Source: Marsupella aquatica (Eukaryota > Plantae > Marchantiophyta). From it: 64,000 nucleotides of DNA. The stretch is from contig OZ316895.1 of assembly GCA_973895155.1 (NCBI GenBank), positions 17,811,437 through 17,875,436 on the forward strand. Reading direction: 5' to 3'. The position numbers and the translations under genes were made by a program. Of the stretch, positions 1 through 64,000 are shown one piece after another (the first letter of the stretch is position 1; each line of letters starts with the position of its first letter). Under the pieces are notes generated by a model. That model saw only the letters and a program-made list of their open reading frames with translations, was not told the origin of the DNA and did no database searches.

Positions 1-1026
1 AACCAACTCCTGATTGAAGAAACAGGCTACCTTCCGGGCCATGAACTCCCCGGTATCCCGGGAAATTTGATGAGAGAAATCTCCCAGAAGCCCGTTCAGA
101 AACGTACCCTGTACGAAGAGTTCCGGGTGGTCCAAGTTGTGCCTGTCCGGATTTGGGCACGGGCAGACATCAACACGCGCAGGGGCCGGGGCAGTGACGT
201 CCAGCCCTGGGGACATAACGTTGGAAGGGGCTGGAGTGTCCTCCTACAGCGATGTCCGGTTCTCCGGAATTGCCACCGGCGGGTCCTTGGGAGACCCGGG
301 TTCGGGTAAGACCTCTACCGTACCAACTTCTGTACTTAGCCCGGCTAGTTGGGTCGCATCAACGGTTGCGACGACCGACCCCTCCGGCGCCTCCTCGGTT
401 ACGATTACATCTATTTGTGGAGGTGGGGTGGGTGAAGCTGGCGTGTCCACTGGACTTCGGGCCTCGGGTTGGGGCCGTCTCTCCAATGCCGGAAAAACCC
501 ACCTAGCTGGGACCAGCTTTGTAACGTTGATGCGGGGAAGGGTTCGTCGATCAAACCGGGTGTACCACTCAAGAATGATTTCGATGTGGCTAGCCAAATA
601 CGCCTTCCTGCCAATGTACAGCGTCTTCCTTCGCCGCTCCATCTCTTCATGGAATTTCTTAGCGAAGTACGACGCCCATTTCCTAGGTCGATAGTTCTCG
701 ACCTGGATAACCTGGGCGGCGGAGATCTCCCCCCGGGGTTCCATCATGTGGAGAGCGTATCTCTGGAACTCCAGCCGCTCAGCTATCTCGGGCATGAGGC
801 AGGTCCTCATCACGAACCCGTTGTCTACTGATCCCTCTGAGGGAAAACTTGAAGATTGGTACTTGGCCCCCTTGCCCCCGGGAGCCCGTGATTCGACTCG
901 ATGGTCACCTTCGGGTAACCCGAAGATCATCTTGAGCTGTTCTTCTGTGAGGGACATATTCCTTCCCCGCAGCCGAGTCTGTTGACGTACGTCGTCATAA
1001 TTCTTGACGAATTCTGTCATGTCCTC

Positions 1027-3031
1027 TGTAGTATTGTACTAAGGACATAAATCAACATTTAATGTCCAAAACTCGGTATTCGATCCCATGGAAGAACAAG
1101 AAAGGAATGATTTTCTATCGTTTAATACTTATGAATGACTAAAGTCACAAAAAACACAGGTTTGAGCCTTTTACTATGATTGCTCAGCAAGGCATAGATT
1201 TGAATGTTTACTTAACATTGTAAATGCAATTAATAAAATGGAAACAAATAACAAAACACAATGAAATCTTGAGGTATGATGAGGGAGTCTGGAAAACACC
1301 AAGGTAACTTCTCATCAATACTTCATTTGATGTGATTTGGGTGGTATATCCGTAAGAACATTTTTGGAATGGATTACTGTACTAGGATGATTACTAAAAT
1401 GCCGTCAACACGTCTCAACTTTTCCTTCCAAAGGTACTCAGAAGAAACTAGTAATCAATCACTTCGATATCCAGTCGGTACTCTGAGTCACGAATAATAA
1501 ACACCATCATGATCAAATTGAAGTCACAGGTAATTGGTGAGTAACAATCTTTGCATCCGTGCACAAGCAATGTCATGCCAAAAACTATGCATCAAGAACT
1601 CAAGAAGATGGGTTGTCACCACTTAAGGAATCTATTCCCTCATACTTCTGAGATTCAACTTCATACAAGTAATTTTACTTCAATGATCTAAACTCTCAAT
1701 CATTCAGACCAAGGAAGGGAGAAGAATTCCTTTGTATTTGCAAGCAAAGGTGATTCCAGTCTGCAGCACATGCCACAGGCACTACTTTATTTCTTCACAC
1801 TTGAAAATGACACAAATTCTACTTCATATAGGCTAGCAGGAACCCAAGGAGACTGAGATACTGAAAGGACATGCCCTTTCATATCTAAAGGGTCTTGAAT
1901 AAACTTAATGACGGTCATCCTTGAAAAGTGAATGGACACTGCTGAAAGTGTCAAAAATGCAGGGGACGCTTCAGAAAGCGTCGAGGTTTGAGCGGACGCT
2001 TTGCAAAGCGTCGGTGTTTGCGGTAAAACTAATAAACAGTGATTTTAATCTAATTTTGACTTCTAAACTAAGAGTCGGAATGAGTTGAAACTTTTATAGG
2101 GTACTCTACTACATATAGTCTATATGCTGGAAAAGTTTCAGACTTTTCTGAGACTTCTAAGTGCCTCAAATAAATCGGTAAAAGTGGCGCGGTGTTATAA
2201 AAGTGCGAAAACTGAAAATGTTTCTAAGTGTCGGGAGCATAGTGGACGCTTCAGAAAGCGTCCAAAACTACAAAGGACTTTTATGGACGCTTCAGAAAGC
2301 GTCGGCTGAATTTTGAGGCTTGGTCGCAGCGTCCGTCTTCTGGGCTCCGGGCGGGACGCTTCAGTGGGCGTCACAGTGTCGAAGTCACCTTCGGGGTAGC
2401 AGACGTTTCTGTGGGCGTCGCTCCTCATGTGGATTGTAGAGCATCGGAGTACAACTGGTTAGGTGGTGGACGCTTCAGAAAGCGTCGTGGTCTTTGGGTG
2501 GACGCTTTCTGAAGCGTCCACAAATACAAGGGACGCTTCACAAAGCGTCGGCGAAGTCGCGGCTATGCAAAAAACAGTAAAACTAAATAATTCTAACTTT
2601 CAAAACACATGTCGGTTTGAGATGAAACTTGCAGGGATGATTCTACTACGCAACTACTACCTCCTGAAAAAGTATGAGACTTTTTTGACCACTTTAGCTA
2701 TTTAACTAAAATAGCAGAGATCGGCTGATTGTGATAATTATATACAGAGCTCATTCTTGTTGAAAAAGTGTTTTGGAGGCCGGTTCTTGAATCTTCTAGT
2801 CTGCATTGCTTCTCCAATGATGTCCAGTCTTCTTTCTTGGTAGCATGTAAAGAGCAAGGATTTATATTCGCGATCCTTGTCCAATACAATAGCCTCCGAT
2901 GAAGCATAACATTAGGTTAAGTGTTCAGTTGATCTAAATTGCTATAAAAGGTAACTAGATTGTACCTTGAGTTAGAAAAAGTTTAAAATTTATAAAATTT
3001 CCATCATTTCTAACTAATGTACAGCATTACA
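1027..3031 (-). repeat. 3' LTR of nested element (2005 bp)
   Basis: TGTAGTATTG...AGCATTACA. Matches 5985-7990 with roughly 15 substitutions and one indel by eye. Confidence 0.95.
1935..2549. repeat. Array of 18-bp palindromes GACGCTT-N4-AAGCGTC in the nested LTR (second copy at ~6893-7507)
   Basis: Copies at 1965, 1995, 2245, 2286, 2355, 2402, 2469, 2501 and 2532, plus a CpG-decayed variant at 1935. Confidence 0.85.
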
Positions 3032-3044
3032 TAACTCCCCCCTC
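3032..3044 (-). other. Polypurine tract of nested element
   Basis: GAGGGGGGAGTTA on the - strand immediately before the 3' LTR. Confidence 0.85.
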
Positions 3045-3120
3045 AAACTGCGCCGTGCCCTCACAAGCCTTTCTGAAGTCTTCCACCAAAACTAAATCGC
3101 CTTTGAAATGCACATTGGTT

Positions 3121-3921
3121 TCAAGTGTGTATTAAGTTGGACACTTGACTAGATAATTTGTTAATCAACTTGTATACTTGCTTAACTTTTGGTGAAATTG
3201 TGGAAATATCTGGTACAGTGTGCTTCTTTTTCTTGGTTTTTGCTTTTTCAGATTCAGAACTAGAGCTGGCTTCACTTGAATTGGTGTCAGAATTGGTGTT
3301 AGATGTTGATGATTCTTCCTCAGAATTAGTGGTGCTACTATTCTCATCATGTGAAGTTGAAGTGGACTCTGGTTTCTTTGTCTTCTTCTTTTTGTTTTTA
3401 GTCTTCTTATAACTTTTTCCTTTCCTCTGAGCAACCTCTGCATCCACATATTTCTGTGCAGCCTCTTGAGCTTCTTCTAAGGTAGTGCCACCTTCTCGTC
3501 TAACATACATTCCAAGATTCTTGGGCAGCCCATTGATATACCAATCTTTCACCGTTGACTTGGAAGTTGTTGGATTATACTGATCCACAAGATCTAATAA
3601 CTTATCAGCATACTTTCGCAACGAACCATGTTTCTTCATTCTGAGTCTAGAAATTCTAGTGAAGGCCCGAGCAGAAGCACCATCCTCCTTATATTTCTCC
3701 AAAAATGCTTTTTTAACTTGATCCCAATCATTCTTATTAGCAAACCGGTCATACCATTTTTGGGCATTCCTCTTCAATAATCCTCCAAAAATTAAGGCCT
3801 TCTCTGCATCAGCATTCTGTCCATTTGAAGCTGCAGATGCTTCAAATTCTTTTAAATATAACTCTGCATCTTCTTTAGATGTACCCATAAATTTATCATA
3901 TCGGATGTTGTTCCGGGCCAT
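3121..3921 (-). CDS. Intact retrotransposon Gag capsid-like protein lacking zinc knuckles
   Basis: KFMGTSKEDAELYLKEFE...LLKRNAQKWY...FLEKY...WYINGLP aligns by eye with the Gag at 12514-15471, including the K-rich and S-rich tail. It ends where the autonomous Gag's CCHC knuckles would begin. First ATG at 3921. Confidence 0.85.
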   Translation of the reverse strand: MARNNIRYDKFMGTSKEDAELYLKEFEASAASNGQNADAEKALIFGGLLKRNAQKWYDRFANKNDWDQVKKAFLEKYKEDGASARAFTRISRLRMKKHGSLRKYADKLLDLVDQYNPTTSKSTVKDWYINGLPKNLGMYVRREGGTTLEEAQEAAQKYVDAEVAQRKGKSYKKTKNKKKKTKKPESTSTSHDENSSTTNSEEESSTSNTNSDTNSSEASSSSESEKAKTKKKKHTVPDISTISPKVKQVYKLINKLSSQVSNLIHT

Positions 3922-4129
3922 GGTGATCAAATGAGTAGGAAGAGATAAACTAGGTGAAAGAGTGGCATTGAGCTTCAATCAGGTGGAGGAATCTTTTAGG
4001 TGCAGATGAGGCTCCTTGTTTCTTCTTCCAAATTGGTTGACTTTTCTTAGACATTCCTCATCTCGACCTTTGATCTTGCTTTACCCAAGCTAAATGTCTT
4101 CCCAGGTCACTGAATTCAAGATGTGCTTA

Positions 4130-4395
4130 AAAGAAGGGAGATGTGATTCTTGAGATCCAATTACATAAAAGTTCAGATGATAGAGGACATCACCAATTGA
4201 ATAGGTACCCGCTTAAGCTCTCCTACAGGCTTAATTAATTTCCCATTGATCCAAAACTGCGTGTAAGAAGGTAACGTGGGTGTAGGGACCAGATTATGGG
4301 ATAATCGGAGTAAAAGAATTTATCCTTAATCCTCTATCTACAGAAACATTTCTGATCACATAGCTTGCCAGCCGTACTTGAAATTTGAAGGAACT
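4130..4395 (-). pseudogene. Degenerate retrotransposon aspartic protease remnant
   Basis: Frameshifted pieces IRNVSVDRGLRINS / INGKLIKPVGELKRVPIQ / IGDVLYHLNFYVIG parallel IKMVLVDGGAGVNI / ANGARVLPLGTLTRVLTL / VGGVGFYLNFLVM of the autonomous element. Confidence 0.6.
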
Positions 4396-5957
4396 TTAAA
4401 TGGATCTGGCAATCATACTGACAGGATGCATGGTGGCTTTAATTGCGAGCATCTCTTTTCCAAGCTCAAGCTCCGGAAAGTCACCAGCTTAAGATGAAAG
4501 CAATCACCTCTCCTCCTCTCTAAAGGATGTGTCTTTTCTTGGTCAAATGCAACTTCTGGATATCAGCCTCCTTTTTCTCTCTCCAGTAGAGTTTTTGGTC
4601 CCATTTGAGGTTCTAAAGTTTGCAGACTCCTGGTAGCTCAGGGCCTCAAGGGGTGCACCTCTTGCACATTTGTGTCGGGAGATTTGAGCAGGCACGTCAG
4701 TTCAGGTCTTGGAGCTCAGAAGCGTCGAGGCGTCGGAGCATCTATGCCTTAGGGTGTCAGAGCCTCAGAGCGTCTCCTTGAATGACAACTCCTTACATCT
4801 TACTCCAGTAATACGTACGTATTAATGGTCTTGTATACTGTAGTAATACTTATCCCGTCCTCCTATTCCCTTGGATTTCACTCTGGAGCATTGCAGTAGC
4901 CAATTCTGAAATGGAAATTACCATATATCTCTCCTCGGTAATCCTTCCATTTAATCTTAGCATAACCAGATGCAAATTCAAGCCTTCCCACCACATTATG
5001 GACAGCCAATGATGAACTCCATATTTACACTTCACACTTAGAACCAAAGTTTGCACATATCTATTGCGCAAGATGGCATAAGATATTCTAGAAAAAATTC
5101 TCCAACTATTTATCTATGGCTTCTGTCACCTAATTTTCCTAACAGTCTATCAAATTGGTTGCACTTTTATCTAATTCAACTTCTCATAATTTAAGAAGTT
5201 CATGCTCTTTCTATACTATAAATTTAATTGACCAAAGTGAACTCTTAATTTTCAGCCTTTCTTCTCTACAATTATGGTAAGTTAAAGTCTATCTACACTC
5301 TCTTGATTAAATTAATCAAACTTAATCCCTCTTCTAAAAGTAACTTCTTCCTACCACAACTTAGGAAATCATGCTATATTTAAAGTACTCCTAACAATCA
5401 TATGGAGACTTTACTCAATCTCCTTTCTTAATTCCAAAGCATTGCTCTTTAAGCACCTTTAAGCCTCTTCTTCTTAGCCTTAATTTTTCTCCTTCCTCTC
5501 ATAACAAGGAGAACTCCTTCTCGAATTACCTCTGCAAATGCAGCTGGTGCATCTGCGAAAGTGTAAGGTCGAGCTTCCAAAACTTGAATTGACCATTCTT
5601 CACATGTATCCATAAGGAATATTTCTTTCTGTAATTTCTCAATCAATTCAATTCTGAAATCTGGCATCCACTGCCTACATATCATATTACCCCTTCTCCA
5701 AGAGATAAACAATGAAGTCTTGAGAAAGATGTCCTTTCTATAAGAGGAATGGCCTTCCCTCCTTTATCCATTCATCTTTCTCCCTTGGTTATAATAGAGT
5801 TGAAATCAGAGTAGAGATAACTTCCTCCTAAATGGAATTGGCCTAACTCCACTTACAATGGTTCCTCTCTTTCTCCCTGGCCTGAAAATCTCTCTTAAAA
5901 TCCAAGGCTTCTAATTTGGTCATTCACTGCCTAATGTCAAACCATTCCTGAATCTGT

Positions 5958-5975
5958 TCCCCGGCAGCGGCGCCA
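5958..5975 (-). other. Primer-binding site (tRNA-Asp, Athila-type)
   Basis: TGGCGCCGCTGCCGGGGA on the - strand, 9 nt inside the 5' LTR; one mismatch to the classic Athila PBS TGGCGCCGTTGCCGGGGA. Confidence 0.85.
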
Positions 5976-5984
5976 AAAATAGTA

Positions 5985-7990
5985 TGTAGTATTGTACTAA
6001 GGACATAAATCAACATTTAATGTCCAAAACTCGGTATTCGATCCCATGGAAGAACAAGAAAGGAATGATTTTCTATCGTTTAACACTTATGAATGACTAA
6101 AGTCACAAAAAACACAGGTTTGAGCCTTTTACTATGATTGCTCAGCAAGGCATAGATTTGAATGTTTACTTAACATTGTAAATGCAATTAATAAAATGAA
6201 AACAAATAACAAAACACAATGAAATCTTGAGGTATGATGAGGGAGTCTGGAAAACACCAAGGTAACTTCTCATCAATACTTTATTTGATGTGATTTGGGT
6301 GGTATATCCGTAAGAATATTTTTGGAATGGATTACTGTACTAGGATGATTACTAAAATGCCGTCAACACGTCTCAACTTTTCCTTCCAAAGGTACTCAGA
6401 AGAAACTAGTAATCAATCACTTCGATATCCAGTCGGTACTCTGAGTCACGAATAATAAACACCATCATGATCAAATTGAAGTCACAGGTAATTGGTGAGT
6501 AACAATCTTTGCATCCGTGCACAAGCAATGTCATGCCAAAAACTATGCATCAAGAACTCAAGAAGATGGGTTGTCACCACTTAAGGAATCTATTCCCTCA
6601 TACTTCTGAGATTCAACTTCATACAAGTAATTTTACTTCAATGATCTAAACTCTCAATCATTCAGACCAAGGAAGGGAGAAGAATTCCTTTGTATTTGCA
6701 AGCAAAGGTGATTCCAGTCTGCAGCACATGCCACAGGCACTACTTTATTTCTTCACACTTGAAAATGACACAAATTCTACTTCATATAGGCTAGCAGGAA
6801 CCCAAGGAGACTGAGATACTGAAAGGACATGCCCTTTCATATCTAAAGGGTCTTGAATAAATTTAATGACGGTCATCCTTGAAAAGTGAATGGACACTGC
6901 TGAAAGTGTCAAAAATGCAGGGGACGCTTCAGAAAGCGTCGAGGTTTGAGCGGACGCTTTGCAAAGCGTCGGTGTTTGCGGTAAAACTAATAAACAGTGA
7001 TTTTAATCTAATTTTGACTTCTAAACTAAGAGTCGAAATGAGTTGAAACTTTTCTAGGGTACTCTACTACATATAGTCTATATGCTGGAAAAGTTTCAGA
7101 CTTTTCTGAGACTTCTAAGTGCCTCAAATAAATCGGTAAAAGTGGCGCGGTGTTATAAAAGTGCGAAAACTGAAAATGTTTCTAAGTGTCGGGAGCATAG
7201 TGGACGCTTCAGAAAGCGTCCAAAACTACAAAGGACTTTTATGGACGCTTCAGAAAGCGTCGGCTGAATTTTGAGGCTTGGTCACAGCGTCCGTCTTCTG
7301 GGCTCCGGGCGGGACGCTTCAGTGGGCGTCACAGTGTCGAGGTCACCTTCGGGGTAGCAGACGTTTCTGTGGGCGTCGCTCCTCATGTGGATTGCAGAGC
7401 ATCGGAGTACAACTGGTTGGGTGGTGGACGCTTCAGAAAGCGTCGTGGTCTTTGGGTGGACGCTTTCTGAAGCGTCCACAAATACAAGGGACGCTTCACA
7501 AAGCGTCGGCGAAGTCGCAGCTATGCAAAAAACAGTAAAACTAAATTAATTCTAACTTTCAAAACACATGTCGGTTTGAGATGAAACTTGCAAGGATGAT
7601 TCTACTACGCAACTACTACCTCCTGAAAAAGTATGAGACTTTTCTGACCACTTTAGCTATTTAACTAAAATAGCAGAGATCGGCTGATTGTGATAATTGT
7701 ATACAGAGCTCATTCTTGTTGAAAAAGTGTTTTGGAGGCCGGTTCTTGAATCTTCTAGTCTGCATTGCTTCTCCAATGATGTCCAGTCTTCTTTCTTGGT
7801 AGCATGTAAAGAGCAAGGATTTATATTCGCGATCCTTGTCCAATACAATAGCCTCCGATGAAGCATAACATTAGGTTAAGTGTTCAGTTGATCTAAATTG
7901 CTATAAAAGGTAACTAGATTGTACCTTGAGTTAGAAAAAGTTTAAAATTTATAAAATTTCCATCATTTCTAACTAATGTACAGCATTACA
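5985..7990 (-). repeat. 5' LTR of nested element (2006 bp)
   Basis: Direct repeat of 1027-3031, adjacent to the PBS. Confidence 0.95.
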
Positions 7991-9519
7991 TCCTCCCCGT
8001 AGTACCTGCAAGTGTTCCAGGGGAGAGAGGTGAGGTGCTCAAATCCCTGAGTCTTCAGGTACACCGCATGCTTGGGATGGAGGATGTTGCTATGAACGTT
8101 TTCCCCCATGCGATGCATCGTCACCTTGGCTACGGCTACCGTGGCCAACGGTAACCCGGATGCAGTGGCGGATTCCTTCCTCTTCTTTCCCCGTGACTGA
8201 CTCGGGGAAGGTGATACTTCCCCATCCTCCCGATCGGGCCTGGGGAGTGCCACTGCGGTTGGTAATGGGCCCGGGGCGGCCACGGTCACTATGTTGTCTG
8301 TTGGGGCCGCTCCTGGGGTCAGAGCAGGGGGTGGGGACGATATAGTGTCGGCCCCCCGAGTGCTTGTTCCTCTGGGCCGCCTGGTCAAGGGTGGGGTAGC
8401 CTCGTCGTCATCGCTAAGATCCACAACGTTGATGACGGAGCGTACCTGTGCTGGCTGGGTGATAGGTGGTGGGGTTTGGCTAGGCTGCGACTGAGGCTGA
8501 GGCTGAAGCTGAAGCTGAGGTTGAGGCTGGGGTTGCATGGGCACGGGTACGGGTATGGGTCCGGCTGAGTTGGTCATGTTGGTTGATGGTCGAGTTCCCA
8601 TGAAGCTCTACAGGTGCTGGTAGAAGTTCTCCGAAGCGAGTACGGACGCCCCTGTCGAACGGTTGGTACTGGACTCGCCGTTAATGACAGCCCGAACCTG
8701 GGCAGGGATGTGGTCGAAGTGATGTCGCTGCAGGTCGATTGTACCCGGGATTTTGAAGACCTCGTCCGGAAGCCAAAGCAATGCTTCCCAGAACCCGATA
8801 TATTTGTCTCCGTTGAAGAAGTACCCAGATACCTCAGCTGGTCGGTAAAGCTCGCTCTGAGACGGGTAGTCAAAGTTAAGGACGTAGTGGTGTCGTCCTG
8901 CTAGGCGGATGGCTCTCTCGTATTCGCGTTCGATCTCGTATCGGCGCGGGTTGGCGTGTTTCAAAGAATCGGCCAAGTGCCTTCCGGTAGATAGGAACTG
9001 CGTCCAGAATCGAATGGCCGAGCTAGAGAGGATCGTGTGCGACATTCAGAGGAGATAGTAGTGGCGACCTAGAGAGAACGAGAGAGCTGGGGTTGAAGCT
9101 GGCGCGCGGACTGATGGACTCGTGCACTACAAAGGGTTGGCTCCCCTTTTATACTTTGAGGGCTTGTCGATCCCCGACGTCTCCTCGACGCCCATAGGTT
9201 GAACCGCTCACGCTTGTGGTGTACCGGCCACTCCGCCAGTCTGAGTCAGCGTGCGTCAGTGGCCGCTTCCTTAAGTTCGTTATACGGACCCGAGGGAGGG
9301 GCCCCTCCACGCTCGTAATCCGGGTGTGCGAATAGCGACCCGCCGCCAGCCCGAACCTGAAGTCCCCCTTATTGCATAATGATGTCCTACCCCTAATGAT
9401 TACCTAAATACTGTCGTTATGCTAATAATAGCGGCCTAAGACCCACCTAACACGCGTGCCGAGCGCAGTTAGACTGAATCACTCATTAACCGCCGTACCG
9501 GCGGCGTCACATAGCTCCC

Positions 9520-12486
9520 TGCTTAATTGTGAAGCGTCCTCGTGAACATCGCTATCGGCATCGTCATCTTGATGGTGGTACTTTTTTACACGATCGTAGC
9601 TGATTTGCGTGGGGAGTAAATCGCCGGCATACGTCGCAAGCTCCAAAGATCCGTTTCAGTAGATCTGATTGACAAGGAAGGGCCCCAACCACCGGGTATG
9701 CAGCTTCCCTGGAAACTGCATGTACCTACTATCGTACAGAAGGACTAGATCGCCTGCCACGACGTCGACCCTCCGTAGTCCTTTGTCGTGCTGCTTCTTC
9801 GAAGTTGCCTGTTTCTTCACGGTGTGTCGAGCTGCCAGTAGCCGTGCTTCTTCCAAGCTTCAATCTGATAAGCTCGGTCTGACAGACTTTCAGATTCAGG
9901 TAAGCGATCCCGAATGCTGACCCGTGGAGTGTGCACTTCAAATTCGATGGGCACCAACGAATGTTGGCCGAACACCAGAAAGTACGGGCTGTGACTCGTA
10001 GTAGTTTTGTAAGCTAGATTATACGAGTACACCGCCGCGTACAACTTATCATCCCAATCCGTTTTGTGCGCAGCTACAGTTTTGTTGAGGATCTTCCCAA
10101 TGATACCATTTGCTCTCTCCGCCATCCCGTTGGCTTTAGGATGATATGGGGTAGTCTTGCGGTGCTTGACTAGGTAACGCTCCGTAAGCTGGGCTACGGT
10201 GTCATTGAGGAAGTGGGTTCCATGGTCGCTTACCAATTCTAAGGGCGGTCCGAATCGGGTGAAAATCTGTTCGTATAAGAATCTGGCACTGGTTGCGGCG
10301 TCGTCCTTTACCGTAGCCCGCGCTTCGACCCATTTGGTGGAGTAATCAATAGCTAATAGGATGTACCTGCACCTTTGCCTTCGGGTAACGGGAGTGAATG
10401 GTCCGATATAATCAATTCCCCATTTTTCGAATGGTGCCAATGGAAGCACAGATGTGAGCGGGTGATGATGAGCCCGCCTCGGGGCCCCCGCTCGCTGACA
10501 CAAGTCACAGCCCTTAATGAAGCGCTGTACATCCCGATGCAACGTAGGCCACCAATACCCCGAGTCCAAAATCTTTCGGGCTGTCGTAACTGCCGCGAAA
10601 TGGCCTCCAGCTTCTTCTTCATGCAGGGCCCGTATCACGATAAGTGTCTCCTTATACTCTAAGCAGCATCGTAACTTTCCGTTAATACCTTCCTTATGTA
10701 GGTGACCCTGTATCATGACGTAAGGCCCGGCCTTCCGTAAAAACACAGCGGCGGCCTCCTGATTGATGCCGTCAGGGATGCGGCCCGTTAAAAGGAAGGT
10801 GATTATTGAGCCGTACCACGTTGGTGTCCCTTCCCCCACGTGGAACAACTCCTCATCCGGAAAAATATCATCAATTGGCTGATCGACTGGTACGCCGTCC
10901 AGTCGTGAAAAGAAATCGGCATTGAGGTGTACCCTTCCTGGCCGAACCCGAACTTCGTAATTAAATTCCTGGAGAAGTAGCACCCACCGGGCTATCCGTC
11001 CTGTCACATCCGCTTTGTTGACCATGTACTTCAGGTTATCATGATCCGTGTGGAAAATGACTTTGTAGCCTAGCAGATAGTGTCGGAACTTTTTACACGA
11101 GTAGATTATTCCCAAAGCTTCTCGATCAGTGGGGGAATAATTCTTTTCGGCTGCAAATAGTTGACGGCTAGCGAAATAGATGGGGTGATCACGTCCATCC
11201 TCATCTAGCTGACTAAGTACGGATCCGATACAGAACCCTGACACATTGACATACACGTGGAACTCCTTATTCCAGTCTGGGGTGACCATGATAGGCGCGG
11301 TGGTGAGTCGTTTACGGAGTTCCTCAAAAGCAATCCGTCTACGGGGTGTCTCCTCGACCGCTGCGTCCTTCTTCATCATCTCAGTTAAGGGCAACGCAAT
11401 TTTAGCAAAGTCTTTAATGAACCGGCGGTAATACCCTACGCAGCCCAAGAAGGATCGTACTGCTTTTTGATCCAAGGGGAACACCACCGCCATCCAGGCC
11501 GCAACTTTCTCTTGGTCCACCTCAATGCCCCGTTTGGACACACGATGCCCGAGTAACACCCCCTCCTCTACCCCAAAGAAGCATTTGGCGGGATGTAGTT
11601 TGAGGTTAACATCTCGGCATCGTTGCAACGTTCGTCGTAGGTGTTCGGGGTGCATGGCAACGGTTCCGAAGATGGCAAAGTCATCGATAAATATCTCCAA
11701 AAATTCCCGTAGGAAATCGTGGAAGATATTCATCATAAGGCGCTGAAACATAGCCGGGGCGTTACACAGACCAAAAGGCATCCTCCGAAATGCGAACGTC
11801 CCCCACTCCGTAGTGAAAGTTGTTTTGAGCTGATCCGCGAGACGAATCCAGATTTGGTTATAACCTGAATACCCGTCAAGAAATGTATAGATTTCATTTC
11901 GGGCCACCATATCTAGAACCATATCCGTGAATGGTAATGGGTAATGGTCTTTTCGGGTTGCGTCATTCAGCTTACGGTAGTCCTGACAGATATGAATCTT
12001 AGGTTTTCCATCCGTACCTCCCTTCTTTGGTACAATGACAATGGGAGAGACCCAGTCGCTGGCCATTACCGGGTAAATGATATCGGCGGCGAGGAGACGA
12101 TCAATTTCCTCCTTCACTAAGATGGAGTACCTCGGATTCATGCGACGTTGTCGCTGTTGTACCGCATGGGCTCCTAGGTTCAGATCGATTGTGTGTTCTC
12201 CCAACTCGGGGGAGACGCCTGTTAAATCATGATGACTCCATGCAAACACATCTTCATATTCCTTGAGCAAAGCTTGGATGGATTTTTCAGCCTTCCCCGT
12301 CAGAGCGTGGCCCAAGTTAAAAGATTTGTCCATCCCAATAGTGTACTTCCGGTAGTGTTCCTTCCTGATGACTTCAACCTGGTTTTGCAGACTCGGGTCC
12401 AGGCTCGCGTCAAGCTCAGCTAACCGAACCCCTCCGTACATGGGTGGGACCGGGATTGGTCTCGGGATGGGGTTTACGTCCTCCAA
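9520..12486 (-). pseudogene. pol: Gypsy pol: reverse transcriptase, RNase H, integrase (defective)
   Basis: RT motifs ICQDYRKLN, LDGYSGYNQI, MPFGLCNAP, FIDDF; RNase H FHVYVNVS (D>N); integrase HHCC (H..GH..CDLC), WGIDYIGP, SDHGTHF, AERAN; GPF motif (WLGPF). Frameshift near 9850 and a stop at 9656. Confidence 0.93.
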
Positions 12487-12513
12487 TTGCGGAATGGACG
12501 GATCCCATGAGAC

Positions 12514-15471
12514 TCACTTTTTATGTCTCGGTCTCGAGTTTTCGGCCTCAGGCGGTTGTTGGGCTGGTTCATGGTTATGAGGCTCTAAAATGGAAGGAGT
12601 AGCCTCGGCTCCCTGCTTAGCTGGAGCCGTGTCCTCCGTCTCGATGAGTTGTTCGTGCGTTTCCTCATCCCCGACAGTAGATGTACTTGGGGTGGACTCA
12701 ATGGCAGCCCTCGGGTAATTTAGGAGATGTGTTTCTCGGGTTGCTTCAACTCCGAAGACATCTTCCTCGGATAGGGACGAGATGAGTTCGATCATATTGA
12801 GTTCCTCTTCCTCCGAGGTCTCTGAATCATATTCCTCGGGTCCTTGTGGGGTTTCTCCCTGATAATCGTCCATTGCCCAGGATACCCGTACGGTGGGTTC
12901 CCCGAACCGTAGCTCCTTCTTTCCCCAATCCGTGACTACGCGGCCACCGTACAACCACGGCCTGCCCAGAAGAACCGGATAAGAGGAGGGACGAACCGGC
13001 CTCATGACTAAGAAGTTGAGATAGAACCCTACCCCTCCCACCAGAGTGAGCACTCGTGTGAGCGTGCCTAATGGGAGGACCCTTGCCCCGTTTGCTAATC
13101 TGATAGCTCGGGCCGTGGGTTGATACGTGAGGTATCCTAACTTGACTGACGTTTCTTCAGTCATGATGTTGACTCCCGCTCCTCCGTCTACAAGAACCAT
13201 CTTGATGGTACAGTTATTAATTTCGATTGAGATGTCCGGCGCTCCAAGGTCCTCGCATATCATGTTGCAGTCCGCACTCCCAACTCGGGGTAGTCTCCTC
13301 CTTCGGTGACCCATGAGCAACTCCCTCAGTTGTCGTCTGTACTGTGGGTTGTTCTGCAGCAGTTGCCCCACCGTCACTGTAACCGGGCAACTCTTCACGT
13401 CCTCCTTAATATCATAGTCCTCCTTTGTTTCTTTCATTGGCTGCTGCTTGGCTTCCTCTTGTTTATCTTGCTTTTCTTGCTCCTGACGCCGGGCTGTCTC
13501 GGCTGCTTTGATGTCCTTATCGATTGCCTTCTGGTATTCCCGAGCTTCGTAAGCCTCCAGCTGTTTCTTTACCAATTCTTCGATGCGGGGAAAAAACAGC
13601 TTCGGGTCGTCCCGTCGGTAGTCATCGTCCTTTTCCGGGGGTATATTTATCGCTGGCTGCACCGGAGTAGTATCTTGCTTTTTCCTCCGTTTCTCCTCCG
13701 TCTTTTCTTCCTTCTGTTCGGCCCTTGTCGACACTCGGTAGCACTCGGCCTCATCCAATGGATTAGGGTGTTCCGCCACGTCCACCAGATTCACCCACTC
13801 GGTGTTGTCATCTTGCCATTCTACAGCAATCATTTGGACGACTGCATTGCTCGTGACTGGTCCAGCCTGGGCCGGTCTAGCCGCACTCGTTCGAGCAGCG
13901 ATTACCAACGGACAGTTGGCCGTGGAATGAGCCTCCGTTTTGCAAACTTGACATAGTGGGGTGCCTCGGCCATCTCCCTGACGTCTTGGTTCGGTGCATT
14001 CCCTCGCAAAGTGTCCTGGCTTTTCACAGTTGTAACAAACCGGGGACCGCCAAATCCCTGGCTTAGGAGGGATGCTCGGGTTACTGATAACCTGGAAACT
14101 CCGGCCATTACTTGGGTAGGGGTACGCAGTTCTACCCGCTAAATTACGCGGACCTACCGTTGAAATCTGGTACACGGAATCAGGAGGGTCCTCAAAGAAA
14201 TACTCCGTGGACTCCGATTCGGGGCCCGGGTTGTCAACATCATCCAGCTCTACTTGGTGAACTCGGTTCTTCCACCTTGGGCATTCCTGCACCATATGGC
14301 CGGATTGGAAGCACTTTGAACACCACGCATGGGCTCGAATCTCAGATGGCTTCTTCTTCTCCACCGGCTTTTCCGCAAGATGTACTGACAGTGCTTTGAG
14401 TCGATCCGTGATTTCGTTCAGCTTGTCTGCTTTGGCAGCCTTTGGATCTGGTATTGTTCTTCGCGCCCGGGGTTTAATCTTCCCCTCCTTCTTCACTCGT
14501 CTCTTCTTCTTTTTGCTCCGGCTTTCGCTCTCCAAGTCACTTCCTGATGAACTGGAGGTAGAGGATCCGATGCTTGAAGCTGAATCCGAACTGGATTCCG
14601 TCTCGGAGCTGGACGAGGTTGAACGATGTTTCTTCTTCTTCTTGCGTTTCTTCTTCCTCTCATCGTCCGATTCAGAGTCACTGTCACTGAAGGTTTCGTA
14701 CTTACCCTTCTTGCGGCGTGCTCGCTGGCTCCGCCGGGAGTTATAGGTGGACTCCCGGTAAGTTTCGGCGCACGCTATGGCCGCCTGCATTGAAATTGGA
14801 TTATTTTGGCGTACCCAGAATTGCATATTCGTGGGCAAACCATGAAGGAACCATGTAAGCTGGAGCGCGTCTCCTGGCCTGGGCCGGATCTTGGCCGCAA
14901 GTTTCTGAAACTTCTGAATGAACTTCCGCAGGGACTCTTTTTTTCCCATGCGAAGCTGGCCAATCTTTAATAGAGAACACTGTTCTGATCCAATGGCACG
15001 AAACTCCTGCAGCAATGCAGCTTGGAATTGTGCCCAGGTAGTCCCGGGTGGTAACGAGTTGTACCATGGACGAGCTTCTCCCCGCATCACTCCCGGGAGG
15101 ACGGTTAGCTTAATGGCGTCTTCCCCATTAGCTTTAGCAGTGGCTTCAAACTCATCCAACCATTCATCCGGATCATCCCCATGACGCCCTTTGAAAGGTC
15201 GATAATGAAATCGCGATCGTTGCGATATTTGTGGAGGTGCCTGAGCAGCGCGGGCCACCGGTGGAGCGGCTGCCATAGGTGGTGGTGGTGGTGGTGGTGG
15301 AACCACAGCAGGGCCGGTCGAACCGGACCCCGAAGATCCCGGGGGTATGTTCATACGTCGGGACGATTGCGAGTCCTCCGAGCCCGACGAGTCGGAGCTT
15401 GTTGTGGTTGCACTTTCTCGTTCGCTGGTCAATCTCCTCAAGTAAGCTGCTTGAGAACGAGTGACGGGCAT
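12514..15471 (-). CDS. gag: Gypsy Gag-protease (in frame with pol, separated by a single TGA)
   Basis: Capsid motif PFKGRHGDDPDEWLDEFE; three CCHC knuckles (CSKCFQSGHMVQEC, CYNCEKPGHFAREC, CQVCKTEAHSTANC); protease VLVDGGAGVN...LLGRPWL. Sequence reads RHKK*VSWDP into pol in the same frame. Confidence 0.92.
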   Translation of the reverse strand: MPVTRSQAAYLRRLTSERESATTTSSDSSGSEDSQSSRRMNIPPGSSGSGSTGPAVVPPPPPPPPMAAAPPVARAAQAPPQISQRSRFHYRPFKGRHGDDPDEWLDEFEATAKANGEDAIKLTVLPGVMRGEARPWYNSLPPGTTWAQFQAALLQEFRAIGSEQCSLLKIGQLRMGKKESLRKFIQKFQKLAAKIRPRPGDALQLTWFLHGLPTNMQFWVRQNNPISMQAAIACAETYRESTYNSRRSQRARRKKGKYETFSDSDSESDDERKKKRKKKKKHRSTSSSSETESSSDSASSIGSSTSSSSGSDLESESRSKKKKRRVKKEGKIKPRARRTIPDPKAAKADKLNEITDRLKALSVHLAEKPVEKKKPSEIRAHAWCSKCFQSGHMVQECPRWKNRVHQVELDDVDNPGPESESTEYFFEDPPDSVYQISTVGPRNLAGRTAYPYPSNGRSFQVISNPSIPPKPGIWRSPVCYNCEKPGHFARECTEPRRQGDGRGTPLCQVCKTEAHSTANCPLVIAARTSAARPAQAGPVTSNAVVQMIAVEWQDDNTEWVNLVDVAEHPNPLDEAECYRVSTRAEQKEEKTEEKRRKKQDTTPVQPAINIPPEKDDDYRRDDPKLFFPRIEELVKKQLEAYEAREYQKAIDKDIKAAETARRQEQEKQDKQEEAKQQPMKETKEDYDIKEDVKSCPVTVTVGQLLQNNPQYRRQLRELLMGHRRRRLPRVGSADCNMICEDLGAPDISIEINNCTIKMVLVDGGAGVNIMTEETSVKLGYLTYQPTARAIRLANGARVLPLGTLTRVLTLVGGVGFYLNFLVMRPVRPSSYPVLLGRPWLYGGRVVTDWGKKELRFGEPTVRVSWAMDDYQGETPQGPEEYDSETSEEEELNMIELISSLSEEDVFGVEATRETHLLNYPRAAIESTPSTSTVGDEETHEQLIETEDTAPAKQGAEATPSILEPHNHEPAQQPPEAENSRPRHKK

Positions 15472-15564
15472 TTACTCATATAAATGCAATGGTTGGTACT
15501 ACGTCCTGATGTATCCTGCCTAGGTGAATACGCACATGTCTCCCCTCTACGATATGTAGAGTGC

Positions 15565-15582
15565 CCCCTCCATCTAGCGCCA
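15565..15582 (-). other. Primer-binding site (tRNA-Asn-like)
   Basis: TGGCGCTAGATGGAGGGG on the - strand, 12 nt inside the 5' LTR; one mismatch to the plant tRNA-Asn 3' end as recalled (CCCCTCCTTCTAGCGCCA). Confidence 0.75.
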
Positions 15583-16488
15583 AAACAAAGGCTATGTCAC
15601 GTCGTAGGCTTCGGCCTTAACTCAGACTTCAGCTTAGACGGGCACATCCCTCGTAAATTTGAGGGTTCGGGCAGGAAGGGAAGCACGTAATGCACCTTAT
15701 TCTCGTAAACTAGCGCTAAGTGCGCATACTGCTAAATACGGACACCTCCTAGGTATGGTTTGTGTTCCGCCGCCGGAACGTACCTTAGTCGATAGCAGGA
15801 TCGACCCCGGAAGGGCTTCTAAGCCTTCGTGCTGTCCGCCTTCGATCCGGATTCGATGATACAGGTCCTCAACCCGTGCTCGCAACCACTTACCCGCAGG
15901 CTGCACCCTGTGCACGTCTTGGGTAGTGCGTTCGGCCTGGCGCTGCCACCCATATACGAGAAACCCACACACATATGCGCACACATGCATACAATCTCGA
16001 TTTACACGAAGGAAAATGATGGGAAAGGATTTTACTACAAAGGGAACATATGCGTACACTTAGTTGACACGACAGCCCTGGAATGCACAGGTTCAAGGCC
16101 GAGGGTGCACACTACAACGGAGCCCGGCTCCGCACTCGCCCGACGAGCTTAGTCCTACCCCCTCCCCTTGGTACTCTGTCATTCCCAGAGGTCGGGACTC
16201 CCCGCATGTCCCGCGGATGTCCGACTCTGAAACTAAAAACCCCCCCTGCCTCTACCGAGGGGTGCACTAAATACTAAGAGCCGAGGGACGGGGTGTCCTC
16301 TCGCCGAAGATTCGCTGACTAAGGTCCTAACTAAGCTGACAGTCAGGCCGGAAAACGGCTGTGTCTTATTAGAAGATCCTAATCTACGCAGGCTGGACAG
16401 CAGGGCAGCGCTGCTGTACCTAAGGCAGGTGCTTGTCCCAAGAGCCTGACTAAGCCAATCCTAATCCTAATCTATTCCTACTCCGCCG

Positions 16489-17289
16489 CTAATGCCTGGC
16501 ACGCTTGCCAGAGCCGCCCGAATGGGAACGGCCATCCCGCTGCCTTCGAAGCCTGTCATTGTCCGCTTTGAGGAGCTGGAGCTGGACCTGGTCCAGCAGA
16601 GATTTGTTCTCTCGCCTTGCCGCGTCCGTCTCCTCTGCTGCCTCCTGACATGCCTCCTCCAGCTGTTGGGCGTCGCTCGTCAGTTTACCCGCCAGCTGGT
16701 CCTGCTTCTCGGCCTCGGTTTGGAGCCGCGCCATCTCGGCCTGCAGCGTGGCTATCTCCGTCGCGTCCCGCTGGGCTCGCTCCTCGGCCTCCTCCAGGTC
16801 TTTCTGCCAGGTGACAGCTTGTTTCTTCAAACTGTCAATCTGGTTCCGGAGTCGTGTAATCTCGGCCTCGTTCCCAGCTTTGGCCTGTTCGGCTAGGGCG
16901 GTAAGAGCGTACGCCTTTGCTAACAACTCATCGGCGGCTGCAACCTTGGGTCGTAGTTGCAGAAGCTCAGCCTCTTGAGCCGCCACTTCATTCTTTAGGT
17001 ACACGGACTCCACCCGGTATCGCTCTATCCTTTGAAGGGCCTCCGACTGGGCCCGACCTGCCTTTACGGCGGCAACCAACTCCTGATTGAAGAAACAGGC
17101 TACCTTCCGGGCCATGAACTCCCCGGTATCCCGGGAAATTTGATGAGAGAAATCTCCCAGAAGCCCGTTCAGAAACGTACCCTGTACGAAGAGTTTCGGG
17201 TGGTCCAAGTTGTGCCTGTCCGGATTTGGGCACGGGCAGACATCAACACGCGCAGGGGCCGGGGCAGTGACGTCCAGCCCTGGGGACAT
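16489..17289 (-). CDS. LTR-encoded coiled-coil protein (C-terminal part of the LTR ORF, in frame after a TAG)
   Basis: 266-aa ORF with heptad-like A/E/Q/L-rich segments and a terminal basic KRARH; same frame as 17317-19143. Confidence 0.65.
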   Translation of the reverse strand: MSPGLDVTAPAPARVDVCPCPNPDRHNLDHPKLFVQGTFLNGLLGDFSHQISRDTGEFMARKVACFFNQELVAAVKAGRAQSEALQRIERYRVESVYLKNEVAAQEAELLQLRPKVAAADELLAKAYALTALAEQAKAGNEAEITRLRNQIDSLKKQAVTWQKDLEEAEERAQRDATEIATLQAEMARLQTEAEKQDQLAGKLTSDAQQLEEACQEAAEETDAARRENKSLLDQVQLQLLKADNDRLRRQRDGRSHSGGSGKRARH

Positions 17290-17316
17290 AACGTTGGAAG
17301 GGGCTGGAGTGTCCTC

Positions 17317-19143
17317 CTACAGCGATGTCCGGTTCTCCGGAATTGCCACCGGCGGGTCCTTGGGAGACCCGGGTTCGGGTAAGACCTCTGCCGTACCAAC
17401 TTCTGTACTTAGCCCGGCTAGTTGGGTCGCATCAACGGTTGCGACGACCGACCCCTCCGGCGCCTCCTCGATTACGATTACAGCTATTTGTGGAGGTGGG
17501 GTGGGTGAAGCTGGCGTGTCCACTGGACTTCGGGCCTCGGGTTGGGGCCGTCTCTCCAATGCCGGAAAAACCCACCTAGCTGGGACCAGCTTTGTAACGT
17601 TGATGCGGGGAAGGGTTCGTCGATCAAACCGGGCGTACCACTCAAGAATGATTTCGATGTGGCTAGCGAAATACGCCTTCCCGCCAATGTACAGCGTCTT
17701 CCTTCGCCGCTCCATCTCTTCATGGAATTTCTTAGCGAAGTACGACGCCCATTTCCTAGGTCGATAGTTCTCGACCTGGATAACCTGGGCGGCGGAGATC
17801 TCCCCCCGGGGTTCCATCATGTGGAGAGCGTATCTCTGGAACTCCAGCCGCTCAGCTATCTCGGGCATGAGGCAGGTCCTCATCACGAACCCGTTGTCTA
17901 CTGATCCCTCTGAGGGAAAACTTGAAGATTGGTACTTGGCCCCCTTGCCCCCGGGAGCCCGTGATTCGACTCGATGGTCACCTTCGGGTAACCCAAAGAT
18001 CATCTTGAGCCGTTCTTCTGTGAGGGACATATTCCTTCCCCGCAGCCGAGTCTGTTGACGTACGTCGTCATAATTCTTGACGAATTCTGTCATGTCCTCC
18101 CCGTAGTACCTGCAAGTGTTCCAGGGGAGAGAGGTGAGGTGCTCAAATCCCTGAGTCTTCAGGTACACCGCATGCTTGGGATGGAGGATGTTGCTATGAA
18201 TGTTTTCCCCCATGCGATGCATCGTCACCTTGGCTACGGCTACCGTGGCCAACGGTAACCCAGATGCAGTGGCGGATTCCTTCCTCTTCTTTCCCCGTGA
18301 CTGACTCGGGGAAGGTGATACTTCCCCATCCTCCCGATCGGGCCTGGGGAGTGCCACTGTGGTTGGTAACGGGCCCGGGGTGGCCACGGTCACTATGTTG
18401 TCTGCTGGGGCCGCTCCTGGGGTCAGAGCAGGGGGTGGGGACGATATAGTGTCGGCCCCCCGAGCGCTTGTTCCTCTGGGCCGCCTGGTCAAGGGTGGGG
18501 TAGCCTCGTCGTCATCGCTAAGATCCACAGCGTTGATGACGGAGCGTACCTGTGCTGGCTGGGTGATAGGTGGTGGGGTTTGGCTAGGCTGCGGCTGAGG
18601 CTGAAGCTGAAGCTGAGGTTGAGGTTGGGGTTGCATGGGCACAGGTACGGGTACGGGTCCGGCTGAGTTGGTCATGTTGGTTGATGGTCGAGTTCCCATG
18701 AAGCTCTGTAGGTGCTGGTAGAAGTTCTCCGAAGCGAGTGCGGACGCTCCTGTCGAACGGTTGGTACTGGACTCGCCGTTAATGACAGCCCGAACCTGGG
18801 CAGGGATGTGGTCGAAGTGATGTCGCTGCAGGTCGATTGTACCCGGGATTTTGAAGACCTCGTCCGGAAGCCGAAGCAATGCTTCCCAGAAGCCGATATA
18901 TTTGTCTCCGTTGAAGAAGTACCCAGATACCTCAGCTGGTCGGTAAAGCTCGCTCTGAGACGGGTAGTCAAAGTTAAGGACGTAGTGGTGTCGTCCTGCT
19001 AGGCGGATGGCTCTCTCGTATTCGCGTTCGATCTCGTATCGGCGCGGGTTGGCATGTTTCAATGAATCGGCCAAGTGCCTTCCGGTAGATAGGAACTGCG
19101 TCCAGAATCGAATGGCCGAGCTGGAGAGGATCGTGTGCGACAT
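17317..19143 (-). CDS. LTR-encoded accessory protein with Athila-ORF2/plant-transposon-protein-like domain
   Basis: 608-aa ORF inside the LTR. The segment QGFEHL...EFVKNYD...RLRGRNMSLTEERLKMIFGLP resembles the EFY(a)N...VRG...I...lglP signature of Athila/Tat accessory ORFs. PQ-rich linker and NLS-like KKRK. Confidence 0.7.
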   Translation of the reverse strand: MSHTILSSSAIRFWTQFLSTGRHLADSLKHANPRRYEIEREYERAIRLAGRHHYVLNFDYPSQSELYRPAEVSGYFFNGDKYIGFWEALLRLPDEVFKIPGTIDLQRHHFDHIPAQVRAVINGESSTNRSTGASALASENFYQHLQSFMGTRPSTNMTNSAGPVPVPVPMQPQPQPQLQLQPQPQPSQTPPPITQPAQVRSVINAVDLSDDDEATPPLTRRPRGTSARGADTISSPPPALTPGAAPADNIVTVATPGPLPTTVALPRPDREDGEVSPSPSQSRGKKRKESATASGLPLATVAVAKVTMHRMGENIHSNILHPKHAVYLKTQGFEHLTSLPWNTCRYYGEDMTEFVKNYDDVRQQTRLRGRNMSLTEERLKMIFGLPEGDHRVESRAPGGKGAKYQSSSFPSEGSVDNGFVMRTCLMPEIAERLEFQRYALHMMEPRGEISAAQVIQVENYRPRKWASYFAKKFHEEMERRRKTLYIGGKAYFASHIEIILEWYARFDRRTLPRINVTKLVPARWVFPALERRPQPEARSPVDTPASPTPPPQIAVIVIEEAPEGSVVATVDATQLAGLSTEVGTAEVLPEPGSPKDPPVAIPENRTSL

Positions 19144-19243
19144 TCAGAGGAGATAGTAGTGGCGACCTAGAGAGAACGAGAGAGCTGGGGTCGAAGCTGG
19201 CGCGCGGACTGATGGACTCGTGCACTACAAAGGGTTGGCTCCC

Positions 19244-19251
19244 CTTTTATA
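19244..19251 (-). promoter_or_regulatory. Candidate TATA box of the gypsy LTR
   Basis: TATAAAAG on the - strand about 100 nt upstream of the LTR ORF ATG, followed by a pyrimidine-rich leader; conserved in the other LTR (~9146-9153). Confidence 0.55.
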
Positions 19252-20731
19252 CTTTGAGGGCTTGTCGATCCCCGACGTCTCCTCGACGCCCATAGGTTGA
19301 ACCGCTCACGCTTGTGGTGTACCGGCCACTCCGCCAGTCTGAGTCAGCGTGCGTCAGTGGCCGCTTCCTTAAGTTCGTTATACGGACCCGAGGGAGGGGC
19401 CCCTCCACGCTCGTAATCCGGGTGTGCGAATAGCGACCCGCCGCCAGCCCGAACCTAAAGTCCCCCTTATTGCATAATGATGTCCTACCCCTAATGATTA
19501 CCTAAATATTGTCGTTATGCTAATAATAGCGGCGTCACACTTATCACATAATTTTGTTTTTGCGTGTTTCATCAAGCATATAACTCACATGGTGGTTTAT
19601 CCCAGCTTCAGTCTCCAAGCAAACTATTTAAAATTAGATTCATCAATCGTTGGTAATTTTACGGTATTTGAGTGAATTCAAATTGCAGTACGGTACATGA
19701 GGGGCCTCGGACTGTACAGAAATTACCCTTAAAGATGTGATTTCTCAAAATGGGTAGCGGTGCGGTGGGCCGATCACTTTAGCGCGTCCCTTCGCGATTC
19801 CTTTCGACTTTGATTATGGCGGTCTTGCGTGCCGTCTGCTGGTCTTCAAGAGCCTCTCTGCGACTCTGCCTCTGCCTTTTGCAGTTCTGCCCCGTCGTCC
19901 TGCCGCCGGGACTGGTTCGATTACGAAGGCGGAGATGCAGTCGGCTCGAAACTTCCTCATGACTGCGTTGTGTTGTGATGATTGTGATGAAGCGGCGTCT
20001 GTTTTGTGTGACTTTCCTTCCGGTGCCGTTCTGGACAACTTGTAGAGCCGTCGCCCGGCCTTCGAGTCGCCGCGATTAATGAGCAGTCTATGGTACAATA
20101 ACCTTATATTTGTCACTCACCCGCTCACTCCACATCTGCCCAGTCGCTCTGTGTCTAGCTGGTGCGTCATTGCGTGGGTACTGGCTGCGGGCTGCCCTTG
20201 TCGCACTAGTGTGGGTGAGCGAGTCCATTGCACTTCCTCTATGGGCTACTAGTCATGCTGGTGCTCTTTGCAGTTTTCATCTTTGCAGTTTTCAATTCAT
20301 TTGCTGGAATTCAGCTGCCTTTCTTCCCCCTTGTTCCCCAAGATAGTTGGGATTTTAAACGTGGATGAATTGAATTGATTCGTATGCGGGTCAGAGGTTG
20401 AGGAGCCGTGGACAATCGAACTGTTATTCGGATCACTCGTTCATACTCTGGTTTAAAATTAGTGTCTCCCGCTTTGGATGATTAGGATATTGGACGCAAT
20501 GGGGAACCTGGCTGTGTGTTGCAACAATTCTCAGTGGTCTTGAAATTTTGCTCAATTTGGAATTCCGGCCTCGCTGTTTACCCTTTCATAGGAATATGGG
20601 GGTTGGAGTATATGGTTAAAGAAACTATTGGGGGGCACTCAAGAGTCCATCTCTGATCGTTTACTCAGTACCATGCTCGGTAGCAAAATCTCTTTCTAAG
20701 TAGAGCAAGAAAGTAGAAATTTCGATTCGGG

Positions 20732-23493
20732 ATGGCATGGATGTCGCAAGCGATTATCTCACAGCCCTGCTCCAACTGCGTCAGTTGCTCCACTGGCAGC
20801 TTCTGGGAATCCAGAGTGATTTCCATTAGGCACTCATTCAAGACTCCGTCCTCAACGTTCTCGAGTGCAACACTCCAATCTTCCTCCCAACTTTTTACTT
20901 CTGCAGCCTCCTCGTCATCAAAATGGGAGCAGTTTGGTGTGATCGACAATCGTCTGCAATGTAGTCGAGGTTTCGAAGCTAACTCTCCTCCAGCCTCCAG
21001 CGACTCGCCTTTTACTGAAAAATATTCACCGAGGAAGAGTCAAGGTAGAGGTTTGTTTCTACCTGAGAGAGATACATTGGAGAATACCGCGAAGAGCAAT
21101 CTTGCCAGCCCTCTTCAGGTGTACACAGTCGGTAACGGGAATGCGCCTCACTTCAGGAATTGCTCGACAGGAGGAGGTGCATATCAGGGCGATTTGGCTG
21201 ATCCGAGTGGAAGTTCCCAGCTGCCTGAGTTGAGAGAAGTTCTGACAATGCTGAGACAGAGATGGGAGCAAGAGGCAATGAGTGGGAAAAGGAGGAGGGG
21301 CCCTGGTAACGTTTATCTCGTTGGCACTGGACCGGGAGACCCTGAGCTCCTGACCATTAAGGCTTTGAGACTTATGCAGAGCGCTGATTTGGTTCTTTAT
21401 GATCGCCTCGTTTCAACGGATATATTAGATTTGGTTCACACTGGTGCTCGGCTGCTCTACGTTGGAAAGACCTCTGGATTTCACAGTCGCACTCAGGTAA
21501 TTGTTCTCTGCCTTGCTCGAGAATATCTGACCTAGACATCATATCAGTTTATGGAGATCGTGTGGGTAAGTACGAATTTTCTCGCGCTTGTAATTTTGAG
21601 GTGTTTATGGCCTGGTACGGTGGATTTATTCAATGATGGTGTTTTGCTGGTTTTTTTCATCGATTTCGTATGTTCCCAACGAAGTTTGAAAGTCTCAAGG
21701 ATTTCATAGCCTTATTGCTCTTTAAAATAAACTTAGGGCCAAGGGATTATCCTTTCTAATCCGAAGTCTTGTTTTTAGACCTGTTATCATTGGGTTTGAT
21801 TACCTTTTCTTCTTGAACATATATTCCCACGGATTTTTTCGTTGCCGATCCGGGGGAATGATTATGTGACTGAATCGGTGAGATGTTTTCATTATACACG
21901 CAGGAGGAGATCCATGAATTGCTTCTTAACTTTGCAGAAGCAGGGGCCACAGTTGTGAGGCTCAAAGGTGGCGATCCTCTGGTTAGAGAACAATCCGTCT
22001 GATAATTTTTGGTTTCACAGCATTTTATGTTCCTTAAGATTTAGGGTGTGGTCCTCTCGACAAGTGACCGACAGAGGTGCCTCTGCGCAACTTTGGCCCC
22101 TAGCATAGCTTCCATAAAGATATGGAGTATAATCTTTAAATTGGTGGACAGAACTTTGTGAATAATCCAATTTCAATTATTACAGAATGGATCACTGAGG
22201 ATAATTTTCTCGTGATTCCTCACGTGCTGTGGAGCGTAAAGGGGGGACAGAGATTGAGTTTGAAGCTCAATAAAATTTGCTTTTCTCATTGACAGGTATT
22301 TGGTCGAGGTGGTGAAGAAATGGATTTCCTCCAAGACCAGGGTATTCAAGTGAAGGTCGTCCCTGGTAGCAGCCTGTCCACCCGATTTCTCCTTTCATGT
22401 TTGTTCGTTATTTCCAATGTACATTCAAACGAGCACTTCGCGCTTTCGTGTTAAAAAGAGGGCGAGTTTGCAGTCATCGAAGGTTCTACTGAGAGTTACA
22501 AATCTGCAGGAATTACCGCTGCATCGGGCATTGCTGCAGAGCTTGGGATACCTTTGACTTATAGAGGAGCTGCCAACAGGTTTGTTTTTTAATGATACTT
22601 ATTATTACTTTTGCTTAATGCACGCGTTCAAGTTGTTGAAATTAAGCATTAGCATGTGTCAGTAGTAAGTTTGTGACAGACTGCTGGTAGCCTCCTGGGG
22701 TTGACCGAAAGCACGGTGCTCTGTCTCATTTCGAGTCAGCTTATATATCTTAAAGCTTTTGTTGGACCCCTCTGGATGTTCACGTGTGATGCAGTGTAAG
22801 ATTTCTTACTGGACATTCGCGAAAGGGAGGCGATGATCCCCTGTATGTTGCTGAGCAAGCAGCAGATCCTGATTCTACCCTGGTGATCTATATGGGCTTA
22901 GCTACACTGCCAGGGCTGGCTGCGAAGTTGATGGCTCACGGCTTATCGCCAGACACACCAGCCGCTGCTGTCGAACGGGGTACCACTCCTCAACAACGTC
23001 TGGTAATCTTACATTCCCTCCAATGTAATGAATCTCAGCAGGTCTTTCACGTATTTGTTGAAGGTTTCTGATGATTTGTGTGATAGTCTTGGTTCGAGGG
23101 TAGGATTACGAAGCAAAAGGTTGCGACCGTTCCTACCTGCCATCTTGTGGTCACATTGTCCTTGTCGATCATTGCATTGCTGTTTATGATCTGTAATCAC
23201 AGTGATTAGCATTCTTGTTGCAGGTGTTTGCCTCGCTTGCAAGCTTGCCTGAAGAGGTGAACATCGCCGGACTTGTTTCACCTACTCTTATATTCATTGG
23301 GAGGGTAGTTTCTCTCTCTCCATTGTGGCCTTCTGATTTGGTCTCAATTGGATCTGTTGCCATGCAAAAGTATCCTCTTCGGGAGATTGGGTCTGCATCT
23401 CCCTCCGTTCTAGCAGGGAGCGGTGCTAATATTAAAGAGCCACGGAACCGTCAGCAAAGGGGTCCAGATCCAGCCCTACCTAGTCAGCACTGA
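20732..23493 (+). CDS. UPM1: Plastid S-adenosyl-L-methionine-dependent uroporphyrinogen III methyltransferase (siroheme pathway), 6 exons: 20732-21496, 21904-21981, 22296-22365, 22510-22579, 22795-23002, 23224-23493
   Basis: Motifs [72 protein letters not shown]; GT-AG introns keep the frame; Ser-rich N-terminal transit peptide. Confidence 0.93.
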
Positions 23494-24540
23494 CATACCG
23501 CACCTAAGCATCCTTTCAATCCCATCCTCGAGGAAACAACTTTAGAAGTCTGGAGTCAAAGCATCCATGTGGCAAGGAAACAATTTGCTCTAATAGGAGT
23601 TACTCGTAACTTTTAGGTCATTTATATCAACTTCTGCAGTCGGGTATGCAAGCTTTGCCACTTGCTTGCGACATAGTCGATGCTTGCATAGCTTCTGGGA
23701 GGTTGCGAGACTTGCACATTGCAGTCTTGTTTTCTGCCTCACAAATTCCTTTGGACAGGTTTATACTGGTTTCCACTATTCCATTTCCGTTCATTTGTGC
23801 CCAGAGCTATCATGCAGCTGAACCCATGTTCCTACTTAGAATACCTGGTAATACCATGCAATAGATGCCTCCAATTGAGCGCACACGATTACTTACCTGA
23901 TTGTAAATTGCAAGCAATCGCCAGCAATCTTTTTGCATGCGATTCTGGTCCACGGAATACAAAAGACGTTTTGGCAACGATCATGTAAGAAAGTCCAACG
24001 ATGGAGTTTGAAGTTGTATTTAGGAAAAATATTGTTGTCCTCCGACGACTATCAATATCTAAGCACATTTAGTGCGTGTTTCTTTAAACCGCCCAAAGCT
24101 TAAAATAGAAAGTCATGTCCTGGAAATCAATTCAAAGCTGAAACACGCGAAAGAATTTGGAATGGAGCTGCGTTGTCATGGCCTCTAGCTCTAATGCATG
24201 AGCCTTCTCACAAGCTTTATTGATACAGAGGAGACGAAGCTAATGTAATCAAGCCCCTAATTTGATATAAATAAATAGCGCTCGTTTGGCTCTTACAGAA
24301 TTGCCAACGAATAAAAGTACACCACTTCCGAAGTTATATGATTCGATCACCCCATGCGGCATGATTCAGCAGCCAAACAAAATGGGCTGCCAACTTTGAG
24401 AGGACGTGTTGAACAAATGACGACAAATGAATCGGTCGATGAACCATTCAGGACTTCAGAGATGGGTCGGAATCTAACCTGCGTTGAATGAATACGTTGG
24501 CACGCTTTAAGGCAGAAACTGGATGACCCTTTAAGGCCAG

Positions 24541-26823
24541 TCAGCATTCTATAGGGCCCTGGGGAACTGGGTGGCCCTTTAAGGCCCACTCCCATCCTTC
24601 ATGAACTGTTCGAGTAAAGTATTTTGGTTGCCAAGTATCCCCAGCCTCTGACCTTTTCTTCCTCAAAGCCCTTTGGGTCTCCTCCACACGTAATTTTGCC
24701 TCACGAGCACCTTCCCAGTCTTCTCTCCACAATCCTTCTGTTACTTTGCTCCAAACGACTACGGATTCCATTGGAGACAAGGCCTGATTACAGTTCGCAT
24801 ACATGAACTTCTTCAGATTTTTGAGCAAGAAACTACTATCTTGCAAAGCTAGGAAGCGGAAAATGAAGTGTCTTGACAGACAAGTCATTAGTGTCGGGTC
24901 GTATGAAAGCTTATGCAGCTGGACCGTACTCGCTGTAGAGTCTCTCTATCGTTCGTTACATTTGAGCAATTAAGTCGAAGAGACCCAGAGACAGTGAAAG
25001 GAGTTCGCAGTGGAATCAGTCACAGGTCGTACCTGTTGGCTCTTGACTACTGGAGCTTTTAGCTTGCTTAGAGCAGCATTGCCGTCGTAGAGTATCGTTT
25101 TGTTTCCTGTCTCTGTGTCCTCAAGGACCACTGTCCTGTTCACAACACGACCATGACAAAAGTAGTTTAAGACTACGGCTTGTTGAGAAGAGAAAATCAA
25201 CAAAACAGAATACATGGTAAGTCATCATCAACTCAAAATGGCTATATCCGCGAATGATTGTTGCAAGAGGAGAGAGACTCACTTATCCCACTGACCACTG
25301 AGAGTATACAGTACTTTGCCAGACGAAGTACTCTTAATTTTCCCACTGACTTTATTTGAGACGCCTCGTAGTAAGGAACGTGTTTTATACGTCACTGTCG
25401 CCTCTAGGTCTGTTGCAGCACACCGCAGAGTGGTCTCGCCACTCCATTCAGAGCAAGAAATTGGTAAGAATCGGAAGGTCAGCTTCGGAGGCGTCAAGTC
25501 GTATATTTCTCCATGCTCGGCTAAGACCAAATTTTGTCTTCCATAAATAGTCACTTCCAGTGAGTTACCTGCAGACCGAAGGACCCCATTAACTTGCTTA
25601 AAAATCCAGTAATCTATCAGTCAACTCAGGTCGTGCTTTTCAACAATAACTGCAAGTTACGATGGCAGAGCAGAGGTACTAAAAACTCTGTTAGACAGTT
25701 GTCATATGAGATTGCTCATGAAACTCTGACAAGTAGAGCTGAACGAAAGGATGATTTTAATGACCACCAATGCCTACCCCAGAATCTTGGCGTTGGTTTA
25801 CATGATTGGATGAAGTCTATCCCCTTCTTTGTATTTGTTGCATAGACAACAGTTTCCGGTGGATGATGGGACACCTGACCACATTTATCAGCCAGGGGTT
25901 CCGATTAAACAAAGGCTCCTTGCCAGTCTGCCTCGTCCTGGCCAAACACAACAACTGACCGTACCGTTACAAACTACATTATTAAGCATGAATACTTTTT
26001 GGGCTCCTATCAATCGTACCTCATCCAGGCCTAAAATAGCATAACATGAACCAAAGAGAATTAAGCTTCTCTGTCGAGACACCTCAGGTATAGATCTGGT
26101 CAGGCTAAGTCCATTTGCGTTTTCATTCAGTATGAAATCTATATAACGTGGTTTGACAATAGTACAATACAATGGGACCCATGCCATCTAAACTTCTTCC
26201 ATTGAATTACCCTTCCTCCTTGAACTGTAGACATTCAATTCCCTTCCACTTTACAAGTTCGGAGAGGATGGGTCCAGAGAGTGAAAGTAAGCCATCAAGC
26301 CTTGAACCAGAAGCATTAATCCGTAAAAGATTGATGTGCATTAATAGCTCACCTGCTCGGAGATCAAATTGAAATCACCGGCGGACACATGATGCGTTTC
26401 ACCCAGAATAGGATTGTAGGGAGCCTTGAGGAACGGGGCGGGTCGGATGAGCGAGAGCTGCCATCGAACAACTGCAAGAAATCTGTCCAGCGGAGTATCT
26501 GCGTCGGCACATTGCTCCAGCAAGTTCTGGGAACAGCAGTACACTTGCTCTGAAAACAACTGCACCTGAGACTTGGGCAAGTTGAATGAAGCCGGGACGC
26601 AGATTGACGAAACGTCGGAGCCAGGTCGACAGCCTTTCAAAATGTCATACGCGCGGACAAGAATGTTTTTCTCCTTAGTGGCACACCCGCGAAAATAGTC
26701 GACCTGGTTGTCAACTCCCAGTGGTGGGGCAATGATGATGCTGGGCGATTCCGAAGGCGTGTCTGGAACGGGGCTGTCATTCAAAGCTAATTCTGGTGCA
26801 CTGGAGAAGATCTTGACACCCAT
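24541..26823 (-). CDS. Oxysterol-binding protein-related protein (short ORD-only, ORP4-like), 5 exons: 26823-26353, 25874-25778, 25568-25283, 25135-25033, 24783-24541
   Basis: OSBP signature EQ|VSHHPP split by an intron; KAPYNPILGETH; LSGQWDK; AREAKLRVEETQR...WQPKYF. GT-AG junctions are in frame. The start codon is uncertain because the ORF stays open to 26988. Confidence 0.9.
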
Positions 26824-29161
26824 GCTACCACACTTCACTGGATCATCAGCTGGCTCTTTGGAATGGACTCGATGGGAAGGTTGCACTTCACAGGATCGGT
26901 GGTCTCCTTGTTCTACCTGCTTTTGGCAAACTAGCGTAGGTGCCTCTTTCGGGGAAGCCAGTCTGCATAGCAAAGCATTCCGAAACAACAGTTACAGGGA
27001 CATTAGAAGCTCGCATTAATCTCGGCATCATCAATCTCTCTTTCGAGCAAATTATGTATATTTTTATAACATGCCAAAGTTTCGCATCAATCTCGGCATC
27101 ATTCCTCTCTCTCTCTCGAGCAAATTTTGTTCAATTTTGTACCATGCCAGAGTCTGCTACTTGCATGGCACCTTCTGTACCTTGTCCTGCCCGAAACTAG
27201 GTGGACTTCCAAATTCACGCAACGTTCTGTCCCATTTTATCTGAGATATGATATGATTTTTGAGGTCTTTCAGGTCGCCCGATCGGATCCTGACAGTATT
27301 ACAATTCCTAGCATTTCAATTGTCCAACTCCTCCAGCATGCTTCGAAAATCTTTGTTGGGAAATTAATCTGTAACATAACGCAGGGCAGATGCTTTAGCT
27401 TTGCTTTTAGTTCTACAGCATATGTTGCTGCCACCTGCCGTTTGGTATTGCGTCCTGGGGCCCTGTGCTGCTTTGCGGACTTCATTGCAAGGGTTCACTC
27501 TCCTCTAGCTATCAAGTCCACTGCCGTGTTTCCCGTTCCCCACCTTGTCTTTATTTCAGATCGCTTCCTTTGCAATTTGAATTCGACTCAATTACAGCAC
27601 TGCTGGCCAAGTACTCCATTGAGAAGCAAAAACATTCAAATATAAAGTCGTCAGCAAAGTCACTCATTCTTTCTCACCAACACGGATACTTTTCGGCCCA
27701 GGTCTCCACTCCTGATTGTGAATTTCCCAAATTTCCCAAACCTGGATGCACATTCGGTTGACTCATTGCAAAAATGACGTCTAGACTCGTCACCCTGGTC
27801 ATCCTACAGTGATAGTTCTGGGTGCAAACATTCAGGAACTACCAAACAACGGAATTGTGGGCCGAACTTTTTCGTCGGGCTTACGACGGGACTTGATGTA
27901 TATCTGTTATTTCTGCGCCATGTTACAGATTTTGTTGTTCCAGTGACCCGAAGGATACACAGGAAGACGCTATAGGTGCTCCATTCATCTCCTGGTAAGG
28001 AGGGTTCATCGGGTGCACATTCCATAAGAGACACGGCAAGGAAATAAGATTTCCAGAGAGATCCTATCTGAAGGGCCCGCATGGATACCATTAGCGGAGG
28101 ATCTCAAAACTCTAGAGAGGATCGTGCTGAACTGAATAGAATCGAAATGAGTTGATTTGATTCCAAAACCCAGTGATCCCCATCAGAAGGCAACGAATGA
28201 GAGAAAATATTGCGGGGCTATAACAGATGAATGAGATACGAGGACAAAGTGCGAAACGGGCTGGTAGCCGGTATCAGGTAAGCTAAACACAACAGGTGAC
28301 TGACAGGAATCCCCAAATCTCAATGGAGTCAGACATCGCGTACAAAAGCGAAACATCCATAGAGCAAAGCTTCTGAATGAAAGAGATTAGGTGAGTGAGT
28401 GAATGCGAAGAGATGGAGAGGTAGAGGCTACAAATTACAAGTTGCTGGCGTGTTGCAGTTTGCCTGCTGGCTTCAGGTGAGTGCAGCAGCAAGCAGTCTC
28501 AAAGAAGTCGTCCACACAAGGTTCCGATCTCCAGCACATGATTTCATGGAATCTCTTTCACCCGTGCAACCTATAATCACACTTTCCTTGCAGCACCGGA
28601 TCGAACCACTGAATCAACAATTTGGGTTCCGTTCTCTCAAGCTGGAAACCCAATCCGCAATTTTCTACTGCAACTTTCTGCTATGATTCGCTAGAACCTG
28701 TGAGCAGAATGCGGAGTATGTTGGAGTATGTTTCAACATCCGCACTGTTCGCCCATTAAATGTTCATGAATGAATTGAACGCATCGATGGCTTCCTTATG
28801 GAAAAACCAATAGAAGAAGCTGAACTAAACTAGTAATATTCCTTCGTCACTGCCGGAAGACGCACAGCAGCTGCAACCAACAACTCCTACAATACGTACT
28901 AAGCACTTTGGCCAGTCCTTGAAGGTAAGACTGAACGAAGGAAGGTTTTTCAGTTGAATGCCCGGCCGACTACAGTAGGTGCCACAAGGTGCTCACTCTC
29001 CCCTTCCTTGGGCACAGTTGGGAGTACAGGTACCAACTGGAAGCTTTTTTTTTCTCTTTCAGAAAAGCTCTAGAACTACATGAGCTTGTACTCACTTCTG
29101 GCTTTGGTGATTTGGCCAGGGCATGAGCCTAGAACCAAGATGTCAGATGTTCAATCCCCCC

Positions 29162-29279
29162 TCCACATGCAAGGGTTGTGGGGGGTGAGTGTGTCTATGG
29201 GTGGAGTGTAGTGGTGGGACTCCACATGCAAGGGTTGTGGGGGGTGAGTGTGTCTATGGGTGGAGTGTAGTGGTGGGAC
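29162..29279 (+). repeat. Perfect 59-bp tandem duplication
   Basis: TCCACATGCAAGGG...GTGGTGGGAC at 29162-29220 and 29221-29279. Confidence 0.9.
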
Positions 29280-32059
29280 TTCTGGTTTCTCCTGAGTCCC
29301 TGGCTGGTCCACTTTGGGGCTCTAGTCCAACCCTCTCTCCTGCGTATGACCCCCCTTGTAAGCTATCCTACAGAGGTGCATGCTCCGGAGTTGATTGTCT
29401 CTCCTCTATTGGATGGGTCAGCTTTCGGTTTTCAAGGCGTAAAAGAAGAAGCTGCACTCACTCAAAACCTGTTTAATTTATTTTTATCTAGTTATCACAA
29501 GTATCACAAGTTAGTTGCAGAACTCAACTACCCTACCACTTAGCTCCAACATTGCTGACTCCAATGTCAAAGTCGCAAAACTTGATTACCCTACCACTTA
29601 GCTTTGGTGTCGCTAACTCCGATGTCGAGCTCCTCTATGGTCTAGGCCCCCAAGACGGTCATCCGGTGGGGCCTAAGTAAGGGGAGACTTGTGGGCAATG
29701 AAGTGTTGCACTAGCAAAGATAATGCCTTGAGCTGATGTGCACACAAGGGACTTAAACTGGCATTGGGATCTGGTCAGATCATGGGAAGGGTCAAGCTCA
29801 GGGTGGACTGTCCGGATCCCCGGACGGACTCTGAGTTCTAAGAGCTTGAGTGAGAGCTCCATTGGGCCCAAGGCCAAAAACGTTTAGTTCAAGTGGAACG
29901 AACGCTTGACACAAGGGTGCAACTCGGGTGTAGCTAGCCGTAGCCTCCGACTGACAATGAGTTTTGAGTGCCCGGACATGAGCACCGCGTCGACCCAATC
30001 ACAACGGGTAAGACACTTCACCTACGTACGTCTATCTAGAAAGTTATGGGCCAAAGTTGGTCCCGAGGTGGCAGGTATCCAGTAGCATAAATGAGGGGAG
30101 TGATGTATCCAAGTGGTCCACGGACGAGCCAAATTGTGAAGCGCAACTGTTGCCCAAACTAAAGGGATACGCCAAATAGAAATGACAATATCTCCTCAAT
30201 AGGAAGTCCGTTGGATGACTTCTTGGGTGCGTTAGAAGGCTCTCAAGGAAATCTACATCCTCCTTATCTCACTAGGTTAGGGTGCCTTTGGTTATCACAG
30301 TTAGCAAGGACTATCTCACACGCTCGCAGACGCTACCTAAATAGTAACCAATTTGCATTCAGTTTCCCATGTGAGCTTGTGTTGGGGAGACAACACAAAG
30401 TATGCATGGGTGTTGAGGTCAAAGTGCATCTTGTCCTGTAATCTTGATTGAATTAGAGCTGTGGCGATGGCTGCTAGAGGCAGGGCCAAACTGGTCCCAA
30501 TGTTTGGGACAAGCTCGGGGACAAGCTTCAAGGCTTTTTGGGCCATGGCTATGCCTTGGAGGCAGGGCGATCAGCCGATGATGGATAGAAATGTGGGGAA
30601 GCTCGGGCAACACCCGGTAAAGGGGTTGTTTTGGAAAAATTGTGGGTGCCGCCCTTAGCTTCAGCTTATGGCGAGGCCATGCAAGCTCGGGAAGCTCTAT
30701 CCGTTGACCTACTTATTAACGACTGTTGAACCTGAGGCAAGACAATGGTCTTGGGATCCAAGATCAAGGAGGGTACTTACCGATGAGGTTGGTACGTTGC
30801 TTGTGCAGACAGTAGAGGCCATTGAGCATACAACGATTGTGTTGAGGAGCGAGTGTAGGCCATTGAGCAACGATTGTGGCTTCATATGGGAGTTGCCGAT
30901 GGTGGTGATAGAAGTACCGAGTTGTTTGCTCGTGGAGGTCTGTGGAGGAGATTGGGCACCAAGAGTACTTAGGCAAGAGTATTGGGTTTGGTGAGGGCGT
31001 TGGGTGGCTAGGCCCACCACTAAATTCCTGTGACCCACAATATATGAACCCCGGTCGGCCATGGAACCTAGATCCCATCATTGAGGGTGGGAGTCCCCAC
31101 CCCCAAACATGTCATGTAATCTAAATATTCCCCCAAATTTCCCCAAATTCTTGAACATTAGGGGCCTGCTAAACCATGTGCTAAGCAAAGATACAACTTG
31201 CAATGGCATGCATATGACCCTTTAAGGACCAAGTAGTAGACATGGAGAGGTACGTGGGTCACCTCTGATGAGGCTATCTCCGAGGGAACATACAAGAGCT
31301 TATTGCACTCTAAGCCCATTGTTCATACCAAGTCTCCGCAACATGAGATGTCCCTATCTCTTCAGTGATTGTGTAACAATGAGCATGGGTTCCTCCTCAC
31401 AAACAAACACGTGCTTGAATGTGTATATATGTCATAACATGGATAACCGAACGAAGTCTTTGACTAATGTTAGCCTAAGTACAGTTACAGTTGGAACTAA
31501 GAGTAAATGCCTAACACTATGTTGTTGGCATGAGGATGCATGACGTAGGAGAAGGTGCAAACTTGGGGTCATCACTTATTTTCATTCGACCCATCACACA
31601 TGAATAAGTATATGGTTTTTACTGGGTTTAGTGGACGACTATACATTATGAGGAAGAAATCAGGGTTTGTAATTTTTGAAATTTACAAGGATAAGGCTCG
31701 GGATAAGGTTTTTAAAACCAACTACAATAATATTCCTAGATATTTGATAAATTAGGGGTGGAAATAATACAAAACTCTTCCTTCTTGTTTTTTGGAGTGT
31801 TTATTAACATTAACATTGCACATGATGTAGAACTCTTCTTGGAGTGAGGCCTCTGAGGGCACAAAATGCAAGCACCACCCCAAAACGAACAGAGCAACAC
31901 CTGAGCGGATCTAGCTTGCGACCTCTGTCTGCCTGGTCAAAAGCTGCGACAACTCCAATATGCAAGTATTCCTGAGACTGGGGCCTTTCAGAAAATAAAT
32001 AGCTACTTTTGGGCCTAGAAAAGTGGTCAGTACCCAGGTCTTGCCAAGATTTTCATCAA

Positions 32060-32240
32060 GTTTTTATATGTGACCCGCCCAAGTGGTTTGACATTGAACC
32101 CACAGTCCCATTTAACATATGTGACCAGCTCAACTGGTGTGACAAAGAACCCACACATTTAACATGTGTGACCAGCCCAAGTGGTTTGAGTAGAATCCAC
32201 AGTTACACATGTAAGCCACCTAAAGTGGTTTGGCACTTTA
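32060..32240 (+). repeat. Degenerate ~40-48 bp tandem repeat, about 4 units
   Basis: Recurrent ATGTGACC(A/C)GC(C/T)CAA(G/C)TGGT(T/G)TGA...CCCACA. Confidence 0.65.
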
Positions 32241-35200
32241 ACTTATTTATATGCATGTTGCAAGGGGGAACCCTTGTTTATAGGTAAAAGGAAAAACAAA
32301 AAAACCAAATTGGCTGGCAAGCACAAACAGGAAGGGTGGACAACTCTAATCATAGGGAGTATGAATTTCCTGGTGCAAGGAAGAAGGTTACTTTGAAAGG
32401 AGTTTGCAAATGCTAAAGAAGACACCCAATCCTTGTCTTTGCTGCAAAGTTAGTGTGAAACAAAGTGAACTACACAGGTAAGGTGAGCTCAGAACCGTGC
32501 CTTCCAATTGAACACAATAGTTGTCCTCTGTTTCAATATTTTAATTCTAAAACATGCATGGACATGACATGCTAAAACAAATTGATAGATGGGTTGATGG
32601 CTTACATTGGAGGAGCTCATAGCTGCTGAAGTTTACTCTGGTCACTTCTGCCTTGACTTCTCCTCTTCTTCCACTACTTTTCTGTCCTTAAAAAAAAGTG
32701 TGACAGTATTGTCATTTAGAACATCTTTGGGGCATAGTGCTTGAGTTTTAAAAGGTAATCAGGATAACGAGATATTACAAATGTGCCACGGTTTTGTATA
32801 TGGATTACAAGTTCACCTACATAACCAGGGAAACCATATGCAAAAAATGTGGCTATAACAAATACATTAAAAACAGTGACAGAGTTGTAAATTTGAACAT
32901 TTTAAATGACAATGTACTTAAACCTGTTCCCTTTTAATCCAGTAGTTCTGTAAGGCATGCATCTAGCATGGGTACAAATAGTTGTTTTCCATTCTCATTG
33001 ACAGAGTAGGATGTTTCTATTAGACGTCAAACATGGTTCCACTACATCTTTTGAACTACGTACAATAGTAAGTTCTCAATTCATTTGGCTCTATTTTGAT
33101 TTATATGAGTAAACTGTAATATGCTTTATCAAGGGTGCCCCATTCATAAACATCTTTCCAACGAACAACCTTCACTCAACTCACTTCGAGATGACAGTCA
33201 ACTAAATAGAGAGGGCCAACCTGATTATGGCTTTCCCAGATCTTTTCCAATAGCAGCTGTTATAACACATATAATATGTGGGAATAAGGTATAGTAAGTG
33301 TTGCAGGTTCAACTTTTGTTCTCTGATTTGTAATTCAAGCTATTAATTATATCCTATCTCCGTTGGCAGTCTCTACTTGACAGCTCTTATTGTTAGACTG
33401 ATGACCTCGCTCTTTTGAGGGCCATCTCCTTTGACACCGTCCTCTCGTCTGAAACACGCGTCAAAAATCGATTCACGTTATCAGAGCACAACCATTCGCA
33501 TCACACATTGTGTGGGCGCGTTCCGAGGTCTTCCTGTCCTGCCTCCGACGCGAAATAAACAAATAAACGGCCGCGCGAATTGGTGCACGAGTCCAGACCG
33601 ATACCAAAATCCCAATCTCGAGCGGTCCTATACATGGCTGATCCAACGTAACCTAAACCTCCCCGAAGTTGCTGTCCTGTCTACCGTAAACTTGCCGAGT
33701 GGACCACATTGAACGGCCGCGTTCGGCAAGCTTTTGGGTACGGGTTTAATAAATAATAGGAAATTAATTATTAAGTATCGGATAGAACACTCCCCTTGCA
33801 ACCCGGATGGACCAGATCGCTTTTGACAACAGATACTCTGCGTGCACAAAAGATCGGGCTGCGGTTTCGTGTCTGGTGTGCCTGTTTTGATTGCCTGTAA
33901 AAGATTTCGTATGAGTGTACTTGCGGGGGTACAACTGGAGACGGGTGTACAGTACTTGAGTTCTGCGGAAGAGCGGCATAGCAGGACACGTTAAGCCCGA
34001 CGAAATTCGACTCATGGCGTACTTTATCGGCACTTGTCTTTCAGTGCGGCGAGGTAGGTAAGAGCGTGGCATTTCTCAATTCGTGTAAGTACCCCTCTCT
34101 CTATGTATAATGTCAAAAATGATGCTCCCATGGACGAATCCCTTGAATCATGAAGCCCCTTGGACCGACCCTAATAAACGCATCTCCTTTCCGGAAAGTT
34201 TTGAAGAACAAAGTTTGACTTCAATATCATTCCTTGGAGATTCAACCCTATTGAAAAGATCTTTCAGACCGGTTTTGGTTGGAAAAAGGATGCAGGGCCT
34301 GTCAATACCATCCAGTGGGACTAGTTGTCCAAGAAGAAGAAGAAAGAGCGCAAGTGCCAAGAGGGCGGGAGGCTGGCAAAACAAACCAATCGACTACACT
34401 CTTTATAGTATTTAGTGTCACGAAATAATTAGTGTCACACACACTAATTTGGGGTAGCTCTTGATTTTCAGCCAAGTGACACTATTTACCGTCACCCTTA
34501 ATTTTGGAAAATAAATTAATATATTAAAAATATTGATAATTAGAGGTGACAATGTTATTACCCTAAAGTGCTCTCACTCCAAAGCTATCCAAACTACTAA
34601 GGACATATCTTTGTGTGTATGTTCTTAGAAAGTTCCTTTGTGTTTTATCTTCTCGGTCTTTGTGAAAGGAGGTTGATAGATTTATAACATGGTGGGAATG
34701 GATTGGATTTGCTAGCACAAGGGAGAGAGAATCAAGACTATGTCAAAATGTCAATAATAATTAATCTGCGTTTGGCTTATCCTTGTTGCATTTCAAAAAA
34801 TGATAAATGAAGACCCAAAAAATGTGGGGACTGGGACACAGGACACATCTGGGAAATTGATTAATCCAGGCAAACATGAGGGCAAACATTGATTTTTGAC
34901 ATTGGCAAGGGACTCTGTAGCTAAGTAGAACAGTTCTATTCACAGACATCACATGTCTTATGCACAAAACTCAATGATAAACACCAGTGTGTCTCTAAAT
35001 GTCAATGGTTTATAGTCTGAAAATCTACTTACACTTGAGCTTCAGAATATCATAGCAAAGTACCAAGTGAATTTTTAAGGGAGTCGAGTTGGCCTTGACA
35101 TTGATGCTACTGTTGAAGTGGCTCCTGATATTGGTGAACCAGGTGAAGAGCCAGCTCAACCCTCTTCTCTTGGGGCTGTACGCCATCTTGCAAGGATGAG

Positions 35201-38200
35201 ACAAAGGGGACAGATTGTAGGAGATTGAAAAAAATGTTAGTTTGTAGCTTATGTGAGACAACATGTGGCATAGTTGATCGAAGTGAATCAAATATATAGA
35301 TATTGTTTGCTCAAAGTGCTTCAAGAGTACCCCAAACTGCAAATGTGAGGAGGAGTTATAAATTTCTGAAGTTTGCTTAATGTTTGAGTAGTGTATGGAA
35401 GGAGTTATAAGTTTCTGTTTCTGAAGTTTTCTCAATGTTTGAGTAGTTAAATTTGTAAACTATAATCAAATATTGTGCGCATTTTTTAATTTTTTATAAG
35501 CGACTTTTAAATATTGTCCACTCTTTGTTTTTAACGTTAAGTGTATGTGACACTATTTGACTTGTGACCACAATTAGTGTCATACTATATTAGTGTCACA
35601 CACCCTAATTCCCGTCACTTACCTCAAATATAACCGCACAGTAATCTCGGGGGGTTAACTAAGTGTATATTTTGGGGTACCACGTGCGATCCTAGCCTAA
35701 TATAAATAGACCTATTTTATAAAAAAATATTCCAAGAATATTTTCCGTTTTCAATATTAATAACCTATTTTATTTTATAAAAATTATATTTTATAGAATA
35801 TTCTATAAACATGAGTTTATAATACCTTCTTTTGTCTCCTACGTTTTTTAAAAATTTAGTTAATTTCTATCAAAATTACCTATTTTGGATCACACGTGGT
35901 TCCTAAGATTTTTTATAGTCAACCCCCCGAGACAGTAATTAGAGTGTGTGAGACTAAATACTGTAAAGAGTGTAGTCAGGGCCATGAGATACTAAAGAGC
36001 TACAACAAGGTATTCCCTCTCAGAACCCAAGACATTCAAACCAATCTCATATCTTTGGTTTGCATAAAGAGAGTTATAAACTTCCAAAAGACTGATCCTT
36101 CTTTGTGTATCCCACACTTGTGTATTTCTAAAATATTACTTCATTATCTCTATTGATATCCAATAATAATCTTATTTGTTTGGGTTCATTGAAAACTACT
36201 TGCAAAAATCTTTCCAAAGAACCTAATTTGAATATTGAGAGACTTATAATTTTCCAAAGATGAGTGTTTTGTTTTCTTGTCACTCAACAGTGTAAAAACT
36301 TTATTGTATATGAGCAAGAACTGCCGAAGTTCTCAGATAGACACTTGCAATCAAACCTCCTTTTGCTCATATAGTGCATTTTTAAATCAATGCATGAAAT
36401 GTGAAGAGAAAACAAGATAGTCATATTTGGAAATTCGCTGCTCTCTTGATTCTCAATAAAATTTGACAATACTACATTCATCATGAAGAGACTTCCAAGA
36501 CTAACAAACCCCCAAAAATAAGAATGCGTTGGATATGAAGGGAGATAATTAATGCATGTCAAAGCTAACTAGTATAAAACTTTTGGAAGCACAAATCACG
36601 GAAAATGAGTGATTGAGTAACTATACGGATGTAAATCTCTCAATCTTTCATGACAACTAGACATGTTAGGCTAGTCTTACTAGCCCAAGAAAAGAAGATG
36701 CCTTAGTTTGTTTATCAAGGGCAATACTGAAGGTCAAATTTTGTTAGTGAAAACATTTGGAAATAAGAAGGGTGTCAATGAGTGAAAGAGTAAAAAGTGT
36801 CACAGTGCACTGGGAGTGCATGGTTCACTAGATCTGTCTATGAGAACATTGGGGACCTAAATTTTCAATATTTTCACAAAACTATAAGAATGGATAGGGC
36901 CAGAACTTATGACGGATGAAAATATCTTTTTGTTCATAAATAGAGTGATATGCTCAATAGACCCCCTCTAGGAGAAACTTTACTTGATCAGCCCCCTCCA
37001 AACTTTTTTGCCCCAATCAGCCCCCTCATTATGGCCCGTACCCTTTTCCCTTGTGTAAGGCCATACTGCACACTTTTCAGCCTTACTGAGTGACTTTTCA
37101 CAATACCCATTCAATCACGCATTAACCAGGCAAAAATCATAGTGACCGTGCTAAGATCCATTAGCAACGGGACCTTGTAGCTAGAAGTGAAAATTGGGCG
37201 TTGCACCTCCGCGCCGCCACTATCAACATTAGGGTTACCTTATGCTAAATAATTAGAATACATTGACATTAGTGTATTCTATTTGTAAACCAATTTCTGC
37301 ATTTTTTAATATCCTCCCATTCTGGCTTTTGTCCATGCTCGATAACAACTACACTCAGGTTTGCATGAGGCGCACGGCGCACTCACCTGCCACCATTGAG
37401 TGCACAGGAAAACAAGGTACTATTGTGCAAATGTTAGAATGTGTAAATTGAAGGCAGAAACAATGTCGGTTCATGGGCTGCAGAGCCCTTTTGCATGTGA
37501 TTTAGTAAATGTTTTTGAGCTTTACGTTAAATTGACATGACTAACCTCTGCACAATACTCATGTGCACATTGAAGTACAGGATGACAGATGATGTAAGTG
37601 ACATCAATCTTTGGCGTAGAGGGATGTCTGTGAGGTGGACATTCCCGATTCTGACAGACAATCACCACAAAGAGCAAGGCGGAGAACAACACGAAGACAT
37701 CTGAAAAATCTGAAATTAATCCTGGATGGGAAGAGTCCCAAAGAAGGTGAATCATCTGTGCTTCAAGTTAGTATTTGGAGGATTTGTTTGGCTTATGAAG
37801 TTGCTCCCGTATGAATTGCCATAAATCATAAGTTTTGCACTGTTGAAGTTGTTGCACCCGTAGACGTTCTTCATTATGTATTCTACAATGCTCTTGGTAG
37901 TGGAAGCAAAGGCGGCTTGCATTCATCTGGGCGAGCGTTTTAACAATTTTCATGAAGTTGATAGATGTTTGGATTCATGGGCTATCATGCATGGCCGAGT
38001 AGTGTATAGACTTAAAACTTCCCCCAATTTTTGAACAAGGGTCTGCCGATTTAGTAAGATTGCTCATCGACATGAAAGGAAGTCAAGTGGTGACATCAGA
38101 CCTGGGCCAAACAATTCTGAATGTAGTGATAGTTCAGAAGATGAAGATTCACATATCCATGAATTGGATGATGAAGATCAAGATGATCTAGGTTGGCACT

Positions 38201-41200
38201 ATAACAGTTGTTATGGTGAGTATAGTGGGTTCCGTGATAGAGGAATGACATCCAAACCAAGGGGGACAAGAAGGACACACAATGCCTATGCACAACCATT
38301 ATTGACAACGGAAGAGGTAAAGCTTTTCAAGAGTCCATACCTATATCATTGTGGTTTTTTTCAAGGGTTAGACTTGAACTAAACTTGTCACTCTGTGTTT
38401 TGATTTGGTGTTTGTGCTGCCACTGCAGATGGAAGAACGTGAGTTTCAAATTGCTATTCAACATATGGTAGGATCAACAAATTAACCAGTCTGGAGCAAT
38501 TGTTCTCACAAATGCTCCACAGGTAATGTCTTGTATACCTCAACCAGAATGTCTTCTTTGTGTTTTACCACCAATGTTTTGTATACAACGTCATGAGTGT
38601 CTTCTATGTTTCATATAAATGTCCCCATTGTGGTGTGTATTTTTGTAAACAATGACACCACTGTCTTTTGTGTTTCCATATACAATAACATGAATATCTT
38701 CTGTGTGGATTGCAATAGGAGGTTCGTGCACCCCTTGGACCTCTAGATCCAAACTATCTCTGGAGGAACACAACGATGGCAAAGAAACCACGGACAATAA
38801 TGCAACATAGCAGTGTGTGGCTACTTGGGTTGCATGCCCCTGGCACGGTAAAAGTCAGGAAGACATCTACCACAGGAGTATGCCGGGAGTTTTCTAGGTT
38901 TAGGCCCCCGCGAGAGTATGATGAAGATGGTTTTGATTGTTCAATGTACTGCCCATTCAGGGTCCGATGTCACAGGCAAGCTCACAACGGGGCTCATACG
39001 GGGGCTCATATCATTATTGTGTGTGAGCTGAAACACAATTGCCCAACATCTAAACACAAGTGGAGGGGCCCAACACAAAAGGCAGTGTGGTTAGGAGACA
39101 CACTGGCGCCTAGAGTGTGTAGAACTCTGAAGGTGCCAGTCAAAGAACTACTTTGCGGATTCAAGGGGATTATAAAAAGAGCAGCACTTACCACCAAATG
39201 TGGCAAGCAAAAGACTATGTACGGGATCTGCACCTTGGTGGGCAGGAAGACACATTTCAAATAATTCCAGCGTTGATTGCCAGGGTGAGAGAGACTGACC
39301 TTGGTGCAGTGGCAGTCTGGTCCCCAATGGAAGACTCCAACATTTTTTGTGGAGCATTCATTTGCCCATCAGCTACACGAAAAGCATGTACCTACATTCA
39401 ACCTCTCATCTCTCTTGATGCATGTCATACAAGAACACAAAGTACCCCACTCAACTGTTCTTAGTTGCATGTTTGGATGGAAATGGCCAAGGATTGATTC
39501 TACGTTACGCAATAGCTCCAATTGAGAACATAGATAATTGGATCTGGTTTCTGGAATTGGTAGATAGATCACTCTATGGCATTGAATCGCTTCACATCAT
39601 GCCACTCATATCAGACCAACAGAAGGTCTACTTGCCGATGTGAGTTACGTGTGGCCAGGACTGGTAAGATACATGCAACATGTGCAAACCACCTGAGAGC
39701 TAATGTCAAGAACAGGCATGGTAAAGCAACAACATATATTTTTATAGGATGCATATATGCCAATGATGAAAGACAATAAGTCCAAAAACCTTCATTGCTT
39801 TGATTCTACATATATACATTTGTCTTCTTATGTATACACCACATACTCGGTGTTCAATACACTAATATTACCTCTCCTTGAATACATAATGTGAAGTATC
39901 ACTCACGCAAATGTTTTCTTTGTGTATGACATGATTGTATACATTCAAGTATACATTAACATCAATGTTTACCCTATGCACTTGTATCAGATATGAAGCA
40001 TGTTTGAAGCAGCTGGTAGAGTCCATCAAGGCATATGAGAATGCAAATGTTGTAGACTACATAATAATTTTTGATGCAAAACTTTATGCCAGACATGCCT
40101 TTCCACTTCCCCGCATGGCAAAGGTTACAAGCAACCCTGTTGAGCAAGAAAATTCAAGCTTACTCCCCTTGCGCAAATTTTCTCCTTGCAAGTTGATGGA
40201 GTGCATGTGGGTATATGTTCAGCAAAAGTTTAAAGAAACGAAAGCAGTTGCGTTGGCTAGACGTGAAGTACTCACTATTCCAGCCCTGGTCAGGTACAAC
40301 AAGAATCTCAAGACGTTTGGTCAATGGCAACTAGGCAGGTTTGGTCAATGGCAACTAGGTAATCTTCATGCCTAGTCTTGTGTATGCATTACTAGCTAGC
40401 AACATGTTCTGTATACTGTAACATGAATGTCTTCTTAATAGCTCCGTGTTGAATTAAAATACAGTAGCATGAATGTATTCTTTATTTGAATAGTTTTGTA
40501 ATAGCCAAGTTTTCATATGTTCAGGTGTTTGATGATGGTGCGTCCACAGCCAAGGTTCAAACTACATCCCAAAATGGGGTATAACAGCGGTGACAGGAAA
40601 CAGGTAACAGAATTCCTGTTATCAGGTAACTCTTAACTGGTAACAGGAAAGTCTTATGGTAAAAGTATACTTTTTGGCTAAGTTTGCCAAAAATTAACGT
40701 CATTTTCCACCACATCATCAAGTTGAACGTCTTGTTAGTGCCAAATGTTCTACATGAATAATGTCGTCATTGAATATCCTGCTATTTAGATATTGTATCA
40801 TTTCAGAACAGTCCAGTTCAGAAAGCACAGTTCGGCCTACGAGAAGGAAAAATAAAATCCAGGCAGGGATGGAGTAATGTATGGTGGGACCCACCCTAAA
40901 TCCAGTTATACACTTAAACAACCGATCGGCGAAGAAGGGTTCTGGAATTTGCAATATTCCAGACCGGACAGAGTGTGAAAACTAGCGCCCTGTGCTAACA
41001 AAGCTTTAACAGGGAAAAACGTTTAAGTTAAGGGACAACGACATGACAATAACCAGATAAAATTCAAAATTTTAAAATATTAATTTTCTGGAACCAGCGC
41101 CAGGCGCTAACCAAAAGCAAGAAAAAACAAGTGTAATATCCGTTGACTACAGACAAAAACCTTAGTATCCGTTACGAAAAACGACAGTCTCTAGAATGTC

Positions 41201-41208
41201 GTGTTAAT

Positions 41209-44200
41209 CTACAAGCCATTCGCGTTCTGCCTATCCAGCACGAGTCTGACTTCCGCAACTGTGAAAATGGGCTGGCTACACAGGGTAGACTCCTCTACAT
41301 GAAACTTGAAGACATTTATAAACACCCAATACAAATGTTTACAAGGCATATATGGCTTGCCGCGAGAATGACGACGGAAGAAATCCTCACAGGAATAGGT
41401 TGGGAAGACGCAAATTTGGACAAAGTAAGTGTTTGGGGATCGAAGGTTCTCGTGGGTCCGGATTTTGAATTGCTTCCCAAATGCAATTCCAATACCCACA
41501 TCCCACTCGCCATCCAAATTCATAGCTTCTTTCCGAGCCGACTCCATTCGTGTACTATGAGCCAGTGTTAGATTTGATCGAGGTCTGGAGTTTCTCCCAT
41601 TCCTGGTCCGAAGGCGTACGTTGGGGTCGGCGAAATTGATTCTTTCAGGAAATGCGTTTACATTAATTCTCAAGTCAAATGGAACAGGTGTAGCGCGAGA
41701 CGTCGCAGCTATTTGGACCATCAAGACTCCCTGTGCTTCAAGGAACTCTACCTCGGCAGGTGACAGGTTGGTCCCTTTCACAACTGGCAAGATATCCGGC
41801 ACAGGAGGAAGGCGTTCAACACCACGACGCGGGCGGCTCTTGTAGCATGTTTTGTTTGGGCAGAACCATATCATTTCCGCAATGGGTGTGCCTCTGAAAA
41901 TGTGATGTCCGCTGACAACAATGCCGACAATACCTGCTGCCGAATGGAACCCAACTTTTTTCACACGATTTCGACACTCATCCCTCTCAGAATTTCCATG
42001 CAAAGTCCCATTGCACTGAGGCCCTGCCCCATATTTGGCCGTCCGCCACAAATGCCAGGTCCCTCTAGGAACGTCCATTTCCAAAGGAGTTGACTCTGTC
42101 GACAAACGTTGAAGAACAGCCGGAGCACTAAGTGGGGGTTGCGATGATGTTGCTGTTCCTCTGGCTTCAGGGGTGTTTGCGAGGGAATCACTTCCATTCG
42201 TTGAAGTGTCGCTACCGCCGAGGTCCACTATGGGATCTGTTACATTTGCGGGAAAGGAAGTGAAGGCAGTGTTGTTGAGATTCTTCCGTTTGAACCCTCG
42301 AGTATTTGGTGTAGTGATGAGAATGGTGTCATGCCAATGGGAGTCTTGTGGCGAGACAATCCCAGTTGCGAGTCCCTTCCTCTTAACCGACTTTGTGACA
42401 ATATCTCCATTCAGAGGAGAGCTCCTCTCCAGATCCAAATCAGCAATGTTGGAAAGAATCATGTTGGTTGCTTCTTCAAATAACTTGGGTGAACCAGATT
42501 GGTCTGCGGATCGGAATGCTAATTCCCAGATAGTTGGCCCCTTCCCTCTATTGAGTCCCTTCCGATATGCGCTATAACCCGCAACTTGTGACAGAGCTCG
42601 ATTTTGATCAACTTTGCATGCTTCAAAGAGACCCACCATTTTTTTGGTAGCCCATGCTTTCATGGAGGCGTGCCTTGACTTTGACCCGGTACAATTTGGA
42701 ATGAGCGCACCTTCTTCTGCACTTTTGCTCTGCAATAAAACCCGCCCAGACAAAATTTACTTCTTTTGTATAAGCAGCGCCAAGCGCTAGCAATGAGTAG
42801 GAGATAATAAAAGAAGGTTTATCGGTACAAGTTTCGTTTTCTGTAATGTTTGAAGGTTTTTTGAGTGAAAATTAAAGCCTAGCGCTAGTATAAACACACT
42901 GAGGTTTGACTAATAAACGCATCAGGAAAACTTACCACATGAATGAAATTCCCCCACTGACGCCATCAAACAACCCACCAAGATATCCAACTCTACAACA
43001 TCATCAGCTTTCTTGGGACACAGTTTCCCGCTTGCCACCACAACACGATCTCCCTCAAAACTCAATACGTCGCAACGAACGTTGGAGCATTCCTCAGTTT
43101 CTCCCATAGTTGCCGATGTTCTGGTTGCTTACCCTCCAAAACTCCTTTTGTAGAGTGTCGATGGAAAGACTGGTAAAAGTGAAATGCATCAGAGCGTTCA
43201 CGTTCAGGGTCTGGGTGCCCTCCAAAAAAGACATTGCGAATGGCGATCCATCCAGCCTGAGCATTGTCAGCCATAAAACCTTGAATGACAACATCTTGTA
43301 ACCCATTTTCCTTACAAACCTCAATCATAATTCTCCACGCTTTCTCAAAGGACTCCGTGTCTTCAGCTTTTAGTTCGCATGTGAAGATTGTACAAAGAGC
43401 TCGGAAGTTGTGATCGTAAACGTGTGCACTGAAAGTAAACCAGTCGGTTGTCACTCGCTTCATGACATCAAAACTCACCCAAGCTCCTTCCAATCTTCCG
43501 CCGGGTTGCATCTACCGGAGAAGATCTACACCAGATCCATGACCCTTGACTGTCATTTTGAATATATGGGGCCTATCTGCTACACAACCCTGACCCGGCA
43601 GGAGGTACCTTTGGAGGAAAGAAATGTTATTTGATTTTTGCATCCGAGCTAGGAAATCTAACTCACCACGACCAGCCTGGTCCATTCAAACGCTTCGACA
43701 AAGTGATGCAAATTTCTGGGGGGTAGACAGTACCATGAGAGACTTCCAAATCTTCGTTTCTTCAATATCTACTGTCATCCACATTTTTGCAAAGAGCTTT
43801 CACGAGCGAACCGGTTGCGGAATTCAAAATACCAGCCGGCTTTGCTAGAGGATTGGCTTCATGATTTTTTCTTATCAAATCCTCAGCTATCTTCTGAGTG
43901 CTCCTTGAGAAAACTTTCCTACTCTGATGGTTATGCTCACCTATATGAACTGCGAGCCGAGACATGTGACTACAGGTCTCTGTATCAAGAAGGACTTGAG
44001 GGTACATATAAAACAAGCGACCAGGGCAAGACTTCACACAGAAAGGAATCTGCGCACAATAGTGACAGACTACACCACCCTCTTCAATCAACGAACCCAC
44101 CACGTGCTGGCCACTGAGTTTAGGAGCACCATGCCAGGCCTTTGCATTGCATCTCTTCTTTCGCTGAAAGTACTCACAGGACTTGTTCCCGCACTCGATG

Positions 44201-44919
44201 AACCCGGTACACGTAACCTTACCAAATTCCCAATGTTTCTTTGGATGCACGTTCGCAGTTGTCAGAAAAATTTGGGTTCAAATGTAACAATCTTTGGCAC
44301 GGTCCATGTCACGAAGTCTAGATCCCTTGGAGAGCGTTCCCTCAATGGGAGGCAGTTCAAATACAACATTTCCATTGTACTTGTCTGGCAAACAAGGAAC
44401 TTGCTCATGCCGGAAGTCCCCTGCCGAGATAAATCTTGACAGTTCACTATGTCTCGTGGCCTTGAGTAAGGCGTCCATCGCACTCCTCCGGTAGACTTTA
44501 TGACCAACTCCGGAGGTAGCCACCGGCTCATCCTTAACAAAAGCGGAAACCGGAACTTTGTATTGCGATGGAGGAGTGGGTGAAACATCACCATCTTCAC
44601 TGTCAGATATGTCAACAACAACAACAGGAATGTTCCCAACTACTGGTTCCGGAGCGACACGTCTGACATTAAGCGTGTAACTAAGCCCGGCATTCATATG
44701 CCAAAAGCGTACTCCCTCATCTACATCGAATGCCGCAGCCCGTTGAAGTTCTCCACTCATCGATTCCTGTGGAACAATGGACTCAATATCATTCATCCTC
44801 AAATCAAATCTCCCGCAAAGGTAGGTTTCACTAACTTGCTTGTAAGCATCAGAGACTTGCACGGGGATGTTGACGACGTCTCCAGTACAAGCACGTGTAA
44901 TTACAATTGAGCGAGACAT
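41209..44919 (-). pseudogene. GCM-like zinc domain + MULE-type DDE + SWIM transposase (pseudogenised; intron 42935-42730)
   Basis: CTGFIECGNKSC...CHYC...SCPGR...HIGEHNH (GCM-like); WVSFD (D1), GFMADNAQAGW (D2), DAFH (C/DxxH), PNCTGSKSRH (expected catalytic E appears as K, G>A); C-terminal YSCEDF...PCKHLYWVF (SWIM); several TGA/TAG stops at likely CGA/CAG codons. Confidence 0.8.
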
Positions 44920-46032
44920 TCTGGAGAAAATGAAGGAATCAACAAAGCAAATTCCTCCCAAATGGAATGCTTATACTAATGCGTGAAGACGACTGACCGT
45001 TATAAAAGTCGATTGAATACGACATAGAATTGTGTCCGTTGAAATCATAAATGAAGAGTTTGTCCTTTTTGCCCCGGTAAGTGCGGGTGTCAGGGATATT
45101 TATTGTGTCAAAATGAACACATATAGACCAAGATAATTCACATGATTTCAGCAGCGCCTGGCGCTACCAAAAATTCCATCATTTATAAGGTTAGAATTTG
45201 GTCACACACCAGACTAGCGCCGAGTGCTAGCATTATAGTGGACACCAATAAGTCTACTATTTTGTATCTAAAAATGCAATATCGTCCAAATTTAAGCACA
45301 ATTCAGGGACATATGTACTAGCGCCGGGCGCTAGTATTGGTACACCATATTTAAGGACCAAATGTGAACAAAATTAAACTTCCTACGTCCTAAAGTTCTT
45401 CATTTCCAAAAAAAATCACCTACACTATGACAAAAACATAACCTTGAATGGACCACGGAATGGGTAGCGTCGGGCGCTATCTATTGAAGACATTAAATTG
45501 TATGACCAATGTGGTTAAAAAATTTTACTAGCGCTAGCATTGCATTACCAAGTTTTAGTAGTCTGGTCAACGGTAATATTTAACGGTAACTATGGTTAGC
45601 GTGATCTTCACGAAAATAGTTTAGCGGATTCTACATTAATATCTGTCACAGTTCTTAGATTGTCGCTTTGTTTTAACGATAAGTAATACCCAATTTCATC
45701 ATAACATCTCTTAAATAGATTACATCGAGGGAGATAGCATTGATCAATCGCGTATAATACTCCATCAACTATTAATTTGGTACGAAGATTTAGTACTCGA
45801 TCGTGAGAATTGTAGTGTACGACCGTTCGTACAACACTCATCACGGGAGACGATGGATGCAGTCCCCTCCTCGTCGAGGGGGTATAGTGTTGTGGGGGAT
45901 CGTGATCATGGCTATTGCGAGTCTTCTGAGTCTTCATTTTCAGGTTCAGTGTATACACGTTGAGTGACGAGGTCAAGTGCATCGCTTGTTCCCATCTCAA
46001 GTAATTCGTTTCCGAAGCCGACGTGAAAAAAG

Positions 46033-49000
46033 ATGGAGAATGTTGACACATTTGCAATCGGAGATGTCTCGTTCTTGGAGACCGACCTTATTTTGAAACA
46101 TGTCATGTTCTTTGGGAAGGATTTCCGAGGGTTTAACAAGGAGCCTCCTAGGATTCCGCTGTGTTGGTTGGTGCACATGGAGGTCGTCTGCACTTTGCAG
46201 AAAGATAGCTCCTCCATTGACAAGTTGAAAGACTCTTTTTGTAGTATGGGATACAATTCGTCGATAGGAATGAGGTTTTATGTTCAGCCAGCGGACGCTG
46301 AGGGAGTGACGCTCACTTGCACATAGGAAATTTGTAATAATTGGGATCCAATATGGACATCCGAAAACAAAAAGTTTGAGGAAGAATGTGCGGCAGACCC
46401 CAATTTTATTGTTCTGAAGGATAAGATGTTCTCAGTTTTTGACGAGAACCATCGGTTGTACTCCTGGACACTTGTCACTAAGGAGAATCCAGAAAACCCG
46501 AAATACCACCCACGAGTGCTTTGTACTGTCTTCAATGGGGACAAGGGTTCACTAATTGAAATTGAAGCAGCGATGCACACCGTGAACCAATAAGTTTGTC
46601 TTTATAGCATATCTTGGAGAGGAATTGTTTTACGAGCGCCCGACGCTGCTTAAATGGTTTTCTAATTCCTTTGTTTTCCTTCAGGCTTGGACAAGCCGTG
46701 GTCGAACCGTCATGGATCCTTGACGCAGATCGAATCAAGAGGATTTTGATTCACGACCTGGAGTACTATAGTAAGCTCATCGACCCTACGAATTATAAGA
46801 AGTTTGAGCAGATCAGGCTGAAGACGCGGAAAGGATCCTGGTACACGAAGAAGATGCCTCAAGAGGCTTTTGTCTATATTCTTTGTGAGAATAAGATTAA
46901 ATCATATTCCAACCAGTTCAAGCTTGACATGGAGTCTGCTGCGGCTCTAGGTACCAATTGGTCGGCCGAGGAGGTTTCCACAAGGCATGCCATAATGATG
47001 AAGGAGGCCACCAAGGACTGGGCAGTGAAAACATCAAAAATCACTCCTTTGTTGAGTCCTGAATTTGAGGACTTTCTCTCTATGTGTGCAGAAATGTATG
47101 TTGTGACGGAGAGAAATAAGCGAGAGAAGAAACCTGATACCGTCTTGTGTACGATGGACCGAGCCAGGATTTTTACTGCTGTTTCCGCACTCGACCCCAA
47201 GCTCAGGAGTAATTTGCTTGTCGCCCATTGCAATCCTGAGCTCCGAAGGCAATTCTTCCATCCGAACAGCGTCAATGATGATCCAGTAAAGCAGTGGTGT
47301 CATACCTGGATTACGTGGAACAATGTAGAGGGGATTGCAGTGGGAATGTTACAGTGTGCTTTGAGAGAGGTCCAACCTATCATTCCCGAGAATCGCTTGG
47401 AAGCCTGGGCATGTGAATCTTTTGAAGCTCTCATTGATATAGTTACTAATGATTTCAAGAGATACAGAGACTCGGTGAAGAGTAAGTTTTTTAATACAAT
47501 GTGGCCTTCGAAGTATCCGGACAAAGAGGACTACTCTTTGAAGAACCAGAAGTGAGCAAAAAGGTACCTCTACCGATTTTACATCCACATGGAAGTAACT
47601 AGACCTGATTACTTCTGGGCATATCCTGCCGCTTTTCAGAAGTGGACAATAATATCAGAAGGTGACAATTTATCTGATTTGTACTCTATGTACCCCGCGG
47701 AGGGAATTTTCCCAGCGAGACCTTTAAGTGAATGGGAGAGAACCCACTGTCCATGGTACCTAGATATAGACAGATGGGACTCGCCCTTTGATCACCGAGA
47801 AAAGGATGCTTTCCACAAGCTCTCTAAGTCCCAGATACCAGTCAATATTGTTTCTGACATGAAGCAGGGACTAGCGGACGATGTAGATAAGTCCACAACA
47901 GAATTGCAAATGAACTGTGAGACCACAGTTGTTCACGTTGACCGAAGCCGGAAGCCTCGCGCGAAAGGGAAACCTGATACTGCTGTCCCAAGTGAATCAA
48001 CAAAGTCCAGGAAAAAACGTAAGTATAAATTGTAGTTCTTTGGTTAGCGCCTGGCGCTGCTATGCCATTCAATATATGTTACATTGCATTTGTCTCATTT
48101 GTTTCATAAATATATATATTTTCTTCCATCTCTTCGAGAAATTTGGCCAGCACCGGGCGTTAGTATACTTTGCATTTTCCATACGCTCAAAATCTAACTT
48201 CGACTTCCATTTGAGCAGGGAGAAAGTCAGACGCCATAGGCAGCGGCGATACAAAGATAGATGCCACCCCAGAGGCATCTGAAGCCAATACAGGGCCTCC
48301 ATTTGACCCACTTACACCCGTCGAGAAAGGGAAGTCAATTGCTCTAGTAGATGCGGTCAGTACTAGAAAGAAGCGAAAAAGGGCAATTGAAGGTGGATCA
48401 TCCTCCGCTCGGGAAAGTGCGGCTGCAACAGGTGTTCAACGAGAAGTTGGTGACTTCAAAAACACTCTTTCAAGGCATTGCATGGTTGAGTCTAGCATCT
48501 CTGAATTCTATGACACAACGTTCAACAAAGAGGAGAAGCCTGACTGGGTAAATGGTGTAGAGAAATGGGCAAAGGACCTCATGAAGTCGGGATATCGAGA
48601 CAAGGGAATTGTCCGTGGGGGGAAGGAAAGATCATTTGGAGTACACGCAGGATTCATTTACCTTCCTACGGGTCTGAAACCATCGCTGCTAGATAGAAAA
48701 GTCCCAAAATGGAATACCCCCGACCACACACTGGCAACATCATTCTTTCGTGGAATGGACCCATTTTTATCAGATGACAGAATGCTAGCAGTTTTGCATA
48801 ATGGGGAGTATGATCCTATGTCTCAGGTTATATCCGCATGTCAGGAATCGAAGAAGTTTCATTGCATCTCCACACACAATGTTGTTATGTCAGTTCCTAT
48901 GTACGCACCGAAGACTGACCGACAGGTAAATTCCAAGTCGTGATCTCTGTTTTTAACACTCGTAAATGATGAATGCATGGAATGACATATCATTCTTGGT

Positions 49001-49984
49001 TTATCTCGCAGATATTCACGCTCAGGCTAGACGTCTTTTGCGAGTATCTCAGAAAGGGAAAGTACCCAAGGACTCAAGGTTTAGACCTCTGTCTGTTACA
49101 GAAGATCCCTCCATCACTAATTTAATTGGGCTTCCCACTCTCAATATAGATCCAACACCTGAATGGAATTCGCAGGGAATACCCGTCTGTCGGTTGGATT
49201 CATGTAGTCTGTGATAGAGCTCATCACTCGGCCTCGGGACATTTTCATAGATTGGACAGTTGGTTCGGGTAGCTCTTTTGTAGCCGGAGACTATTCTGGG
49301 AGGTTTGTAATTGGACTGGAGAATCGGAAGGATTTCGTTGAAACTGGTTCCAAGGTGTTCTTAAATCTACTCTCTTCTAAGGAATTAGAAACCTTGCCTC
49401 CCCCAATTCAACCACCGGAAAAGAAAAAGAGGGACAAGCTCCTGTCTGTACTTAATTTTGACTCCGATGATGAGTCAAGTGGGGGGACAGTAGATGAAGT
49501 GGACGGGGAGACAACTCAGGGGGGGAAGGAGCAATCTGCTGGCGAGAGTGATAGCGATGACTCTTCCAAGTAATGTTCTGAAACTCATAAGCTTCTTTCT
49601 CTTTTCCAGCTCCTTCATGCATTTTTTGCTATTGATTGTATGTTTCAATTGGTTTTCTTATTTGGTTATCTACCCAGGTCCGAATGGAATACCAGAAAGC
49701 ACTTCCAACTCAGAAGAAAAGTTGCACGTTTTGAAATGGATACACCAGAGAAACCATTTGTTTTGCCGTCTTACGCTGAGAACGCTGCGAGAAAGGAGGA
49801 TAGTCAAAGGACTCTGTGCTGGGAAAACAAAGGTCTCAGCCTTCAAAGAGGAGTTGACAGAAAATTTGTTAGAAACCCATATGTAGACGACGTTTCTAAG
49901 AGCAAGTATGTTGATGACGAAGCAGTCTCTACCGACAGATCATAGAGCTCTGGATCGGAATCTCAATCAGAAACCGATAATTGA
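46033..49984 (+). pseudogene. ParB/Srx-like N-terminal domain + beta-class N4C/N6A DNA-methyltransferase-like C-terminal domain (about 5 exons, pseudogenised)
   Basis: VFDENHRLYSW at ~46435-46467 resembles the ParB (I/V)DG(N/H)HR motif (G>E). GFIYLPTGL...VPKWN...FLSDDRMLAVLH at ~48650-48800 occupies the motif IV region. IELITRPRDIFIDWTVGSGSSFVAGDYSGRFVIGLE at 49214-49321 matches the SAM-binding motif X/I/II of the N6_N4_Mtase family. Introns at ~46590-46684, 48019-48218, 48926-49011 and 49570-49677. Confidence 0.65.
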
Positions 49985-50375
49985 TGTATTTTTCTTTTCC
50001 AGATTTTACTAGCGCCGGGCGCTGTTATGAAAAGACATGTATTTCATTTCATATGCTCATAATAAAATTCTAAAAACCACTTGTTGTCTTTAGTAGCGCC
50101 CGACGCTGATATCGAGGTACATGTATTTCTTATATAAAAGGTTTTAAATTGGTCTCTTCCTTTAGTAGCGTCGGGCGCTCCCCAAATGTGCACGGTTTTC
50201 CTTGAACCTTTACATCATAATATCATTCATGCGTTCTGTCGCCATCCTGTCGCCATACGTATATTGTCGTTACGTAATTAAGTCTGGCCTGTCTCAAAAT
50301 AATCGTGTCGCGATATGATTGTTTACTCAACGGTCCTATGCCCGTTCAAGCTCGCATGTTACGGGTGTCCACCAA

Positions 50376-50931
50376 TCACCGTCCTTTGGTAGTCACTATG
50401 TCAACCTTTTGGAGATGGTCGATAAAGGTGCGGACATTGTCGATAAATGGACGGACATTGTCGATCTGGTTGCGGACTTTAGGGAAAGGTGCGAACGTTG
50501 TCGAGCTGGGTGCGGACGTTAAGGTGCGGACATTGTTGACCTGCATGTGGACGTTGTCGAGCTGGGTGCGACCAATGGAGAGGAGGGAACCAATGTCGTT
50601 GGACGAGATGCTTGCCTTCTTCAGTCCTTCCCGAGTTCGACCGGTGGAGAGCCACTTCAGCTCCTTCAAATCAGTTTGTGTCGACACTGAGACCGAGACA
50701 TCGACTTTTCGGAACCGTAAATCTCTTCCTTACGACAAGGCGATTAGTCCTGGGGAGAGAAATATTCCGTGGACTGGTGACCGACAGACTCCATGCGAAT
50801 TTGACGATCGGTTCTTGTTTCATCAAGTCGTTCCTGCTAATGGTCAGCAGCCCATTGAACGTCGTGTGCAAGAGCAATTGGGGCGCGTTGACTTCCTTGA
50901 TGCAAATTTTGCGGGCCCTGGCCAAGCTCAT
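50376..50931 (-). pseudogene. Possible third gene of the nested Mutator-like element, with a heptad (DNVR) repeat
   Basis: Two overlapping ORFs (50671-50931 and 50376-50687) in a CpG-rich segment; 21-nt repeats encode QLDNVHM/QVNNVRT/QIDNVRP/FIDNVRT. Confidence 0.35.
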
Positions 50932-53689
50932 GAGTTCCCTCTTCCAATTATATTCGGCTCCGGGGTTTAGGATTCAAGAGAAACTACAAGCGAGCGAGGG
51001 CGGGAGTCGATGATGACTGTCAATCACAGAGCTAAAGGTGTTCCAATCGCAATTGCTTAGGTTATTTTGGAGTGCAACCCTACGGCGATTAGGTTCCTAG
51101 GCAGCTATATTTAAGCTAGCGCCGAGCGCTGCTAAAGCTGGATGCTTTCCATATCCATTTTTCAGTACTTAATGTTTTGTTAGGATTTGGTAATCTGGGT
51201 AATATGTTTTTGCCCATTTTGATAGGAAATGCTGTTTGGATCGACCCATTTTCCTCTCCATGGTGTTACACATGGAAGGGCGGGATTGTAGTTTTAAGCT
51301 AGCGCCGAGCGCTACTTATACTCATTGCTTTTCGTCGCCCATGTAATCTCGGTGATATGTTTTCGCCCATTTTTGAAGTAAATGAATTTGTGATCGGCTC
51401 AATCTCCAATGTCTGGTTTTCCTCTTGATGGCGTTAAACATGGATTTCGGGATTTTGAGGTTTAAACTAGCAATGAGATCCGGATTTTATTGTTGTATGA
51501 CCCTGCCTCTGTTGATTTGAATTGCCTCATTTTTAGCCGCTCATTGTCTTATCGATTGAGGTTACGTAGATTTTCGTTTGATTTTTCCTTCTTCTATGAA
51601 ACCCTACCAGCTTTCTATTCGCTTCATTGATACCAGCGCTGGACGCTGGTAATCATCGCAAATTTGGGTCGGACTACCCGATGGGATATTTCCTCCGGAA
51701 TTAGACGGTTTTAATGAAAATGACTCAAATGGGCTTTAGTTTTGATTGTTTGGAATCCTTTTTTTGGTCCGATGTTTTTGGTTTTTACCTCCAATTCTCC
51801 TGGTAACAGTAACTGTTTCCTGTTACTGTTTCCTGGTTCCTGTCTTTTGTAAATACCCCCCAAAATGAGGAGTACCTAGTGTCGCTATCATCAAAGAAAT
51901 GTTGCACTTGTTGGGAGCTGCAAGAGATGGTGTGGCCATGTGAGCATATAATGGTGTGGGATGACCAGGAAGGCAGAGATTTTTCTGCTCATTCTCACAA
52001 ATGTTGGCAGACTGCTTCAATTAGGGCTTTGTATGACAATGTTTTACCTAGCTTTACTGTATCAGACTTAATGCCAAGTCCAAATTGTGTTGCTCCTATG
52101 GCTGCTAGGAAAAGGGGCAGACATAAAATGGTCTGCATCAAACAGGGTCGTTGTGGGGGAGGCATCCACCTAGGGCTCTTGGAGAAGGCAAAGATTCATT
52201 GTTTGACTCCCTTGGACAACTATTCTTGAGATATCCACTAGATGATGATCCAAACAGGGTGGAACCCTTTTCAACAGCAAACACTATTGCTGGACTTCCA
52301 ATTGTTCAAGTTCAATCGAGGGCAAAGAAAGCGGGGCCTAACATTGGGAAGTGCAGGTGCAGTTAGTGTGGGCAGGTTGGACATAACCAAAGATCTTGTG
52401 ATAAAGTCCATAGTGCGACGCCAACAGATCCGGCAAGAGCAAGGATCCAACATTAACAATCTTCTTGTATATATCATGACTTGTGGGCTTCATGCATGTG
52501 TGGTCTCATGCTAGGGTCAAATTTTAAAATTGCCTTCATATGCAGGTGGATAATGGTGATGAAGTCAATTTGGAGCACCCACCTGTGTCACCCTTTCCTT
52601 GGGAAGACCAAATACTACAGATTGAATATAGTATTGAGTCGACAGCACCAACAGCAAGCACAAGACCAATCCAGACCATTGTATCTTAGCCCCTTCTCCC
52701 AAATAGTGAACAACAATTTCCACAAGCTTTCATTGATAGGTGCATGGAATTGGCCAATGAGGCTGCAATAGTGTCAGGGATTTGGGTCACAATATCATGT
52801 TGATATTACTGAACCTTACTAATTTATTACTGAACTTTGGTTGTGCATCAAAATAGACTCTTGTCACATTTTTCCACCATTATTCTCTCATGAGTACAAC
52901 ATATTCAATCATGTTGTCTTCATGTTTCTCTTCCATCCTTGCACGTGAAGACAACAACCATGTTGTCTTCTTAACTTCCTTCATTGATATTGAAGACATT
53001 GACCATAATGTCTTCAAATTTTCAAATTTGAATCTACTTCCGCAATGATATTGGCAGGACCGTTGGTGTCGATTGAGTGTTCCATGGAGAATGTGCGCAT
53101 TTTGTGAGCGGACTCAAGCGAACATCTTTGAAGTGGTCCATGTGAGTGACAGCGGAGATCTTAGGAGACCAGTGCAGTAGAGGACGGACAGGACAACACT
53201 GCAGTGCCAGAGAGAGAGGTTTGAGTAGATTGTGCAGCACCAGAGAGAGCAAGAGCGCCAAGGATAGGATTGACATCTGGCAATGACAAAGTTCAGTTGT
53301 TTTGGGCATTGGGGTTTGCCATATGGACCGTATATGCAGTTTTGAGTGCACTATTCTTCTTCTTCCATCGCATGTTGGAACAGGTTTGTGTTGTCTCCAG
53401 TGTGGAATTGAGATAGGCTGCCTCCCCTTGCTCAGAGTACGACGCCATCAAAACTAGAGGGTCATGATTCCCCTGTAGTGGCTGCTGTTGGGCTACCAAA
53501 ACCTGTATCGGCTCGGCGCCAGGGTGCTAATGCAAGTCCATCTTTGTCATCCTCACAAGCACAATTGGTACTAAGGACAAAGCAGCTCCTCCTTGTGGTA
53601 CCTACAGCCCACAAAGACATTAGAATACATCGACAAAGAGGTATTCACATTCCACAATGAAGCAATTGGACACCAATGATGAGGACCAA

Positions 53690-56040
53690 GGAATTTTGCT
53701 GTTACACCCTTAGGCATAACTGTGAGGAGTTGGCAGCCAGTGCAGGGTCTGGTGTTGGCGCTGGTATAGGGGCTGGTGCTTCTGCTGGTCCTGGTGTAGG
53801 GGCATGTGCTAGTGGTGGTCTAGGGGTATGGGCAGGTGCGAGGGCAGGTGTAGGTGTTGGTGTTGTTACAGGGGCAGGGGCTGAGTATTCATTTGTTGGG
53901 ACAGGGGTTGGGGCAGGCGCAAGGGATTGCTCCACCAAATTTCCCTTTCCTTTTTGCCTTTTGCTTGCTTTTTCTTGTTGTTGCCCTTCCTAAAATCCAA
54001 AGCAACATCAAAAGACATTGACAAAGAGGTATTCACATTACTCAAAAATTGGACGCCGCTCATGAGAAGGAATTCAATGTGGCCTAAGACACAAAGGCGT
54101 ACCTAAGAGGGGTTGGTTGCTGGTACTGGGATTGCTAGTGCCATTGGTGCTGAGGACATTGCTGACACATCCCTTCCCCTTTGTCTTCCTCCCTACAATG
54201 AACAAAATTGTTAATTGACATAGAAGAAGTGACGGTTGTGTATTCACTCCCTGCAAAGCAATTTGATAAGGAAATTAGCTTGGTACATGAAGTCATACCT
54301 AGGAGGGGTTGGTTGTCGATACTGGGATTGCTAGTGCCACTGGTGTTGAGGACATTGCTGACACACCCCTTCCCCTTTGTCTTCCTCCCTACAATGAACA
54401 AAATTATTAATTGACATAGAAGACAGTGAGCGTTGTGTATTCACTCCCTGCAAAGCAGTTTGATAAGAAAATTAGCCTGGTACATGAAGGCGTACCTGGG
54501 AGGGGTTGCTTGTCGGTGCCGGTGCTGCTGCTGGTTATGGGGGCACTGGTGATACACCCCTAAGTCCCCTTCTACTTCCTCCCTACAATGGAGAATATCA
54601 TTAAGTGACTTGAATACACTGAGGGTTGTGTATTTAACCCCTGCAAAGTAATATGAATAGAAAGGAATGTGGCCTTGTACATGAAGGCAAACCAGGCTGA
54701 CTTGTATCAGATTTTTTGTGCACGGGCTAGAATGAAGAAATTGTAGTGCACGCCAAAGACAATTAGGTTGATGTATTCAGACTTTGCAAACCATTTCAAA
54801 CTAATGTTTTTACAGAAAACACAACTTAGGTAGACCTGGGACTTGCAAGTAACCACTTCCAAGACTTACAATCTGTGGTGCAAGGGCTGGTGCTGGTGAT
54901 TCCACTGCTACACATCCTCCACTTGCCCTTCCCCTTTGTCCCTAGACTGAAGAAATTGCAGTGCACGCCAAAGACAATCATGTTCATGCATGTATTTAGA
55001 CATTGCAAAGCATTTCAAACAAATGTTTTTACAGAAAACACAAAGGCAGACCTGGGAGGGGTTTGTTGACGTTGAAGGGGCTGGTGCTGCTTCTTCTACT
55101 GGTATACCCCTTCCCCTTCATCTTTGTCCCTACAATATATGAAGAGAATGCTTAGGGGAGTGAAAAGACATTGGGGTTTAAATATTCAGACTAGATTGCA
55201 ATTGAAGGACTTCCAAGTAAGCACTTTTGAGACTTACAATCTATGGTGCAAGGGCTGGTGCTGGTGATTCCACTTCTACAACCCCTCCACTTGCCCTTCC
55301 CTTTTGTCCCTAGAATGAAGAAATTGCAGTGCACGCCAAAGACAATGAAACAGATGTATTGAGACATTGCAAAGCATTTCAAACAAATGTTTTTATAGAA
55401 AACACAAAGGCAAACCTGGGAGTGAAAAGACATTGGGGTTTAAGTATTCAAACTAGATTGCAATTGAAGACTTCCAAGACTTACAATCTGTGGTGCATGG
55501 GCTGGTGCTGGTGATTCCACTTTTACAACCCCTCCACTTGCCCTTCCCCTTCGTCCCTAAAATGAAAGAAATTGCACTGCATACCAAAGACAATGAGATA
55601 GATGTATTTAGACATTGCAAAGCATTTCAGACAAATGTTTTTACTTGAAACACAAAGGCAAACCTGGGAGGGGTTTGTTGACATTGGAGGGGTTGGTGCT
55701 GCTTTTTCTACGGGATGGGGACTCCACTGGTACACCCCTTCCCCTTCGTCTTCGTCCCTACAATGTATGAAGAAAATGCTTAGGGGAGTGAAAAGACATT
55801 GGGGTTTAAGTATTCAGACTAGATTGCAATTGAAGGACTTCCAAGTTTGCACTTCCAAGACTTACAATCTGTGGTGCAGGGGCTGCTGGTGGTGGTCGTG
55901 TTGCTGTTGCTCGTACCGACTCCAATAGTACAATCTGTGGTGCAAGGGCTGGTGGTGCTGGTGCAAGTGGTGGTAAGGACGCCAAGACTAACATACACGG
56001 TACAGGGGCTGGTCTTGTTGCTACGACTGGCGCTATGAAG
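53690..56040 (-). repeat. Tandemly amplified exon-intron modules encoding low-complexity TKGKGK/PT-rich peptides (probable accessory gene of the host Mutator element)
   Basis: Repeated CCCTTCCCCTTTGTC(TT)CCT(CCCT)ACAATG units at ~54170, 54367, 54926, 55287, 55540 and 55736, with minus-strand AG acceptors and GT donors. Confidence 0.6.
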
Positions 56041-56082
56041 TCTGGGAGTAGAGTCTTTGGTGTAGGGGTTGGTGGTGCTACC

Positions 56083-56764
56083 TATTGAGCATAGACGACA
56101 TTCGCAACTACAAGCCCATGAACCATCCAACGTACAAGAGTTGACATAGAGAGATATGTAGTTCACCTCCACATGAGACTACGTCCACGGGAACACACAA
56201 GAGCTTTACTGCACTCTAGGCCGATCGGCCATACCAAGCATCGACAGCATAAGTTCTCCCTATCTCTCAACTAGCTCCGTAACAATGAACCTTACTGTTA
56301 AGGATTGCTCTTAGTCTTGTGACTCATAGGTTACGGCACTTAGGCTAACCACAATTAGGATTTTAGCTGAGGTTAGATTAGTCGTGTGTGACCTTGTATA
56401 TACCAGGGCTAGTGTAAGCCGCTGGTGGGTGGTGCTTACTCATTGTAACAGAACAACAGGAGGAAGAGAGAGAGCATGTGTGTTCGTCTACTCTTGAAGT
56501 AAAGCTTGAGTGTTCGTGTGGACGTAGCCTTGGAGAAGAGGTGAACCACGTAGAGATTGTGTCGACTACGTGTGCATGGAATGAGTCATGGTTGTATGGT
56601 CGTTGCGAATGACGTCTTAGTTCAACACTTACTCCCACCAGGGGCTGGCACCAGCCCTGACAATATACACAACAACACTACCGCTAACCTTAGCTAAGTC
56701 CTAACCCGAGTTAGCCTCACTGTGGTTAGTTCATGAGTCACAAGACTAAGAGCAATACCTAACA
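56083..56764 (-). repeat. Copia 3' LTR, containing an inserted solo LTR
   Basis: Matches 62917-63264 except for a 337-bp insertion; terminal TG mutated to TA. Confidence 0.9.
56296..56627 (+). mobile_element. Solo LTR of a related copia family, inverted relative to the host LTR
   Basis: TGTTAAGG...TTCAACA flanked by TSD CTTAC (56291-56295 and 56628-56632). Its ends are similar to the reverse complement of the host LTR ends (ATTGCTCTTAGTCTTGTGACTCAT; GTTGCGAATG). Confidence 0.9.
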
Positions 56765-56774
56765 AACTCCCCCT
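56765..56774 (-). other. Copia polypurine tract
   Basis: AGGGGGAGTT on the - strand adjacent to the 3' LTR. Confidence 0.85.
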
Positions 56775-56986
56775 TGACTCTTGTCTTGGGGACTGGACTA
56801 ATTGCTACCATATGGAATCCTCAGCGGGAAGTTCTAGACAATCACCTAAATAGGTCTCCCCTTAAAAACCACAAGGGTTAACTAAGGGTTAACTAGAACT
56901 AAGCCGTAGCCAAACTGGAATGAGTAATCCATATACAAATAGTCACACATTGCTAAATAACTCTACTTGCACAACAACTGCAAAAT

Positions 56987-59900
56987 CTACAAAGTAGCAC
57001 GATGTCTTGATAAAGTGTCCAAAGGAATCACTTTGGTAAAGACATCAGCGGGATTGAGCTTTCCATCAATCTTGACTAGCTCAAAAGTTTTATCAGACAC
57101 TGCTTGCCTGATAAAATGGTACCTGATATCAATGTGCTTCACCCTGCTATCCATCACCTGGTTAGCAACCAAGTGAAGAGCACTCTGACTATCACAATTT
57201 AGAGACATTTTGCCATGCTCTAAACCCATCTCCGTGATCAACTTATCCAACCGAATTGCTTCCTTTACTATTTCTGCTGTTGCAACATATTCTGCTTCTG
57301 TAGTAGACTGAGATATACACTTCAGCAAGGTAGATTTCCAACTAATACATCCTCCTCCAAGAGTAAATACAAACCCAGTTGTAGATCTCCTTGTATCCAG
57401 ACAGCCTCCATAGTCAGAATTTACATAGCCAACTAACGTTCTATCTGATCTGGCATCAAATAGTAATCCATAGTCACGTGTTCCCTTCAGATACCTGAGA
57501 ATCCATTTCACAGCTTCCCAATGTACCTTCCTTGGATTTGACATGAATCTGCTAACCTTGCCCATTGTTAGGGCCAAGTCAGGCCTAGTACAAGTCATCA
57601 AATACATCAGACTGCCTACTGCCTTCTCATAAGGAATCTTAGCCATCAGACCTTTCTTCACAACATCCGTAGGAGAGAAAGCCGATGATAACTTGAAATG
57701 TGAAGCTAAAGGAATACTCAGTGGCTTACAATCCTCCATGTTGAATCGTGCAAGTACCTTCCTCGCATACTTGCCTTGATTCAAGCATAACTGTCCAGTA
57801 TTAGAGTTCCTAAAAATCTCAATCCCTAAGATCCTCTTGGCCTTACCAAGATCCTTCATCCTGAATTCAAAACTCAATTTTGCCTTGAGTTTGTCAACCT
57901 CAGATTGATCTTTAGCCACAATTAGCATGTCATCCACATAGATAACCATAATGATGAAACCAAATACATCATTCTTGATTGATTCTGTATACACACAAGG
58001 ATCATACACCATCCTTGTAAAACCTTGAACAAACATGAAATCATCAAACGCTTGTTCCACTCTCTGGGAGATTGCTTCAATCCATACAAGGACTTGAGCA
58101 ATTTGCAAACTAAGTTCTCTTGGCCCTAGCTTTTTCATAAAGCCTAGTGGCTGTCTCATGAAGATCATCTCTTCCAAGTTGCCATAGAGAAAAGCAGTAA
58201 CAACATCCATCTGATCCATCACCAGACCAAAAAACACAACAAGCTGACACAAGATCCGAATTGTAGAATACTTAGCCACCGGTGAAAAGACCTCATTGTA
58301 GTCCACTCCTTTCTCCTGAGTGAACCCCTTGGCAACAAGCCTTGCCTTGTAGATCTTATCTCCACCCTCTGAAGGACTGTCCTTCAACTTGTAAATCCAC
58401 TTGCTGTCCATCACTTGTTGACCTGTTGGAAGCTCCACCAGCTCCCATGTCTTGTTGTCACTCAAATATTGCAACTCCCTCTGCATTGCTGCATTCCACT
58501 CATGCTTCTGCTCTGAAGCACAAGCCTCACTGTACGAAGAAGACTCTCCTTCTTCCAAGATCAAAGCCATATCATCATCATCAGGTGCAATGTCAATATC
58601 ATCTAGCTTAGATGAGTCTGCCCATTGACCATACTTGGTAGAAGCTCTAGTAGAACGACTGGAAGTTCTTGTAGTGGATGATTCAGGCTGATCTGGTGCT
58701 GCTGCTGGCTGAATTTGAGGTACCCCAGTAACAACCTGCTCCTCTTGTTCCATCACAGGAACCAGCTCCAAGCCCGGAGCTTCTCCATCTCTCCTGTCAT
58801 GAACAACATCATGACTAATCTCCCCCTCAATCCGGTCCGGTATGGGAGATTTCCCCTTGTCAATATGGGAGTCCTGAGAACTCTCCCCCTTCTTTGATGA
58901 TCTGGACTCATTAAAGGATACATCTCTACTGACAATTAGTTTACAGGTGACTGGATCCCATAACCTATAACCCTTTACACCATTCTGATAGCCAAGAGAA
59001 ATGCACTTCTTCGACTTGGACTCTAACTTGGATAGAAGCTGGGAAGGTGTAAGCATATAACCATCACATCCAAAAATCCTCAAATGTGAATAATCTGTTG
59101 GATGCTCGTACCTCATTTCAAATGGCATCTTGAATCCAATAGAACTGGATGGAGAAAAATTTACCAAATAAGCTGTAGTGTTGAGAGCTTCAGCCCAAAA
59201 CTCATGTGGTAAGCATGATTGACTCAACATACTCCTCGAGCGTTCCAATAGTGTTTGGTTGAGCCTTTTAGAAACACCATTCTGCTCAGGAGTATAACTT
59301 GTTGTGAGATGATGTGTAATCCCTTGCTCCTTACAATACGTTCCAAATTCCCCAAAACTGTATTCACCGCCATTATCCGATCGAAGATATCTCACTTTTT
59401 TACCAGTTTGATTCTCAACTTGGGCTTTCCACTCCTTAAAAGTGGCAAAAACATCAGACTTGTTGTGTAAAAAGTATATCCACACATACCTTGAGTAATC
59501 ATCTATGAACGTGACATAGTATAACCGTCCAGAATGTGAGGGAGTACGGGTTGGACCTCACACATCACTACGTACATACTCAAGTACCTCCTTGCAGGTG
59601 TGAGTTCCAACTCCAAAGGGTTTCTTGTGTTGTTTTCCAAGCACACAATACTCACAGAATTCCAACTTACAAGATTGTAAATTAGAAAGTAATCTATTTT
59701 TCTGAAGAAGAGCCAAACCTTTTTCACTCATGTGGCCCAAACGAAAGTGCCAGAGCCGGGCCATCTCCTCATGAGATAAAGTTACATTGGCTTCATCAAA
59801 GACTACATTGCCCTCCAAAAAGTATAGATTTTTATGTCGCTTTCCCTTCAATACAACTTTAGTACCAATTGAAACGTGAAGGACACCATTAGCAGAACTC

Positions 59901-61053
59901 CACCGATGGCCATTTGCTTCTAAAACTCCAAGTGAAATGAGATTTTTCATCATGCTGGGAATATGTCTCACATTCCTCAACATTCTCACAACACCATCAA
60001 ACATCCGAAATCTAACAGATCCAAGTCCAACTACTTGACATGGGATTCCATTTCCCATCAACACTAAACCGTTGGAAACCGTGTAAGAACTGAAAAAATC
60101 TCTTCTAGAGCAAATGTGAAAAGTACATGCACTATCTAGAATCCAGTCATCACTACCCGGATTTGACACTACGTTGAGAGCATAACCTTGGCATCACAAT
60201 ATGTCATCATCATCGAGTAAATCTACCTCATGTGTGCTCGATGTCGCGTTAGCTGATGCAGTAGGGTCCTTTACTCGATAATCCCTTTTCATGTGGCCAG
60301 GCTTGCCACATCTCCAACATGCAAGAGGCTTCCTCTCTTGCGATTTCCCTTTGGATTTAGATCTCCCCCGTGATGTAGATCTAAATCTGTTATGCCCATT
60401 TGTGCGCTGCGCTGGTCTTCCATGGTTCACGTTCAGCGCAGTGCCAGAAGAAGATGTTGTCTGTGCTTGACCCAACTTCTTTTGAGCATCATCAGACAGT
60501 AATGAGCTCACCACCTCATCATACAAAATGGACTTCAGATCTTTGTATAAGAGCACCTATTTCAAGCCCTGATAAGATGGCGGTAAGGAGCTTAGCAGAA
60601 GCAAAGCCTTATCCTCATCTTCAACTCCCTTACCCAGATTTGACAGATCCACCGCTAGACTGTCAAATTCATCCAGGTGATCCTACAACTTGCTCCCTTT
60701 CTTGAGCCTGAGGCTCATCAACAGAGACTTCTTGTACAGCCGGTCTGACGCATCTTCCCGGTAGTACTTCTCTCTTAGAGCCTTGAACAGTGACACGCAA
60801 TCTGCATAATCATCCAACTTCTTGATAATGTGCGGCTTGAGATAAAGCATCACTGTATTGACAGCAATCACCTGCTCCTATCTCCACTGCTTCTCTGAGA
60901 TCTCCTCTTCTCCATCATATTGCTCTTGCAAAGAGAGCAAATGAGCTAAGCCTATGGCCCAAAGAACACCCTTCACTTGCTTCTCCCACAGCAAGTAATC
61001 AGTACGACCATTGTACTTCTCCACCTCAAACTTCACTCCTCCAAATCTTGCCA
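56987..61053 (-). pseudogene. Copia gag-pol polyprotein, frameshifted
   Basis: FEVEKYNGRTDYLLW (gag); CWRCGKPGHMKRD; WILDSACTFH (PR); WHFRLGH...CEYC; LRSDNGGEY, PEQNGVS (INT); YKARLVAKGFTQ, QMDVVTAFL, IYVDDML (RT); EAEY, CDSQSA, KHIDIRYHF, NPADVFTK (RH). Confidence 0.93.
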
Positions 61054-62902
61054 TCTCTCTTTTCTTTCCAACTATGGAAAGCTCTGGTAGTAGTAGAGCT
61101 TCCTCCACTGCACGCCGCACCGGTGATTATACCGGTGATACTAGTTTCTCCTCAAATGGTAGCAGCTCCTCCTCAGACTCACCATCTGACCGCCGTGATC
61201 TTGAAGCTCCACCGACGCCAATTCTTCCAGTATTCTCCGAGTCACTCATATGAAATAATCACGAAAAAACATCTTTTTTCAAAACTTCTCATAAAACTCA
61301 AAACTCAACACCACCGTGTAGCCCACAAAGCTAGGAGTCCAATACTGAAAGCCAAAATCAAAATCAAAATTCGACGGAAAAGTTATTCAAGTTTTGGTTG
61401 GGGTGGGTAAAACCTTGGGAAACTCCCTCATTTTGACCACCTCAGGGAATAACCAAAATACCAAGTACAACTCATGATCGGAATCACGAGTTGATTGGTG
61501 CGTTGCGGTGCTAACTTCAATGGCTATCGCCGCGTCGAAAAAGAACCAAAAAAGTTACCGTTCGGCGCGCAGAATCTTTGTCGGACGGCCAAAAAGTAGA
61601 TCTATGTTTTTTAGGAATATTCCCTGCAGAGTACAACAGGGCTCACAGGGGGCCGTTCCCCCTATCGGAGTGGTTAAAACGGAGGGTCACCGGGCCCAGG
61701 ACAACCAATAGAACAGCCGGCAAGAAAAGACAAAAAATTGGTCCTTAAAAGGGGGTGTAAAGGCGCTTTGGCAAAAATACGCCTTAAAAACGCGCGAGGC
61801 GGGCCAGGGGGTGTACAGGGCGTCAAGGCGGGCAAGTACAAAGGAAAAAAGCAAGGGCGAGGCAGTATCGGGCGGCTGTATATGCAGCCGCGTACAGGCG
61901 CGAAGAGGCCAGGCCGGGGGCGCATACTTGCCATTTGCCAAGAAGGGGGCAGTAGCCGAGTCACAGCCACAACTTGCAAGGGTGTAGCGCAGGGGCCAGC
62001 GAGGACCGGTGGCGAGGTGTGGGGAGGGGGCAGCTGCCAGGCGGCAGAAACTGCGCCGGCCGGCGCTGCATACGAGGTCACGGCCGTGTTGCGGCCTAGA
62101 GCTTGCGGGAATACAAGTGGGTAGGAGACGACGGGCGTAAAGGGGAGGTGTCGGGGTCAAGGTGTGTGTATACATACAAAAATGACCCCTCTAAAAGCAA
62201 AAAATAACCTTAAGGAAAAATTTGCCCTTACTAACCTTTACCGCTGCTGTTTCAAATGAGAAAACAATGAGTTGTCGACGGGTAATGTTGTCGAATTGCA
62301 CTAGCGCTGTTTGCAACTCCAGCACAAATAAAAAACTTCCACCGCAACGCCTTCACTCCGCGTCAAGTACCAATCCCAGGCTCAAAATGACCGCCTCACC
62401 CCGAGCAAACCGTTGAGCCGTAGCACTTTGCGTTTCTTCCACCGAGTTGGACGTCACAAAGGGAAACCCGGTTCAGATGGGAACAAGCTCCATAGCTTGT
62501 GAAAAAAAACCTAAACTCCCCCGACCTTCTCTCGTTACAACGCACTTGGTAACAACTCGATAGCAACTCAGCTATTGAAACGACCAGCTCGCTTCAACCT
62601 TCAACTTGAGCTACAACATGCGACACCTCCCGCACTACATAGCTCACACCGTTGAAAAATGCGAACTCTAGTCTCTCCCCCGAAAACCCGTCGAACACAA
62701 ATAAAACCTGAATGACGCAAACTTTGATTCCTCCGCACCACGGATACCGATCAACGAGTTCTAACCACCGTTAGAGAGCCCTCTTACTAACCTATCCGCT
62801 CAGCCACACACATTCGAGTTTCATATAATGAAACTCCGAATGTAACACCGACAATGAACGTTGGAAAATTGTCACGAAAAAACCTCGTCTCCTCCCAGGC
62901 AT

Positions 62903-62914
62903 GCTCTGATACCA
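62903..62914 (-). other. Copia primer-binding site (initiator tRNA-Met)
   Basis: TGGTATCAGAGC on the - strand, 2 nt from the 5' LTR. Confidence 0.92.
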
Positions 62915-62916
62915 CT

Positions 62917-63264
62917 TGTTGAGCATAGACGACATTCACAACTGCAAGCCCATGAACCATCCAACGTACAAGAGTTGACATAGAGAGATATGTGGTTCAC
63001 CTCCACATGAGGCTACATCCACGGGAACACACAAGAGCTTTACTGCACTCTAGGCCGACCGGCCATACCAAGCATCCACAGCATAAGTTCTCCCTATCTC
63101 TCAACTAGCTCCGTAACAATGAGCCTTACTCCCACCAGGGGCTGCCACCAGCCCTGGCAATAATTATACACAACAACACTACCGCTAACTTAGCTAAGTC
63201 CTTACCCAAGTTAGCCTAACTGTGGTTAGCTCATGAGTCACAAGACTAAGAGCAATACCTAACA
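62917..63264 (-). repeat. Copia 5' LTR (348 bp)
   Basis: TGTTGAGC...CCTAACA, followed by TSD CTACC. Confidence 0.93.
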
Positions 63265-64000
63265 CTACCAACTCCAAGACAGTCTCCAGTACTACGGAGC
63301 ATCCGAATACAATGAGGCTCATGTATTCACAATTTTCAAAGAAATTTCAAAAGTAATTGAAGCAAAGAAACAAAGACTGACCTTGAGGGGGTAGCGTTCC
63401 TCGACCTCTCCATAGGCATCAAGAATATTTTGGAGGCTTGAAAGCAAGTGACACTGTTGTGAAAAGTTGAGTCCTTGTCATGGACATCCTGAATAGGATT
63501 GTCAATGGGATCCTCAACAAGATGGTCAATAGGATCATGAACAGGATGCTCAATAAGATGGTCAACATCCTCAACATGAGAAGGATCCTGATGATCACTA
63601 TCTTCATCATCTTGAACTGAGAAGAAACCTGAATTGGATCTTGTACAAGAGGCGGGTCCTCAACTGAAGTATTGTGGACAGGTTCAGATACAATGTTTGG
63701 CTCATCTGGTTGTTTATCAACATCATTTAGCAACAGACCCCACTTCTCAGGCCTAGGCTCATAATCGCTACCGTCAAACGTGTCCTCCCACTCTTCATTT
63801 AGTCCAGCCTACACATGGTTGGGACAAGATGAGAATGAAATGTACAAACAACAAGCAAAGATTGCAAGAAGTAAAATAAAAAGGTCACACCTCTATTTGT
63901 GCAGCTTCAATGGTCATGCCCCGACCTTTGTATTCCTGCAACAAATTGTTAATGGCTGTGGCTATGCTGATAGGCTTTTGCTCTTCTTTCCACTCCTTGT

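Follow-up and report, generated by a model that had tools for sequence, protein, structure and literature searches.

A Mutator-type transposon of the liverwort Marsupella aquatica with a predicted ParB-like/methyltransferase-fold gene and its own palindromic sites

Introduction

A class of transposon accessory genes combining ParB and methylase functions is already proposed in print, for Sola1-1 of Ectocarpus and for red-algal Plavaka and Mutator elements. According to the accessible part of its description, Sola1-1_Ec32 encodes a 1104-residue protein with ParB-like and N4C/N6A methyltransferase parts on the strand opposite the transposase, and this protein was suggested to bind the element that encodes it and to modify it (PMC12477816). 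That part of the account describes neither binding sites nor the state of the catalytic motif nor any turnover between subfamilies, and its supplements gave no match to ParB. In red algae, the ParB-like accessory genes PAG2/PAG3 of Plavaka transposons lie beside inverted-repeat arrays, are proposed to bind their own element and have homologs on Chondrus Mutator elements (bioRxiv 10.1101/2025.02.11.637652, accessible text).

Three other systems have to be considered, again from the accessible parts of their accounts. The VANC proteins of VANDAL Mutators contain DUF1985/DUF287 domains and have a proven anti-silencing function; their sites, located in introns, intergenic and terminal regions, are short family-specific motifs, non-palindromic and in the same orientation, with turnover via local duplication (PMC5735166). 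ParB, Noc, KorB and VirB possess a GxxR N-terminal domain followed by a DNA-binding domain and recognise palindromic sites; VirB, an anti-silencer of the ParB type, loads and slides, and fusions of ParB with PF01555 (ParB-N6_N4_Mtase) are common in phages (PMC12704722, PMC10770331). The nucleotide preference of such clamps is not predictable from sequence (PMC12704722). Lastly, DUF3723 genes, with no assigned function, are accessory genes of the large fungal Starship transposons (bioRxiv 10.1101/2025.02.28.640899); no literature linking DUF3723 with ParB was found.

The window analysed here is a stretch of 64,000 nucleotides from Marsupella aquatica (contig OZ316895.1), containing a Mutator element with a transposase gene and a second gene, called gene 2. 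Compared by published description, Sola1-1_Ec32 resembles it in its ParB-like and methylase accessory gene and opposite-strand layout, and differs in having a Sola transposase in a brown alga, as against a Mutator in a land plant. PAG2/PAG3 share the ParB-like gene beside inverted repeats on a transposon, and the Mutator homologs; however, as far as the accessible text goes, their ParB is fused to a 2OG oxygenase, the methylase (with SET) being a separate gene, and the Plavaka sites form a tandem array, whereas the window element has a predicted ParB-methyltransferase fusion and sites dispersed over introns and intergenic DNA. The likeness to VANDAL/VANC lies in a Mutator with an accessory gene, in family-specific motifs in non-coding DNA and in the turnover of these motifs via local duplication. 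In contrast, VANC is described without a ParB or methylase fold, its anti-silencing is demonstrated where that of the window element is proposed, and the gene-2 proteins scanned gave no Pfam match to DUF1985/DUF287. With the bacterial clamps, gene-2 proteins share the GxxR N-terminal domain, a candidate DNA-binding domain and palindromic sites, but they differ from these and from the phage fusions by large helical insertions, introns and a degenerate motif IV. No report of such ParB-methyltransferase genes in land-plant Mutators was found in the literature.

Element boundaries and insertion site

The element measures 11,282 bp (40577..51858) and is flanked by a 9-bp target-site duplication, CCCAAAATG, within the 8–11-bp range of the Mutator/MULE superfamily (PMC6446971).

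40568..40576, unstranded: left target-site duplication CCCAAAATG (sequence and empty-site joint)
40577..40650, + strand: left terminus, an imperfect and short inverted repeat in which GTAACAG/ACAGGAA units recur
51800..51858, − strand: right terminus, GTAACAG/ACAGGAA units as at the left end
51859..51867, unstranded: right target-site duplication CCCAAAATG (sequence and empty-site joint)

Its termini, GGGTA(T)...ACAGGAA, are short imperfect inverted repeats, and their repeated GTAACAG/ACAGGAA units are likely transposase sites. Typical Mutator inverted repeats run to hundreds of base pairs (PMC6446971); no long ones were found at the element ends, where imperfect inversion covers only ~30–60 bp, which fits short- or non-TIR MULEs. 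In-silico excision reopens a frame through a SWIM-like motif, and contigs of three of the four public runs (X1, X2 and X3, not X5) contain the empty-site joint 40567>51859 (skip 11,291). The clean boundaries claimed by the sequence-only reading are thus confirmed, as is its view of a defective copy: there are stops and frameshifts, and the donor of intron 1 reads AT instead of GT. What the element interrupts, the supposed 'host' gene, is not a cellular gene but another Mutator-like transposase in decay (SWIM Pfam E=0.019), multi-copy by summed depth.

Transposase gene

Two divergent genes are present, as previously described, one of them encoding a DDE transposase.

42936..44919, − strand: transposase exon 1, an N-terminal part rich in Cys and His plus a DDE core of MULE type, with stops and frameshifts (splice sites by eye)
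41209..42729, − strand: transposase exon 2, an open frame with a SWIM-like CxC...CKH motif at its end (by eye)

The DDE piece (43065-43511) resembles MULE PF10551 in the ESM Atlas (top matches 0.94, recognition 2931). HMMER gave no Pfam match for it, which points to a divergent MULE lineage. The Riccia protein P0133 matches both exon 1 (E=2e-12) and exon 2 (E=2e-6). The GCM-like label of the sequence-only reading found no confirmation: for a WRKY-GCM1-type N-terminal domain there is a Cys/His pattern seen by eye, with no Pfam or PDB sequence match.

Gene 2 and its relatives

46030..46589, + strand: gene 2 exon 1, ParB-like N-terminal domain, one stop (tblastn 35–38% to Riccia proteins; fold of relative P0115)
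46685..48018, + strand: gene 2 exon 2, DNA-binding region of ParB type that contains large helical insertions and is followed by another helical region
48219..48925, + strand: gene 2 exon 3, linker plus beta-class methyltransferase fold (N-terminal half); YLPTG at the motif IV position
49012..49569, + strand: gene 2 exon 4, frameshifted, with the SAM-binding motif I DWTVGSGSS...IGLE (PF01555 E=0.007; PHROG DNA methyltransferase E=2e-4)
49678..49985, + strand: gene 2 exon 5, conserved tail LPSYA...RNPYVDD (weak tblastn to P0036/P0121)
50399..50970, + strand: candidate third open reading frame, frameshifted, with a 21-bp (7-residue) repeat (family D2)

The exon 2 stop at 47553 is private to this copy (T>C in other copies). 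Gene 2 is multi-copy, many divergent contigs covering both genes in all four runs, and at least 34 relatives, dispersed and often broken, were found in the liverwort Riccia. In that plant, the transposase relative R1sor_008879 adjoins the gene-2 relative R1sor_008878, and the model R1sor_026403 is a fusion of transposase and gene-2 parts, both on one strand as against the divergent layout in the window. Riccia yielded a single transposase relative, to a query derived from the chimeric model, and both linkage observations therefore concern one subfamily. That this Mutator family carries gene 2 stably is supported by copy number and by the Riccia neighbours. None of six metagenome gene-2 loci (1.2–3.2 kb) extends to a transposase. 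No algal protein was seen among the 20 of 108 gene-2 matches whose source was checked, and no close prokaryotic or viral relative of the protein was found.

Predicted structure of the gene 2 product

In a structural second look, using the 906-residue model of an intact relative, the top 11 of the 50 rows listed were all ParB-family chains. Noc on DNA aligned with Z 6.9 over model residues 21–395. Within the whole model, residues 13–180 matched Noc, pNOB8 ParB and PadC (Z 5.0–5.6, rmsd 3.4–4.8), and residues 181–389 the DNA-binding domain of the C. crescentus ParB-parS complex (Z 4.6, rmsd 3.2, 98 residues); the Z of 4.1–4.6 obtained by this second segment with ParB/Spo0J/SopB domains is in the range of helical background. 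A wide structural search gave a best ParB-family Z of 4.8, and sulfiredoxin reached only 3.8. Of 22 protein matches, 19 retain the GxxR phosphate-binding motif, as do five of six loci; the window copy has E for G (DENHR, against DGNHR in other copies; 46445 A>G). The models of gene-2 relatives are thus consistent, at modest scores, with ParB/Noc N-terminal and DNA-binding domains: the ParB-like assignment of the sequence-only reading agrees with the top structural rows, but Foldseek gave no match at E<=0.001 for this part and no Pfam ParB match appeared in the proteins scanned. The nearest ESM Atlas clusters to the ParB-like part are DUF3723 (0.97, 192/256 features), yet no gene-2 protein scanned by HMMER matches Pfam DUF3723, which makes the Starship connection a lead only.

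The modelled methyltransferase part is more clear-cut, and the structural check bore out the earlier assignment. Foldseek matched that of a relative with M1.HpyAVI and CcrM (E 3e-7), structural alignment gave Z 10.9 with CcrM and 10.7 with M.PvuII, and motif IV precedes motif I in gene-2 proteins, which is the beta-class order; the models show a clear beta-class amino-methyltransferase fold. The SAM-binding motif I reads DFAGGWG in Riccia and DWTVGSG in the window, and the next acidic residue is conserved. PF01555 is hit with E 1e-5 to 0.14 across gene-2 proteins, below the gathering score every time. The canonical catalytic motif IV, (D/N/S)PP(Y/F/W), was found in none of the 133 proteins examined, many of which are fragments lacking the domain. 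Sixteen proteins, those of Riccia among them, read D[LM]P[TS]G at its position, relative L006 has DIPEG there and the window YLPTG, and the Calypogeia protein P0060 has no motif IV. Judging from the listed substitution tallies (four of four runs), Tyr at the Asp position is the majority state in the window lineage. The absence of a canonical motif IV makes self-marking by 4mC or 6mA doubtful. Of the original self-recognition and marking idea, the gene with its two predicted folds and the family-specific non-coding palindromes are supported, and active marking is weakened.

Palindromic sites

The palindrome AGCGCCNGGCGCT occurs in the element in 5, 12, 16 and 17 copies at 0, 1, 2 and 3 mismatches, as compared with a mean of 0.15 (maximum 2) in 200 dinucleotide shuffles. 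No copy at two mismatches or fewer is seen in the remaining 52.7 kb of the window. The earlier count of ~18 is recovered as 16 such copies and two shortened perfect forms, CTAGCGCTAG, at 42879 and 45528.

40984..41108, unstranded: copies 40984 and 41096, left subterminal
42776..42888, unstranded: copy 42776 and short form 42879, transposase intron
45153..45537, unstranded: copies 45153, 45216, 45320, 45466 and short form 45528, divergent intergenic region
46635..46647, unstranded: copy in gene 2 intron 1, where relatives have other palindromes
48046..48161, unstranded: copies 48046 and 48149, gene 2 intron 2
50011..50179, unstranded: copies 50011, 50095 and 50167, 3' of gene 2
51118..51647, unstranded: copies 51118, 51301 and 51635, right subterminal, partly within 150–180-bp local duplications

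All 16 copies lie outside exons, which fill ~67% of the element (approximate exon bounds). This placement is the one reported for VANC sites in the accessible text (PMC5735166) and is counted in favour of own-site binding. C>T or G>A changes account for 14 of the 15 departures from the motif, so that the sites of this copy were probably methylated by the host, which counts against the reading preferred below; the site contains both CG and CHG contexts. At 48152, other family copies are closer to the consensus. The repeated motif of the termini differs from the palindrome, which leaves the latter for another protein.

Palindromes at the six related loci, L001–L006, were picked by eye, post hoc. 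In relative L001, 62% identical to the window gene 2 in the ParB domain, intron 1 is expanded to ~820 bp and contains AAGCCCNNGGGCTT 13 times (against a mean of 0.11 and a maximum of 2 in shuffles); this palindrome has 0 copies in the window element, and L001 also shows two weak matches to the window palindrome. A third palindrome is present in 8 copies upstream of the gene in L005, and L002 and L006 yielded no repeated palindrome. A de novo motif test backs L001 (13–16 against a shuffled best of 3–4) and, weakly, L005 (7 against 4–5), with no support at L002, L003, L004 or L006. The different palindrome in the same intron of L001 suggests that sites are subfamily-specific, as in VANDAL/VANC.

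Possible roles of gene 2

Our preferred reading, to which we give about an even chance, is that of a defective copy of a multi-copy Mutator whose gene 2 product, ParB-like with a likely non-catalytic methyltransferase fold, binds the palindromes of its own element and regulates or shields its copies. A dimer would bind the two-fold symmetric palindrome, as do ParB and Noc, and the conserved GxxR would bind a nucleoside triphosphate, which may let the protein close and spread from its sites along the element, as ParB, KorB and VirB do. The methyltransferase fold, with its SAM loop kept and no aromatic catalytic residue, would be a DNA- or methyl-cytosine-binding module and not a writer. The net effect would most likely be relief from, or protection against, host CG/CHG silencing, like that of VANC, with protein and site drifting together within each subfamily.

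A role as a transposition helper and not an epigenetic factor, condensing or bridging the 11-kb element, joining its termini or tethering excised copies to chromosomes, looks rather unlikely. ParB condenses and bridges DNA, the termini are very short for a Mutator, sites are present in both subterminal regions, and the Atlas connects the ParB part with genes of giant Starships, which face the same size problem. However, most sites lie in introns and the divergent promoter region instead of at the ends, and such a role needs no methyltransferase fold.

An active writer, in which ParB-like targeting would bring a methyltransferase adding 4mC or 6mA at or near the palindromes, is judged unlikely; it is the idea of both the sequence-only reading and the Ectocarpus paper. 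The beta-class order and fold, the SAM-binding loop and its acidic residue are indeed kept, as are the motif IV Asp and second Pro in Riccia and L006, and N4C enzymes of this class function in Marchantia and rotifers. But the Tyr of SPPY/DPPY is described as the aromatic residue stacking the flipped base (PMC10406627, accessible text), and all relatives seen carry T, S or E at this position; the majority Tyr of the window lineage and the loss in P0060 also speak against it.

It is still harder to credit that the transposase binds the palindromes, or that they are hairpins or local duplications of no consequence for the element, with an unrelated role for gene 2. The Arabidopsis AtMu1 transposase is described, in the accessible text, as activating cognate copies sequence-specifically (bioRxiv 10.64898/2026.08.24.746577), several sites lie within local duplications, and L002 and L006 show no repeated palindrome. 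Against this, the termini have their own motif, perfect two-fold symmetry suits ParB-type dimers, other subfamilies again have distinct palindromes within gene 2 or next to it, and the red-algal Plavaka ParB genes adjoin inverted-repeat arrays on elements whose transposase is unrelated (bioRxiv 10.1101/2025.02.11.637652). Finally, a one-off Pack-MULE capture of a host gene, which an intron-containing gene within a MULE might evoke, is largely refuted and highly improbable, given the divergent contigs over both genes, the dispersed Riccia relatives and the transposase neighbour there.

Returning to own-palindrome binding, it can be tentatively extended, by analogy and with a rather modest chance of being right, to a nucleotide-gated ParB sliding clamp used by eukaryotic transposons: subfamily palindromes would load it, it would spread element-wide, and the pseudo-methyltransferase would shield or read methylated cytosines.

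Meaning for this transposon family

ParB-methylase genes had already been noted on algal transposons, where action on the own element was suggested, with no test reported in the accessible accounts; in the land-plant branch, the lost catalytic motif speaks against 'self-methylation' as published. This element supplies material for a test, with exact ends, a 13–15-bp site and relatives carrying different sites in the same intron, and near-complete gene-2 models are available in one liverwort genus. If the clamp proposal is true, a eukaryote would possess a ParB-type DNA clamp, sulfiredoxin being the main eukaryotic member in the accessible part of a 2025 survey. Plants would then have an equivalent of Shigella VirB and a second, independent system of the VANC kind; the ability of a few short sites to de-silence a 10-kb element would be accounted for, and the mechanism may extend to the DUF3723 genes of fungal Starships. 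It would also provide protein-site pairs for chromatin targeting.

Boundaries and surroundings of the element

The Mutator-type element occupies positions 40577–51858 and is flanked on both sides by CCCAAAATG, a 9-bp target duplication. Its ends are short and imperfect inverted repeats. Position 40567 is joined directly to 51859 in contigs from three of four public sequencing runs, an empty-site joint which makes the boundaries exact and bears out the clean limits proposed from the sequence alone. These joints exist because uninterrupted copies of the surrounding gene are present: the interrupted sequence is an older, decayed, multi-copy Mutator-like gene rather than a cellular gene. The remainder of the window is composed as follows, with host-gene-like exons found in the region 20717–26991.

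Features of the window outside the element
1–19533: nested Ty3-type LTR elements
1–1026 and 17074–18099: repeat pair
1027–3040/5985–7998: 2-kb repeats, 99%
7991–9435/18095–19533: 1.4-kb repeats, 98%
17320–19143: unannotated 608-aa ORF
20717–21532, plus strand: host-gene-like exon, tetrapyrrole methylase
26344–26991, minus strand: host-gene-like exon, oxysterol-binding protein
38700–40576 and 51868–52300: decayed Mutator-like transposase gene with SWIM motif, surrounding the element
54094–55894: degenerate tandem repeats, about 195–580 bp
56085–63267: Copia-type element with long open pol frames

The CpG observed/expected ratio is 0.82 in the element versus 0.67 in the window outside it, an uncontrolled difference. 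A frameshifted ORF (50399–50970) with six 21-bp repeats, encoding GADIVD-like heptads, is covered by many contigs of other runs and may be a third accessory gene.

The transposase gene lies on the minus strand in two exons, the first being disrupted by stops and frameshifts. No Pfam family was matched by HMMER, and MULE clusters are nearest to its DDE piece in the ESM Atlas (0.94). Judged from its sequence, it belongs with the divergent short-TIR Mutators, in view of the 9-bp duplication, the SWIM-like end and the MULE-like DDE piece. The GCM label initially given to it is unconfirmed, its N-terminal part having no Pfam or PDB sequence match.

Gene 2 as a component of the family

The HMMER search with exon 2 of gene 2, the five-exon plus-strand gene, retrieved 108 proteins, unlike a word-based search of long proteins, which gave no match. 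Among 20 of the 108 whose source was looked up, 15 were from Riccia sorocarpa and one from Calypogeia fissa; all 16 matches to the methylase region are Riccia proteins. In total, at least 34 distinct Riccia loci carry gene-2 relatives. The Riccia proteins of 1,100–1,250 residues match the five exons of the window copy in the same order, with a break where intron 1 falls, and in the compared runs the divergent contigs that cover both element genes number from hundreds to thousands. The one transposase relative retrieved in Riccia, R1sor_008879 (E=2e-12 against the window transposase), adjoins the gene-2 relative R1sor_008878, with a probability of chance adjacency of about 0.0025, and the gene model R1sor_026403 fuses relatives of both genes. 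Both cases belong to one Riccia subfamily and were found by way of the chimeric model, so together they amount to a single piece of evidence. The element is thus real and well bounded, and gene 2 is family-wide. That gene 2 is a captured host gene, by a one-off Pack-MULE event, is hardly credible, contradicted as it is by the 34 Riccia loci, the many divergent contigs and the transposase neighbour.

A pattern scan of viral contigs and prokaryotic genomes found no gene-2 relatives, and phage sequences gave only three weak motif-I matches, so these searches point to no donor of the gene.

A methyltransferase fold with an altered motif IV

The methylase part was modelled on a Riccia relative (P0114; mean pLDDT 54). 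The top matches of this model are beta-class DNA amino-methyltransferases (Foldseek E 3e-7), with structural alignment Z scores of 10.9 for CcrM and 10.7 for M.PvuII. Motif I is retained. The canonical motif IV, (D/N/S)PP(Y/F/W), was found in none of the 133 proteins scanned, many of which are fragments without the domain. The variant D[LM]P[TS]G is present in 16 proteins, the metagenome locus L006 reads DIPEG, and the Calypogeia protein has no motif IV. The window reads YLPTG at this position. A majority change at that base is incompatible with the substitution counts from four runs, so YLPTG would be the state of the window's lineage, not a lesion of one copy. In N4CMT, the aromatic residue of motif IV is described as stacking the target base (PMC10406627); because this residue is missing, the sequences make methyl-transfer catalysis by the gene 2 product doubtful. 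DIRS1 elements with inactive methylase domains provide a precedent (PMC4738411). The methyltransferase assignment holds for the fold, through models of relatives; active self-marking is doubtful.

A profile search of PDB sequences with the methylase alignment gave nothing useful. The name "Trimethylguanosine synthase" carried by some Riccia proteins is automatic and was dropped, the best fold match being to DNA beta-class enzymes; exon 3 has a weak and incidental hit in Pfam (E=0.05), which was taken as chance. L006:2300–3157 is a distant relative with many introns, in which a PREKHP segment precedes motif I.

The ParB-like part

The model of a second relative, P0115 (906 residues, pLDDT 73.5), gave no Foldseek match at E<=0.001, with ParB and Noc at ranks 1 and 3. 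In a structural second look, the best 11 of the 50 listed rows were all ParB-family chains, which span the N-terminal domain (13–180) and the putative DNA-binding domain (181–395) in the correct order. Their Z scores are modest (4.6–6.9), and an unbiased wide search gave 4.1–4.8 amid a helical background. Sulfiredoxin, which PMC12704722 names as the principal eukaryotic representative of this fold, scored lower. The GxxR motif is conserved among relatives, this copy having Glu where other copies have Gly. No ParB family was found in gene 2 proteins by Pfam, NCBIfam or PHROGs, and a ParB-alignment profile search of PDB sequences gave nothing useful. The ParB-like character announced by the sequence-only reading is consistent with the fold models, at modest scores, and is not recovered by these family databases.

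For residues 10–330 of P0115, the nearest ESM Atlas clusters (0.97) are fungal DUF3723, Starship accessory proteins. This model-based likeness suggests, as a lead only, that DUF3723 may be ParB-like; in the literature searched, the two were not found together in one paper.

Palindromes and their variation between subfamilies

The palindrome AGCGCCNGGCGCT occurs in 16 copies at no more than two mismatches, all within the element, and in none in the remaining 52.7 kb of the window, against a shuffled-sequence expectation of 0.15 on average and 2 at most; the array first read as the element's own is indeed confined to it. All 16 copies lie outside exons: the two subterminal regions hold copies, as do the intron of the transposase gene, the intergenic stretch between the divergent genes, the first two introns of gene 2 and the DNA 3' of it. 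Of 15 departures from the consensus, fourteen are C>T or G>A, as expected from host cytosine methylation. The repeat unit at the element ends, GTAACAG/ACAGGAA, is distinct from AGCGCCNGGCGCT.

Six metagenome loci encode gene-2 relatives. The closest to the window (L001, 62%) carries 13 copies of AAGCCCNNGGGCTT, which is absent from the window element, in the same intron: its intron 1 (L001:340–1150) is enlarged to about 820 bp by this palindrome of its own, versus 95 bp and one site in the window. L005 has eight copies of a longer palindrome upstream. Intron 1 of L003 (885–1000) and L004 (744–765) holds a common CTCGGC-N7-GCCGAG-like palindrome, three copies in all; their ParB domains are 55% identical, and the shared palindrome is not significant de novo. 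The de novo test is strong for L001, weak for L005 and gives no support for L002, L003, L004 and L006. Protein and site may thus co-evolve, the sites changing with the subfamily; this is suggested only, because none of the six short contigs reaches the transposase and a ParB-domain tree (15 rows) resolves only Riccia clades.

Possible modes of action

Beyond the anatomy, all steps of the mechanism are ones that we infer. The gene 2 protein would bind the palindromes of its own family as a ParB-type dimer, and would regulate or shield the element with no methyl transfer involved, a proposal that we regard as evenly balanced in itself and as the likeliest of those considered. The targets of VANC, the accessory protein of Arabidopsis VANDAL Mutators, are placed as the sites are here (PMC5735166). 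The Shigella protein VirB is described as a ParB-type clamp that loads and slides and can act as an anti-silencer (PMC10770331); such sliding-clamp anti-silencing by the gene 2 protein itself is a rather unlikely form of action. It is unlikely that the protein is a transposition helper, and equally hard to favour an active 4mC/6mA writer, against which stands the non-canonical motif IV of all relatives seen. That the palindromes are bound by the transposase, or are neutral, is quite improbable, even with transposases described as sequence-specific activators (10.64898/2026.08.24.746577).

The proposed binding of its own sites by the gene 2 protein has close parallels. In Ectocarpus, Sola1-1_Ec32 carries a 1104-residue ParB-like and N4C/N6A methylase gene on the strand opposite to the transposase, and the paper suggests that accessory proteins of this kind form a class which binds and modifies the element that carries them (PMC12477816). 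In a Bostrychia preprint, a ParB-2OG gene lies next to arrays of inverted repeats and has homologs on Mutator elements of Chondrus. ParB-PF01555 fusions are reported as frequent in phages (PMC12704722). Related literature includes a Marchantia DN4MT1 preprint, a MULE survey (PMC6446971) and a Starship preprint. No land-plant Mutator with gene 2 was found in the literature searched; one may yet be recorded in Repbase, in paywalled papers or in bioRxiv supplements such as Bostrychia Table S6. The class itself has already been proposed in print, for algal elements. What appears new here is a land-plant Mutator that combines a defined palindrome, which seems to vary with the subfamily, with a predicted ParB-like protein and a methylase fold that is probably dead.

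Follow-up and report, generated by a model that had tools for sequence, protein, structure and literature searches.

What does a gene that joins a ParB-like domain to a DNA methyltransferase fold do in a liverwort genome, and is the unusual catalytic motif of its product a scar of decay or a property of the family? The gene was analysed within a window of 64,000 bp (the whole stretch of DNA studied, numbered from its first nucleotide), starting from an earlier note that had described a ParB-methyltransferase fusion with an atypical motif IV.

Results

A ParB-methyltransferase gene within a Mutator-like element

The gene was found to be the second gene of a Mutator-like transposon flanked by a 9-bp direct repeat. 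The junction 40567-51859, in which the element is absent, was present in contigs of three of the four runs, and removal of the element in silico restored a reading frame of the outer transposon that it interrupts. The 9-bp duplication falls within the 8-11 bp described for MULE target sites in the available text of PMC6446971. The terminal inverted repeats are imperfect and approximately 80 bp long, in a superfamily whose repeats may be long, short or absent. The element belongs to a multi-copy family, and contigs of its sister copies number in the thousands. Its features, apart from the cargo gene, were as follows:

40577..51858, no strand: whole Mutator-like element, 11,282 bp, delimited by the 9-bp direct repeat and the empty-site contigs
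40568..40576, plus: left target-site duplication, CCCAAAATG
51859..51867, plus: right target-site duplication, CCCAAAATG
40577..40664, plus: short, imperfect terminal inverted repeat of the left end, beginning GGGTAT, with GGTAACA-like subrepeats
51783..51858, minus: right terminal inverted repeat
41209..44919, minus: transposase gene, broken; Cys/His-rich N-terminal part, putative D..D..DxxH core (43065-43511), SWIM-like C-terminus
50278..50970, plus: third open frame, 230 codons between stops, containing a 21-bp tandem repeat; no family match

The transposase gene is interrupted by a stop (44278-44280) and frame changes, and both of its ends were matched by Riccia homologs (P0148, P0149 and P0075). 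The D..D..DxxH residues and the SWIM-like CxC..CxH motif were assigned by eye and are putative; the Pfam scan of the transposase pieces gave no MULE or SWIM family above threshold (SWIM, E 0.019).

The ParB-methyltransferase gene lies on the plus strand, divergent from the transposase gene, and comprises approximately 1150 codons in five exons:

46033..46589, plus: exon 1, ParB/Srx-fold domain; DENHR in this copy but DGNHR in its sisters; interrupted by a TAG at 46324
46685..48018, plus: exon 2, conserved all-helical region, part of it the predicted ParB DNA-binding domain
48219..48925, plus: exon 3, basic linker and the opening half of the methyltransferase fold, including motif IV, YLPTG (48659-48673)
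49012..49569, plus: exon 4, remaining half of the methyltransferase fold, carrying the SAM-site motifs I and II; frameshifted, with a TAG at 49205
49678..49984, plus: exon 5, tail common to the Riccia proteins; TAG at 49943, either a lesion or the true end

We infer splicing of the five exons from homology, which provides no fix for the frame of exon 4 at approximately 49075-49162. The four introns (46590-46684, 48019-48218, 48926-49011 and 49570-49677) are consistent with the homologs, and three of them have GT..AG borders. Intron 1 starts with AT in the window copy; a 60%-identical relative, L001, has GT at this donor, in identical position and phase. The earlier note had taken the spliceosomal introns as an argument against bacterial contamination; introns are conserved in L001.

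The window gene is a broken, dead copy: three stops interrupt it, a fourth is possible, one splice donor is dead, and frameshifts are present. At the TGA of exon 2 (47553), the sister copies read CGA. Neither the damage to this copy nor its position as cargo of a Mutator-like element with palindromes of its own had appeared in the earlier note.

Relatives of the cargo gene

The translation of exon 2 retrieved 108 relatives at E<=1e-3. The named ones were liverwort proteins, the longest of 1207 aa, and no algal-named protein was encountered among the 30 of the 108 that were looked up. Two Riccia gene models (1191 and 1207 aa) matched exons 1, 2, 3 and 5 collinearly, and exon 4 aligned with the Riccia profile. 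The association with the transposase recurs in Riccia: the transposase homolog R1sor_008879 and the ParB-gene homolog R1sor_008878 have adjoining locus tags, and in the gene model R1sor_026403 parts of the two are fused. Elsewhere, a metagenome scan reduced 71 pattern matches to one locus, a viral scan gave no locus, a plasmid search with exon 1 found nothing, and a word-based protein search with a piece of exon 3 gave no relative among 67 candidates. In Pfam, 16 pieces of the window reached only sub-threshold scores (N6_N4_Mtase, E 0.007; SWIM, E 0.019), and 15 long relatives matched ParB nowhere, yielding only a few weak rows for unrelated families. Sequence searches of solved structures returned no informative match. 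The Pfam rows TRAPP, Anthrax_toxA, DUF5400 and NYN (E 0.05-0.23) were taken as chance.

The N-terminus resembles ParB

The signature VFDENHRL (46435-46458), on which the ParB assignment of the earlier note was based, is present, and the form DGNHR, which that note had proposed to look for in homologs, was found in them. The substitution A46445G, which changes E to G, predominated in all four runs and gives DGNHR in the sister copies; the same residues were found in 12 of the 14 stored relatives spanning the site and in L001. By this comparison, DENHR is a private decay of the window copy, and the family has the G-x-x-R nucleotide motif within a ParB/Srx fold.

The N-terminal model (pLDDT 87.9), built like the methyltransferase model from a Riccia protein rather than from the window's family, gave structural Z-scores below 8 throughout. 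In the second structure comparison, the first 13 of 50 rows were Noc, ParB, KorB, PadC or the ParB-N domain (Z 7.2-5.3), and sulfiredoxins reached at most Z 4.8. Several of the Noc and ParB alignments extended through the DNA-binding domain to approximately residue 395, at an rmsd of 6-16 A and Z <=7.2. In the unbiased search, KorB aligned over 95 residues (model residues 26-181; rmsd 3.1, Z 6.0) at rank 10 and PadC followed at rank 25 (Z 5.8), with long helices scoring above both. Foldseek E-values against ParB were 0.38 or worse, and the second half of the helical region matched generic long helices only, with no clear structural counterpart. Taken together, the motif and the predicted fold support a ParB-like N-terminus.

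The methyltransferase-like C-terminus has a conserved, altered motif IV

The remaining landmarks of the earlier note were also recovered: IYLPTG (48656-48673), followed in the same exon by VPKWN (from 48701) and LSDDRMLAVLH, and IELITRPRDIFIDWTVGSGSSFVAGDYSGRFVIGLE in the open reading frame 49208-49573. Motif IV precedes motif I, which is the permuted, beta-class order. Two Riccia proteins exceeded the PF01555 cut-off (27.0 and 31.7 versus 26.7), and the relative P0122 covers profile positions 16-217 of 221. With a methyltransferase model of mean pLDDT 49.8, the best Foldseek match was CcrM (E 2.7e-5); among the 37 rows listed, 35 were beta-class or MT-A70 enzymes and two were RNA methyltransferases. 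In the wide structure search, beta-class enzymes reached at most Z 5.6, and the first rank was a half-domain match to Trm14 (Z 6.6). The SAM motifs I and II of the window (DWTVGSG..GLE) and of Riccia (DFAGGWG..AE) aligned with DNCMGSG..GIE of phage enzymes, which are the closest look-alikes of this domain, at weak sequence matches of E 0.01 or worse. These comparisons support a beta-class N4/N6-methyltransferase fold, as the earlier note had suggested. The UniRef label 'Trimethylguanosine synthase', borne by several Riccia proteins, was dropped, as profile, fold and atlas all favour PF01555.

For motif IV, the earlier note had left two options, namely decay of this copy or a family with a catalytically dead fold, and had asked whether intact copies carry D/S-P-P-Y/F. 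The copy is indeed decayed, but its motif IV is not a product of that decay. The register is D-L-P-T-G against D-L-P-Y-G in phage, and Y-L-P-T-G in the window against D-L-P-T-G in Riccia, where the motif as a whole reads D-[LM]-P-[ST]-G. An aromatic fourth residue, as in the canonical (D/S/N)-P/L-P-(Y/F/W), was found in none of the 23 relatives scored, all from a single species of Riccia. The aspartate was retained in all 23, in a count that was itself anchored on Asp, and one further aligned Riccia copy (P0133) has no motif IV region. Among the 40 best-supported differences listed for the sister copies in this region, 32 were synonymous, against an expected 25%, and none changes FIYLPTGLKP. 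Judged from this pattern, YLPTG is a conserved family state kept under purifying selection.

Because all 23 Riccia relatives lack the aromatic residue, the domain is likely a pseudo-methyltransferase, catalytically dead. In the rotifer enzyme N4CMT, the change of SPPY to APPA eliminates activity, according to the available text of PMC8885841. In Riccia, motif IV has kept its aspartate and the SAM motifs are retained as well, so that activity is possible.

Palindromes are confined to non-coding parts of the element

The palindrome AGCGCC-N-GGCGCT, a consensus built from the same sites that were then counted, occurs 16 times in the 11,282-bp element and not once in the remaining 52,718 bp of the window, against a Markov expectation of 0.125:

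40984..41108, no strand: two palindromes (40984, 41096), downstream of the transposase gene
42776..42788, no strand: one palindrome, putative transposase intron
45153..45478, no strand: four palindromes (45153, 45216, 45320, 45466), between the divergent genes
46635..46647, no strand: one palindrome, intron 1 of the ParB-methyltransferase gene
48046..48161, no strand: two palindromes (48046, 48149), intron 2
50011..50179, no strand: three palindromes (50011, 50095, 50167), downstream of the ParB-methyltransferase gene
51118..51647, no strand: three palindromes (51118, 51301, 51635), near the right end

None of the 16 lies in a coding part, though coding sequence makes up 67% of the element; coding constraint alone would keep any motif out of exons. 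Seven are located in the shared promoter region or in the introns of the ParB-methyltransferase gene, and the outermost ones lie approximately 400 and 210 bp inside the element ends. The palindrome contains both GCGC and CCNGG. L001 carries a different palindrome, in 13 copies within the same intron of its ParB gene, on a single 1.9-kb contig where it may represent an unrelated intron repeat.

Discussion

A candidate anti-silencing gene

We tentatively favour, at close to an even chance, the reading that this is an accessory gene of the 11.3-kb Mutator-like element, whose intact-copy protein binds the element's own palindromes as a predicted ParB-type dimer and prevents silencing, with a methyltransferase fold that is probably dead. 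The intact protein would dimerise in the manner of ParB and prefer the candidate site AGCGCCNGGCGCT; the candidate sites would be the element's own non-coding palindromes, in a parS-like self-recognition. Once bound, the protein would protect the element, together with its divergent promoter, from silencing, and the methyltransferase fold would probably contribute no catalysis to this helper. The CpG observed/expected ratio of the element (0.82, versus 0.34 and 0.19 in the transposon that it interrupts) is a weak hint in this direction; CpG retention is not specific to the Mutator-like element, because the ratio is 0.92 in a Gypsy element elsewhere in the window. A more detailed version is conceivable but doubtful: a clamp gated by CTP and fused to a pseudo-methyltransferase would load at the palindromes, spread and shield the element against DNA methylation by the host, and site and protein would co-evolve family by family.

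It is unlikely that the protein is instead catalytically active as an amino-methyltransferase despite its unusual motif IV, targeted by its ParB part to the palindromes and writing 4mC or 6mA on its own element. We regard as equally unlikely the corollary that 4mC at CG or CCNGG would block host 5mC, although GCGC and CCNGG are available in the palindrome. The alignment of motifs I and II with phage enzymes, the two Riccia scores above the PF01555 cut-off and the aspartate of the 23 relatives (in the Asp-anchored count) are what an active enzyme would display, and self-modification was proposed for the algal proteins in the available text of PMC12477816. The absence of the aromatic residue from the same 23 relatives argues against activity, as does the window family, in which Asp is replaced by Tyr and the 40 listed differences include no variant of it. 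Known enzymes lose activity when motif IV is substituted, though those were double changes to Ala.

Less likely again is a transposition helper that loads at the palindromes and bridges or compacts the 11-kb element, thereby allowing the pairing of its short, imperfect ends. ParB proteins spread on and bridge DNA, and gene and transposase occur together in two lineages, those of the window and of Riccia. Such a role fits poorly with palindromes that are not clustered at the ends and of which seven in 16 occupy the promoter region or introns, and it leaves the retention of the methyltransferase fold unexplained.

We consider still less probable that the transposase or a host factor recognises the palindromes and that the ParB-methyltransferase gene has a role separate from them. 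The link between protein and motif is putative here, and a Mutator transposase alone is described as activating cognate copies sequence-specifically in the accessible part of a preprint (10.64898/2026.08.24.746577). Against this, the palindrome fits a ParB-type dimer, the L001 array sits within an intron of the ParB gene, and inverted-repeat arrays adjoin ParB-domain genes in the Bostrychia Plavaka element, which has a different transposase (bioRxiv 10.1101/2025.02.11.637652, available text). A host gene, for instance one akin to Marchantia DN4MT1, or a bacterial contaminant, to which the liverwort names of the relatives and the phage look-alikes might point, is very improbable. The terminal repeats and target duplication that flank the gene largely refute this reading. 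The thousands of sister-copy contigs, the introns conserved in L001, and DN4MT1 itself, which has the motif TSPPY and a describing paper whose main text does not contain 'ParB', speak against it as well.

Returning to the favoured anti-silencing reading, if binding and anti-silencing are true, a bacterial chromosome-segregation module would have been reused against plant epigenetic defence, and would offer a sequence-specific tool for local de-silencing. A ParB-parS-like system on land-plant Mutator elements would be a second, independent anti-silencing system besides VANC; in the clamp version, a ParB clamp would be acting on eukaryotic chromatin. Eukaryotic transposon genes with ParB and methyltransferase domains have so far come from algae, as sequences only, with the prediction that they methylate their own element. 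The present family makes the idea testable, with defined ends, a precise candidate site, different in a relative, and a catalytic motif whose altered form is conserved and so speaks against a simple 'writer' model. Full-length gene models exist in Riccia, where R1sor_027256 is a candidate intact copy, and Marchantia, a related liverwort, serves as a laboratory model.

Comparison with known systems

The window gene shares with the beta-class enzymes (CcrM, M.BceJIV, the phage DLPYG enzymes, N4CMT and DN4MT1) the permuted fold, the order of motif IV before motif I and the SAM motifs. It differs in motif IV: those enzymes have (D/S/N)PP(Y/F/W) or DLPY, Riccia has D-[LM]-P-[ST]-G, and the window family has Y-L-P-T-G. 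The eukaryotic 4mC writers have TSPPY (DN4MT1) or SPPY (N4CMT) where DLP[ST]G and YLPTG are found here, and by motif the gene is not of the DN4MT1 type. N4CMT is a host silencing enzyme (PMC8885841) and DN4MT1 a host sperm enzyme, as far as the available texts describe them. With bacterial ParB, Noc and KorB (PDB 6SDK, 7OL9 and 8QA8), the protein has in common the predicted N-terminal fold, DGxxR, the helical region and candidate palindromic sites; unlike them, it has large insertions, a methyltransferase-fold fusion and a eukaryotic host. No ParA was seen within the element.

VANC of the Arabidopsis VANDAL elements is likewise an extra gene of a short-ended Mutator element, with short family-specific motifs in introns, in intergenic stretches and in the non-coding sequence at the termini (PMC5735166, available text). 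A non-coding motif that may be family-specific is present in the window, and a different one is known from one relative only. The VANC motifs are non-palindromic and have a single orientation, and no domain common to VANC and the window gene was seen. Binding and demethylation by VANC were shown by experiment (same text), whereas the window system is known from sequence and models.

In the Bostrychia Plavaka element, which carries the genes PAG3 and PAG2, a ParB-like protein is encoded beside inverted-repeat arrays, its proposed sites, and a PF01555 methylase domain occurs in the same element, according to the available text of bioRxiv 10.1101/2025.02.11.637652. That EnSpm element differs in having ParB-2OG oxygenase and methylase-SET fusions, as two genes, and its repeats are tandem arrays, whereas those of the window element are dispersed and those of L001 tandem.

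A close counterpart is the accessory protein of Ectocarpus Sola1-1_Ec32, compared with the window gene by architecture and orientation rather than by sequence. In the accessible text of PMC12477816, it combines ParB-like and N4C/N6A methyltransferase domains in a single protein of 1104 aa (approximately 1150 codons here), is encoded opposite to the transposase strand and is proposed to bind its own element. It comes from a Sola-1 element of a brown alga with a 4-bp target-site duplication, as opposed to a Mutator-like element of a land plant with a 9-bp one, and is treated there as a predicted active enzyme, no motif being stated in that text, in contrast to the non-canonical and conserved motif IV of the window family. 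The existence of such algal accessory genes had not been mentioned in the earlier note. A literature search, whose coverage omitted most subscription journals, found no published land-plant version. Transposon genes combining ParB and methyltransferase domains are already known from algae, and the liverwort Mutator-like gene is a further version of such an architecture.

A multi-copy Mutator-like element carries the ParB-methyltransferase gene

The ParB-methyltransferase gene (46033-49984, plus strand) lies within an 11,282-bp Mutator-like element (40577-51858) flanked by short imperfect inverted repeats and by a perfect 9-bp direct repeat, which fits the 8-11 bp target-site duplication given for Mutator in the available text of PMC6446971. 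The element ends are secure, because contigs from three of the four runs joined 40567 to 51859 and in silico excision returned the SWIM-like exon of another transposon to a single frame. That second Mutator-like transposon is CpG-depleted and spans ~38400-40567 and 51868-52730; its other copies lack the insert. A broken transposase-like gene runs on the opposite strand, the two genes diverging from a common 1.1-kb region. D..D..DxxH and SWIM-like patterns were recognised in it by eye, and its pieces gave no Pfam match. Two organisms, covered by three runs, gave 2,170-5,303 contigs per run on a 13.5-kb stretch (element and flanks), and a third organism gave 221; the element therefore represents a multi-copy family. 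In runs X1 and X3, high-depth contigs carried 33 other letters in place of 41114-42949, which suggests a deletion derivative that lacks the C-terminal exon of the transposase. A third open frame (50278-50970), containing a 21-bp tandem repeat, had no match in Pfam, NCBIfam or among the stored relatives.

The surrounding sequence contained nested Gypsy-type LTR retrotransposons (1-19533; repeats 98-99% identical, with a 608-codon ORF inside one long terminal repeat) and a Copia-type retrotransposon (56073-63267), whose terminal repeats share about 96% identity and which has internal inversions close to each end. Intron-bearing host genes occupied 20717-27000, including a uroporphyrinogen-III methyltransferase-like gene and minus-strand exons whose motif we take to resemble oxysterol-binding protein. 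Degenerate 190-370 bp repeats at 53700-56070 resembled repeated minus-strand proline-rich exons with introns.

The window copy is a pseudogene of a wider family

All motifs named by the earlier note were located at the positions that it gives, and the gene was resolved into five exons with a sum of about 1150 codons.

Exons of the ParB-methyltransferase gene
46033-46589, plus strand, exon 1
46685-48018, plus strand, exon 2
48219-48925, plus strand, exon 3
49012-49569, plus strand, exon 4
49678-49984, plus strand, exon 5

This copy is a pseudogene: it has stops at 46324, 47553 and 49205 (perhaps also 49943), its first donor reads AT rather than GT, and exon 4 has undergone a net change of frame. 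Sister copies from the sequencing runs read CGA at 47553 and carry one extra base after 49162. In L001, a relative locus of 60% identity, intron 1 had identical position and phase and a GT donor; from such homology, the gene is predicted to be spliced.

The exon-2 translation retrieved 108 proteins. Among the 30 looked up, the organisms named were Riccia sorocarpa and Calypogeia fissa, and the remainder were assembly fragments; the host is accordingly a land plant and perhaps a liverwort. Riccia gene models (1191 and 1207 aa) were colinear with the window gene. In Riccia the ParB-gene homolog R1sor_008878 adjoins the transposase homolog R1sor_008879 in locus order, and the single model R1sor_026403 joins parts of both genes; the ParB-transposase linkage is therefore common to different lineages.

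A ParB-like domain precedes a methyltransferase domain with an altered motif IV

DGNHR, the ParB motif that the earlier note proposed to look for in homologs, proved to be the family state, and DENHR is peculiar to this copy. In each of the four runs most of the depth has G where this copy has A at 46445, which gives DGNHR; L001 also reads DGNHR, as do 12 of the 14 stored relatives that cover the site. A 551-residue model of a Riccia protein was confident (pLDDT 87.9), with weak Foldseek matches (ParB, E 0.38; sulfiredoxin, E 2.0). In an unbiased structural search KorB ranked 10th (Z 6.0, rmsd 3.1 over 95 residues) and PadC 25th, both below generic helices. In a second look ParB-family chains took all of the top 13 rows; for some of them the alignment extended through the DNA-binding domain with high rmsd, and sulfiredoxin ranked lower. 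The atlas search returned first eukaryotic clusters in which 31-47% of members carry DUF3723, and a ParB_N cluster at 0.92. These structural and atlas results, singly modest, combine with the motif to support a predicted ParB-type fold. The nearest atlas clusters of this domain (46033-46589, searched via residues 150-340 of the Riccia relative P0111) were eukaryotic and included fungal DUF3723 proteins. The latter are accessory genes of Starship elements, and giant transposons of eukaryotes may commonly carry ParB-like cargo; our literature search found no paper combining DUF3723 and Starship.

The proposed beta-class assignment of the C-terminus was supported. Two Riccia proteins exceeded the PF01555 cut-off. 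Phage PF01555 clusters were reached at 0.95 in the atlas, and CcrM was the best Foldseek match (E 2.7e-5), with 35 of 37 among the matches listed being beta class or MT-A70. The domain model was poor (pLDDT 49.8), and a wide structural search with it gave no decisive ranking.

At motif IV, Riccia DLPTG aligned opposite phage DLPYG, and window YLPTG opposite Riccia DLPTG. The earlier note had asked whether intact homologs read D/S-P-P-Y/F; an aromatic fourth residue occurred in 0 of 23 relatives, all from Riccia. Of the two readings offered before, decay in this copy is not supported for motif IV, and a dead fold is probable. Within the window's family, 32 of the 40 best-supported among 62 differences at 48608-48760 were synonymous (25% expected, binomial p 5e-13), and the I, P, T, G and L codons of the motif varied at third positions with constant residues. 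Because of this synonymous excess and residue constancy among sister copies, motif IV is judged to be maintained rather than decayed. Replacement of Ser and Tyr of SPPY inactivated rotifer N4CMT (PMC8885841, accessible portion), and mutation of motif IV has served as a means of inactivating type I enzymes (PMC5100572, likewise). The domain is thus probably a pseudo-enzyme, most strongly so in the window's family, where both motif IV residues are missing. An active 4mC/6mA writer, for all the beta-class matches, seems unlikely beside this motif.

Palindromes inside the element suggest a possible role in self-recognition

AGCGCC-N-GGCGCT occurred 16 times inside the element at up to two mismatches and 0 times in the other 52,718 bases (Markov expectation 0.125), and 13 sites matched AGCGYCNRRCGCT exactly against 0.00 in shuffles, the consensus being derived from the same sites. 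None of the 16 lay in coding sequence: four occupied the region that separates the divergent genes, four were intronic and the others stood downstream of genes. Intron 1 of L001 held 13 copies of the related yet different AGCCY-NN-RGGCT at about a 20-bp period, in a comparison of two loci; this palindrome was absent from the window at two mismatches. The tandem array spans L001:551-990, and the outer AGC...GCT arms are common to both palindromes, with different spacing. CpG depletion was milder in the element (0.82) than in the interrupted transposon (0.34, 0.19) and in the neighbouring Copia (0.30), which is only a hint, because a Gypsy element in the window reaches 0.92.

As the most likely reading, we tentatively propose that the protein is a self-recognition helper against silencing. 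A ParB-type dimer would read the palindromes, probably in a CTP-gated manner, and together with the inactive methyltransferase fold would shield the element and its shared promoter. By analogy, the palindrome layout would parallel the non-coding, family-specific motifs described for VANC in the available part of PMC5735166. That the protein assists pairing of element ends is unlikely, and that the palindromes belong to the transposase is slightly less likely again. A host gene is highly improbable in this multi-copy carrier.

Returning to the self-recognition helper, a literature search of incomplete coverage found no land-plant Mutator-like carrier of such a gene, and no published report of a conserved non-catalytic motif IV or of a defined family-specific palindrome. 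A word search of the supplements of PMC12477816 found no motif for the Ectocarpus Sola1-1 protein. This kind of system is nevertheless already known, as a prediction, because of three precedents, each taken from the accessible part of its source. Ectocarpus Sola1-1 carries a 1104-aa ParB-plus-N4C/N6A-methyltransferase gene opposite its transposase, with similar proteins cited in green and red algae (PMC12477816); Iyer 2016 described DIRS1 elements whose methyltransferase domains are inactive, as well as ParB-HTH fusions of another clade (PMC4738411); and a transposon ParB protein of Bostrychia was proposed to bind adjacent inverted-repeat arrays (bioRxiv 10.1101/2025.02.11.637652).
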